This document shows positions 1 through 64,000 of a stretch of DNA of 64,000 nt, piece after piece. This DNA comes from Styela clava. Its lineage: Eukaryota. The stretch is taken from contig NC_135257.1 of NCBI RefSeq assembly GCF_964204865.1, forward strand, positions 11,842,001-11,906,000, given 5' to 3'. Position numbers and translations under genes: made by a program. The notes beneath the pieces are model-generated. The model had not been told where the DNA came from and did no database searches. It saw nothing but the letters and a program-made list of their open reading frames with translations. How positions within the stretch are numbered: the first letter of the stretch is position 1; the number at the start of each line of letters is the position of its first letter.

Positions 1-12300: not shown

Positions 12301-15300
12301 CTTACCAAATACCGGTAGTCGGTTATAGTCCCTTTGCGTCTGACCGTACCGGTGTCCGGTAGCCATGCAATCACTCATGAAAGAATGGGAGATACGGATA
12401 GTCTCGTAGAATATAGACTACTGAGACACTCTCTGCGCCTGCCCCATACCGTACAGACGTAACGTACCGATCCAGACAAATGATAAATCGCCCGTGCTCA
12501 ACCATTTATTTCAATCCATACCTCGATCCTAGTAGAATATAGTGAGTCGAGGTATGAATTGAAATAAATGGTTGAGCAAGGGCGATTTATCATTTGTCTG
12601 GATCGGTACGTTACGGCTGTACGGTATGGAGCAGGCGCAGAGAGTGTTTCAGTAGTCTATATTCTACGAGACTATCCGTATCTCCCATTCTTTCATGAGT
12701 GATTGCATGGTCAGACGGTACCGTACCGACATCGCACAAGTGTGCAGACAACTGAGCAGTTAAGCAGCATTTTCCAATTAAATTACCTTCTACACGTAAA
12801 AACAAATTTTCGTATTCAATTCTATATTCTCTTATCAATATTATAATTATATTGCTTGTGGTTGAACTTGTAGCATGAAGAATTTATAGAATATTTTCAG
12901 GTTGAATTTATTAAATATTGCTCATGAAAATTAGTAGTGAGTTAGAAACCCAGGAAACACATTTGTGCGTGTAGGATTAAGCCTGACAACGTTGGTCCCA
13001 AGCAGCATCAAATTTTCTAAAAATAAAAACGCGTGACAACGATGGGCCACGAGGCGGACCATCGTTGTCAACCTTTTTATTTTCTTTTTATCTAATTTTT
13101 TTTTTTATTTTTTTTAATTTTTTTTTTTTTTTTTTTTTTTTTCAATTTTTTTTTTTAATTCTAAGTTTTTTTTCATTGTTTTTTTTTTCAATTATTTTTA
13201 TGTTTTTTCGCAACTATTTTTTTATTTTCGCTTTTTCATTTCATTTTTTCATTTTTTTTTTAATTTTACGCGTGACAACGATGGGCCACCATAAATAACC
13301 AACATACCCTTCTGTAAACTTGAACTCCATCTTTCGTGTATTTGAGCAAGTCAGAAGCAAGATCTGCTGCTAATGCTGGGAATCTAGGAGATAAAAATTT
13401 CCAAAATTAGTTCAATAAAAAAACTTGGATGAGATTGACAAAACAATGGTTCATGACAGAACTAGAGGACAAAATGGCTCTTTTCGCAATCAAGTCCATA
13501 ACTGGTTCAGGTATTTTAGGAAAGACCGTGGCACATGGTTCGCCATTTTATTTGCTGTCTCACCAATTCTTGTCACCTTCGAATAAATAGGATAGGATCC
13601 ACATATTTAGCCAGTTTTTGGAAGCATGGATTTGACGATGGAGGAAGCCGCAACCGACCTGAGGTTACATGAACCACCCTACAGCGGCGAGAATACAGCA
13701 ATCCTCTTGCACATAACTATCCCCACATGGGATTCGAACCTGCGAACCCATGCAGAGGTGTGGTGGCGAGCGTAATCCCAACGCTTGGCACAATGCGCTA
13801 CACCGTAGCCGAGAAAAATCTTTTCGTAAATGTTTGAAAACCTGTGATGACAGCATATGAACTAACCACTCTGCCTTCATATTTACTTCTGGAGATGAAG
13901 TAGAAGGATGGCTTGGATTGTAAGTTTATATTAGAAGCTGATGGAATCTCTATGTAATTAAATCAACATACCTTGAAATAAAATCTTGCATAACACAAGG
14001 TTGAAGATGACTTTCTCGATGCGTCATGAAATTTTCTAATGCATCCTTGTATATCTTCTGTATTCTTTGAACATCAACAACCCCAGTACCTTGATCTTCC
14101 CTGTAATGTAATCATAAAAAATCATGTGTTTCTGTTTGGGCAATATTTGTGCAATTTCGGCTGGTTTGTCTTTGCACTTTTCGTATAGTTACATTGTATA
14201 TGAAGGAAAACTGAAAATAATTAAAGACATCAAAACAAGTGAATTTCCATTTTTCATAACAATATCTACCATAATATTCACAGTTTTTCACTGTTTTTGG
14301 AAGGTTTTTGCTGGTCTTTTCACAGTTTTTTACTGTTCTTGCACATGACTTGACAACAGTCACATAGGAAACTGGTCATGCAGGGTGCCTAGTACTATCA
14401 GACACATCCCACCTGCATCGAGCTTTGATGCTTGTTTCGACTTGGCAACTAACTTATATCAATGACAATTTTCCTAATAAGATGAAAAAATAGTAATTTT
14501 GGCTTTCCAAAATGTATTATTTATTATTTTGTTTTATTAAGCCCCATTTCCTTATGTTATAGACAGTCATTAAATAGTATATGCCAAATAAAAGGATTTT
14601 TTAATGCAATTGATTAAAGAATAAAAATTGAGCGATTGTTTATTTTTGAGAACCGGTTTCATAACTCGTGTTCCAGGAACATCTCAATGATAAATTACTA
14701 AACAATTTAGAGAAAATTAACTGTATGAGCACTATGAGCACAACTGTGAATAAGGTCTAATAGTTGTTTTATTGTAAATAACAAACTTACCCTTCTTTGG
14801 GTGAATTTCCACTTAGAACACGAACAAGGAACAAGCAGCAATCTGATGCAAGTTGACACATAAAAACACTTTGTGCCTTCTTTGCTATTCCCATCATGGC
14901 CTCAATATCATCATGACAACGTGAGATAGTCTCTGGCTGAAGATGTTTTGGATATCTCTTCATCTTGCAGATCTTGACTCTGTGTAGAAAAATTTATGAC
15001 AACCGATAGACAATGATGATATGTATAAGTTCATGGATGTTTTGAGGGGCGTGAAGCTAATTAAAAATAAAAATATTTGTTAGATGTAATCTTGCCCGCC
15101 TTATTCTGGATATTTACATTTACCGGCATTTCAACGTTTTTGTTTGAATAAAACATGCTTTCGCCTTACTATCTGTTACTTGTTCCTCTAGCTAGCTATT
15201 TTTGAGTTGGTGCCAGAGACTTGACAAATTTTAAAAAGGGGGCGGCCTAAAAAGTTTGAAAACTACTGATGAAGATATTGAAAAAGCCTATATTTGATAT

Positions 15301-18300
15301 ATTGGTACAAGTTGTTTCATTATTCTCACTACAACTAAAGCTTTGGGCGAGCACACACAGGAAAGTAGAGAACTCCAATTATTGTGGATCTTTTGATTAT
15401 AACATACCTAATTTATTACACAATGGTAAAGGTGGTGGGCGTAACATATGAACCATACATCTTTAATAATCAGTGATATCTATGATATGGTAACTAATTT
15501 TGTTCGCCTACTTTACAGCAATTTGTGTAAAGGAACTGAAACCTATGGGCAGAGGGTATATTCACTTGGCTAACACAGACAGTCTCCGAACTTGTAATAG
15601 AACTAAAATATTCTCAGTTTAACCAAAAAGCTTAATTAAGGAAAATCAGAATAAAATTATGGCCTAACCCTAACATGGTACATATACTATGGGAGTACCA
15701 TGGAATTATATATTTTGTTGCAAAAAATAACAAGTCAGCAATTTTGTGAGTAAATAGTGAATGTACATCGCCATACACAAGTGGTAATCCTTCACAAATC
15801 GTAATTCTTTACAAGTCGTAAATTCCTCTAATTAGGGGAAGTTTTTAAAGTTTTAAGGGGAAGATCATATGCCAGAAGATTACTCACATTGCTAGCTTAC
15901 AAATATTAAATAACAATACTGATAAAACAAAATATTGTGTTTTGTGCTATAATTAGGCCAAATGAATGCAATGTAACCAATTCGCTCAGAATTCTCAGCA
16001 TAAAATAATTTTCTATTTAATGTTGAACAATGAGATCACAATTAACCTTAGAATTTACCAGAACGCATTCCATAAAGATGTAAGAAAACTTTGCATATGT
16101 AATAACAAGTCAAATATCATAATTATAATGACGTATATATATGCGTCAACAAAAGTCAAACGACGTTCAGTGGAATTAATAGAGTTTAAGAAACATCACA
16201 GAAGATTGCAGTATTATTGATCGATGACGCATTAAACAATTGGCAGAATATTATATGTCACATGTTTAATTGCACAACTTCTTGGAATTTCATTCTATTT
16301 TTAATCAAGCTGCAGATCGGAGGACAATAAAACGTGATTCGATTTCCAACACCTATATATAAGTATCTGGTAAATTTTTGCGCTCGCATTTAAATTTGTA
16401 GGAATTATGCCATTGTATTTAATATTACGAAAATAAATAACTATATTGTGGTAGAAAAGAGATTTCAGAATAAAACAATATGTAGCGCTAGACTAACTTG
16501 TCAAATTTTAGTGTTCAGTTCAGATAGATAAGATGCCAAGAGGATTAATTGTTTTTACATAGTATATTGATAGGGGAACTCAAATTGGAATGCATAATAG
16601 TTGTACGTATATGAACAATTCGTATTTATATAGGTTTGAAAATGATTGATCGTCCTAATTGATTGAATAAAAGTCCAATATTAAGTTCAAGTATATGTGC
16701 TCATATAATTTCTGTAGGTTTTGTAGGTTAAGTTCTTCAGAAGTTATGAGATAGTTATATGAGAAAAAAATAGAATGATAGTCAATACTCAAAAAGAAAA
16801 GTGAATATAGTAAATTTACTCTATACTTAAATATTAACCAAAATTATTTATTAATTATTTATTAACATATAAATTTTAATCTTATGCATATTTTCTGAAA
16901 AGTATTTTTGTAAGCATTCAAACAAAGGATTTGCAGTTTCTATTCATTCAGAAGTCATTGTAAACATCGAAAACTGTAAAGAAAAGTGTTTTGACAAACT
17001 AATATTTATTTCGTGAGATAAAATATCAAAGATGCTATATGACAAAAAGCCATACAATAATGCTTGATTAGAACTCAAATTCGAAGAGAATTCCGCAAAA
17101 TATCACTATATTATAACATTTAAAAATCAAAATTCAAAAATTTTTGACGTTGTTTTGAATAACAATTTTTGTAAATTTACATATTATATCATTAAATGTT
17201 ACAAATAATGCAAAAAATGCATTCAGTTAATCAGGAATGAACTTGCATTGATTCAACTTTTTTGTTTTCAATCGGATAATATAAATTTGAATATTATTTA
17301 ACCACGGTATATAAATTGCACAGAATATCAATAGCATACTTATTGATAAGGAAACTCGCGCATGGTTTTCATGTCTGGAACGAAATCTATTAATCTATTC
17401 TGTATAGTATTGAAGTAAAAAAGAACGAAAAATCAGACATTGCAGCAATGACAAAACGTGACAGATTAGTTGTGTATTGGGAAAGTTGGAAACACAATGC
17501 AGTAAACTTAGGAAATTTAATGTCTAGGAAAATTCTATAATAGGTCAAATGGTATAAAAAGTAAACTAGTAAAAGTACTATGATAAAAAGTAGTGTTCAA
17601 ATTAGACAGATCAGAGGAATTTCTAAGATTATGACATTAGAAAAGTAAGCTATGCGTCCAGGGATGCCAGAAACCAAATACTTTACGATTCAGAATTCAA
17701 TATCAAATCATATTTTTGAGTATGTAATGTCCAATATAAATTATAAAATGGGTTATAAATAATAGAATTAATTTTTGTAAAGTAATAAAGAAGAATTTGG
17801 TCAAAGTAGAATAATTGAGATAAACATTGTTATGATTTCTATTTATATCAATTCAAAAGTTAAATGAAGTCTATTGTCAAACAGTCAAAATGACAAATTT
17901 TTCGAATAGAACCATATTAATTAAATTATTACTAAAGTCAGAAATTTTAATACAGAATTAGTTTCGTGTTGGTTTAAATATTCGATTCATTTCAAACATC
18001 ACTAATATAGAACTCTCTGGATGAAAAAAAGTTAAATAGGAATTTTAGAACATCTCTGCACGATAAAATAAGCACATCTACAGTATTCCAAATTTAGGTG
18101 TAACATGATGAGACGGCATCCATTAAAATATAAATTATTAGGCAATAGCATATGTGACAATGAGTTCTCGTTATAAAAGTTTGATTAATATAGCATAAAC
18201 AGCTAATGTGCAAACTGCTGTCATTTAGATAAATACCAGTACTGATTTGCTTTCATGTTTAATCGTTTGATCATTTGTTTTTCTACAAATCACAAGAATC

Positions 18301-21300
18301 AGGTGGAAGTAAATACAACTGTAAAATAAAAAATATTTTCGCATCTTCGAAGTTTTTATAAATGGACTAAACAAAAGTCCAGTGTTCTTATATAAGTTGC
18401 AAATGTAAGAGTTTGTACGAAAATTTTCAAAGGTGTGGCTGTCATGTCGCTCATTTATAGAATGGATTGTTGTTTAATTGTTTGATTAAGCAAACAATAT
18501 TAAATTGGAAATCTTTCTCTGAGTGATGAATGTGTCGGTATGCTGATAAGAATTTCTGATATGTTATTATGAATTGGTGAAAAACTGCTCTGAAAAAATA
18601 AATTCGAATTATCCCTTGCCCATGTATGGCCACGCTCGCCTATAATTAAAACTAATACTTTTTTCTCACAAAAACATTCGATAATATATATAAAAATTGA
18701 ATCATATATGTCTAAAACAATTCTCGCTTCTCGTACTCTTTTGCTTGACTAATTTTGTTTCAACAGCTGGCTAAATAAATAAAAATAAACTTTAAAGTAT
18801 TATAAATAGTCTTGAAGATATTTGGCACTGAACTTTTGCATGACTGAAAACTCATGTATGAATTGTTATTATTCAATATAGTTTTAACAACTTTTAATTT
18901 GCCAAGAAAAAGACATCAAGAAACACTTACAACGTAAAAAACAAACACTGTTGCATTGCACGCTATTAAAACTTATGTAAAATTGGATACGAGTACCAAC
19001 TATACCGTACAATGAAAAATTATTATAAAAGTTGATTAATGGCTTTTTGGTTAGAAGCTCAAATAGCTCAAATTATGTTCATGCCGTTTACCTGGGTGTG
19101 ATAAATTGGGTAGGTAATTAGGTAGGAAAAGCAATTGTATTTAAAAAATTGTTATATGAAGTAATATATCATGCATGTGCTTGTATATTTATGTACATAC
19201 GTACAATAATTGGAGTAAAAGTTTGTTTTATGATTTATTATTTTGGAGTTGACCTTTGAAGTCGAATGAAGTGTTTTTTTTATCTGACAATAAGATGTCA
19301 AAAGCAAATTTTCAGATGCAATCATTCAAAAATATTCCTAAATTATGGGATTTTCAAATGGACACTACTAATTGATTCTTTATGGTCATGCATGGACCAA
19401 TGACAGATCATATTTTGGTACTCCCGTTTGGTGTACCAGATTAGAGTTAGGCCATAACTTAATTCCGATTTTGCTTATTTTAGTTGATTACGAGTTCAGA
19501 GGCTGTCTGTGTTAGCCAAGTGAATATACCCCATAGGTTTTAATCCCTTGACAAAACTTGATGTAAAGTAGGCGAACAAAATTAATTACCTCCATATTTG
19601 TACACATACTTCTGGAGCGCTCATATTTTATCTAATTTTATGTTTGATAATGGATTTATTTTCGCAAGACCACATGAAAGCACTTCAACAATCTTAAGCC
19701 AATCCAGAATAGACAAGAAATTGATGTTATTTTTATTAATCCATGTAAACACACATTCAGACAACAAACCAAACAATAAATATTGTGTGGTCATCTATTT
19801 ATTCTATTTGAAGTGGACAATGTAACACTTTGTAAAATAACATTTCATCAGACGGTTTATTTGTAAAGGCATTCCTTGACGAAAATTCAAATAAATGTCT
19901 CCAAAAATTAGGTCGGAGATTGTGAACATTGAATATATTTTGTAAAATAAGTATTGGTTCTATTTTGCGTAACCATTCGAAACAAATAGTTGTGTAGGTG
20001 TGAGTTTGATTCATTGGTATATGACATCAATTTAATATGTTATATGCTATATTTGTCAAACATATATTGCCATATAAATAAGGAGTATGAGCTGTGGTAT
20101 TTTTAGTTTTTCGATAAAACTATGACTGAATATAGGTGGTTCAGGTAGAAAATGCTGCAATTTTTTCTTTTTCAAATTTTTGATTCTGGGACTTCAGATA
20201 ATTTGAATTACACTCATAGTGTTATATTTAGTACAATAATTGGTAATTGAAAAGGCTAAGATTGAAATATCATAAGGAGTCATAGCTATAATGAATGTCA
20301 TTTATGTAGGTCATGAGTGTGTGTGTGTCCAGTAGTCTATTAAGATTTGTACATATATAAAATTGAAAGTAAACGAAAGGACAACAAATGCGACTAGATT
20401 TTTGTGTTCAATAGCAAAAACACACAGAAAAAATATTTACTACAATTTAATTGTATTCAAATAAGAATTGCCAAGCCTGAGCTATAGATAATTTATGATT
20501 CATCAACGGGATATGTTTGAAGAAGGATTATTTTATTACATTCAACAAGAACCTACAATGACCATGTCTTTTCAATAATAATGGGTGATTAGAAAATTAT
20601 ACAACAAGATTTTTGTTCGAAGTTTAAATTTCCAGATGTTGGATAGTTTTCGGACCATTTTCCCATAATTTTTTCAAGTGGTTCTAAATGTTTACATGGT
20701 TGATTCTAAGTACAACAAAACTAGAAACCAAATAAACAAAATTTTCAGGGTTTTCCTCATTTTGGAGATCCATCATGATATGTACAATTTCCTCAGACGT
20801 CAAATGCAATTCAAACTTTCCTATTGACTTGTGAAAACAACTAGTTTCGGGCATTTTGGAATAGAATTTCACGTAAAGAAGAAATGTAAAAACTGTACAA
20901 TCTCCGAGAATTCAGACTAAGTAAAGTTTGGATTTATAGTTTATGATTGGTAACACATAGCAGAATCATAGGTTGAATATATTATGTTACATGCAATTGT
21001 AGTCAGCTGGAATATAGAAAGGTATTGATCTTAGGCATTTAGGACACGCTTTTGTTTTTGTATTAATATCATTGAAGAGAGATGAGTTATTAAAAATATT
21101 TTAATCAACAGTTGTTGATATTATTTGGCCAAAAAAACAGTTTTTGAATATGATATTTGATGAATGTATTTAAGCAAAGAAGTCAGGTATACCGGGACAG
21201 GGAATCAATTTTGCTACATATTTATACCAGACATTGAACATTTTTACTAGATTTAAGAATTACCTTTTATTGAAGAGTAAATATTCAAATTGAGTATAAT

Positions 21301-24300
21301 ATTTAACAGCATTGTCACTCAGGAAAATAAAATTTTATTATGCATTACGCAAATCATCAATTTATACTCCATATTGAATAGGATTTCTGGCATATTAGCT
21401 CTCTCATTGGGCATCTTCTCTAGTTATAAAAATTCAACCATATGTAATTTTATTGAGACATTGTAAAACAAATTTATTTAAGAGTAAATTATACATTCAC
21501 CAGTATATTGCAAGAAATTTAAGCAAATTTATACTTGAATTGAAAATCAAGGTAAAGCATTGTTCAAATATGCTTTGAAAACGGATCATTGTTAAGTCAC
21601 AATGAAACTAGATTTTGAGTAAACAACTACTAATAGTACTGACAGTAGTACTGTACAATAAAATATGATGGTTCACATTCATTTGTGTAATAGATACATG
21701 CTTTCATTCTGATTTGAAAGAGTACACAAAAGCATTTCTGTATTAATCAAAGATCACACAAAATCGTGGATTAACAAATACATATTATCATACATAGCCC
21801 AGAGGCTTCATTTAAGAATGTATGCAACACTTCAAGTGCTTCTGTAGTTTTATAAGTTTTATTTAATAAACCACAGTAAAGCACAAACTAAAGCACTTGG
21901 CTTTAATTATAATAGCAGTGGATTTTTCGGTACGCAGTAATATAAGTTGCGTTTAAAAGATACGCATGTTGTGATGGAAACACCTACATACAAAATCTGT
22001 AAGCATGGTGGTTTCTGCCATTGAGTTCCAGTTTAGTGTGACAAGGTTTCAGTATTGTGTAGATGGGTGTGAGGTAATATTAACAATCAGTCAGCTATAT
22101 AAGAATAACTGCTGAGTTAAGCTGTTAATTACATTTCTGGTTGGCGCGTTAACAACGCGAATTCCAGAGGGTGTGATATTTAGTAACACTATTGGTTAGT
22201 AGTGATCTAGGTCAATCAGAATAATGGAACATTAATCTAATGTAATTGCTTAGCAGAAGCATTCATCAATGTTTACATTTATTCTTAGGTGAATATAAAT
22301 ATTAATTTATGAAATTTGGGACTTAAGACAAAAAATTTTCTTTATGATTGGATTTAATAATAATTAGGTAGTAAAAATGGGGAATACACCGTCAAGAAAA
22401 AACAGAAAACTCGAGAAAGCGATCCAAGCAAGGAAATTGAAAAGAGTAAAGAGGTGGCTGATGAAAGGTAAATGCTTTTTATGAATTTTATTTATACAAC
22501 CCTAATTCTTCCTGGTTTTCACCCTGAACAAGATCCTTTACATGCACCACTGATATTTAACGATGTGTAAGGAGTTACTATTTTTCGGAAGCAACCAAAG
22601 CTTTCCAGTTCGGCATTGCCTGCCTATTTATAATAACCTGGGTGCGAAAGGGATTTGTGCCCAAATATACATTTTATTTGCTATTCCACAGCAAAATTAC
22701 GATATATTCGAAATTTCAACCTATAAATTCTGACATTACTCATAATTCACAGCAAAAATAAAAAATTTTACAAAAAAATCTGAACTTTCGAAATCCCAGG
22801 AAGTCTCCTAATAAATAGCATCAATAAAATCTGGTATTAAATACTTAACAGGTGCAGATCCAAACTCATACAGCAAGAAATCAAACTACTCGTTATTAAG
22901 CATGGCTATTACATTACGAGAAGAAGCTCTGGTGAGTAGCAATTAGAATTAAATACTACATAAATATTTGGGTCATAGGGCATTTTTTACAAGAAATAGC
23001 CTACTGCAATTTTTCAAAATAACTTAATAGGATAAGTAAAGTAGTGAATGTTCCATTTGAAATAGGTGACAAACAGCAGCCTATGTCTCGCCAATGCTGC
23101 ATTCTACAATATAGTGAAATGAAATTACTCAGATGCATTTTACCATTATAGACAACAAAGATACTGAAAAAAAACTATCTCCTTTAAAACTAAAATATTA
23201 CATATATTATAAAGATTTTGATAAAAAAAATTAGACAAATTTATATTTGTATACAAAGACTGAATTTAAAGAAGTAGCACAGGATTCTATCTAGTTTTTA
23301 TGCTTTTTGACAATTGAATCTGCCTGTAATCTGCCTATCAAGATTACAATACTTTTAAATATAGGTCACTGCATTGATACAATATGGAGCAAATCCGGAC
23401 CAAAAATCTTGGCTGACGACAGGCAAGGGAACTTTACAAAGAAAACAAGCAAATGATGATGAATATCCTATTCATATAGCAGCATCACATGGCAGTGAAA
23501 AGATAATGAAGGTAAAGGGAACTAAAAACAAAAATAAACAAGGTCGAAGTCTAAAAGTAACAGTTGTTAAGGGAAAGGTATAAAAAAACTGTATTATCTC
23601 AAACTCGAACCCTAACATACTGACTTTTGATCATTTTGTCTATTTATGATTAAAACAATTAGTGTCGGTTACAAATAAGGTTATTGTCAAATGATGAAAT
23701 GTATTGAAATATATTTAAGGCCCTATTCTTGCCACAACCCAGCTGCAGTTAACTATTTTTTCTATTGAAAATTAGACCACCATTCTCTAAATTTTGAGTG
23801 ATAATGCTCCATCCTTTTGACATCTAGAAAATACTAACTTAATTTTACATGCATATATCTCTAAAAATAGGGCTCCATATGTGGTTTCAATACAGTATTA
23901 ATTCCTCTTTAACATGTTCAGAAGCCTAGAAATTATATTTTTATTTCAGGCACTTCTGAATTCAACAATAGATATTAATATTGGACAAGACCATAAGTTG
24001 GGAACAGCACTTCATCAGGCATCAAGATTTGGACATTCAAAGGTAAGACGATTTCTTAGACAAAAGATGGTGGGATTAGAATCAAAGTATAGTTGAAAAT
24101 GGATTGGGTATACCAAGGGCTGATTATATTGCGACCGACCACGATTTCTACTGAACCAAAACCGATGTATAAGAGTGGTTCCCAAACCCCGGCCCGTCTA
24201 ACGATTTAATATAGTCATCCAAACTCAAGTGAACTAGCTTGACACTTTGTTTTCAATTGTTATGTCATTATCACAGTTTGAGCATGTGGCACGTTAGCTT

Positions 24301-27300
24301 AATTATACATACCGGTACTGGTATTTGTCCCTTGCGGGTGCTCCCCTATCCTGGCCCGCGAATATCCTTATGTTTGTGATTTTTGCCACCGGTCAATCAA
24401 CTTAGGGAACCACTGCCTTATAACTACTACTCACTACAGAAAATTTAGTTAACACTGTCATTTTCATAGATAGTAATAAAATGATGAGCACATGTTAAAA
24501 TGCAATTTGGCTGATCCTGGTTTTTCTAATGATTTAAAACTTAAACTACAATCCAATTACATTTCTTATCAAGACTTTTTTTCTGAACTGATTAAAATTA
24601 ACAAAATAATTAATTTTGGTATGAACTATTCTCCTACCTCCTCGCATACCCCTGACTGTTTGCATATTTACGTGTAGATTTCAGTCCCAAAGATATTTAC
24701 CACTTTATGTTTAACTGAATGTAATCTTGATTAATATATCTCTACAGCTTGCTGAACTTCTCCTCATGAATGGTGCTGATATAATTGGTATAGACAGCAG
24801 ATTAAACATGCCACTACATGTTGCAGCTACTTATGGACAAACTAAAGTTGCTGAAGTTTTACTACGGTACGGTAGTCCTGTGAATATATCAAATATGAAA
24901 AACTGTACTCCTTTGCATTATGCTTCATCAGAAGGTGCAGTCTCTATGGTAAGATTACTTCTAAAACATGGAGGAAATCCAAAAGCAAAAGACGGTGCGG
25001 GAAGCACACCAACAGACTTGGCAAAATCGGAACATGTGTTGGAAGTTTTTCTAGAACACGCAGTAAATAATCCAGATGAAGATGAAGTATTTAGCGGTGA
25101 AGATACAGACGCTAATAGCAAAACACTAAATCAAACAGGGCCTCCTAAACCAGCAAGAACTTTTGCTTTATCTTCTTCTGCACTGAAAGGTAGCTTTGTG
25201 AAAAGAGAAAGATCGCATTCACAGGAAATGACATTGGAACCAAAGAGTTCTCAATTGGAAAAATCGAACACTTACAGTAATTTTGGTCACTGGAAAAGAA
25301 ATCGAAAACTTAAAGAAACAAGCGAACAATCAAAAGTAATTGAACAAGCTGAAAATGAACGCAATGACACCGCACACTCAAAATTCCGCAGAACAAAGTC
25401 AACTCCAACGCGAAAGAAGCGAGCAAAACATCAACACCAGATTACTCTAAATGACAACACGCACAGACAAGTTGAAAGATCGATGACTCAGTATGCTATT
25501 GGTAGAAAAATACCTCGTCAGCAAGAAAACATTGCGCAGGAAAAATCTGTAATGAAACCTACAATAGAAAAGAGTAATCAAGACAAAAAATCAGTGACAA
25601 ATTTCAGACGAACAAAATCAACTCCTATCAGAAAGAAGCAAGGAGAGAATACTCAAAACGACAACACGCATAGAAAAGTTGACAGATCATTAACACAATA
25701 TTCTAAAAGTGAAAAAATACCGAAGAAAGAAGAAATCGAACAGGAAAAAGTTGTAAAAAGCCCTATAATGGAAAAGAGTAGTCAAGATGACAAACCAGTG
25801 ACTAATTTTAGACGTACAAAGTCAACTCCCATTAAAAAGAAGCATCGCCATCAAAGAACAAAACCTCAAATCAAGCCCATTAAAGGGACCGTTATACGAG
25901 CAAATTCAGTGCAAATGAAAACACACGAGCCGCTTGAAGTCAAACGCATGTATTCTGTAAGATATGCCAACAATCATTCAAAAAATATGAAAAAACTGCT
26001 AAGTGTATCAGAAGAAGACTTGCCAAAAGTTCACAGGAGATCAAAAAGCGTTCCATCACTATCAAATGAAAATAACAAACAAAACTGTTCTTTCAAAAAC
26101 GAAAAAACCAAGGACCAAACAAAGACAGAGAAAAACAAACCTATTCAATCAGAAACAAACATTGAATCTTCTAGCGCATCAGACACAAGTCAAAATGAAG
26201 TAAAAATCCAAATACATAAACAGAATTATTCCCACTCATTGCAGGATTTGACGGTCATCACAGAGGAGTCGCAGAACGGTGATACCGTAAGAGATGCCAA
26301 TTATAATTTCAAACCAAAACGAAAGGCAAACCGAACGATGTCCGACAGATTTTCAAATCGATTGAACAATATAAAAAATAGTTTTGTAAAGCGAAATCAG
26401 CATAAAAAATTTATAAAACAATAAGCAATTGATTTTTTATATATTTCCCCATTTTTATACATATGTTCATAATTTTTATTTTTTATGGCTTCTAAAAGAC
26501 AAGTTGCAATTTCATTTTAAAAATGTTGTAGATGTACAGGAGTCTTCAATCAACTTTCAGTCAACAAACTAAGTTTCGATTATTTTTAGAGAATCTCTCG
26601 ATTTTCAATTCGACCTCGTAAAATCTAATTTTAGCTATTAAAAACTCTTACAATAAAATTATACATTAAAAAATTAGAAAAAAATAAATAAATTGGCTTA
26701 AATTCTGAATTTGCAAGTAATTCCATATTTTTATGGTTGAGTGTTGAAATGACAAGACTATAAAATTTCAAAATTAGTTTGATCTGTTCATAATGAAATA
26801 GCCAGTGTGTTCCCATTTCATCTAAATTGCTTTGCCTGTTTACAACAACATTTGTCTATGAACTATCCCTCAAAATCATATCTAGCCTAGCGCTACTTTC
26901 CAACTTTAAATATTGTTTATTACTTCGTATATTTTTTGCAATTTTTTCAAGTGTCCTTTTTTCTTCATTTAAGACAGCAATACTTGATAATACACTCACA
27001 TTCCATAAATGTCTTTTGTGTAAGCGAGGTGGAAAGACAGGTAGGTCAAAACACAGATGTTGAGAAGGATATCATCACAAGTTTATGACCTTTAAGGGCA
27101 CAGGACTTTATATAGGTAATTTACGCAATAAAGCAGATTTGAGTTAGCAGAACCTTTTGAGTTATTCAAGTAAAAAAAATCTGGAAATTGATAATCATAA
27201 TATATAAAATTTTTGTAAGTCTCTACTATAGCACCACCTGACTTCATTACCACGTTTGCAACGAATATTTTTGAAGGAACAGAAAAGATTTTTCTAGTCA

Positions 27301-30300
27301 AAGAATTAAATTTTTTCATTAGTAGGCTATTTGTAAGTTGACAACCAAGGCTTTTGTAGCGGATATTCCTTTCACTCCAAACATAGGCTAGAAAGCATCT
27401 CCGCAGTAGGAGCATAATAAAGAACAATTGCGCAACAGGGGAAATAGCAAGCTGCTATGTGATAAGTAGTCACATTCGGTAGTGTGCTCTTGCCTGCAAA
27501 AGTTATCTCCTATACAGGTCAAATTACACCCGTGGGATAAGCTTACCTACCCCTAGTTGATAACCTACACTATGCCAATCAGTCACACAATCATTCACAA
27601 TTTACAGTAACAGTTGATGGAAGTAACCATTTACATACCTTAAAAGAACTGAAGCTTTCTCAGCTAGCGTCATGTCAGTCGCATTTCTTGATGCATGTTG
27701 GATCGCAACCAATAGAGGTCGAACAGCTTCTAAGATAAGACAGTCAGAATCGACAACATCATGTTCCTGTGAATGTCTCCTATTTGCCATGATTTCAATC
27801 AGATCGAGACAACGTAGTTGAAAGACCAGTAACTGCTTGTGAGAATCTTGCTCAACTTTTCGTTTGGATAGCTTTGAGAAAAGAAATGAAAAAATACAAT
27901 CAATGCATATCCTTATCCTGAATTATCCAAATTTTGCCTTTTACAAGACAAAATAATAAAAAACAAACTTATTATTTTAAAATGGATTTCTGCAGAACCA
28001 AATATTTATCTCTCCATGTTTTGTATTGGTGGATCCGTATGCACATAATGCAAGGTTGCTGGAGCAAGAGTGAAAATCTCTATTTAGAGTGATTCAAGAG
28101 CCTTACTTAAGCCTTCAAGAGAACTACTTATCCCTCTGAAACGTATTCATTTTAACGTGCATTCACTGTCACATAGACAGTCGTAAACGAGATAAAGTCA
28201 TAAGTTCACGCAATCGCAAATCTTAATTGTTTCTAAACCTTGAGAATGGGATTGGAAAAGTTGTTGTTGAATGATCCTTGCTTTTAGCATCTGTGAGGTA
28301 GATCTTTGTCACAGAGCTACATCATAGGTAATAATTGATTGTATGAGTTATCACCAGTCGAGAACTTGGCAAAGATTTACCAACATGAGCCCAAAAAGTT
28401 TGCGAAACCCTGATTTAGACTCATTATTTGCATCTAAACTGCATGTCAACAAAAACAAACATTGTTGTATCTGCCTGTATGTCCCTATCTGTACAGTATA
28501 AGAGACCAGTTTACCATAACAAAATATGTCATCCAACCTTTTTCTGTCTGAATACTTCAGCCAATACATTATCAATTCTCATCATTGCTTCATCATCCAT
28601 TTCAGGGCCAGAATCAGATTCTTCTTCATCATTGTTTTCTGCTTCCTGTTCTTCCTATATTGAATTAGACGATTTATGTACAATTTGTCAGTTGAAATAA
28701 ATACCGGCCAATCTTTCTGACATTCTACAAGAGAGTGGCACGACAGAAATCTGCGAGGTTGGCAATCAATAAGCTTGAGGCAAAACACGTTCTCGCTCTG
28801 TTGAAGACAGTCTGAAAAACACTTTCCAGAGAAGTTTTGACACTCGACTGGCATCAAATCATATGAGGCCCAGATAACAGTACCCAACTATTAAATGGTG
28901 TCCGAACAGCTGTACCCGGAAAGCAGCGCCCAAAACGGGGCACCTAATACTACCATTCCACTTTATCAATAACTTAGCATTTCTACATGTTTCACTATGT
29001 AACATGGTACCTATATATTATGTACCGGTAATAGTAAATCCATCAGCGCAAGTGACTAATTGAGATGCTAAGGGTATAAAATTCAAATAAATTCCAAAAA
29101 AGGAAAATATGTGAGAAAAGCCCATATTACAAAGATAACTGAAAAATTTGGATCTCTCTTATAAAAAGCAAAGAGAAAGCTACCATCTAACCGATAAACA
29201 ACACTTTACTTTTTTCATTGATTGGCTATTCATAAAGACGGATAATAAGAAATGTAGTCTATCCACTTTACCTCCGATGACACTGCAGCATCACCGAGTG
29301 CTTGTTTGACTTCTTTTCTGAATTTACCGTCATCATCTACTTCATCTTCTTTTATTTCATCTGAAACATCTTCATCGTTGAATGCAGAATCTCCAGAATC
29401 ACTTGATTCCTCATCTTCATCTTGAAATGAATGATAACAGTAGAAAATAAAAAATAAAAAATGAGTTACACAAATTAACAGTTTTTTTAATAATGAAAGG
29501 CAAAATACAAATTGGAAGATGTCTTAGTAACATATATACCAGGGGTGGGTAATTACTTCCAGAGTGGGCCAGTGTACAACGCACACCTATTGTACCAATT
29601 GGCACAATGATCAATGGGGCTGATGTAGACTACTGTAGGCGTGCAAAGGCTTGTTTAAATCAGGCTCGAAGCATCTTGTGATGATTCCTTATACCTACTG
29701 CTGTTTGCTTGAAGGGTTCGGGAAGATATTTGGTTTTTGCTTCTGTCAATTTGAATTATTTCGGAATAATAATTCAAATGCGTGAGTTTGAGGTATATGT
29801 GGCTCTTTTGGCACATTATCTTCGAGTGTCAATAATACCTAGGAATTACAGTATTTATTCGAGCCAACGATTTTTTTTATTTTATCTATATTTTCAACAG
29901 AATACCATGTCCTTAAATTTCAGCAGGCAAAAGTGGGCTGAATGAAACACTTCAGTGGGCTGGAACTGGCCCATCGGTCATAATTTGCCCGTCCCTGATA
30001 TTGACAAACTAGGGTTCGGTGCATGTGGTTGGCCCCAGCCCTTAGTTCACCACCGGTTGAATGCCTTCCCTTTGCAACAGGCTTTGGGGCGCTGAATAAA
30101 TCTGTCTCAATAGACAAAATTACAATACCATATACATGTACCATATTTGAATTTATTTTATTTATAAATCTAATGTATTTGTAAATTTGCTTTGTGCTGC
30201 CAATACATGCCCACTTTGCAGTACATCTTGCATAATCGTTAAAGGTAGAAATGGCATAAAGAACTGGCATTCAGTGTGAGCTGAGTTGTCATCAGTAATA

Positions 30301-33300
30301 TGACAATAGATATCATCATTATACCAGTATTATTGTGAAGTAGGAATCAAACAAAGTGACTAGGCCTATTCAAAAAGTCCACACATTGATGGCCTTCCAT
30401 GATCTGAACCAGGGCTCTTCAAACTGGGGTGTGACGCGATAGGGGTCGCATTTATATATGCAAGCACAGTTTATTCACAAGAGCTAGTCCAACACCTAGG
30501 CTAATAATGATATAATAATCAGAAGCACAATGTAACAATTGGGGGCATTATTTATATCCATAAAAAGCATAGTAGTAATTTCAGCAGACAAAAGTGGGCC
30601 AGATGAAACACTTTGGTGGGCCGGATCCGGCTCGCTGGCCGTAATTTGCCCACCCCTGAACTAGGGCATTCTACTGGAGGAAGATATCGGTTCATCTAGA
30701 AGTCTTATAGCAAAGCAGCTCCTTTATTAGACAATAACTTGAATAAGTAAAACAAGTTGTCTCTAAATATGGCAATATGTGACATTCCCAAATCAATTGA
30801 AAGTAGATGAGAAAAGTCTGGATTTCAGCCATAAATTCAGCAATTTATAATACCTTCCATTTCATCATTGTCATCATCTTCGTTACTCCCATCGTCGTCC
30901 TCAGCATTATCTTCATCAAGTAAAATGTTCTTTTTTCGGTCTGGGTCTAACACCTGAACAATCACCTCAAATTTATAAATTGTCTGATCCAGGAGGTCCC
31001 CAACCCACAATGCATGATTCTAAATCAGGGGTCTGCAAGCAGAGAAGTGCCAATTTTGAATGGTGTGCCCGCGAAGCAAGTTTTTAGTTTAGTTAATCTG
31101 GTATGTGCGAGCAATTCTAATCCTTTTGCATCGCAATGCCTATAGCCTGAGTGCCACTGTCATATTAGCAAAACAGGCTAGTAAAATTCTGTTGCAAAAA
31201 CGTGTTTCTCGCTGAATTCGTTTAAAGTCAGTGTAACAATAAATTTGAATAGCAGTTTTCTTCAGAAATTTATGCGTTTAACTCATCATTTCTGCATAGA
31301 CCTCTAATAATGTTGTAAGATCAATATCGAATATAAACAATTTTTTTGTGCCAGCAACTACTAGAAAGGCTATCTTAAATAAATGTGCTGCCCGTGGCTT
31401 CACCCAGTAACTTGTATCTGTCTCTCCAGTAATAAAGGTTGCACCCCACTGCTCTGAAGCATACAGATGATGGTATATCACATTTTCTGAACAATTTCTG
31501 CAGTAAATATAACATATTGGAATTCCTAAAAAAATGATATTTCGATGTCCATATCAAAATAGATTTGTCCATATCAAACCAGAAATAACCATCCTGATGC
31601 ATTAAATTTAAGTTAATACAAAATTGTATAAGTCACAAAATGTGAAATCTCACAAATGAAACAGCAATACCATAACACTTACATCAAGTATCGAATGAAG
31701 ACCTTTTCTTGTGAGTTGTATGCTTAATAATTTGAACACTTGATCAGCAACAGATCTTATGCTGTGTGAATTTTGTGATAACATACTTAGTATAGTCTCA
31801 ATGATAACCTGGTGAATATAAAGTAGAACAGAAAAGTTAACATCAATCATTTATTATCTTTGAAATATTTAAAAAACAATAAGCTCAGATCAAAACAGAA
31901 ATTTTACCACAGGTCAAAAAGGGCTTCTAACAGGTCATAAAAAAAAATTAGACAATATTTACTTTTTTCTACAAAAAACAATGCATTTTCAATATTTCCA
32001 TTTCGGTTAAAATTATAAAATCTGATCAGAAATTTACCTCCACCCACGTAACTTCAGACGAATTGTCATCATATGCTGAAACAAAAAAATGATCCACATT
32101 TATGTGATAGGTTTAGGAAAAAAGACAATGAGTAAAAATAAGTTAGAAAGTTTGTTCAATCAGAAATAATCAACAAATTAACTAAAAGACCTCAGTGAAT
32201 GTGTGAAGAAATACTAACATTGTCATTTAACATCGTGACGAAGGTAATCAATAAATGAAATAAATAAAAATATATTACCAATTTACCATAAAGTTAAACA
32301 ACTATCATTATAACGAGTTGAATAGCATAGACCAAGGGTGTGCGGAATGTGGCCAGCAAGCCAAATGCGAGTTATGCGACCCACAAGGAAAAATTGTGCG
32401 GCCCGCGGGAAGTGCCAATTTGGAATCGTGTACGACCCGCGAAACGAGTTTTTAATTTAGTTTAATCTGGTATGTGCGACTAACTCCTACCCCTTTGCAT
32501 TACGAAGCCTATACCTGAGTCCAATTATTATCTATGCCTATGACGTTTTATTGCCCCAAATTCACGCACCTGTAACAAGTAGGAAGCCTGTGTTAAATAA
32601 AGGTGCGGCCCGCGGTTCTACCCAGTTATTTGCATCTGGCCCTTCTTTATTGAAGGTTGCACACCCCTGGCAAAGACTTAAAATACTGAAGTCCTAGATG
32701 CATGCTATGGTTTTTTATGATAAATTTCAATTCTGTGATCAAAATCAATATTCACCTTCAACATTTCCATCTCCAAAACGTTCATCAACAACTTGAAACA
32801 AATCAGTCAAAACTTCACGAGCACTAGCACTTTCCTCAACAGTTGTATTGAGAAGTTTGATTCCAATATGAGCAAGTAACAATCGAAGAGCTGTACCCTC
32901 TGTTTTTCTGGGTTCATCTTTTTCTAGATAGTGAATATTTTCAGGAAAGGTAACAAAATACAAAACGAGAATATCGGTCGGAGACCGAAGACTTATCGAT
33001 AAAACTGCGGTTTTGATTCATGACTCTATAGTGACACCGGGTGTCCCATCGTTAATTATACACCATAATTCATCCAAAATTCATAGGCTTATGGTCCGAG
33101 ATATGATGAATGCACATGCAAAATTTGGAGCAGATTCAACCTCGCCTTCGTGAGATATCGCGTCTATCCAACAGACAAACAAACAGACTGACAGACAGAC
33201 AAATACCTATCAACATACTTACCGATCTTAAGATCGATAAGTAACAATTATATATAATCAAGGATAAAAGGATACAAGGAGATTATGGACCCACAAATTA

Positions 33301-36300
33301 TATTTTTTTTTACAAGAAAAAAAATGTTATATATGCTAGCTATGATGGTTGTAAAAATGCTAAACACGATGAAATATACTTCATGATAAAGCAATTGTAA
33401 AAGTTAATGCTATCAATATTGTGAAACACACAAAAACCTAGTTTTGAAATCAAAAAAGTTCTTCCAAGATCTATTTAAAAAAAAGGTAACTCAACTATCT
33501 CAAACTCACTTAACTCTTGACATTCAACTCTTGAATCTCAACAGAGCAACAGAACTATAATGGTGTTTTATATACAGATAACAAATAATGGGCTTTTTTC
33601 ATCTGGCAAATGGACAAATGATATCATTGAAAGATGTTTTGAGTCGTCTGCTCCAAAAAAATCACTTTAAAAAAAAATGGAAATATTCACTCACCAGTAT
33701 CTGCTAATTTGGTCAATATCAAATCCATACCAAACAAAAATATTTCGTATGATGGCCAAATAACCCATTTCTAATTTCTAAATATGTCACTGTAATTATT
33801 CGAAGATGAATAAAGTGTCAGAAATAGCATGACTGAGACATGATATTAATATACCTTCAATTTTTAATATTTGTTCTATTTTTTCAATCATGTTTTTCCA
33901 CATTAGTTGGCATGTATCGTCCATCGATGTGATCAATCTTGCTTTGTGTTTCAACAGCAATTCATTAGTGAATTTGATCAGTTTGTAAATAAAGAATTCT
34001 CCATTACTATCTGTCCCATTGAATCTGTGCTTTGAAGAAGCCTACACAAGAATATATGAGAGTTTGACAAAAGAGAGAAGAAAAGCAGGTTAAAAAATAG
34101 TCAGCATGGCATGTTTACAAAAATGGCAAACACTAGCACACTTTTATTGTGGCATATTTATGCTTATGTATATTTATTTGATTTACTTTTCATAGGTTTA
34201 AATCATGTGGAGAAAAAAATTTGCGAAAGGGTTGATGGACTCCTCACCATTGTAGGGTGGTTGATGAGTGCCCATAATTTAGTGTTTCATCAGATGTCCT
34301 GCTCTAAATAACTGTTAAAGGTAGAAATGGCATTAAGGACTGGCATTCAGTGTGAGCTGAGTTGTCATCAGTAATATGACAATAGATATCATCATCATGC
34401 CAGTATTTATGTGAAGTAGGAATCAAACAAAGTGACTATTTAAAAAGGTCACACATGGATGGCATTTGATAATCTAAACCAGAGCTCTTCAAACTGGGGT
34501 GGGATGCAAAAAAGTTCAATGGGGGTCGCGTTTATGTATGCAAGCACATCGGTGTTATTAAGATATTATCAATTTGATTTTTGATATTTTCTGAATTATC
34601 AAATATCTTCCGTTTGAGTTCCTGATAGTCACGAAATAAATTGGCCTTGCCAAGTGGGTGATGAAAACAGTTTGGAGAACACTGATCTAAACCTTGCTGA
34701 GCAAACCTGTATAGCTCTGCATTAAATACCGGCAACTAGCAGCCGTGTCAAAGTTTTATCGAGAAGGCAAATCAGAAAACAAGCAAAAAGATGCATAACC
34801 GAAGTACTGCAAGACAAGTGACCCAAACAATAGTGCAAATGGAGCCAGTACACTACCACACTCTACACATCCAACCACACAAGCAATTACATACATGTCC
34901 TTCAACAATAAAATACTTACCCCAATCTGTAGGGAAGGCATACTGTTTATTGCATTCAGTGCAGGATCAAGACAATGTTTGAGATGCTCTCGAGTCTTTC
35001 CAGTTATTGGAACAAAAGATTCATCCATACCAGATAGATCAGGAAGTTTTCCCGCTTTTATACTGCAAACTGTCAAGTAAAAAAGATAACTTTACAAAAA
35101 GGCAAAAACTAACATATGGTACAGTACTTTGAATATGAGGTAATTGTACTTGTGTATATTTGATTTTCATGCATGGATTCATAGGTTTGAATATTATATG
35201 TGAGAAGGTTGATGGACTCCTCATCGCTGTAGAGTGGTTCACAAAACAAAAGGTTAAGGCTAGAAATGGTATAAGAGACTGGCATTCAGTGTGAGCTGAG
35301 TTGTCATCAATAATATGACAATAGATATCATCATCATGCCAGTATTTATGTGAAGTAGGAGTCAAAACAAATTGACTATTTGAAAAGTCCACACATCGTC
35401 ATGGGTGGCATTCCATGATATAAACCAGGGCTCTTCAAACTGGGGTGGAATGCGAAAGGGCTCGATGAGGGTCGCATTTATATCTGCAAGCACATCAGTC
35501 TCATTAAGGTATTATCAATTTTATTTTTATTCATATTTTCTGTATTATTGAATTTAGAATTTTTTTATTTGAGTTCCTTATACTAGAGATAAAAAATTGG
35601 CCTTGCCAAATGGGTCGTGATGAAAAGAGTTTGAAGAACACTGATCTAAACCTTGCTGAGCAAGACACCAAATAGAACTTTATTTTAAATGGCGACAATT
35701 GGAGCAAAAAAGATAATTCAGTACAATCTTTTTAAACAAAGTTACAACCTTTTACGCCACAGATGGGCGCTTTGAAAGTATTTGAACCAAGATGACAGAC
35801 AACCTGAACAACCCTAGCCTGGTACATATACTATGTTCAGGTTGTGCGCCATCCTGGTACAATACTTCCCACAGATGGTTGTAGAAAATGTTTGAAATTG
35901 ATTTTGCTGATTTTGATTTTTGCTAGGTGACTTTTTCATGTTTTCAATTTGTTTCTAAAACTATTAAGCAAGGCAAAATGGGAAATATGAAAATTATTGA
36001 TTTTAAACTAGAACGTGGCTAAATTTTGTTTGGAGGGAACAGTGAATTTATACAATAATACCGGTAATATTAAATATTTTTAACATGATTTTTGCTTAGT
36101 GACTTTTTCATGTTTTAATTTATTTCTAAACTTATTAAGAAACACTAACTTGGAAATAGCAAAATTCATGATTTCAAACTAGAATGAAGCTAAATTTTGT
36201 GTGAAAGAAACAGTGAATTTACACATTAATATTATTAAATATGATTGATACATGACTTAAACAAAAAACACTGTTCACAGTTGTGTATCGCAACAAACTT

Positions 36301-39300
36301 TAGTTTTTGAATTAAGTAACAAACGATGAATATCAAAATGGGACTATATCCCCAAAAAGCCAGGACTTACCGTCAAAATGATAATGAAGAAACAAAAACT
36401 TGAAAGCTGAGAAAACCCATCCATCCTTTCTTGGTAAACGAGAGTTACGTATAAGATGTGATAACTGAGTCATACCCCATCTAAATTAATAATATTAATG
36501 AATTTATTATCTATGAAAATTTAATGAAGCACAGGAAAACTAGTAGATGTGATAGCCTGGGGTTAAAGCGTTAGACTTAGCTGTGTTGGTTTCGGCTCAC
36601 CTCACCCAGAGTGAAATAAATTTAGTAGGAAATGCCGAACTGGAAAAATATGGTTCTTTTAAAATATACTAGCTCCTCACATATTGTCAGATATCAGTGG
36701 CCAGCTTTTACAGCGCCTTGTTTAGAGTAAAAGGTGTGAAACTGGTTTAAACTGGTTTAAACAGGTTGAACTACAAACCTTCTTGCAGTATCCAAAGTGA
36801 CTTCCTTAATTCCTTCATAATCAAGTTTCCCCGACATGAAAACCTTTTTCAACCATTCAATATACTTCTCTACAGCATCGACATGAAGAGATCCTGATAC
36901 AGATTGTAAACACCGTGTATTGGTGTTTTCATCCAAGAATAAACCTGCAGGACTGAAAAATGTTGCTTTTTACTTGATGTTCTAGGCTTACGATTCACAT
37001 TGCTGCTTTAAATTCTATACTTAGGCTTTTGAATTCTCAATATGAACTGATATTAACCTGCTTTTCTTTGCAGAAATAGATTTATACATAGTCAGTTTTC
37101 AGCAAATAATTTGATATTTGTTTTCAGCAATTTTTAAGCAAAGCCTTGTGACTCAGCCTTAAACTGGTCCATATTAGCGGTGAGCCAGACTCTGACTCAA
37201 ATATGAATGAAAGCATGTCAAACTCTTGACTCCTCAGTCCTGTATAATTAATAATTATGTATATGTTACAAAAGAATCCAGGAAATGGAATTCTTTTTCA
37301 GTCAAAGCCCAAGAACTTACCTGGTTAATAACTGGAAAAGCACAGTAAGTTGCTTCTTCATAGTCATTTTTTCATCTTTGATTTTTTCTGATAATTCATC
37401 AATAATTTCTGTTTTGCATACCGCATGTAAAGGATTTGTTTTATTCACCAAAACATAAAACAAACTCGTAACTAATCGAGTGGACCATACTGTAGAAACC
37501 TAGAAAAGATTAAAAAAATTGCGGTACAACAAAAATGTGATAAGATAAATATAGAATTGGGCCAAAATCAGGCTCATGTGTTGGTTCATATTGCGGAAGT
37601 ACGCAAAATCATAATTTTCAAATATTTTTCACTGCTTCGGTGTGGCCATAAAAGCATCACAACATATACTGTTCGTGAGCAGTGGTGTTTAATCAAAGCT
37701 AGCATAAATCTAAAGTGTAATAGCATTCTGTTGCTATATACTTTTAAAATCATGTGTAAAGATTTATACAACAGTTAAGAGTTTCCCACAACTGGCATCC
37801 ATTACACAATCTGATGCATGAAGGAAACACTAAATTATCATAGTATAACTTCTCTTAATCTCTTTAAATCATTGCCTAATATTATTGCTCACTTTTGTTT
37901 AATTTTTATATAGAATTTACTCTGGGTGTGGCAAAAAAAACTTGATAGTTTATTGATCGCTGATGGACTCCTCAACTTGTAGGATGGTTCATGAGTTCCC
38001 GTACTCGCATGTAACTGGAGGATAGACTAATAATTAGCTAAAAAAAAAGTTCCAATCAAAAGAACTCAATATAGAGATTAGAGAAAAATTAATTGCTCAA
38101 ATTAAAACGGAGAAGCGAAAGATCTCAGTAAGACATCCTAAGACTGTATCACACACAAGATTTTTTTTCCATTAGATGTCTAGCTCTGCTTGAAGTAGAA
38201 ATGGCCTAAAGAACTGGCATTCAGTGTGAGCTGAGTTGTCATCAGTAATATGACAATAGATATCATCATCATGCCAGTATTAATGTGAAGTAGGAGTCAA
38301 ACAAAGTGACTAGGCCTATTCAAAACGCCCACACATGGATGGCATTCGCATTCCATGATCTCAATCAGAGCTCTCTAAACGATCGTTTATTTTCTATATT
38401 TATGTCAAGATAAAACTTATAAATTAACATTTAATCACCTGGTCTTCTCGAACTAATGGAAGAGTGAATATCGACAATTTGAAAGCTAAGTATTTTCTTT
38501 CAGGTGATGAATCGAGCAAACCATCATCGATAGATTCTTTCCAAAATTTTTTGAATGTTTCTGTGTCAGACTTCACAACATTTTCTATAACTTCATAACA
38601 CAATGGATGAATCCTAGGATGACATTGTGTGGTTGAAGAAAACATCTTTCCAAGATATTTGTAACTGTGAGAACCTGTCCAAAAGAAGTTATCAGTCAAT
38701 CTGAGATAACCACTGGTACAATTTCAGAATATGAGATATTTATCTCTAATATAGGAAAGTCAGCAAGATGGCCTGATCATCTGGCAAACCACAGTCTCAT
38801 GTAGGATTGCCGGTCGAGGGGATGTGTGGGAATAGATAACCAGTTGATCGTCACTGATTGATAACCCCTAGATAGTGGAAGAAGCTAAAAGCTACCAAGT
38901 GGCATGTACACGATTTACCCTATAAAAGCAAAGACGCAAACAAACGCCTTGTATGATAGTCATCTAAACGCACACACTTGTACGGTGCTACTCATCACTG
39001 TTATAACAACGATTGATTCGCCGATGATCAGCAGTTGAGATAAAAACAAAATATTCTAATTACCGTATTTGGTCGTTTTGTAGCCCGGGCCCATATTTTT
39101 TTCAACCAACTGACTAACCGGGCCTTATTCAAGCACAGGCGCTTGTTATTTTCAATCGTTACAATAATTAATACATTGTTATTTCCAGTCTTCAAGTATG
39201 ATTTAAACGAGAATAACGAAAATTTAGACTTTTTCTACACACCGCAGGTACAAATCCGCAGAAGAAGAAAAGCTTTGCGACGCCCTATTAATACTGAAAC

Positions 39301-42300
39301 GGCTCACTTGAGCGCCGCGCGCCCAGTTTGAGAACCATGGTGTTACGTAATCAATGCTATCTGTTATGTACTTGGACGCCTAAGGGGTGAGTGTTATCTA
39401 CCGGCGCTCAAAATTCAACAGCGTTGTGACAAAATCGCTTCTTATTTCCTATTGTTATCTACTACTGGAAAATCAGCTGTTACATGGGGCGGGTATTCAA
39501 GTACCGGCCCTTATTTATTTTCATGTTCTGTTCACACGGGCAGCTATTCAAACGAGCCCTCAATCAAGATCGGGCGGTAAAACGAGCATATACGGTACTT
39601 TATTATTCAAATCTACATTTCACCAGCAAAGCAAGTAATGAAAAAAAATCTAGCTGCAATAATCTTTTATAGCTGCTTGTAGTGATAAATAAATTACCGT
39701 ACATAGTTTCATAATGCACTGGTATAAAATGCATTTGAAATATTTTCATCAATGTCAGATCGAAACCCATAATTTAATTGCTGGCTCCCGACTCCTGCTC
39801 GCTTGCCCGTTTGATCAGTAGATGTGAGATTAATCAAGAGTGTGAAAAACAAAGAAATTACCTATAAGCTCAACCTTCTTGGACTTTTGACTAATCCATT
39901 TATTTGCTTTAAGAAAAGATTTTCCACAGGTTTCTGATTGGTAGTTGCAACAAGACTGCAAAACTTCAAATATTTCTGCATCGCATTTTTCCCATCCATC
40001 CCCTAGTAACTGACTGAGTGAATCCCATATGACTGAATCAAATATGTCATTTGAAACCTGCAAAATAGTGGTGGGAATAACTGAGAGCAGAACTTACAAG
40101 CGAAATCAACGCTTATTAATGAAATTAGATGGGATGAATGAAGATGAATTTTAGCCAGTAGGCGTATTTATTAGTTGTTTCGACCTGTGAAAGCTGAACA
40201 GTATTTCAAGTTGTAGGGGTACTCGTTGTAGGGGTATCGGAAGAATTTCCTTAAAAACATTAGTTATAAAATGAAAAAAAGTTCTAAAACTAACGTCTTT
40301 TTCTGAAATTGTAAGTAATCAGGGATATATACCGTAAATCAAGAAATGAGAGATTCCAAACATTCAATACATCAAGTCATTGATAGTTTATGCATCTTAA
40401 AATGGAGCAAAGCTACTAATTGTATCAAACTTATTCAGTTGCTTTGAGATTGCATCTCTTTAATAATTACCAAAAGTTTCAGAGGTCGAATTTGTCCTGT
40501 GAGTAAGACCGAGGCGTGTATAATACTTGTAGATAATATTGTAGAGTTTGCCTGAGATACTAACTAGCTTAGGTAAACTCTAAGATAAACAAATAAATAT
40601 AGATGCAGTTTCATATCACTTGAAAGGAATATATAAATTAGATATATCTCTATGTACCTTCTGTATTAATTCTTTCATTCCATGAAAACAGATCTGCCTC
40701 AAATATGATTTGAAATTGCTGTATTTCATCAGTCCATCAAACACAGTTTTAACAGACTTGGGAGCTTTTTCAAGTTTGCATGACTGGATAACGGCTAGGT
40801 AAGCAAACACCTTTCCCAGAAGAATTCCTTTTTCACCCTGTGAAGAATGATGTCACAAACAAATTACTTTTCCATTTTCTACTCATATTAGTTGAAGTGG
40901 GAATACTAGATAGCCAAATGATCTGGGTATGTAGTGTATACAATGGCGCGAAACATACCATGGTAGTGCTCGTATTACAGACCTGTGATAATTCAAACAT
41001 ACAAATAGCCAAAAGCCAAAACAGCACCCAGGTCATTTGGAGCATATACAATGAGAAATATAAATTTTGTGCATCCTTCGTGTTCGAGCTTCAAATTAAA
41101 AATTTTCGTTATTGTAGAAGTAATCAAGAAATTTATAAATTTTAAGTTGTCTACTATAACAAGTGCTAATAGATGCATAGCTTCATTAATAAACCGTGAT
41201 ACCTAACAGATCCAAATGATGAAATACACAATTCTGAGTTGATAGTATTTACATTCATAAAGAGAATGAGTATTTTATAGTTTCTTACATCATCAAGAGT
41301 GAAACGTTAAAAGCATAACGATTTGGTGACTAACAACAGAAAATAACTTTTCTCTGGCCAAGTTTATAGCTGGATAAGGTGGTACTGAATCGCAATAGTA
41401 ACTGTCAGAAACCGCTACAGAAATGGGTACTCCTGTAGTATGTGTACCAGGTTAGGGTTAGGCCATAATTTTATCCCGATTTCCTTATTTTAGTTTTATT
41501 ACAAGTTCGGGGACTGTCTGTGTTAGCCAAGTGAATTTTCCCCCCTGCCCATAGGTTTCAGTCGCTATACACAACTTGATGTAAAATAGGCGAACAAAAT
41601 TAGTTGCCTCCGTATTGGTACACATACTTCTGGAGCGCCCAGAAGTGTCATACTATTACAAAAAAATGTCATATCTCTTATGTCTTATGATAGCTATACA
41701 CTCTGTAAAATTTATTATATGTATTCTTACACTCCCATCCTTAGATGATTTCAGATTTTCTTCAACTAATTTTAGGACTTTTTGAATTGTTGGATCATCC
41801 TTAACTTCGAGTTTTTTAAGAAGATGAGTGAGTGCACAAGAAAATCCAAGCCGAGAAGCTTTTCTCTCAGATGCAAGTCCATGAATTAATCTCCCTATTG
41901 CATATTTAACATCAGCACACCAAATATTGTCCACGTCATCCTTGGAATAGTAAAAAATATATTATATATTTGTTTTATACAATTCTTATACGCACGTTTC
42001 GCTTTGAACGAGGCAGCCACTGATATCTAACAATGTGTAAAAAGCTCCTCTTTTGATTTGGAATCATCTCTGATAAGATTTATTGGTTGCTGAAACATAT
42101 ATGAATCCAAGTGTTCATCAAAATCAAAACTGTGTGATAGCGGAAATAATTTATGTGAAACGGTAATTGATAATGAAATAATGGTTTGAAATAACAAGCA
42201 ATACAGAAATAATTGTAGAACTCGTTATGCGTAGATGTTCATTTAAGATCATTTATGGATTTTCCGAAAAACCAAGTCACCAGTCAGCTCTATGCATAAG

Positions 42301-43025
42301 TCATTATATACTGAAGTATGCATTATGTATAATGGTACCGGTAATAAAAACATGTGGACAAATATTGAAATTGGAGTGTTCACAGGTTTCCCGTACCTTT
42401 TAAACTAAATTTGCAGTGGGCAAAAACTGGCGAAAAGTTTAATGTACTAAGCAACTAAGCCTATTCATAAATATTTACTGAAAAACTTACATCAGGGACA
42501 ACGTGACGGTTTTGACGTTCTAACAAAATCAGAACAATCTTTTCGGATGCTGAAATTCTTGTTTTGTCGTCGGGAGTTGAAAGCTTCCAAAATAAAGTCA
42601 AAATTTCGTCTCTATCTGACTTGTCGGGCTTCATACTTCCATTCGACAGTTTCAACCCACAGCTTATCGATAAAAAATTTGGTAATTCTGTTACGGTATG
42701 TTGATAATCGAAATTTTGCTTCTTTTTTAATCCTCTTACAGCCTTGGTCTTACAAACTTAGTTAACGGTACGGTATCTCTCGGGGCTTCGGCTAAATCCG
42801 AACCAACAATACCAGAGCGAAGAACCTTCAATGCCTTGAGCTTCGAAGTGTGACACCACACGTGGAATCGAAAATTCTGGTAATACTAACAACATTGCCA
42901 AAAGTTTTTACTCGTGTTCAAGTGTAAAAATATGATAAGAATTTGAATTTTTGCGAATAATTTGCAACAAAGTCTTACATACATTTAGCAGACAGAATAC
43001 ATCGTTAGTGTACGATACTCACCAT
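9316..43025 (-). CDS. MYBBP1A: Myb-binding protein 1A (Pol5/DNA pol phi family nucleolar protein), multi-exon
   Basis: Phase-consistent exons, 5'->3': [43025-43023 ATG-only, tentative], 42748(or ATG 42634)-42491, 41940-41731, 40837-40658, 40057-39862, 38674-38439, 37499-37321, 36952-36779, 36480-36371, 35069-34921, 34041-33855, 32923-32756, 32075-32038, 31808-31683, 30953-30854, 29420-29272, 28654-28538, 27871-27639, 14979-14791, 14100-13972, 13383-13308, 11372-11206, 10720-10553, 10051-9945, 9796-9680, 9401-9316(TAG). Motifs: LFWKLS..DDKTR..A, KYAIGRLIHGLASERKASRLGFSCAL, HPRIHP, WVEVIIETILSMLSQ, an acidic tract, MDDEAMMRIDNVLAEVF and a Lys-rich C-terminus. Confidence 0.9.
11710..13293. mobile_element. 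Foldback (palindromic) non-coding element of 1.58 kb
   Basis: 11710-12526 is the reverse complement of 12547-13293 apart from indels, with a ~20-bp spacer. The A-rich tract is mirrored by a T-rich tract, and the subterminal motif GGCCCATCGTTGTCA is repeated. Flanked by AATAAC on both sides. Confidence 0.85.
13588..13811 (-). mobile_element. tRNA-derived SINE
   Basis: Pol III B-box GGTTCGAATCCC on the minus strand (13740-13729) with an A-box-like head and a non-tRNA body. Related body fragments occur at ~34228, ~35203 and ~37958. Confidence 0.7.
15483..15699. mobile_element. Merlin-like MITE copy with a degenerate left end
   Basis: Aligns by eye with the 8298-8752 and 41426-41639 family and ends in gggagtacc. 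Confidence 0.7.
19417..19621. mobile_element. Merlin-like MITE
   Basis: Termini ggtactcc...ggagcgct. Perfect 8-bp TSD CATATTTT. Confidence 0.8.
22377..26424 (+). CDS. Ankyrin-repeat protein with a long disordered C-terminus, nested antisense in a MYBBP1A intron
   Basis: Exons 22377-22467, 22852-22931, 23365-23511, 23950-24042 and 24748-26424(TAA) are in phase. Ankyrin motifs: YPIHIAASHG, TALHQASRFGH, PLHVAATYGQ, TPLHYASSEG, GADPN/GANPD. Confidence 0.85.
24173..24415. mobile_element. Degenerate hAT-like MITE
   Basis: Termini gagtggttcccaaac and gggaaccactg, with ggcccg subterminal motifs. TSD is poorly preserved. Confidence 0.55.
29540..29997. mobile_element. hAT MITE
   Basis: Termini CAGGGGTGGGTAA and TTTGCCCGTCCCTG. 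TSD ATATATAC/ATATTGAC. A second 3'-end fragment lies at ~30578-30658. Confidence 0.65.
30263..30328 (-). ncRNA. Box C/D snoRNA candidate, copy 1 (predicted guide for the 28S Am equivalent to yeast Am2946; SNORD29/snR71-type target)
   Basis: Sense to the MYBBP1A intron. 8-bp terminal stem with one G-U pair, C box ATGATGA, internal hairpin, guide AACTCAGCTCAC, D box CTGA. Confidence 0.75.
32333..32669. mobile_element. hAT MITE
   Basis: Termini CAAGGGTGTGC and GCACACCCCTG, with GGCCCGCG subterminal repeats. TSD GCATAGAC/GCAAAGAC. Related fragments at ~2570-2700 and ~31026-31150. Confidence 0.75.
32963..33244 (-). mobile_element. Helentron-associated non-autonomous element (HINE/DINE-1-like)
   Basis: subTIRs ACTTATCGAT (32991-33000) and ATCGATAAGT (33233-33242), adjacent partial inverted repeat (33217-33228), (GACA)n microsatellite, and terminal hairpin TCGGTC-GGA-GACCGA (32974-32988). 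Confidence 0.65.
34339..34404 (-). ncRNA. Box C/D snoRNA candidate, copy 2
   Basis: Minus strand reads ACTGGCAT G ATGATGA TATCTA TTGTCAT ATTACTG ATGACAA CTCAGCTCACA CTGA ATGCCAGT, with a perfect 8-bp stem. Confidence 0.8.
34480..34684. mobile_element. hAT MITE adjacent to snoRNA copy 2
   Basis: Termini CAGAGCTCTTCAAAC and GTTTGGAGAACACTG. Perfect TSD ATCTAAAC. Confidence 0.75.
35278..35343 (-). ncRNA. Box C/D snoRNA candidate, copy 3
   Basis: Identical to copy 2 except for one substitution in the internal hairpin loop. Confidence 0.8.
35426..35643. mobile_element. hAT MITE adjacent to snoRNA copy 3 (same insertion as 34480-34684)
   Basis: Same termini. TSD ATATAAAC/ATCTAAAC and the same downstream flank CTTGCTGAGCAA. 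Confidence 0.75.
35766..35869. mobile_element. Short degenerate Merlin-like MITE
   Basis: Eroded TIR (ggcgct..aagta..aaccaagatg). Flanked by the direct repeat CACAGATG. Confidence 0.55.
35914..36242. repeat. Diverged tandem duplication with a ~165-bp unit (2 copies)
   Basis: 35914-36077 and 36086-36242 share tgatttttgct..gtgacttttt..aaactagaa..gctaaattttg..aacagtgaattta. Confidence 0.75.
38213..38278 (-). ncRNA. Box C/D snoRNA candidate, copy 4
   Basis: Core identical to copy 2, located in MYBBP1A intron 38438-37500. Confidence 0.8.
39063..39595. mobile_element. Tc1/mariner-type non-autonomous element
   Basis: TA|CCGTATTTGGTCGTTTT ... AAAACGAGCATATACGG|TA: imperfect TIRs with a TA TSD. Confidence 0.65.
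41426..41639. mobile_element. Merlin-like MITE
   Basis: Termini ggtactcc...ggagcgcc. TSD CAGAAATG/CAGAAGTG. Confidence 0.8.
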
Positions 43026-43686
43026 ATCTTATAGAAAACAAGGGAAAATGTGGGAAAGTTTAGGACGCGTTATGAGAAGCATGCGCTTACTCACTAAACC
43101 GTACATGATTTTCATATGCATTCCGATAAGAAGGTAAGCCGATACAGCGCCTTATCCTATGACCTCGCGTCCCATTACCAGCGCATGTCGGGTGAAATAG
43201 TTATCCAGTTATTCGTTTCAGATGCATAAAATATTTTTTTTTTCTTAAAGTTCCACGTTGTGGATTCATAACAGATGCATAAAATTTATGGCCACCAGGA
43301 GGGAAGCCCAACACACAACACCATCCCAATGCTACCAGAGACGAGGTCAATCGTCAGGTCACTCACATAGATAAAAATACATGGTGTTTTTGAAAGCGCC
43401 ATAACTTATAATAATAATAACATGGTGTTTTTTTGCTCTTATCGATACGTAAAATCTTGCTCCGTTTTGCACGCTGCCTTTTAAACTATAATTCGTTGTG
43501 TACATGGATAAAAAAAAAATTGTGTGGCCCAGCTAGATGTCTGAAGTTATAAGGCCCACCACCAATAAAATTACACACCCCTACGATATAACATAATGTT
43601 TATTTCCTTGTGTGCATTGCTATCTTAATTCCCTCCGCATGTGCAGAATTTAAACAAAGAAATTCGAAATAGCAAGGTACTCTTCT

Positions 43687-46000
43687 TTATTGTAGCGATA
43701 CGCAACATCCTACGCTGTAGTCGTAGAACTTGTCACGTATCGCGAGCTTGTGGGCGTTATAAATACGTTCGAGGTCTCTTTCTTCAGCAACTGTGTCGAA
43801 ATCTCGCACATAGATACGTACCTGAAGAAAGGGAAAAAAATTATCAACTCAATTAGTATGTACAGACATATCTTATATATATTCAATATTCTAACGTACT
43901 TGTCATCAAATTCGACTGGGGTTTAATTCCTACAATTCAATCGGTGAAGATGTAGACAAAACAGAAACTAAGTGAACTGCCCAGAATTTACTACCTCGGA
44001 TTCTCAAGACCCCGCAAACCTAAAATTAAAACCTAAATTCAGTTTAAATCCATTTTAACGGACTGGCTAATATTCATTTGTTATGGAGGGTGAATTTTCT
44101 TTTGTATAATGACATGTCTCGTATCGGTAATATTGGCTATTATATTATCCATAACGCCACTGAATAAGAATTCAAATTTACTAAACCCAAAACTGATCAA
44201 TTTTAGACTAACATGCTTATCTTGTATTTATAAAAATAGGAAAAGTCTTACTTTTAGTGTATCCACTGAGCATTTATCATTTTCTCTTAAAATTACAAGT
44301 TTTTCGATAAATTTCGTTGATATGAAGGCGTTTATCTTCAAATAGTACAATGATTTGCAGTGCTCAATTAATGCTAGAAATTGGCTATCGAACACCTCGT
44401 AAGTATCCGGTAGATCTGAAATTTAAACAAAGTGTAACAAAAAAAAAATCATTTTTTCTAAAATCATAAAAACTCAATGCAAAAAAGATGCACAGAATTG
44501 TTGTGTACCAAGTGTAATCTTTTCCAATGTGTTACTGTAATGAGGCAGTATGGTTGAAATTGTAGGTCCGATTTGCCAATCTTGTTCAGCAAAGTAGCAT
44601 CCATCAAATGTAATCTAAAATGATAACGAAATAAAAGTGTGAAGTTAAATATATTCATGCATAATCAATCAATTTACGCGCACGTGAATAATGAAACGTG
44701 CCAAAAAACAAAGTCAGCTTTGTATTTGTTCATACGATGGGAACCATTTGTGATAGAATACAAGGGGCATGATGGGAACAGTTTTTCGATAAAATACAAT
44801 GGAGATGATCTTGCTTCCAAACTGGCTTTTTCTTTCATTCAGTTTCAGATTCATTTCGCTGTTTCTTACCTGTCTTAGCGGTATCTGCGGGCATAAAATT
44901 CGAAAATGTTCTTCTGAGCTCATGACACGTTCAAATTTCATATCAACTTTACAGTTGGGACATTTATTTCGAAGGGCGCTCCAAAATTGTCCCTGAATAA
45001 TTTGGTAATGAGGATCGTAAGCGTGTACTTTGATGTGTAGCCGTTTTAGTGAATCATGAGAAATGTGTTCCGCTAAAGTTTCCAAAAAATCTTCCGAAAT
45101 ATAACTGTAGTTGATGAACAAATCTCGCAGATTCTTGAACTGTCGCATGCAGTCGACAAATTCTGTAAACAGAAAGATGGGTCTTCTGTTGAAAAAGAAG
45201 TCTTCCAAATCCAAGTATGTCACGGTATCACCCATTTCATATCCAAGTGAAAACAAAACTTTGTACCCATCATTCAAGCACATTTTTGCACTTCTTAAGT
45301 TGACTCTTTCTAAAGTATGCTGACCTTTGCAAAAATACTTTGCAAGCCATGTGGTGAAGTCTTCTTGAATGGAGTTCCATTGTCCACGATCTAGCTGTAG
45401 TCCTGGAATGGAGAGTTCTTCCAGTCTCGCCTTTTCTTTTATGAGAGTGATGAAACATACTCGAATAGCCCTTTGAAACTTGCGACAGACACTCGATAAT
45501 GCGGGATTATATAATCGAAATTCCAAACGACGTAGATATTTTCCAAATATTCGGACATATTGAGTAGCATTTCGATAAGGAAGGTGCGTCGAATCTCTTG
45601 GATCACGCCCTGAAAACCTAAATGACTTGACACGCCACAAATTTCCCGTGTGCCTCATCACTGTATACCATCTCTTGCAAACGTACATTGCACTCGGGCG
45701 ATGCCTTTCTGCAAGGTGAACAAAAATGTGCTCTAATATCACGTGAGGAACAGTCGCCCATCCGTGAGGATTGTCTTCATTCGATAAATCGTCGATGGAA
45801 GTCATAGATTTTGACAACGTTTTGCCTGTTCCGTCTGACATGAGACTTCCTATATCAAAGTTATTAGAGTTCCGTCTCGTTTTGGCCGACGTAGCACTTT
45901 TGCTTGAATCCAATTTTAATTTTTCTGAGTTTGATTCAATTGTTTTTAATTTCGGTTTTTTCGGCGGTACGGGACCATCTTCTTCCTCGAATTGTATCAT
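43687..46000 (-). CDS. FBXO39: F-box only protein 39-like (F-box + LRR-like)
   Basis: Exons 46000-44870, 44614-44509, 44415-44252 and 43821-43687(TAA). F-box WATVPHVILEHIF...VCKRW, plus YVRIFGKYL, IKVHAYDPH, FERVM and a C-terminal RIY..EE..L..IY, matching the remembered vertebrate FBXO39 along its length. Confidence 0.85.
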
Positions 46001-47044
46001 TGTTGAAATAAATTAGCGGTGCAACGTCTTACTTCCCAAACCAGACAAATTTTCTTATATGCAAATATTTGTAATCAAGTCAGAAATTAAAATCTAAGAC
46101 GGGTATAATTGTTGCGTCACAATGTGGTAATATTGAAAACACAATAGTTGGCATATTATAGAATCGACCTTGAAACCCAGAAAATTTCTTTCCCTACTTC
46201 ACTACTACAATTTTGTATGTCTTATTTTTTACGTGTTACGTCCTTGAATTATTTATTTTCTTGCAACCTGTTCAGGCATATCCCATCAAAAAATAGTGGT
46301 AGTTGACAACAGCGTAGTGACTAGTCTTTCCACCCACTTCTCGGGAAGTTTATATTGCAATTAATCTAAAACTCGAAAAAAATTGAAAGTCACTGAATCT
46401 CAGAAACATAGAATGACAAAACTACGAAAATGATTCGATTTTCAAATTCATGATTGAATTTCAATATTACGTCACAATTTATTTGATGCGAGAAAAACCA
46501 GTTATTGCCATGTTTATCGGACGTGATATTCAGATATTTGCATTTTGAAGATTTCCTAATGACATTTCGGTTTCCAGTTTGAATGACATAAAATTGTATT
46601 GCAATCGTGTCGTAGGCTATGGACAATTACGATCATGTTCCAAATTAGATTTGCGCAGATTCTTTGCACCACTGATGGACACAAATACTTGACACTGAAT
46701 GGTATATATCCTGACTCTGATTGGCTCAGATTCCGGGCAATGTTTGCAACCTAGGGGTCACCAACTATATATATATACGGGTTGATAAAACTAATCTGGC
46801 TAGCAGATGTGTATTACATATCCGATAAACTCATACGTCAGAAAAATAATTTAACACCTTTTTGTGGTATTCGTTTCAACTGATCACGGGTTAATGCCAT
46901 CCTCGATGACGTGCCAATTTTGCACTTGCAAATTCGGAATACTTCGCCGAGGCGTACTAGGAAGTAAAAATACAATTTCAAATCGTTAAATAGTAGTTCG
47001 CCCTTGGAATGTCGAGGAAAGAATTGGTAAATGTGGGTGCGAAC

Positions 47045-47300
47045 CAGTGGCTTGTCTAAAGGGGGGCAAAGGGGAAGCCGCCCCGGGCAGCACGTTATAA
47101 GGGTTAGTTTGTTGCTTAGTTTGATGATTTAAATATTAATATTAAAAACATTTTACTCTTACTTGACCTTTAATTTATTTATGCTCATGTATAGCAACTT
47201 TTATAATTTGTTTATCCCCCAAATTATTTTGAAGTTAGATATAAAGGACATCTTTATCAGAAACTCGCGCCGGGCAGCAGAAAAGTTTGACACGCCACTG
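47045..47300. mobile_element. hAT MITE
   Basis: Termini CAGTGGCTTGTC and GACACGCCACTG. Perfect 8-bp TSD GTGCGAAC. Confidence 0.85.
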
Positions 47301-47353
47301 GTGCGAACGTGTTGCAACTTTCCGCTTGGGCCTGGCTAATAGGAGATAACTTA

Positions 47354-47722
47354 CCGTGTTTCCCCAAAAATAAGACCTAGCCTGAATTTTAAAAATGATT
47401 TCAATATAAGCCTTCACTTTAAAATAAGACCTAGTCGATAGCGCGATTTTTTTGACCTAGTCGATATGAATACAAGACTTTCTAGAGGTTGAGACATCGT
47501 CATTTTCGAATAATCTATGTTTAGCAGTTTTTTTTTAAAAAAAACGTGTTATTTATTAGCAACTGGATAACGGTTTTCATATTTGTAAATCTCGTAATTC
47601 TCTACTTTGTAATCATGCTTTTGACGATTGAAAATAGAAACCATCACCCAAAAATAAGCCCTGGTGTTATTTTTCGAAAGAAAATTGAAATAAGACCATG
47701 TCTTATTTTGGGGGAAACACGA
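47354..47722. mobile_element. Tc1/mariner (pogo/Tc2-like) MITE
   Basis: TA|CCGTGTTTCCCCAAAAATAAGAC ... GTCTTATTTTGGGGGAAACACG TIRs, with internal AAATAAGACC repeats. Confidence 0.75.
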
Positions 47723-47734
47723 ACAGAACTAGAA

Positions 47735-49814
47735 CAGGGGTGGGCAACCTTTTTCGGCTCGCGTGCAAAATCGACTAAATTAAAAGACAAAATTCTTGCC
47801 GACCAAAATTTTTGAGAACATACTACTGCCATTCTTACAAGTATATATCGAGTGCCTCGAACAAATGAAAACTAGTCCTTCAAACAGTGAAGACATAAAA
47901 TGAACGAAAATGAATTTATTCACCTTAAAAACAATGCCTTGCTACTTTCTAATCAAAAAATACACAATAATAAACCTTTTGAACATGTACAGACAGATTT
48001 ACTAATCTGGAAAATATCAGTCCGATAAATAGATTTAATTACTTTTCCCGTTTTATATCAGTGAGACTTCTGCGTTTATATTTTGTAACTTTCAGAGAAA
48101 TACACGAACCACTTGTTTTATCTTTCAGGGACTTAAATAAAGTTCATCACTGACAACAGGGATTCACAAGCATAATGTAGATGAAAACATGGAGGGTAAT
48201 GCAGTTGCAAAGTTTTTCAGACACGAAAAATTTTCGGAAATGGAATACCAAGCACGCAATAATTCGTTTTCTGCACTTCTCTCTTGTATTCCCTTCTCTA
48301 ATCGCATTTTTCAATATTTTCCAACTCAACTCTAGGTTTAATGAATTTTTGCTTCCAAATTGAGCTACTCAGAAAGTCAATCAACTGCAATTCAAAATTT
48401 CTCCTGGTCTATCGATAAAAAATTTTGTAGGTTTAGTTTCTCCATTTTTATATTGTCCGCAAACCACATGAACTTTGCGGTCTCTTCAAGTTCTCTGAAT
48501 TTTGAAAATCTTGTGACGAACTGCTGCTGCTCACCAACTGACTTGATAATGTTTATAAATAACACCTGACAGATTTGAAGATCTGTTCTGTCATCACTTT
48601 GGAGATCCCAAATATACCTCTTGAGGTTTAAAGAAATATTTAAAATTTTTATCTGCAATATCTTTCTCATGTATCATGCTGGGGCGCCATCAGTTGTAAC
48701 AGACACTTGCATATTTCGGCTCCCGTAGTACGCTCAGGCAATGTTAGAAGGTCAACCATCGCTTCACGTATTTCGCTCCCTTTACAAAATCGAGAAAATA
48801 TTACCAGCCTAGCTGATGATGTTATATCTGTACTTTCATCAACACAAATAGAAAAATATTTGCATGAAGACAAATCCTATGTCAACTGCTGAGTAATATC
48901 ACTTTCCTACTTAAAGATAAATCTTTAATGCGTTGAATAATATTCTCTTTTTCTGGAAAATTGTCGAAAAGTAACGGCGCACACTGTAATCAAACTTCTT
49001 TAATATAATCTCCATCACTAAGTGGTTTTCCATGTTGCGCAATTACCTTTAATTAAAATTTCGAAACTGGCAGCAACTAAGTTGGTAATGGATTTGCCTG
49101 ATATGAAGTACATAAAATTATTAGCTTGTTTTCTCGCTTTGCTGATATTACTACTGATTAATTCTCTCTTTTTCTCCTCAGATTTATTGTTTGTATTACC
49201 ATGAACACTTGCAAAATGCCTTTTTACAGACGATGTTCTACAAACAATCGTTTAGAAACAGAAAATTCATGAAGCTGTGTTTTTTCTCAATTACACCAAA
49301 GCTTTCAGTCCAGTATTATTGGAATCTTCTGACATCGCCAAATAAACGAGCTTACTATGCTGATGGTCCTGACATCATTGAATCTGTAGACTGACGGCAA
49401 ACAAGAAACGTACCCAAACTATTTACAAAGAGGCAGTACCAAAATACTACTGCAATTAAATTTTAATAAACCTTTAACCCATCTGATGTCACTTTTATTT
49501 TTTCAAAATCAATTTATAACAGTAAGTAAGTAACTTTAACCAACATGAGCTGTACAACTTCATAAATCAAGCAGAAATTATGAAAAAGGGTGGCACAGAC
49601 GAACTATACTACGTAAGAATGTAGCCAATTTAAATACTGCGACTTTCTCTACAAAATTTCTCGAGAGCTCACTCATTTGTTATGCCATAGTAAATATTTT
49701 GGTAGCAATATGTCATGGACGGACAAAAAGAGTTCAAGGCAAATGATTTCGTTTCCGAGGCCTCGCTCGCGTGCCGTTAAAATGGGCTCGCGTGCCAGGG
49801 GTTGCCCACCCCTG
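47735..49814 (-). mobile_element. Defective hAT transposon (Buster/SPIN/GTF2IRD2-like transposase pseudogene)
   Basis: TIRs CAGGGGTGGGCAACC and GGTTGCCCACCCCTG. TSD AACTAGAA/GACTAGGA. Frameshifted transposase remnants including YFSICVDESTDITSSARLVIFSRF and QQQFVTRFSKF. Confidence 0.85.
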
Positions 49815-51468
49815 GACTAGGACGTCATTTTGCTTGTCACCTATGTATAGTATGTGTGAACACAGATAGACAATCCCTAGACACCGTGTGCTCATTAAAG
49901 GGTCAATAAATTTATGGTGTACGTGCTGTTGATATGATTGTGTCGTAAAGAATTATCATGTATTATCTTTGGAATAAGATCTTTGCCCCTTGACATTTAT
50001 TATTTTCATCTGCTACTCTGATGCGTTCATCAATCCAAACGAATAATTGTAACAGTTGATCAATTGGGGGCCTCGTCGTGAATCAGTCGCAGATTGATTC
50101 GCATTAGATTGTTCCGTACTGGACTCTTCACGAAATTCGTAGTCGTTCAAAAAGTTGGTTTGATAGCCAATGTAGACATCAGTACGACGAAAATACTATT
50201 TACCATTCGCTGCCTATTCAAACTCCTCGGCTTGAAAAAGCACCGTATCAACCTGTTCGCTGAAGTGTGGCGATCTCGAAATAGTAACTTATCCGGGTAT
50301 TTTCTCGATAGCTTTCGACATAACACGGATATTTATTTGCCTGCGGGCACGAGAAATGTAATTTAGAAATCATGTTTCACTACCTTTTGACGGGAGTTTT
50401 TTCAGCGTATACGTGTCTCGAAAGGTTCGCATATTAAATTGAATGTAGATTGGCAGCTTAGCGCGACCTGTGTAACAATATTTGTGGTTCGGAGTTGAGA
50501 TTACTGTAAAGCTTAATAAATATTCAAGAACTATCCTGTCGTTGACGCACTAGATTCTGTTTATCTCAAGTGGTGTGACAATAACACGATAATTAGTACC
50601 AATGTGATGTATCACAACCTGGCACCAGAACTACCAGCAAATTTAAATATATATTCTATCTACGAATTGAGTTTTAAACAAAATGTTATATATAATATTA
50701 AACCCTGATGATATGCCGCAGCAGTTCTTAGATCGAATTAAGAATGTGTTCAAATTATCATCGGTGTCTTGTACTGGACTATATATGTTGTGTTGATCGC
50801 GTGCTCATATAATATTATACAGACGCAAGTCTATTTCCTCGTATCGGTGACATAGAACAATAGTAATTTGATGCATAAATTGTGCATGCAAGGTACTACA
50901 TGAATGGGAATATATTCTGTGCGCTCGTAAGCAAGAGATTATATTCATTTTTCAATGAGAAACAGGTAGATTGGGGTTTTCTTGTGGTTGAATCTGTTTT
51001 TTATTTATATTTCCTCCGTTCTCTGATACTGATTGTGAGTTGGCTACACGCTGCAATTGCTTCTGAAATGAACCGTATCTGCTAGAACAGGAAACAGATA
51101 TCGTACAATAGACCTTTTCTGATTACACGTTAGCAGCAGAATATAGGCCGAATTTTGCTTGTCTGTGTTATGTAGTGTCTTGTTAGCATGCGAATTAGTC
51201 TTTGTCTGATTGTTATTTACGGGCAGGTTAATGTATCATAGTGAAATATATATTATGTGTCCACAATGCCATGTTTCTAGTTCAGGAGATAGGAATGCTG
51301 AAAAAAGAATTGTTAACTGATTGTAGTCGTTTTGATGAAGCTGGCTCGTGACAATGTCGCATTTTTATCAAATTAAATTATACATAATTTTTGTTCATTT
51401 TTTAAGAATATATATAAATAGCTGTATCATTTTCCATACTTAGAGCTGAATACGAAAGTATCTCAATT

Positions 51469-54400
51469 ATGGGAAATGCTTTGGAAGCCTCAGCTGGTAG
51501 AGCCGAGGTGATGATTATTGGTGGTGGCCCCACTGGTATTGGCGCAGCTTACAGGTATCACTTTACTTTTTTATTATTATGGAGGATGACAATTATTAGG
51601 CTCTTGCTTATCCCACTTAAGCACTGTACAATTGACAGATTTAAACATAATAGGCGTTAGGCCTACTTAAGAATGTAATGTGTATACCACATCTTTTCGC
51701 AGGATACTGTGAAAGTTTGAAATGTTGGCCGCATAATATTTAGACCTTTTTTAAAAACCGTGATATTCAAGCCAAAACTGCCCGACATATACATATATTT
51801 ACCAATGTAACATACTGCAAAAATACTATAACAAGCATGTATGTAACAGTACATGAAAATATCCACCTCAAAGTATCGATATTTTCATGCCGCTATTCTT
51901 CGTTTCAGGTTGGCTCAACACGGCAATCGAAATTGGATATTATTGGATGCCGAAAAGCATCCAGGAGGTTTAGCGGGATCTATTAAAACCCACGAAGGTT
52001 TTCGCTTTGATCACGGGTACAAAACATTTTGTAGTCGATATGATTATTTAGATCAACTGATAGAAGATTGCTTTGGTAACCCACCTAAAAAACTAAAAGA
52101 AAAGGCCCGAGATAACTACGTATATGTTAAAGGACGAATGATCAGGTTCCCCTTACAAAACAATTTGTCCGGACTTCCAGAAGCGGATCAAATAAATTGT
52201 GCTTTAGATTTGGTTCGCGCTCGCATAACCGATAAAAAGCAACGAGTGACAGAAGACGTCATAAATGAAACTGACAAAGAAAACCTTGAACACAGGGAAG
52301 ATGAGTCATTGACAGAAAACAGCAGCAGTCCTATTGAAAATACAGCTGTGATCGGCGAAACCTTGAGAACAATAAGTTTAGAAAACAACGAGCAAAGAAA
52401 CGGTGAACACGTTGAGACCTTAGATGAGTATCTTGTGCGTAAATGGGGCGAAAGTCTATGTAATATATTATTCAGGCCTTATATTTTCAAATCATTTGCG
52501 TATCCGACAAGTAAACTAGTAGCAAATTGGGCTGAAAACAAAATACCACCACCACAACTTGGCGATGACATAGAAAGAATTTTGAACAACGAACAACGTG
52601 ATCCCGGTGAGTATACTTTGGGCTATTTTTTCCAAAAAAACTAAGATCGTTAATGCAGGCAATTTGAAAACAAGGCCTTTGATAACATTGAGAAATTTAA
52701 CTAAAAAAAGCGCAAATTGTTGTTTCCAATTGCCTACATGCTTACCTATTTGAAGACACCTAATTCAATGTACCTTTTTAGCTGTTGATATCGATTCCAC
52801 CACTTTGTATCCATCTAAAGGAGGTTTGGTATCATTTTGGCGAAACATAACTCGACATTTACCAAAGAACAACGTTCGATTCAAAAGTGAAATAATTGAT
52901 CTTGATATTGAAGAAAAGATGGTCAGAACAAAGGATGGGCTTGAAATACAGTATGTTAATTGAATTATAATTTTGCATTGAAGCGTTTGAGGAAAACGGT
53001 TGGTAAGTGTGAATAGTACACTATAAACTTAATGATTTATGTGAAATATGGCGTTCAAATTGAAAGCATTGTCTACAGTAGTCAAAGGTATTCAGACGTT
53101 GTCCCTTATCGATTCCGCAAAGTTTATTTTTATATCATGGCGCTAGGTTTAGATCTAACTCAACATGGCAACCAGGATATAAAATGTGATTAACTTAAAT
53201 AGGGCGTCTGCAGCAGACAAGGGTATCGGAATAGTGATTTATGCCCAGCTTTTACGTCGCAGACAGGCTATAACACATTTGTTAACATAAAGGCCGGATT
53301 TAGACGATAAGAGACCCATAGGCCTATTTGCGAGGTCCCCCACCAACAATGACGTTATAAAAGACCTTAAAAAATTGACATTGTATTGTAGGGAACAATT
53401 ATGTAAAAACACCATACAAAAAATATAATGAAAAAATGTGTAACTTTGAAGTAAATCCTATCCTATAACAATCCCGTGGAAAATTACTCATCTGTAATCC
53501 CAAGCCTTTGTCACAAACTTCATGAGACGTTACTTTGACTGTATTTTTGTTTAGATACGATACCCTAATAAGCACCATGCCGCTTACATCATTACTAGAA
53601 CTTGCTGGCCGAACAGACCTTGGAGCGACACTGACCCATTCATCTTTGTACATTGTATGCTTGGGAGTTCGAGGCATCAGCCCACACAGAGATATAACTG
53701 GTAAATATGTAGTATATAGGCGTTTTGTTGGCTTTTGATATGGTTTGCGATAATTGTGATGCAAGATGGCACATCTAAGCAAAATACCACATGAGCGACA
53801 ATGATATTTTTCTCCGCTTCCGTGAAAGTAAGGTATACATGAATAAAAATGTTTTATTGTGCAAACAAAACACATCTTTGAGGCCTCGGATAATCTTTAA
53901 AGTTTATTTGCAATGCTCTTAGTGCCCCAAGCATGGTTCTATATATAATTATTCGAATTAGAGAGCTCTGAACTCCACAATCGTGCTGGTTCTGTAACCG
54001 CATGAGCAACCGGTATGTAATAAAATAAAAAATAAAATATACGAAACTGAGACATTAAACCTACAATTTCAGTATAATTAGATAACCAATACCGATATTT
54101 GTAGTTGATAAAAGCACGAACTATATATATATATATAGTATAGGTATAGTTGTCCCTAGACTATAGAAAGTGAATCGTATTAAATCATTAACCGGAAGTT
54201 CTACAAAAGTCAATAGGCTTATATTAGTGCATCGGTGAAAATTAATTTAGACTTTGGGAAAAACAAAATAATCTCAGGTGCCCATTCAAATGCCGAATTG
54301 GATCATATTTTTGATTTGACCTAAATTAATCTTAATTTAAATTTTATTCAGGGTGCATTTACTTTCCGGAATCTGATACCGTTTTCCATCGAGCATGTAT

Positions 54401-57221
54401 ATTTTCAAGTTTCGATCCTGATAGTGTACCACGTAAAGATGAACAGATTCCCACAATGCGACTTGCAAAAGAAACAGATGAGTTACAATCGAGTGGCAAT
54501 CAGTGCGGTCCGTATTGGTCTCTACAAGTGGAAGTGAGCGCGGGCCCACTCAAAACCGTATCGGATGCAACTATAAGTGAGCTACTTCATATTCGGCAAT
54601 TTGTATTTCAATTTATATAGTGCTGTTTTTCCGTCAACACCTGAAAAACGGCCGACGATTTTATCAGCACTTTTTCCACCGTTAGGTCTGGTTCACGGTA
54701 TTGCTCTGACCACAACTTGTTGAAATATGAATTTAAAGCTTAAAATCCGGTATGTTTTCTTGTATGGAAATCGAATTACGTTGGTAGAGAAATCAGTGAA
54801 TGTTACCACACATTGATAAATAAATAAGTAAATATTTTGCACAAATTTAATTTCAACTATATCGAATTACATGTTGACAAGGATGTGTTGTGTATGAAAG
54901 TTGAGGTAAACAGCCAGCTAGGGCTAGCTTATGTAACATAAATATATATAGATTTAACTTAATTCAAATCAAAAAGCTTACAAACTATTGTCAAAACAAC
55001 TGGGGTCACCCCCCAGCGACCAGTTTTCCAAATATGTTTTCAATTCATATATTTTAGTCACTTATTTTCGAAAACTAAAAATAACTATGCATCATCAAAA
55101 CATCGGGGGTTTCCGACGACCGCTTTTAAAACCCTAATAACTGGAGTGGATCAACTATAACTCTTCTATTTTAAATTCGCCGTTCAATTTTAAACACCTC
55201 CAAATTGTATGGTATATACTTTCTGTGAAATCATTTGTTTCCAATAATAGCTAAGTAAGTTGGTATAACAACAATGTTCAAATTAGGTCCTTAATATCGT
55301 TCGAGGCATGTTTGTTCCATAAACTAGACTAGACATTCGTCTTTATGTGAAGATTTTTGCTGTTAATTTCGGTGGTGAGAAGTATAAAAAACCTGATTAT
55401 CGGTTGTCACATTGTTTATTGTCGATATACATGCGTTACTGTGCCGCATGGAGTAATTATTAGCTTAAAATTCAGACTCAACAAGACCTCTTTGTACTAA
55501 TCTCGTATTTAACGTAAAGTCATATACAACTTTTCAGGTAAATAGCCCGGCAGGCATTGCAAATTTGGTATCTGATATCCCTTGATATATATAGTAGGTG
55601 CTTGGTACCAAATCGAAGATGGTTTAAAACAAAGAGATGTTGAGCAACATTATAATGGCCCGGACGTGACGTGATTTTGAAGCACCTGACAAGGAGATAA
55701 CTTTCGTTTTTATTTAGTGATAATGATCCACGGAATCATTCTTATATATCGAAGTATAAAGTCGTCACATTCTAATTCAATTATTACTTCACAGTGGATG
55801 AAGTTGTACGAGACGCTTGTTTGGTCGGATTACTTCGACCCAACGATGAAATTGTCTCGATCCACATGACTGAAATGACGCATGGACAACCTTTGCCAAC
55901 TATAGAAAGCGAACAGAAAGTATGTATATAGGTCATATATTCACACTTGAGTGAACAAATTCATAATATAACATGAGGTTGATTCGCAAAGTATTTAAAA
56001 CTCATGATAACACATTGACGTGATGGATCTTGGACGAACTAGAAGATGTTAGTTTGCTACTTTTTATTCGACACCAAGTGTACGTGTGGGTCGTTTTGTT
56101 GAATTTATTAGCGTTGTTATTTTTGTATCAAAAAAAATCTTCAACTATTGTAACAATCAATTTTTGAATACCTAAAGATGGAAGAATTCGCTTACAGGTC
56201 CTTCATCATACATGACCTTCTTTTTTCTTGGCCTATATCTCCACATATTTCAAAATGAAAAACAAAACTTAGAAATTCAGTTTAAATGATATTGACTAAA
56301 TTTCATTGTGTCACAAAAAACGAGTGTATAAGAACAGTTAACGTTTTCCGATACTTAACTTTATAACACTGCAGTGCAACTCGGTACAATCGTTCCACGG
56401 AGTAAACTGGTTGTCAAACAGTATAATGTCACGAGATTATTCGGCAGTGACATTGTGATGATTTAAAATTTAGTCATTTGCCTTTTTCATTCTGGATTCT
56501 TGTAATTATTTGTTCTCATTGTGACAAAGTATGTGACAATACCTTTATTAAATGCTTCCGAGAACTGATCGTGGCGTTCGAGAATTTTGAAATATATTTA
56601 GTGTACCTCATTTAAATTCATATATGTATATATATGTTTTAATTGTGATTCGATATTGTCCAACACGTCAATAGAAGAAAGGTATGCTTATCTGACATAG
56701 AAGAAATTTTCATTAACAGTTTTATATCAGGTTATCGGCAATAATCATGAAAGGAGTGAAGATACTACAAAAATATCTTAGTGCTAACGATGTCATATTC
56801 TTGCGTTAAGATTGATGAGGCTCTCATGTGGTTACAAGAAAGAGGAATTTACAGTCGAGGAAGATTTGGAGCTTTCAAATATCATCTTGGAGATTTGGAT
56901 CATTGCTTCATACAGGGTGTTGAAGCAGTTGATCACATTTTGAAGGGAGATCTCGAACGATGTTTGTGGTCGTCTGCGAACGACATCAATCGTCGAGGAA
57001 AAAGCAAAATCGAATTTCCGTTGTATAATAATGGTATTTCTGGATTCAAGGACGGCGACAGAATAACAGCTGGAGACGTGAGAAATGCGATTACCCGGGA
57101 GCCTGGTAGTTCAACTTCATCGTTTACATCTACCACCTCACCCTCGAGTTCTAGATCGCTTTCTTCTTCACATCATGGAGACGGAGGTCATTCCGGCGAT
57201 TCTAGTGAGGATTCGAGTTAA
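51469..57221 (+). CDS. Divergent eukaryotic UDP-galactopyranose mutase (UGM/GLF)-family FAD protein
   Basis: Exons 51469-51554, 51909-52606, 52782-52950, 53555-53700, 54352-54576, 55795-55919 and 56811-57221 are in phase. Motifs: IIGGGPTGIGAA, PGGLA..EGFRFD.G, FPLQNN, YDTLISTMPL, IYFPE..VFHRA.IFS, GPYWSLQVEVS, SRGRFG..KY..G..DH.F.QGVEAVD. Confidence 0.85.
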
Positions 57222-60015
57222 TGGTGGTAATTGAACATTCGAAATATATATATATATACAATTTTATAGGATATATTTTCACGCCTTCGCTCTGGACAAA
57301 ACCTAAAACAAGCAGACACTATAAATTATTTTCAAAATTGCATTTGTTTGATTTGACGTAAACTTTTGGTTTTCTTTAATCCAGAAAAACCGTAATTCAA
57401 CTCGAGCTGATGGGATGCTGTAGGATTAGCAACCCCATCTCAAGCTTCCTGAGTTAATCTTTTTGGCCAAACTTTGCCTCCCTTTTCTCTTAACAATCTC
57501 AACCTCTCACTATTATCAGTAGCTCATATGATCAGATTTTAATCGAAAGACTCTTTTTAGATGCCAACAACCCTTTGCAGGCTTCAATAACATTGCAGAA
57601 TAGCAGATATGCGTTTATGTACAAAATATATGTGTACCACTGCACGTTTTCAATGAATTTTTATTTGTTTTAAAGTTTATCAATGAATTTTAGTTTTTTT
57701 TTTATGTGACTGGGAGTTTTCTCTGTACTCTTCTCTGATGAGCAGAAATGTTTTTTACATTTAGATCGACAAAAATAACCAGTGCCTTCTATATATATAA
57801 TATATATCAAACACACTTAGGAATGCTTGTTATGGTGACAATGATAAATGCAAGCGTAATGAATGCTCATGTTCGAACTTCCAACAGCGGATTCGAACAA
57901 CCGGTTACTGATTTTCATATAATTTAGTTGGCATTAAAAGAAAATATCACAACGCAAAGCAAATGGAAGTAGGGGACTGTTTGAAGCGACTATTATGTTT
58001 ATAACAAGAGGATGCACATTGTGCATTTATGATGGCATAGTACAAAATGTGTCCCCAGCCAAATAGGGAAGTCCGATTTCAAAGATGTATAGGCCTACCT
58101 TGAATAGAAGTTTCACCTGCTTATGTAAGAAAAGTTATAAAGACAGAGCTTTTATTCTTTGCTATATATTTGTCTGCATTTAGCTGGCAACGCGACTTTG
58201 CTTAAGAATTTGTATGCGCTATTCTACATGCTAATTACCGTACAAATAACACATATTGTCAAGACTATTCACACTGCAGTAACATATTATTTTATTTATA
58301 TATTTGTAAAGCACTACATGGCATATATAGAATAAAACATGAATATTGTGATTAACATTATTTAAGGATTATTGAGATCTGCGGAAACGCTCAATTTGTG
58401 TTGGTTTGGAAACTGGCATATACGCAGAATAATAATCAAATGTGACTAGGAACATAAGTAGGTTCTCTCAAATATTAAATACAACCGGGACACAGTAAAA
58501 GAATCGTCGCAGGTGCTCAATCATCTGGACCAGAATGGAATTTGTTGAACAGGCCAGTAACTTGATATGTGGCTAATACTGTAGTAATCACAGCTAGCCT
58601 TTGTGCAGCGCTGATGCCATCGTACAACCGGCAAAAAGTGACCAGAGGAAAGTTTCAATAATTGCACTAACCCAAACTAAGGCGCCATTTTTAATACATA
58701 CGGCAAATTGAAACATAAATATGGTATTTTCTGGAGTAAATAATGTACCAGAATATAAGATTACATGTAGGCTATGCAGCCACGTGGCAGTCACCCAAGC
58801 CGTACTTGCTGTTCGCATATAACCAGGCGTGAGCTGGGTTCTCTAAACAGGTTCTCTGCTTAATTGTGAATTTCCTGGTTCATGTAGAGATCGGGACTTG
58901 ATGACACTTTTTGATCGAAACTCACGGAACTATACCTATTGCAACTATGATCACGCGTAAAGTTGGTAATCTGTTCGATAAAGATAAGCCTCACAGAATC
59001 CTTTGTAACACCGGAAGTTAAAATCCTGAACGCGGTATCCAAATAACGATGTTTCAATATGTGAATCAGATTAACCAGCTTTTCTTAATATCAAACTATA
59101 GTAGTAACCTAAAACTCACGCTTGCTTAAAACTCTTCGTGTAATTAGTATTAAGATTTTGACGTAAATACGTAAAGTCAGCGTATATTTTATGTACCGGT
59201 AAGTTCATTTGAATTCAAACAATGCATTGTTCTCGCTGTGTTTTAAAGCATGATTAATTTAACGAACCCGCAAGTAATAATAATTATAAATACAAATTAA
59301 TTTCCGTACAAAAAGGTGCACAGGAGTTCACTTGTTTTATAATTGTTAGTAGCGGTCTGGTTATGACAATCCTTCCGCCCGATCATCACTCTCCAGGTGA
59401 ATAATCATTTGTTATGTATTTATAGTATATTTATTGCGTCATTATAAGTTGATATTTCATTCAAAAGTCTTGCATATAGACAGTTTTTTTTTTCATGCGA
59501 GGATTTCTCTTCAAGTGATTATGTTACGTAAAGAAGTTTAGCAATAGGGAAAGCATGGCGTATACTTTCAATGGATATAAAGCTTGTTGTATTTGGTATG
59601 TTAGATTGTCAGTTATATGAAGAATTTGAATCGAACATTCTGCTTTGAAAGATGCGAGGAGAATATTGCGAAACCTTAACACGCTGAAGACACAGCAAAC
59701 ATTAAAAACGGGTTCTTACATCCACAGCGTTTTTTTTTATAATCGCATATTAAAAAATATCATTCAGCATTATGTATAGACGTCCAGCATGTGACTAACA
59801 ACAACTTTTTTAAAACATCCAACAATCTATAATTTGGATACAGAAAGCATATTTAGGATAATCAAACATAAATATTAATTTAATATATTTTAGGCGGTAA
59901 AGTTATAGTTTACTTTTCATTTTATATTAAATTATAACTATTTGTTTGTAATATAGATATATATCTCTACATCAAGTTAACTAGTTTATATTTGTGAATA
60001 AAAAATTCCTTCCAA

Positions 60016-63000
60016 ATGATTTTGTATAGCATTTTCATCTTGCTGTGCATGTCGGCATGGACTATTTCAGGCTTCAACCTAGATATGAATGTGGGTTATT
60101 TTACGTCTGATAGCGGACGACTTTACAACGAATCAAGCCCACCTGACCCTAAAAATTTGAATCATAATGTAACATCCAAATTTTTCGGTTATACAATGGC
60201 TTTCTATCAAGAAAGTACAGAAGGAAAAATAGCGTGAGTATAAAACTAAACGATACTCCCGAAGTATGTGAACCAAGATGGCGGACACCGGAACGTAGAA
60301 TGTGTCCCAGGTTAAGGTTAGGCCATATTTTTAGGTACAAATACTACGGTAGTCACTTGGCTAGTCCCCGAACTCGTAATAGAACTAAAATAAGGAAAAT
60401 TGGAATAAAATTATGGCCTAACCCTAATTTGGTACACATACTACCTTCTGGTGTCCGCCATCTTGGTGCACATACTTCGGGAGCGCCAACTAAACTAAGC
60501 TTTCATTTGTAGAAACACCTAATATTTAAAAGAGTATGAAGTACGTTAATTTGTAAGAAGGAATGATACGACAAACGCGATAGACACTTTAGGTTAAGCC
60601 AAAGAAATCAATATATAAATATATCACAAATAAATCACAAATACTAACCCAAAGTGAAATAAACTAATCAAACGAAAAAACAATAATGAAATTGTTAACA
60701 TCTGTTGAATTGGTTATTATAGGAACTAAAAGATATCCCAACTTCCTATCAATCTTATTGTGAAAACAATTTTTTCTCTGGAAATTTGTTCAGACATGAT
60801 AGTATCTGATTCGATAGCATGATGTGGGTAAGGTTGTGGACTGTGGTACATAAGCATGTTAAATTAAGGGCAACCGGTAGGAAGCGAGGAAGTTATAAAG
60901 TTTTACATCTGTTGCGTCCAAACAGCTAGCAGTTGAAGCTACATGTTATAGTGAAATTCGGTCATCTAACAAAAAGTTTCCAAACCACCTCTTCATATGT
61001 AATATTACCAGGAGAGGGTGAATTTGAATTTAATCCATATATATTCCTAATTCCGACAGCCTTATTATTGGTTCATCTGGAAGTAAAGTTGATCAGACTG
61101 ACTCACAAACAAACAGCACTGGTAAGTTATTGAAAATATCCTTTCAAAATAAAATTTAATTTCCGGGGTCATGCAAGCTTCAGTTGATTGAGAAATCATT
61201 TATTTAAGTACCGATAATAGCTTTTTTTCGAAATACAATATATGAAGATATTCAGTTATTTTACTTGAGCAAGCAACCAAAATTTGAGTTGTAAACATTT
61301 TCACGTTCACTGATTGACGTTTGATAAATAACGTTCACATACAATACTGTTTGCAACAATTTATAGATATTTTGAGACGGATTTGAGCTGACACCAAATT
61401 CACAGGTAAAGATATGTCTACATGCACACTTTCTTGATCTCATCTCATAGAATGAAAAAACGCCAAAGAATCTTTAAACACAATGTGTTTGCAGTTAAAC
61501 TTTCGTTTTCCTGAGAAGTGGTTTGTCACACGGCGCTACTTTCGATTATTGCCAGTCATCAGTAATTGTTGTAATCGATGACGACATAAGTTCGTTTGTT
61601 TATTTTTATTCAAATTTATAAATTCGAACTGTCTTCCTATATATAATGGTGAATCATCACATACGTACATGTTGAAGGCATCCGCAAAATTGTCTTTGTC
61701 ACACCAAGCTTCTATATTTATTGGAATGCTTTTTCTTTCTGTCCCAAAACGGAAAATTTCAACCGGCTTTACTCCATGATTTCCCCGTTCACTTTTTATT
61801 TTATTTAAAAAAAAAAAATTTATTTTGATAGGGAGCAAAATTATTTCAATCAAATGAATAGCCTGATTTTATGAATACCGGTTTTGTTAATTAATTACGA
61901 AAAGAATGAAATATAAAAATGAGGAAATATGAATTCTACGTAGTCTGCTACGTAGGACTACCAACCATTCTATATACAAAGATCAAAGACATTTGTCCGC
62001 GGAGACCACACCTCGATAAATCAGCCCTTCATTTTTGCCGAGCTTGCATGAAATTCTCTCAAATTTTGGCTAATCAGGGATAGTATTGTTACGCAATAGA
62101 TAGTGAAAAAAATAACTTTCCATTATTATTGTCAATAATCTCAATTGATTGTCCAATTTTGTATTTGGATATTAAAAAACTCATTCTCGCCAGTGTGACG
62201 TCTAATTAAAAAAAGCAATTCCAATTTATATTGTATGGGTACTTTGACATCTTAATTTCCCAGAAAAAGAACGCTTATCATAGAAATTAGATTTTATTAG
62301 GGTTCGGAAGCAAGTAATCCACAAACAAAAATGATTTACTTATTATGCAACAATACGATGATAGTATCTTACATCCTTGTATTGTGTTTATATTATTATT
62401 ATTTATTAGTATAATGAATCAGACGTTGGTGCTGACGTTCTTGCGTTCTTGCATTATTTCCAAATAGGATATTGTGAAGAATTCACGAATAACCAGTCGT
62501 TCGTTTTAGTAATAGTTGATTGTTTTTATGGAGCTTCACGATGGCATTATATTGTAAAACACGTGATTTGCTATGTAAACCTGATTGAGCCAATGAGCCA
62601 ATATTACATATTGATTTCAGTATATATATTCTTACATACAGAAGCTGCAGCAAGTGTTCATTTATGTGGATTTTCGACTTCTTTATTTTTTGATGAATCA
62701 TCCAGTGAGTGCAATATGTCCTATCCCAGTGGAACATTATCAGAAGATGGATTTGGACAAGTGGTTGCAATTTCTCAAGATGGAAATATGAAGGTATATG
62801 ATGCAATGATGCGGACTCGCACTCGAGATTTGTGTCTAGGTTCACACTGAGGAAAAACCATAACCATAGAGAATGTATAATATTAACAGAAATATCTTTG
62901 TTTGTTACTCCGTGCGTTTTGGCAATATTTTTTAAAAAATTTGTACAAAGAGACCACATATTAAATTGCAGAACTTCTAAAACAAAGTTCGATTCCATGC

Positions 63001-63939
63001 GCATAAACAGTGTTCCCAAACATATTAAATAAGACCGCCATCAGAATCACAACTAAATTTAGAATATCAATAGTGAATAATAATCAAACACGTCATATAT
63101 GTGGTGTTAGAAGGAGTCGAATATAATATCCATTCAGACATATCTTTGAAATTCCAAATATGTCTACATTCAGGCATGCTCACCTACGAAAAAACAAGTA
63201 TGTGACAACAATTACTATTCTCCTGGATTTTGTTACGTATCTTCTGATTCCGGATCATCCTGGACAAAAGATGCGCAGACTGATCAACTACGTAAAACTT
63301 ACCTAATCTGCTTTTTTGGGGAATGGTGTAAATTAAATCGGTGAAAAATTCCAAAATAAAAACTAGAAAACATCCTAAAAATTGGAAAACCCTGTATTTT
63401 TTCGATCAGAATTGATATCTAAACTTTAAAATCCGCTAAGCATGTTTTAAAAATTCCTTAACTAAATTTGTTTGCATATTTTTTTCGCAATGTATGACAA
63501 CCTGACATTTCAGGTTGTCCAGCCGGGCACGTTGACGTGTTGTTCGTGATAGATGGATCAAGGAGTGTAGAGGAAGCCAATTTTCAAATCGTAATTGCCT
63601 GGGTGAAGAATGTCACAAAAAAACTCGATTTAGAAAGCGGTCATACCAGTGTTGGCGTTGTTCAGTATTCTTCCTACAACCCGGGGTTTGTAATTTGTAA
63701 TCAGCGAAACTATATATATGTATATACTAAATAACCATTAATAAAAAATTTGACAAAAAATGAAAAGTAATCGATAAATAACAACAGTTGTTTTCTGATT
63801 AAACTTGAACGTTTGTTATTCATACCATATAAATTAAAATAGTATTATTTTGCGCTGTTTCAGACAACCAATAAACGATCAAACATACATAAAGACGGAA
63901 ATCGAAATAGGACAGGAAACTAATCAGACTTCCTTCGAG
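60016..63939 (+). CDS. Integrin alpha subunit with an I (vWA) domain, 5' part (continues beyond the window)
   Basis: Signal peptide followed by FNLD. FG-GAP-like FFGYTM / LIIGS / GFGQVV, then ACSP...GFCY and the MIDAS motif DVLFVIDGSRS..VGVVQYS. Exons 60016-60233, 61060-61121, 62642-62793, 63174-63291, 63514-63685, 63864-63939. Confidence 0.88.
60252..60487. mobile_element. Merlin-like MITE, palindromic variant
   Basis: Same family as 5054-5288. Perfect 8-bp TSD AACTAAAC. Confidence 0.8.
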
Positions 63940-64000
63940 GTATGATTCAATTTTAACTGATTCAGTTTCAGAGAAATTTTCTACTAAAATATAAATTTAT

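What the first reader, a model, noticed from the sequence alone, without database searches (positions are those of the whole stretch)
30263..38278. Four-copy intronic box C/D snoRNA family in MYBBP1A targeting the 28S peptidyl-transferase region
Seen: a 66-nt unit sits once each in four different introns, sense to the host (30263, 34339, 35278, 38213). It has an 8-bp terminal stem, C box ATGATGA, an internal TTGTCAT/ATGACAA hairpin, a guide and D box CTGA. The only differences among copies are a stem change retaining a G-U pair, the base before the C box and a loop base, while the flanks diverge much more, suggesting purifying selection. Established: the conserved LSU sequence GUGAGCUGGGUU pairs with the guide AACUCAGCUCAC (12 bp, one G-U). 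The D+5 rule points to the A of GUG-A-GC, the site methylated via yeast snR71 (Am2946) and vertebrate SNORD29. Inference: an unusually compact guide using the D box (as I recall, SNORD29 uses D'), amplified within a gene that itself acts in large-subunit biogenesis.
Basis: partly seen in the sequence, partly recalled or inferred. Interest (0 to 1): 0.8.

Follow-up and report, generated by a model that had tools for sequence, protein, structure and literature searches.

The report
Six-copy intronic box C/D snoRNA family
A small guide RNA gene sits in four introns of a sea-squirt ribosome-assembly gene and twice in a second gene, and is built to direct a well-known, very old methyl mark on large-subunit rRNA; it is a sound new annotation of an ordinary kind.

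Summary
Four 66-nt units lie on the minus strand at 30263-30328, 34339-34404, 35278-35343 and 38213-38278. Each has a C box, a D box, an 8-bp terminal stem with K-turn spacing and an internal hairpin. They differ at only 3 of 66 columns; their flanks differ at 45 of 122 (p=2e-7).

The host is a DNA_pol_phi (MYBBP1A/Pol5) gene. RNA contigs give GT..AG introns that hold copies 2, 3 and 4 in sense; the intron of copy 1 is inferred.

The guide pairs over 12 bp (one G-U) with a single site in the species' own 28S. D+5 falls on A3246. Guide and register match the Rfam consensus of yeast snR71 and of SNORD29, but there the guide precedes D', here D.

New here: the genome has six copies. Two more lie in a SAFB-like gene on contig C13, alike only within the 66-67-nt unit, with one compensatory stem change. 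The family is not a dispersed repeat, and no other guide for this site was found.

Verdict: a real, probably functional equivalent of SNORD29/snR71, new member of a known kind. The scan has unchecked notes of other multi-copy intronic snoRNAs in this genome.

The parts
30263..30328 (-). snoRNA copy 1. Its stem has a U-G wobble at unit position 6 and an A before the C box.
   Evidence: CM 96.8 bits. The intron position is inferred from the flanking open frames at about 30840-31019 and 29270-29430.
34339..34404 (-). snoRNA copy 2, the reference copy. 5' stem arm 34397-34404; C box AUGAUGA 34389-34395; hairpin arms 34376-34382 and 34362-34368; overlapping CUGAUGA (D'/C') 34365-34371; guide AACUCAGCUCAC 34352-34363; D box CUGA 34347-34350; 3' stem arm 34339-34346.
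   Evidence: CM 100.5 bits. It lies in intron 34041-34919, 298 nt from the 3' splice site.
35278..35343 (-). snoRNA copy 3. The putative D' box CUGA reads UUGA.
   Evidence: It lies in intron 35070-36370, 208 nt from the 3' splice site.
38213..38278 (-). snoRNA copy 4, identical to copy 2.
   Evidence: It lies in intron 37498-38436, 158 nt from the 5' splice site and 715 nt from the 3' splice site.
30232..30468 (-). Duplicated intronic cassette around copy 1.
   Evidence: blastn self-comparison: 81-89% identity to the other cassettes.
34308..34548 (-). Cassette around copy 2. Together with copy 3 the shared stretch extends to 34704.
   Evidence: The stretch 34537-34691 just upstream is a dispersed repeat with more than 30 genomic copies at about 70% identity.
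35253..35494 (-). Cassette around copy 3. It shares 411 nt with the copy 2 region (35253-35663).
38195..38380 (-). Cassette around copy 4.
27600..42655 (-). Host gene, DNA_pol_phi family (MYBBP1A/Pol5), approximate span. Exons confirmed by RNA contigs: 33855-34040, 34920-35069, 36371-36480, 36779-36952, 37321-37497, 38437-38676.
   Evidence: Exon-by-exon Pfam hits are colinear with PF04931 positions 1-52, 67-124, 204-275, 337-388 and 579-622. Spliced contigs in four runs show CT..AC on the + strand, which is GT..AG on the minus strand.

Best explanation
The 66-nt units are genes for an intron-encoded box C/D snoRNA. Shown: the anatomy, the copy number, the intron position of three copies, and the fit of the guide to the species' own 28S. 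Inferred: each unit is released from the spliced host intron by debranching and exonuclease trimming. The 8-bp terminal stem and the C/D K-turn then assemble the Snu13/Nop56/Nop58/fibrillarin snoRNP. The 12-nt guide just upstream of box D pairs with 28S GUGAGCUGGGUU, and fibrillarin 2'-O-methylates the nucleotide opposite the fifth guide position, A3246 in this species' LSU numbering. That is the site guided by snR71 in yeast and by SNORD29/U29 in human and plants. The 5' half (C box to the internal CUGAUGA) has no convincing target. It appears to act as a spacer closed by a conserved GUCAU/AUGAC hairpin in place of a canonical C'/D' motif. Four copies arose by DNA-level duplication of a 190-250-nt intronic cassette within the MYBBP1A-like gene. 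Two older paralogues sit in a SAFB-like gene. All six keep boxes, stem and guide under purifying selection.
For: Anatomy: AUGAUGA and CUGA boxes, an 8-bp stem, a 3-nt bulge before GAUGA and the D box abutting the stem. Specificity: no other C..D pair in the window has a stem longer than 4 bp. Selection within the cassette: 3 of 66 variable columns in the unit against 45 of 122 in the flanks, Fisher p=2e-7. Paralogues on C13 are alike only within the 66-67-nt unit, with no flank similarity. Their last 31 nt (C' box, guide, D box, stem) are identical, and one stem pair changes from C-G to U-A. Target: a unique 12-bp duplex (11 Watson-Crick plus 1 G-U) in the genome's own LSU, with D+5 on A3246; 12 of 1000 shuffled guides reach 12 bp. 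Same target as the known guides: the Rfam consensus of snR71 (CUCAGCUCAC, 1 nt, box) and of SNORD29 (CUAGCUCAC, 1 nt, box) has the same register. PMC3511168 lists AtU29 Am2936, U29 Am4493 and snR71 Am2943 as one conserved site. Host: a DNA_pol_phi gene, expressed and spliced, with copies 2-4 in sense inside GT..AG introns. Census: only six copies by BLAST and by a covariance model. No other guide for the site was found.
Against: No direct evidence of a stable 66-nt RNA. The four laid runs (guessed to be RNA) are kept as contigs and show only low-depth intron pieces at the copies. No methylation data exist. No Rfam family reaches its cut-off; the best are generic C/D models at 20-25 bits, and snR71 scores 16.8 against a cut-off of 60. 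The D' and C' boxes overlap (CUGAUGA), so a canonical C'/D' K-loop cannot form. The copies lie 208-715 nt from the 3' splice site. From memory, this is far from the roughly 70-nt optimum described for mammalian intronic C/D snoRNAs. Structural covariation is thin: one compensatory pair, not above the shuffle control. Conservation in other species could not be tested.
Confidence: 0.8

Rival explanations
1. The units are inert relics: snoRNA-derived pseudogenes or cargo of a repeat cassette. They would be kept alike by recent duplication or gene conversion, not by function.
For: Each window copy sits inside a longer duplicated cassette next to relics of dispersed repeats. No small RNA was seen. 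No Rfam family is matched.
Against: The flanks have drifted to 74-85% identity while the unit stays at 97.7%, and its three changes avoid the boxes and the guide. The C13 paralogues keep only the unit, with an intact stem through a compensatory change. There are only six copies, all in sense inside introns of two expressed-type nuclear genes, and none is dispersed.
Confidence: 0.07
2. It is a real, stable C/D snoRNP, but its main role is not methylation of A3246. Possible roles are pre-rRNA folding or chaperoning at the peptidyl-transferase region, a target of the 5' half, or regulation of the host pre-mRNA.
For: The conserved GUCAUAU block in the 5' half is unexplained by any rRNA target. A 12-bp duplex could also serve a chaperone role.
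Against: The guide register is exactly that of the known methylation guides for this site. The distance from the conserved block to the internal CUGA varies between paralogues, so no fixed D' target exists. The best D' duplexes are 8-10 bp and rich in G-U.
Confidence: 0.08
3. Only some of the six copies are expressed, for example those in the SAFB-like gene or those nearest a splice site. The others are silent passengers.
For: The distances to the 3' splice site vary from 208 to 715 nt. Copy 3 has a mutated internal CUGA.
Against: All copies keep intact C and D boxes, stem and guide. Copies 2 and 4 are identical, so reads cannot tell them apart.
Confidence: 0.3

Closest known systems
Yeast snR71 (Rfam RF00479, clan CL00051)
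   Same: It is a box C/D guide with the guide core CUCAGCUCAC, including the same U that makes the G-U pair, followed by one nucleotide and then the box. It therefore selects the same target adenosine (site listed in PMC3511168).
   Different: In snR71 the guide follows the C box and precedes D'. Here it follows C' and precedes D. The snR71 model has 97 positions against 66 nt here. The CM score is 16.8 bits against a cut-off of 60. By my own knowledge, snR71 is an independently transcribed gene in yeast, whereas this RNA is intronic.
Vertebrate/plant SNORD29 (U29, Rfam RF00070)
   Same: The size is the same (65-position model), the target site is the same, and the guide CUAGCUCAC plus one nucleotide plus box has the same register. 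It is also intron-encoded.
   Different: The guide lies upstream of D', not D. By my own knowledge, its vertebrate host is the non-coding SNHG1/UHG gene, whereas the hosts here are the protein-coding MYBBP1A-like and SAFB-like genes. RF00070 finds nothing at these loci; its best genomic hits (up to 25.7 bits) are elsewhere and lack the guide.
Multi-copy intronic snoRNA paralogues within one host gene, and snoRNA movement between introns and genes
   Same: There are several near-identical copies, one per intron, in sense. [quoted passage not shown] PMC5824354 notes that the position of the antisense element occasionally shifts between D' and D.
   Different: Here the duplicated unit is a 190-250-nt cassette, not the bare snoRNA. 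Tunicate snoRNAs are largely uncatalogued (PMC5006418).

Membership tests
Box C/D snoRNA (2'-O-methylation guide) | C box RUGAUGA near the 5' end and D box CUGA near the 3' end | tested here: met
   AUGAUGA and CUGA are invariant in all six copies.
Box C/D snoRNA (2'-O-methylation guide) | Terminal stem that brings C and D together with K-turn spacing | tested here: met
   An 8-bp stem, a 3-nt bulge before GAUGA, and the D box abutting the stem. One G-U change and one compensatory C-G to U-A change. Background stems in the window are 4 bp or less.
Box C/D snoRNA (2'-O-methylation guide) | Guide of 10 bp or more, complementary to rRNA or snRNA and ending next to D or D', with the target opposite position 5 | tested here: met
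   A 12-bp unique duplex with the genome's own LSU; position 5 falls on A3246.
Box C/D snoRNA (2'-O-methylation guide) | Canonical internal C'/D' motif | tested here: not met
   CUGA and UGAUGA overlap as CUGAUGA. A Watson-Crick hairpin GUCAU/AUGAC is conserved instead. By general knowledge, degenerate C'/D' motifs are common in eukaryotes, so this does not exclude membership.
Box C/D snoRNA (2'-O-methylation guide) | Stable RNA of about 60-100 nt bound by fibrillarin, Nop56, Nop58 and Snu13 | not testable with these tools
   Only contigs of runs guessed to be RNA were available, and they cannot show ends or levels.
Box C/D snoRNA (2'-O-methylation guide) | Methylation present at the predicted nucleotide | not testable with these tools
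   No RiboMeth-seq data were at hand.
SNORD29/snR71 clan (Rfam CL00051) | Score at or above the gathering cut-off of RF00070 or RF00479 | tested here: not met
   RF00479 scores 16.8 bits against 60. RF00070 is not listed at E up to 10.
SNORD29/snR71 clan (Rfam CL00051) | Guides the LSU adenosine equivalent to yeast Am2943/2946 and human Am4493 | tested here: met
   Same guide core and register as both family consensus sequences; site table in PMC3511168.
SNORD29/snR71 clan (Rfam CL00051) | Guide placed between the C box and D' | tested here: not met
   Here the guide lies between C' and D.

The most novel reading that the evidence does not exclude
The Styela RNA does not descend from SNORD29/snR71. 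It is a lineage-specific replacement. The antisense element for this ancient methylation site was re-created on, or moved to, the D side of another C/D backbone after the ancestral gene was lost. The new guide was then amplified to six copies, as an intronic cassette within a 60S-assembly gene and into a second host, to secure dosage.
Probability: 0.3. Interest if true: 0.4.

Novelty: new member of a known kind. Interest (0 to 1): 0.3.

Why it matters
The finding gives tunicates, whose snoRNAs are barely catalogued (PMC5006418), a well-supported guide for one of the most conserved 2'-O-methylations near the peptidyl-transferase centre. Homology models miss this guide. The site and the guide sequence are kept from yeast to a chordate relative. 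The position of the guide (D against D'), the host gene and the copy number all change. That makes it a clean example of snoRNA turnover around a fixed target. It is useful for annotation and as a test case, but it would not surprise a specialist.

Tried and rejected
1. Rfam at gathering cut-offs found nothing in the window. With permissive E-values only generic C/D models appear at 20-25 bits.
2. RF00070 and RF00479 searched across the whole genome gave only sub-threshold hits that lack the guide.
3. The TE hypothesis: the unit and its near flanks occur only six and four times respectively. Only a stretch 133-285 nt upstream of copies 2 and 3 is a dispersed repeat.
4. A target for the D' side: the best duplexes are 8-10 bp, rich in G-U, and in a different register in each paralogue. 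Rejected.
5. Other snoRNAs in the host introns: none has a stem of 5 bp or more. The weak SNORD45-like, sR47-like and Me28S-like Rfam hits were not pursued.
6. Other guides for the same site: the pattern TGATGA..AGCTCACNNTGA gave the six copies plus four hits without stems, against three hits for the reversed-pattern control.
A metagenome scan for the 24-nt 3' core found nothing.
8. Expression: the one read-laying run returned contigs only. It confirmed splicing but cannot show a small RNA.
The large representative search was not used.
Full report
**Observation.**
Reading the minus strand at the four coordinates shows the same 66-nt unit each time. It reads ACUGGCAU-G-AUGAUGA-UAUCUAUUGUCAUAUUACUGAUGAC-AACUCAGCUCAC-A-CUGA-AUGCCAGU. 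A 49-nt core occurs four times with 0-1 mismatch, against none in 100 shuffles.

The copies differ at three columns only:
- Unit position 6, C>U in copy 1, which keeps a G-U pair in the stem.
- Position 9, G>A in copy 1, the base before the C box.
- Position 34, C>U in copy 3, in the hairpin loop and internal CUGA.

A simple scan for RUGAUGA...CUGA pairs over both strands of the 64-kb window finds 29 pairs. Only these four have a terminal stem of 5 bp or more. They have 8 bp; the rest have 4 or fewer.

**Surroundings.**
The units are not bare. Each lies in a duplicated cassette of 186-250 nt: about 140 nt upstream and about 30 nt downstream, at 81-89% identity. Copies 2 and 3 share 411 nt. Mean pairwise identity is 97.7% inside the unit, 82-85% upstream and 74% downstream. 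Variable columns number 3 of 66 in the unit and 45 of 122 in the flanks (Fisher p=2e-7).

The stretch 34537-34691, further upstream of copy 2, is a dispersed repeat with more than 30 genomic copies at about 70% identity in both orientations. The near flanks and the unit itself are not dispersed. That fits in part. The cassette is real, but the TE relic is only a neighbour of copies 2 and 3.

**Host gene.**
Open frames on the minus strand were searched exon by exon and never joined. They hit Pfam DNA_pol_phi (PF04931) colinearly, at profile positions 1-52, 67-124, 204-275, 337-388 and 579-622. That is the MYBBP1A/Pol5 family.

Contigs from four public runs in three studies were laid on 33700-38750; the tool only guesses these runs to be RNA. 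They give exons 33855-34040, 34920-35069, 36371-36480, 36779-36952, 37321-37497 and 38437-38676. The joints read CT..AC on the + strand, which is GT..AG on the minus strand.
- Copy 2 lies in intron 34041-34919, in sense.
- Copy 3 lies in intron 35070-36370, in sense.
- Copy 4 lies in intron 37498-38436, in sense.
- Copy 1 lies between open frames at about 30840-31019 and about 29270-29430. Its intron position is inferred.

The copies are 298, 208 and 715 nt from their 3' splice sites. The organism is given as Styela clava by an earlier follow-up note. I did not check that.

**Genome census.**
BLAST of the unit against the window's own assembly finds six copies. Four are here. Two more are on contig C13 at 17422711-17422777 and 17423744-17423809, both on the minus strand. 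A covariance model built from the six (R1) finds the same six at 85-100 bits; the next hit scores 24 bits.

The C13 copies lie on the sense strand of a gene with a SAP domain, an RRM and Arg/Glu-rich and Gly-rich exons, so it is SAFB-like. They sit between its exons.

Similarity between the C13 and C9 copies, and between the two C13 copies, stops at the ends of the 66-67-nt unit. There is no flank similarity at all. Inside the unit:
- The last 31 nt (CUGAUGACAACUCAGCUCACACUGAAUGCCA) are identical in all six.
- The C box is invariant.
- One stem pair is C-G in five copies and U-A in one.
- The 5' spacer varies in sequence and length, except for a GUCAUAU block that can pair with AUGAC.

The limits of conservation therefore coincide with the predicted mature RNA. 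This is the strongest indirect evidence for function available here. Covariation is thin, one compensatory pair, and does not exceed the shuffle control.

**Target.**
I located the genome's own rDNA and scanned LSU, SSU and 5.8S. The guide upstream of D forms one duplex of 12 bp (11 Watson-Crick plus 1 G-U) with LSU CGUGAGCUGGGUUUAGAC. The next best is 9 bp. The fifth guide nucleotide upstream of D pairs with A3246. Of 1000 shuffled guides, 12 reach 12 bp when any number of G-U pairs is allowed.

The Rfam consensus of snR71 reads ...AUGAUGAuAAcCUuACUCAGCUCACUCAGA.... That of SNORD29 reads ...UGAUGAAACUAACUAGCUCACUaUGA.... Both have the same guide core, then one nucleotide, then the box, so the +5 rule selects the same adenosine. 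PMC3511168 lists this as one conserved site: AtU29 Am2936, human U29 Am4493 and yeast snR71 Am2943, all in clan CL00051. From memory, current yeast numbering calls it Am2946, and the E. coli equivalent is about A2577 in domain V near the peptidyl-transferase centre.

In both known families the guide lies between the C box and D'. PMC5824354 says such shifts of the antisense element happen sporadically.

**Is it the only guide for this site?**
RF00070 and RF00479 searched over the whole assembly give only sub-threshold hits (30 bits or less) that lack the guide. The pattern TGATGA(2-32)AGCTCACNNTGA gives the six copies plus four hits. Those four have no terminal stem and look like coding sequence. 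The reversed-pattern control gives three hits. Within the limits of these searches, the family is the only candidate guide for A3246.

**The 5' half.**
The internal CUGA and UGAUGA overlap as CUGAUGA, so a canonical C'/D' K-loop cannot form. The predicted folds show the terminal stem plus a 7-bp hairpin UUGUCAU/AUGACAA. Its arms are kept in all six copies, fully in five and as 5 bp plus a mismatch in one. The loop is 7, 10 or 11 nt.

Duplexes of the putative D' guide with rRNA are 8-10 bp with many G-U pairs, and they fall in a different register in each paralogue. I read this half as a structural spacer.

**Mechanism.**
- Shown: the gene anatomy, the copy number, the intron position of three copies, host expression and splicing, the unique fit of the guide to the species' 28S, and its identity of register with known guides.
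- Inferred: release from the spliced intron, snoRNP assembly on the C/D K-turn, and methylation of A3246 by the fibrillarin copy at box D.

By my own knowledge of mammalian intronic snoRNAs, a long 8-bp stem would suit units that lie far from the 3' splice site.

**What is missing.**
The laid runs are kept as contigs. They show low-depth intron pieces that break inside the repeated unit, and no separate abundant snoRNA piece among those listed. This neither supports nor refutes a stable RNA.

Related ascidians could not be examined. A metagenome scan for the 24-nt 3' core was blank.

**Novelty.**
Several things here are known patterns:
- Multi-copy intronic snoRNAs in one host.
- Movement of snoRNAs between introns and between genes (PMC6984369).
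- Host genes tied to ribosome biogenesis.
- Occasional D/D' shifts of the antisense element (PMC5824354).

Tunicate snoRNAs are poorly catalogued, and homology searches miss most of them (PMC5006418). The scan has also noted other triplicated intronic C/D snoRNAs in this same genome (s1-822958, s1-829433; unchecked).

The finding is therefore a sound new member of a known kind: the functional equivalent of SNORD29/snR71 in a tunicate, not demonstrably its homologue. Interest 0.3.

Noticed in passing
window 35773-35870: A near-perfect 98-nt hairpin with a weak Rfam hit to the plant MIR169_6 model (E=0.027, far below the cut-off). RNA-run contigs pile up here to a summed depth of 2,200-14,800, with loose ends on both sides. 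It looks like a high-copy, transcribed, MITE-like inverted repeat inside the intron that also holds copy 3.
   Followed up: partly
G000:C13:17422711-17422777 and 17423744-17423809 (L017 8712-8778 and 9745-9810, minus strand): Two further paralogues of the snoRNA lie in a SAFB-like gene (SAP + RRM). They have their own spacer sequences and no flank similarity to the window copies.
   Followed up: yes
window 34537-34691 and 35500-35650: A relic of a dispersed repeat with more than 30 genomic copies at about 70% identity, in both orientations. It lies next to the cassettes of copies 2 and 3.
   Followed up: partly
window 29916-29998 and 30577-30659: Direct repeats of 83 nt (79.5% identity) flank the copy 1 cassette on both sides. 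They are probably two relics of another repeat family.
   Followed up: no
window 35914-36060 / 36086-36231 and 31044-31152 / 32409-32520: A tandem duplication of about 147 nt (82% identity) lies in the intron of copy 3. A 110-nt repeat (80% identity) is shared by two other host introns.
   Followed up: no
window 34040-34923: Run X7 joins 34042 to 34923 with one extra letter, where the other three runs join 34040 to 34920. This is a strain difference or an alternative acceptor three bases away.
   Followed up: no
window 24727-26424 (+) and 44714-46000 (-): Two long single-exon open frames flank the host gene: a 565-aa frame with an ankyrin-like start and Lys/Ser-rich repeats, and a 428-aa frame. 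Neither was examined.
   Followed up: no

Follow-up and report, generated by a model that had tools for sequence, protein, structure and literature searches.

The window analysed here, 64,000 nucleotides of Styela clava DNA, holds LOC120346149, a forward-strand gene (51469-57221, 7 exons) whose single open frame runs over all seven exons with GT-AG intron ends and encodes a 619-residue protein identical to the database protein P0121. All six introns are joined at their predicted sites in 4 of 4 runs, which bears out the intact frame and splice sites described in an earlier sequence-only reading of this DNA; our expression call rests on these spliced joins, none of the runs being recorded as RNA, and run X14, from another organism, gave no cover. 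Spliced contigs of the gene bear additional 5' letters at 51402..51406 on the forward strand, where, in runs X6 and X13, the 5' ends are loose and point to a likely trans-splice acceptor with its AG at 51405-51406; the motif has 405 copies genome-wide, with GT next in one of the three copies inspected. Intron positions are common to the Styela gene, another ascidian-type locus and an Oikopleura-type locus, and the genes adjoining LOC120346149 showed no pathway link.

The features of the gene, all on the forward strand, can be placed against the UDP-galactopyranose mutase (UGM) of Aspergillus fumigatus (AfUGM). The coding part of exon 1 (51469..51554) carries an MGN start, a possible myristoylation site, and a retained GxGxxG (51520-51537) that the sequence-only reading had listed, upstream of its range of 52009..56940. 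Exon 2 (51909..52606) contains PGGLA (51961), the altered His loop equivalent DHGYKTFC (52009..52032; G62 to Y66, H63 to K67, F66 to C70), an acidic insert of about 57 residues in domain 2 (aa 140-197, 52240..52413), WAENKI (52528), and R96 (=R91), Q112 (=Q107), I221 (=N163), F225 (=W167) and K240 (=R182). Exon 3 (52782..52950) supplies the flap II equivalent, with VDIDSTT at 52784, W204 replaced by V263 and N207 by D266, and exon 4 (53555..53700) is defined by the gene model and spliced joins. GCIY spans the exon 4/5 junction, and exon 5 (54352..54576) places C368 (54354) at W315, a register left slightly uncertain by a one-residue gap, followed by Y370 (=Y317), HRA (54387) with H379 (=Y326) and R380 (=R327), and a long-type insert. 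Exon 6 (55795..55919) has HGQPLP (55881), in which Y419 is Q473, and exon 7 (56811..57221, to the stop) holds SRGRFG (56853), GDLDH (56889), R501 (=R447), Y507 (=Y453), G510, D511 (=N457), L512 (=Q458), H514 and C515 (=S461) before ending in an acidic, Ser-rich tail modelled at low confidence. Within that tail lies a motif whose pattern is shared by ascidian proteins (aa 568-584, core AGDVRNAITREP, 57063..57113). Every motif quoted in the sequence-only reading is thus present, and the A. fumigatus motifs it set beside them are those of the PDB chains and fall into the alignment register it had proposed.

In sequence the protein matches AfUGM at E 1.5e-88, beyond what chance would give, and its AlphaFold2 model (mean pLDDT 84.1) superposes on eukaryotic UGM with Z 47.6 (499 residues aligned at an rmsd of 2.4, 33% identity) and a TM of 0.88-0.91 by target, so that the protein is predicted to keep the three-domain UGM fold. 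Structural Z falls to 28.6 for the best bacterial UGM and to 27.8 for flavin amine oxidase / protoporphyrinogen oxidase; beyond the mutases, the nearest folds are those of oxidases, protoporphyrinogen oxidase and renalase among them. We rejected an oxidase identity drawn from the PF01593 database label, since the canonical fungal protein P0146 matches PF01593 too and the Z values are 27.8 versus 47.6. Neither PF03275 (bacterial GLF, at E 0.01) nor TIGR00031 matched the Styela protein, which fell below every NCBIfam cut-off; P0146 is likewise unmatched by PF03275, which therefore tells UGM types apart rather than activity. A search of the ESM Atlas returned canonical UGM-like clusters alone. 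Because pocket geometry is unreadable at residue level in the model, residue equivalences between the Styela protein and AfUGM were taken from sequence alignments, and these show most active-site residues to be replaced within the predicted fold.

Measured against the 17 AfUGM ligand contacts in Table 3 of PMC3624792, the Styela protein keeps 5 and changes 12. The His loop reads G-Y-K at G61-G62-H63; the galactose contacts R182, N207 and N457 have become K240, D266 and D511; the uridine pocket (Y104, Q107, F158, N163, W167) is identical at Q107 alone, with F109, L216, I221 and F225 at the others; and three of four diphosphate contacts are kept (Y317, R327, Y453), Y419 being Q. All FAD pyrophosphate/adenosine contacts (GxGxxG, T18, D38, L46, R447) are kept, in line with the earlier claim that FAD-binding features are retained. 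In known UGMs the His loop stabilises the reduced flavin state (PMC3624792), and His63 is conserved throughout the prokaryotic and eukaryotic enzymes tabulated in PMC3322874. TcUGM lost 98% of its activity in His62Ala and about 90% in Gly61Ala/Pro (as cited in PMC4192007), and the kcat of AfUGM, 523 per min unmutated, fell to 26 in R182K and 7.5 in R327K (PMC3322874). Because single changes at these positions cut the activity of tested enzymes by 90-98%, the LOC120346149 protein is likely to be without normal UDP-galactopyranose mutase activity, as the sequence-only reading had proposed in supposing its ring contraction to be lost. The whole fold, the retention of R327, Y317, Y453, Q107 and R447, the ~5% of kcat left by R182K on its own and the failure to find a second mutase in the Styela genome would suit a UDP-galactopyranose mutase that is slow but sufficient through compensating substitutions. 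We nevertheless consider such an enzyme highly unlikely, given that 12 contacts have changed together, that galactofuranose goes unmentioned in a set of 15 tunicate papers, and that two later-acquired bacterial-type Ciona mutases fit, without proving, a loss of UDP-Galf supply by the old gene (PMC13390645).

The same positions separate tunicate-type proteins from their homologues. Among close homologues from outside the tunicates, 109 of 111 keep the full set of 17 contacts; among distant ones, 5 of 117 keep just 7-10, and ten tunicate-type proteins keep 2-9. Outside the tunicates, 225 of 228 sequences carry His63; of the tunicate-type sequences, 16 of 17 lack it and have K, T, M or Q in its place, with a different residue even in the close relatives P0002 and P0223. 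At positions at least 95% conserved in the 111 close homologues, tunicates keep 8 of 22 residues at the ligand site and 81 of 121 elsewhere (Fisher P=0.009). Ciona retains most uridine-diphosphate contacts (Y104, Q107, F158, W167, Y317, R327, Y419 and Y453), including 4 of 5 in the uridine pocket (Y104, Q107, F158, N163, W167), and W204 and Y419 are kept in Ciona, Phallusia and Clavelina; loss of F158, W167, W204 and Y419 is found in Styela and P0002, P0296 is without Y419, Y453, H460 and R91, and P0163 is without R327 and R447. To judge from these sequences, active-site erosion is still under way in tunicate sub-lineages. The losses listed in the sequence-only reading are accordingly real, with two of them, the flap-II Trp in VDIDSTT and Y419Q in HGQP, limited to Styela and one close relative. 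Many tunicate pocket changes are conservative (Y/F, R/K, N/D).

Since dN/dS saturates between Styela and other species, we gauged selection from an Oikopleura-type pair, which shows 7 non-synonymous against 71 synonymous differences and a dN/dS far below 1; per-exon values between L015 and L016 are 0.012, 0 and 0.106, and all three Styela exon-2 variants are synonymous. The tunicate gene is under strong purifying selection and is spliced, and the earlier view of it as a maintained gene stands. That it could be a pseudogene in decay or a product of misannotation, as heavy active-site loss and the differences at residues 86 and 466 between two versions of the Styela protein in databases might suggest, is vanishingly improbable given the open frame, exact splicing in four studies, shared intron positions, orthologues across tunicate classes and low dN/dS; the selection and splicing results led us to rule it out.

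Purifying selection does not extend evenly to the substrate pocket. Across seven tunicates (mean identity 0.60), 4 of 16 pocket positions, 6 of 7 FAD dinucleotide positions and 153 of 422 others (36%) are invariant, whereas canonical proteins of matched divergence (0.61), taken in 300 sets of 7 drawn at random rather than as clades, average 99%, 91% and 34% respectively. By this comparison the tunicate substrate pocket appears relaxed, its invariance lying at background across tunicates. Because the FAD dinucleotide contacts stay while pocket conservation sits at background, a relaxed pocket, that of a pseudo-enzyme, is favoured over a retuned sugar-nucleotide site, and of the two functions that the sequence-only reading had entertained, "regulatory" fits better and "another nucleotide sugar" becomes the weaker option. 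Within a set of five ascidians the pocket is invariant at 9 of its 16 positions (background 45%), and the sugar-binding Asn pair is acidic in all six ascidian proteins; the site could be retuned there. A pyranose-furanose mutase or nucleotide-sugar binder that has, in ascidians if nowhere else, been retuned to a different nucleotide sugar would account for the replacements in six ascidian proteins (N207 D/E, N457 D, H63 K, R182 K, N163 I, with R327 kept where the model covers it) and for the uridine and diphosphate contacts that persist in Ciona. It is distinctly unlikely all the same, as Oikopleura-type proteins have T/M, S/G, N/G and K327 at those sites, Styela is short of further UDP contacts, the pocket as a whole is no more invariant than background, and His63 is universal among tabulated UGMs (PMC3322874).

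A different chemistry might be read from what remains around the flavin. In the core tunicate set R91, R447, Y453 and H460 are invariant and G456 is also kept, residues that we take to have a role in NAD(P)H binding. Together with strong purifying selection and the oxidases among the nearest non-mutase folds, they would suit a new redox flavoenzyme, a membrane-anchored oxidase, reductase or sensor whose NAD(P)H-reduced flavin passes electrons to oxygen or a small non-nucleotide substrate; NAD(P)H reduces eukaryotic UGMs at a pocket partly apart from the UDP pocket (PMC5589893, PMC7662398), and the His loop that stabilises the reduced state in UGMs (PMC3624792) is absent here. We hold this, the main rival to a pseudo-enzyme, to be possible but doubtful, because a new catalytic site would be expected to be conserved, yet on the isoalloxazine side just 3 of 7 positions are invariant across seven tunicates, falling to 0 of 7 once P0296 is included; moreover, R91 and H460 are gone in P0296, and the retained residues serve structural or FAD-binding roles as well.

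Conservation has been gained elsewhere in the protein. An MGN start is found in 8 of 9 tunicate-type proteins having an N-terminus and in 1 of 228 others; P0002 begins ME, and one Clavelina isoform is extended upstream of the start. Position 6 after this start is E in ascidians (Styela, Ciona) and G or S in others, and Glu at that position is unfavourable for N-myristoyltransferase. Tails are 52-125 residues long in tunicate-type proteins versus a median of 25 in others, and the tail motif pattern, with a short helix predicted at low confidence by AlphaFold2 (570-577), occurs in Styela, P0002, Ciona intestinalis, Phallusia and Clavelina and in no other protein of the comparison set. The acidic domain-2 insert is common to Styela and its close relative P0002 only. 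There are 49 clade-specific invariant positions, almost all off the pocket list, a number explained in part by the long stem branch of the tunicate clade (0.86).

We put at about an even chance that LOC120346149 encodes a single-copy, expressed, tunicate-wide protein that is an FAD-retaining, probably myristoylated, membrane-tethered and catalytically dead mutase acting via protein contacts. FAD would still be bound through the kept dinucleotide contacts; loss of Gly62, His63 and Gln458 would leave the reduced flavin unstabilised, and loss of Asn163, Arg182, Asn207, Trp315 and Asn457 would misposition UDP-Galp for N5 attack. The MGN start, if myristoylated, would anchor the protein to a membrane, and the newly fixed non-pocket residues and tail motif may form binding surfaces. 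We counted the conservative pocket changes, the UDP contacts kept in Ciona, the ascidian 9/16 invariance and acidic Asn pair, and the invariance of R91, R447, Y453 and H460 in the core set against a dead mutase. Knock-out and localisation are feasible in Ciona and Oikopleura, and with a routine enzyme assay available the matter can be put directly to the test.

The gene had been called a paralogue in the sequence-only reading, a description that did not survive a genome search with Styela exon 2, a canonical protein and PF03275: among the best-scoring candidates in a possibly incomplete assembly, no canonical or bacterial-type mutase copy was found. Five of eight matches to the canonical query are LOC120346149 itself; the other three are weak N-terminal matches, at least two of which read as unrelated Rossmann starts. 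The gene is instead the lone Styela member of one clade covering ascidians and Oikopleura, which is solid in both a FastTree tree (238 proteins) and a quick IQ-TREE tree (53 chosen rows), its sister unresolved in both. A choanoflagellate has a near-canonical long-type copy, so the gene may have been lost in other animals. It seems to us rather unlikely that the tunicate ancestor acquired a galactofuranose mutase of protist or fungal type through gene transfer and made of it a lipid-anchored scaffold or flavin redox sensor needed by all classes; if it did, the gene would join cellulose synthase as a second foreign gene that defines tunicates, could be tied to the making of tunic or house, and would be the UGM family's first dead or re-purposed member. 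A tunicate homologue may reportedly have been included by Beverley et al. (2005). The active site hardly varies among eukaryotic UGMs, which are studied as drug targets and are said to be missing from higher animals; tunicates possess a conserved, spliced relative of the fungal galactofuranose-making enzyme with most working-site residues replaced.

Among known systems, the Ciona bacterial-type UGM genes KY21.Chr5.483 and KY21.Chr14.742 belong to the same superfamily in a tunicate host (PMC13390645, PMC3494510); they are single-exon, carry a bacterial GLF domain, are reported from Ciona alone and were acquired later (PMC13390645). For the Ciona orthologue of the present gene, XP_009861905.1, mention in that work is confined to one Table S1 row with a best hit in Leishmania, outside the genes analysed there (PMC13390645). 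LOC120346149 differs from the bacterial-type genes in its seven exons, its lack of a PF03275 match and its occurrence across tunicates. RabGDI/REP, FOXRED1 and PDPR keep an FAD-enzyme fold for binding or assembly roles, and may offer an analogy of working mode, with no homology claimed past the shared Rossmann fold; our search for literature on these as flavoprotein-fold pseudo-enzymes gave nothing useful. The closest comparison is with A. fumigatus UgmA/GlfA (PDB 3UKK/3UTE/5HHF) and T. cruzi UGM (PDB 4DSG), of the same sequence family and predicted fold. AfUGM and the Styela protein have in common GxGxxG, T18, D38, L46, R447, G456, R327, Y317, Y453 and Q107, and the R327-E373 spacing of 47 residues in Styela is like that of fungal/algal long-type UGMs. 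Replaced relative to AfUGM are the His loop, the flap residues R182 and N207, and N163, W167, F158, W315, Y419, N457, Q458 and S461, and added to it are the MGN start, the domain-2 insert and the acidic tail.

The UGM-related gene of Styela clava (LOC120346149) is a real and ordinary-looking gene model, and it represents a tunicate-wide descendant of UDP-galactopyranose mutase (UGM) that is under strong selection and carries a dismantled active site. It lies on the forward strand at window positions 51469-57221, where seven exons with GT-AG introns form one open frame of 619 residues encoding the database protein P0121, named "uncharacterized" at the source. Four of four sequencing runs, each from a different study, show all six introns spliced as predicted, in agreement with the intact frame and splice sites described in the sequence-only reading. 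Introns 1 and 2 are joined in two further runs, and unspliced DNA appears in one run; expression is taken from spliced joins, the runs having no RNA label on record. Extra 5' letters at 51402 in two runs match a 405-copy element found genome-wide in the Styela genome (G000, loci L010-L012), and this extension (window 51402-51406) is probably a trans-spliced leader, likely the Styela spliced-leader exon. Many copies of the element may be retro-inserted or degenerate, since GT follows in just one of the three copies examined; copies are often paired, about 5-6.5 kb apart. A low-depth joint from exon 5 to 55538 (window 54576-55538) in one run is possibly a minor splice form. The 3' untranslated region (57222-58349) is long, is covered by spliced contigs and carries far more variant letters than the coding exons.

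The neighbouring genes in the window give no clue to a partner or pathway. They comprise a lyase-family gene that is argininosuccinate lyase-like by eye (2026-2980), an ankyrin-repeat ORF (24715-26421), a DNA polymerase phi/MYBBP1A-like gene (27600-42800, reverse strand), an F-box gene (44717-46012, reverse strand) and a vWA-domain gene that is integrin alpha-like by eye (59998-63731). Broken reverse-strand reading frames at 48300-49300 and 7112-7441, which by eye resemble hAT-type transposase remains, have no Pfam match at E 0.01.

Every motif quoted in the sequence-only reading is present, and the alignment to Aspergillus fumigatus UGM (AfUGM) is as that reading stated (E 1.5e-88). An AlphaFold2 model of the Styela protein (113 sequences; pLDDT 84.1, below 50 at residues 1-8 and 556-619) has the UGM fold, matching AfUGM with Z 47.6 over 499 residues and TM 0.88-0.91, while bacterial UGMs and protoporphyrinogen oxidases reach Z of at most 28.6. 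On its His loop and sugar contacts, the protein falls outside UGM. Using 17 contact residues chosen from Table 3 of PMC3624792, numbered by proxy on an Aspergillus felis protein, with a W315 equivalence that spans a one-residue gap, we found that Styela retains five (Q107, Y317, R327, R447 and Y453). Ten tunicate-type proteins keep 2-9 contacts, all 17 are kept in 109 of 111 close homologues, and the count ranges from 7 to 17 across 117 more distant full-length representatives (at least 15 in 84). Where at least 95% of the 111 share a residue, tunicates keep it at 8 of 22 ligand-site positions versus 81 of 121 others (P=0.009). At the His63 position, 16 of 17 tunicate-type sequences and fragments carry K, T, M or Q; the one exception, P0163, retains His63 but has lost nearly all other contacts, including R327, R447 and Y453. 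P0163 is a far more eroded clade member, with an MGN start and a tail that is acidic then basic. Another member, of 530 aa (P0296/P0300/P0149), has a good myristoylation-like start and has lost W167, Y419, Y453 and H460.

Published work indicates what such losses could mean. UGM is active in its reduced form only (PMC7662398), and the G61-G62-H63 loop flips on reduction and stabilises the reduced flavin (PMC3624792; PMC3322874). In AfUGM, kcat is 523 per min and falls to 26 with R182K and to 7.5 with R327K (PMC3322874); in the T. cruzi enzyme, His62Ala removes 98% of activity and Gly61Ala/Pro about 90% (as cited in PMC4192007). Because twelve contact changes are combined, normal mutase activity has very probably been lost in the Styela protein, which fits the earlier suggestion that Galp/Galf ring contraction probably no longer takes place; survival as a slow true mutase is improbable.

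A pocket retuned for a new substrate would be expected to be conserved within tunicates, and it is not. In a comparison of seven tunicate proteins averaging 0.60 identity, which excluded P0296, P0163 and the gapped model for C. savignyi, the invariant positions are 4 of 16 in the pocket, 3 of 7 on the isoalloxazine side, 6 of 7 at the dinucleotide and 153 of 422 elsewhere, versus 99%, 86%, 91% and 34% in 300 control sets of seven canonical proteins (identity 0.61; random draws, not clades). Control pocket invariance never fell below 81%, and adding P0296 lowers the tunicate value to 2 of 16. Some observations do speak for a retuned mutase: the five ascidians alone hold 9 of 16 pocket positions invariant against a 45% background, acidic residues replace both sugar-binding Asn in ascidians, many changes are conservative, and most of the UDP half persists in Ciona. 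Overall we regard retuning as rather unlikely.

Other parts of the protein have gained features. Of nine tunicate-type proteins whose N-terminus is covered, eight start with MGN, versus 1 of 228 others, which suggests N-myristoylation, with Glu at ascidian position 6 counted as a reservation. The C-terminal tail is longer and mostly acidic in all tunicate-type proteins (52-125 residues versus a median of 25), and ascidians have in common a 12-residue tail motif. Forty-nine positions, most outside the pocket list, are invariant in the seven tunicates yet rare in canonical proteins; comparable clade-fixed positions number about 22 in fungal and 5 in green-algal subsets, and the long stem of the clade accounts for part of the excess. 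Constraint has thus shifted away from the pocket onto other regions of the protein. This shift favours an FAD-stabilised, membrane-tethered pseudo-enzyme that would act through protein contacts, a reading to which we give about an even chance; a new redox enzyme is a weaker candidate. The protein most likely works unlike a UGM. The earlier proposal of action on another nucleotide sugar or a regulatory role fares better in its regulatory half, given a pocket unconserved among tunicates.

The gene is not decaying. Two Oikopleura-type loci, chosen since more distant pairs are saturated, differ by 7 non-synonymous versus 71 synonymous changes over 324 codons in three exon stretches, with dN/dS of 0.012, 0 and 0.106, not near 1, as expected of the maintained gene first proposed; such strong purifying selection makes a pseudogene extremely improbable. 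In one Styela run three of three exon-2 variants are synonymous, and the Styela protein exists in two database versions that disagree at two residues.

Orthologues come from Ciona intestinalis, C. savignyi, Phallusia, Clavelina and Oikopleura, with further members besides. The tunicate-type proteins group into a single clade (SH-aLRT 100, stem 0.86), within which the branching order mirrors the tunicate groups; the intron 1 position is common to one ascidian-type and one Oikopleura-type metagenome locus, and later introns match in the ascidian-type locus. "Paralogue" proved to be the wrong word, because searches of the Styela genome turned up neither a canonical nor a bacterial-type mutase. 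The best 120 of 944 matches, mostly unnamed sequences, include no other named animal, and one nematode protein (475 residues) ranks low among the 78 matches listed. The trees built here settle no sister group; the gene may have been acquired by transfer from a microbial eukaryote, or may be ancestral and lost in other animals.

The searched literature, in which subscription journals are mostly missing, contained no description of this tunicate gene. Beverley et al. (2005) may list a tunicate homologue, in which case the gene's existence, though not its altered site, would have been known. A dismantled active site in a selected, tunicate-wide UGM descendant is undescribed as far as our literature searches reach. 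The main text of the Styela genome paper (PMC7540406) does not contain "mutase", and PMC13390645 lists the Ciona orthologue in Table S1 (best match Leishmania, E 6e-72) and pursued only candidates with bacterial matches. The Ciona genes treated in PMC13390645 and PMC3494510 are short, bacterial-type mutases, different from the gene described here. In Carpediemonas, a 1551-aa protein (P0145) contains a canonical short-type UGM domain twice in tandem. The choanoflagellate Hartaetosiga (P0043/P0315) has a near-canonical long-type UGM, which a quick tree places among sequences of algae and other protists and not with fungi. Between R327 and E373, the tunicate clade has the long insert that also occurs in fungi, algae and other protists.
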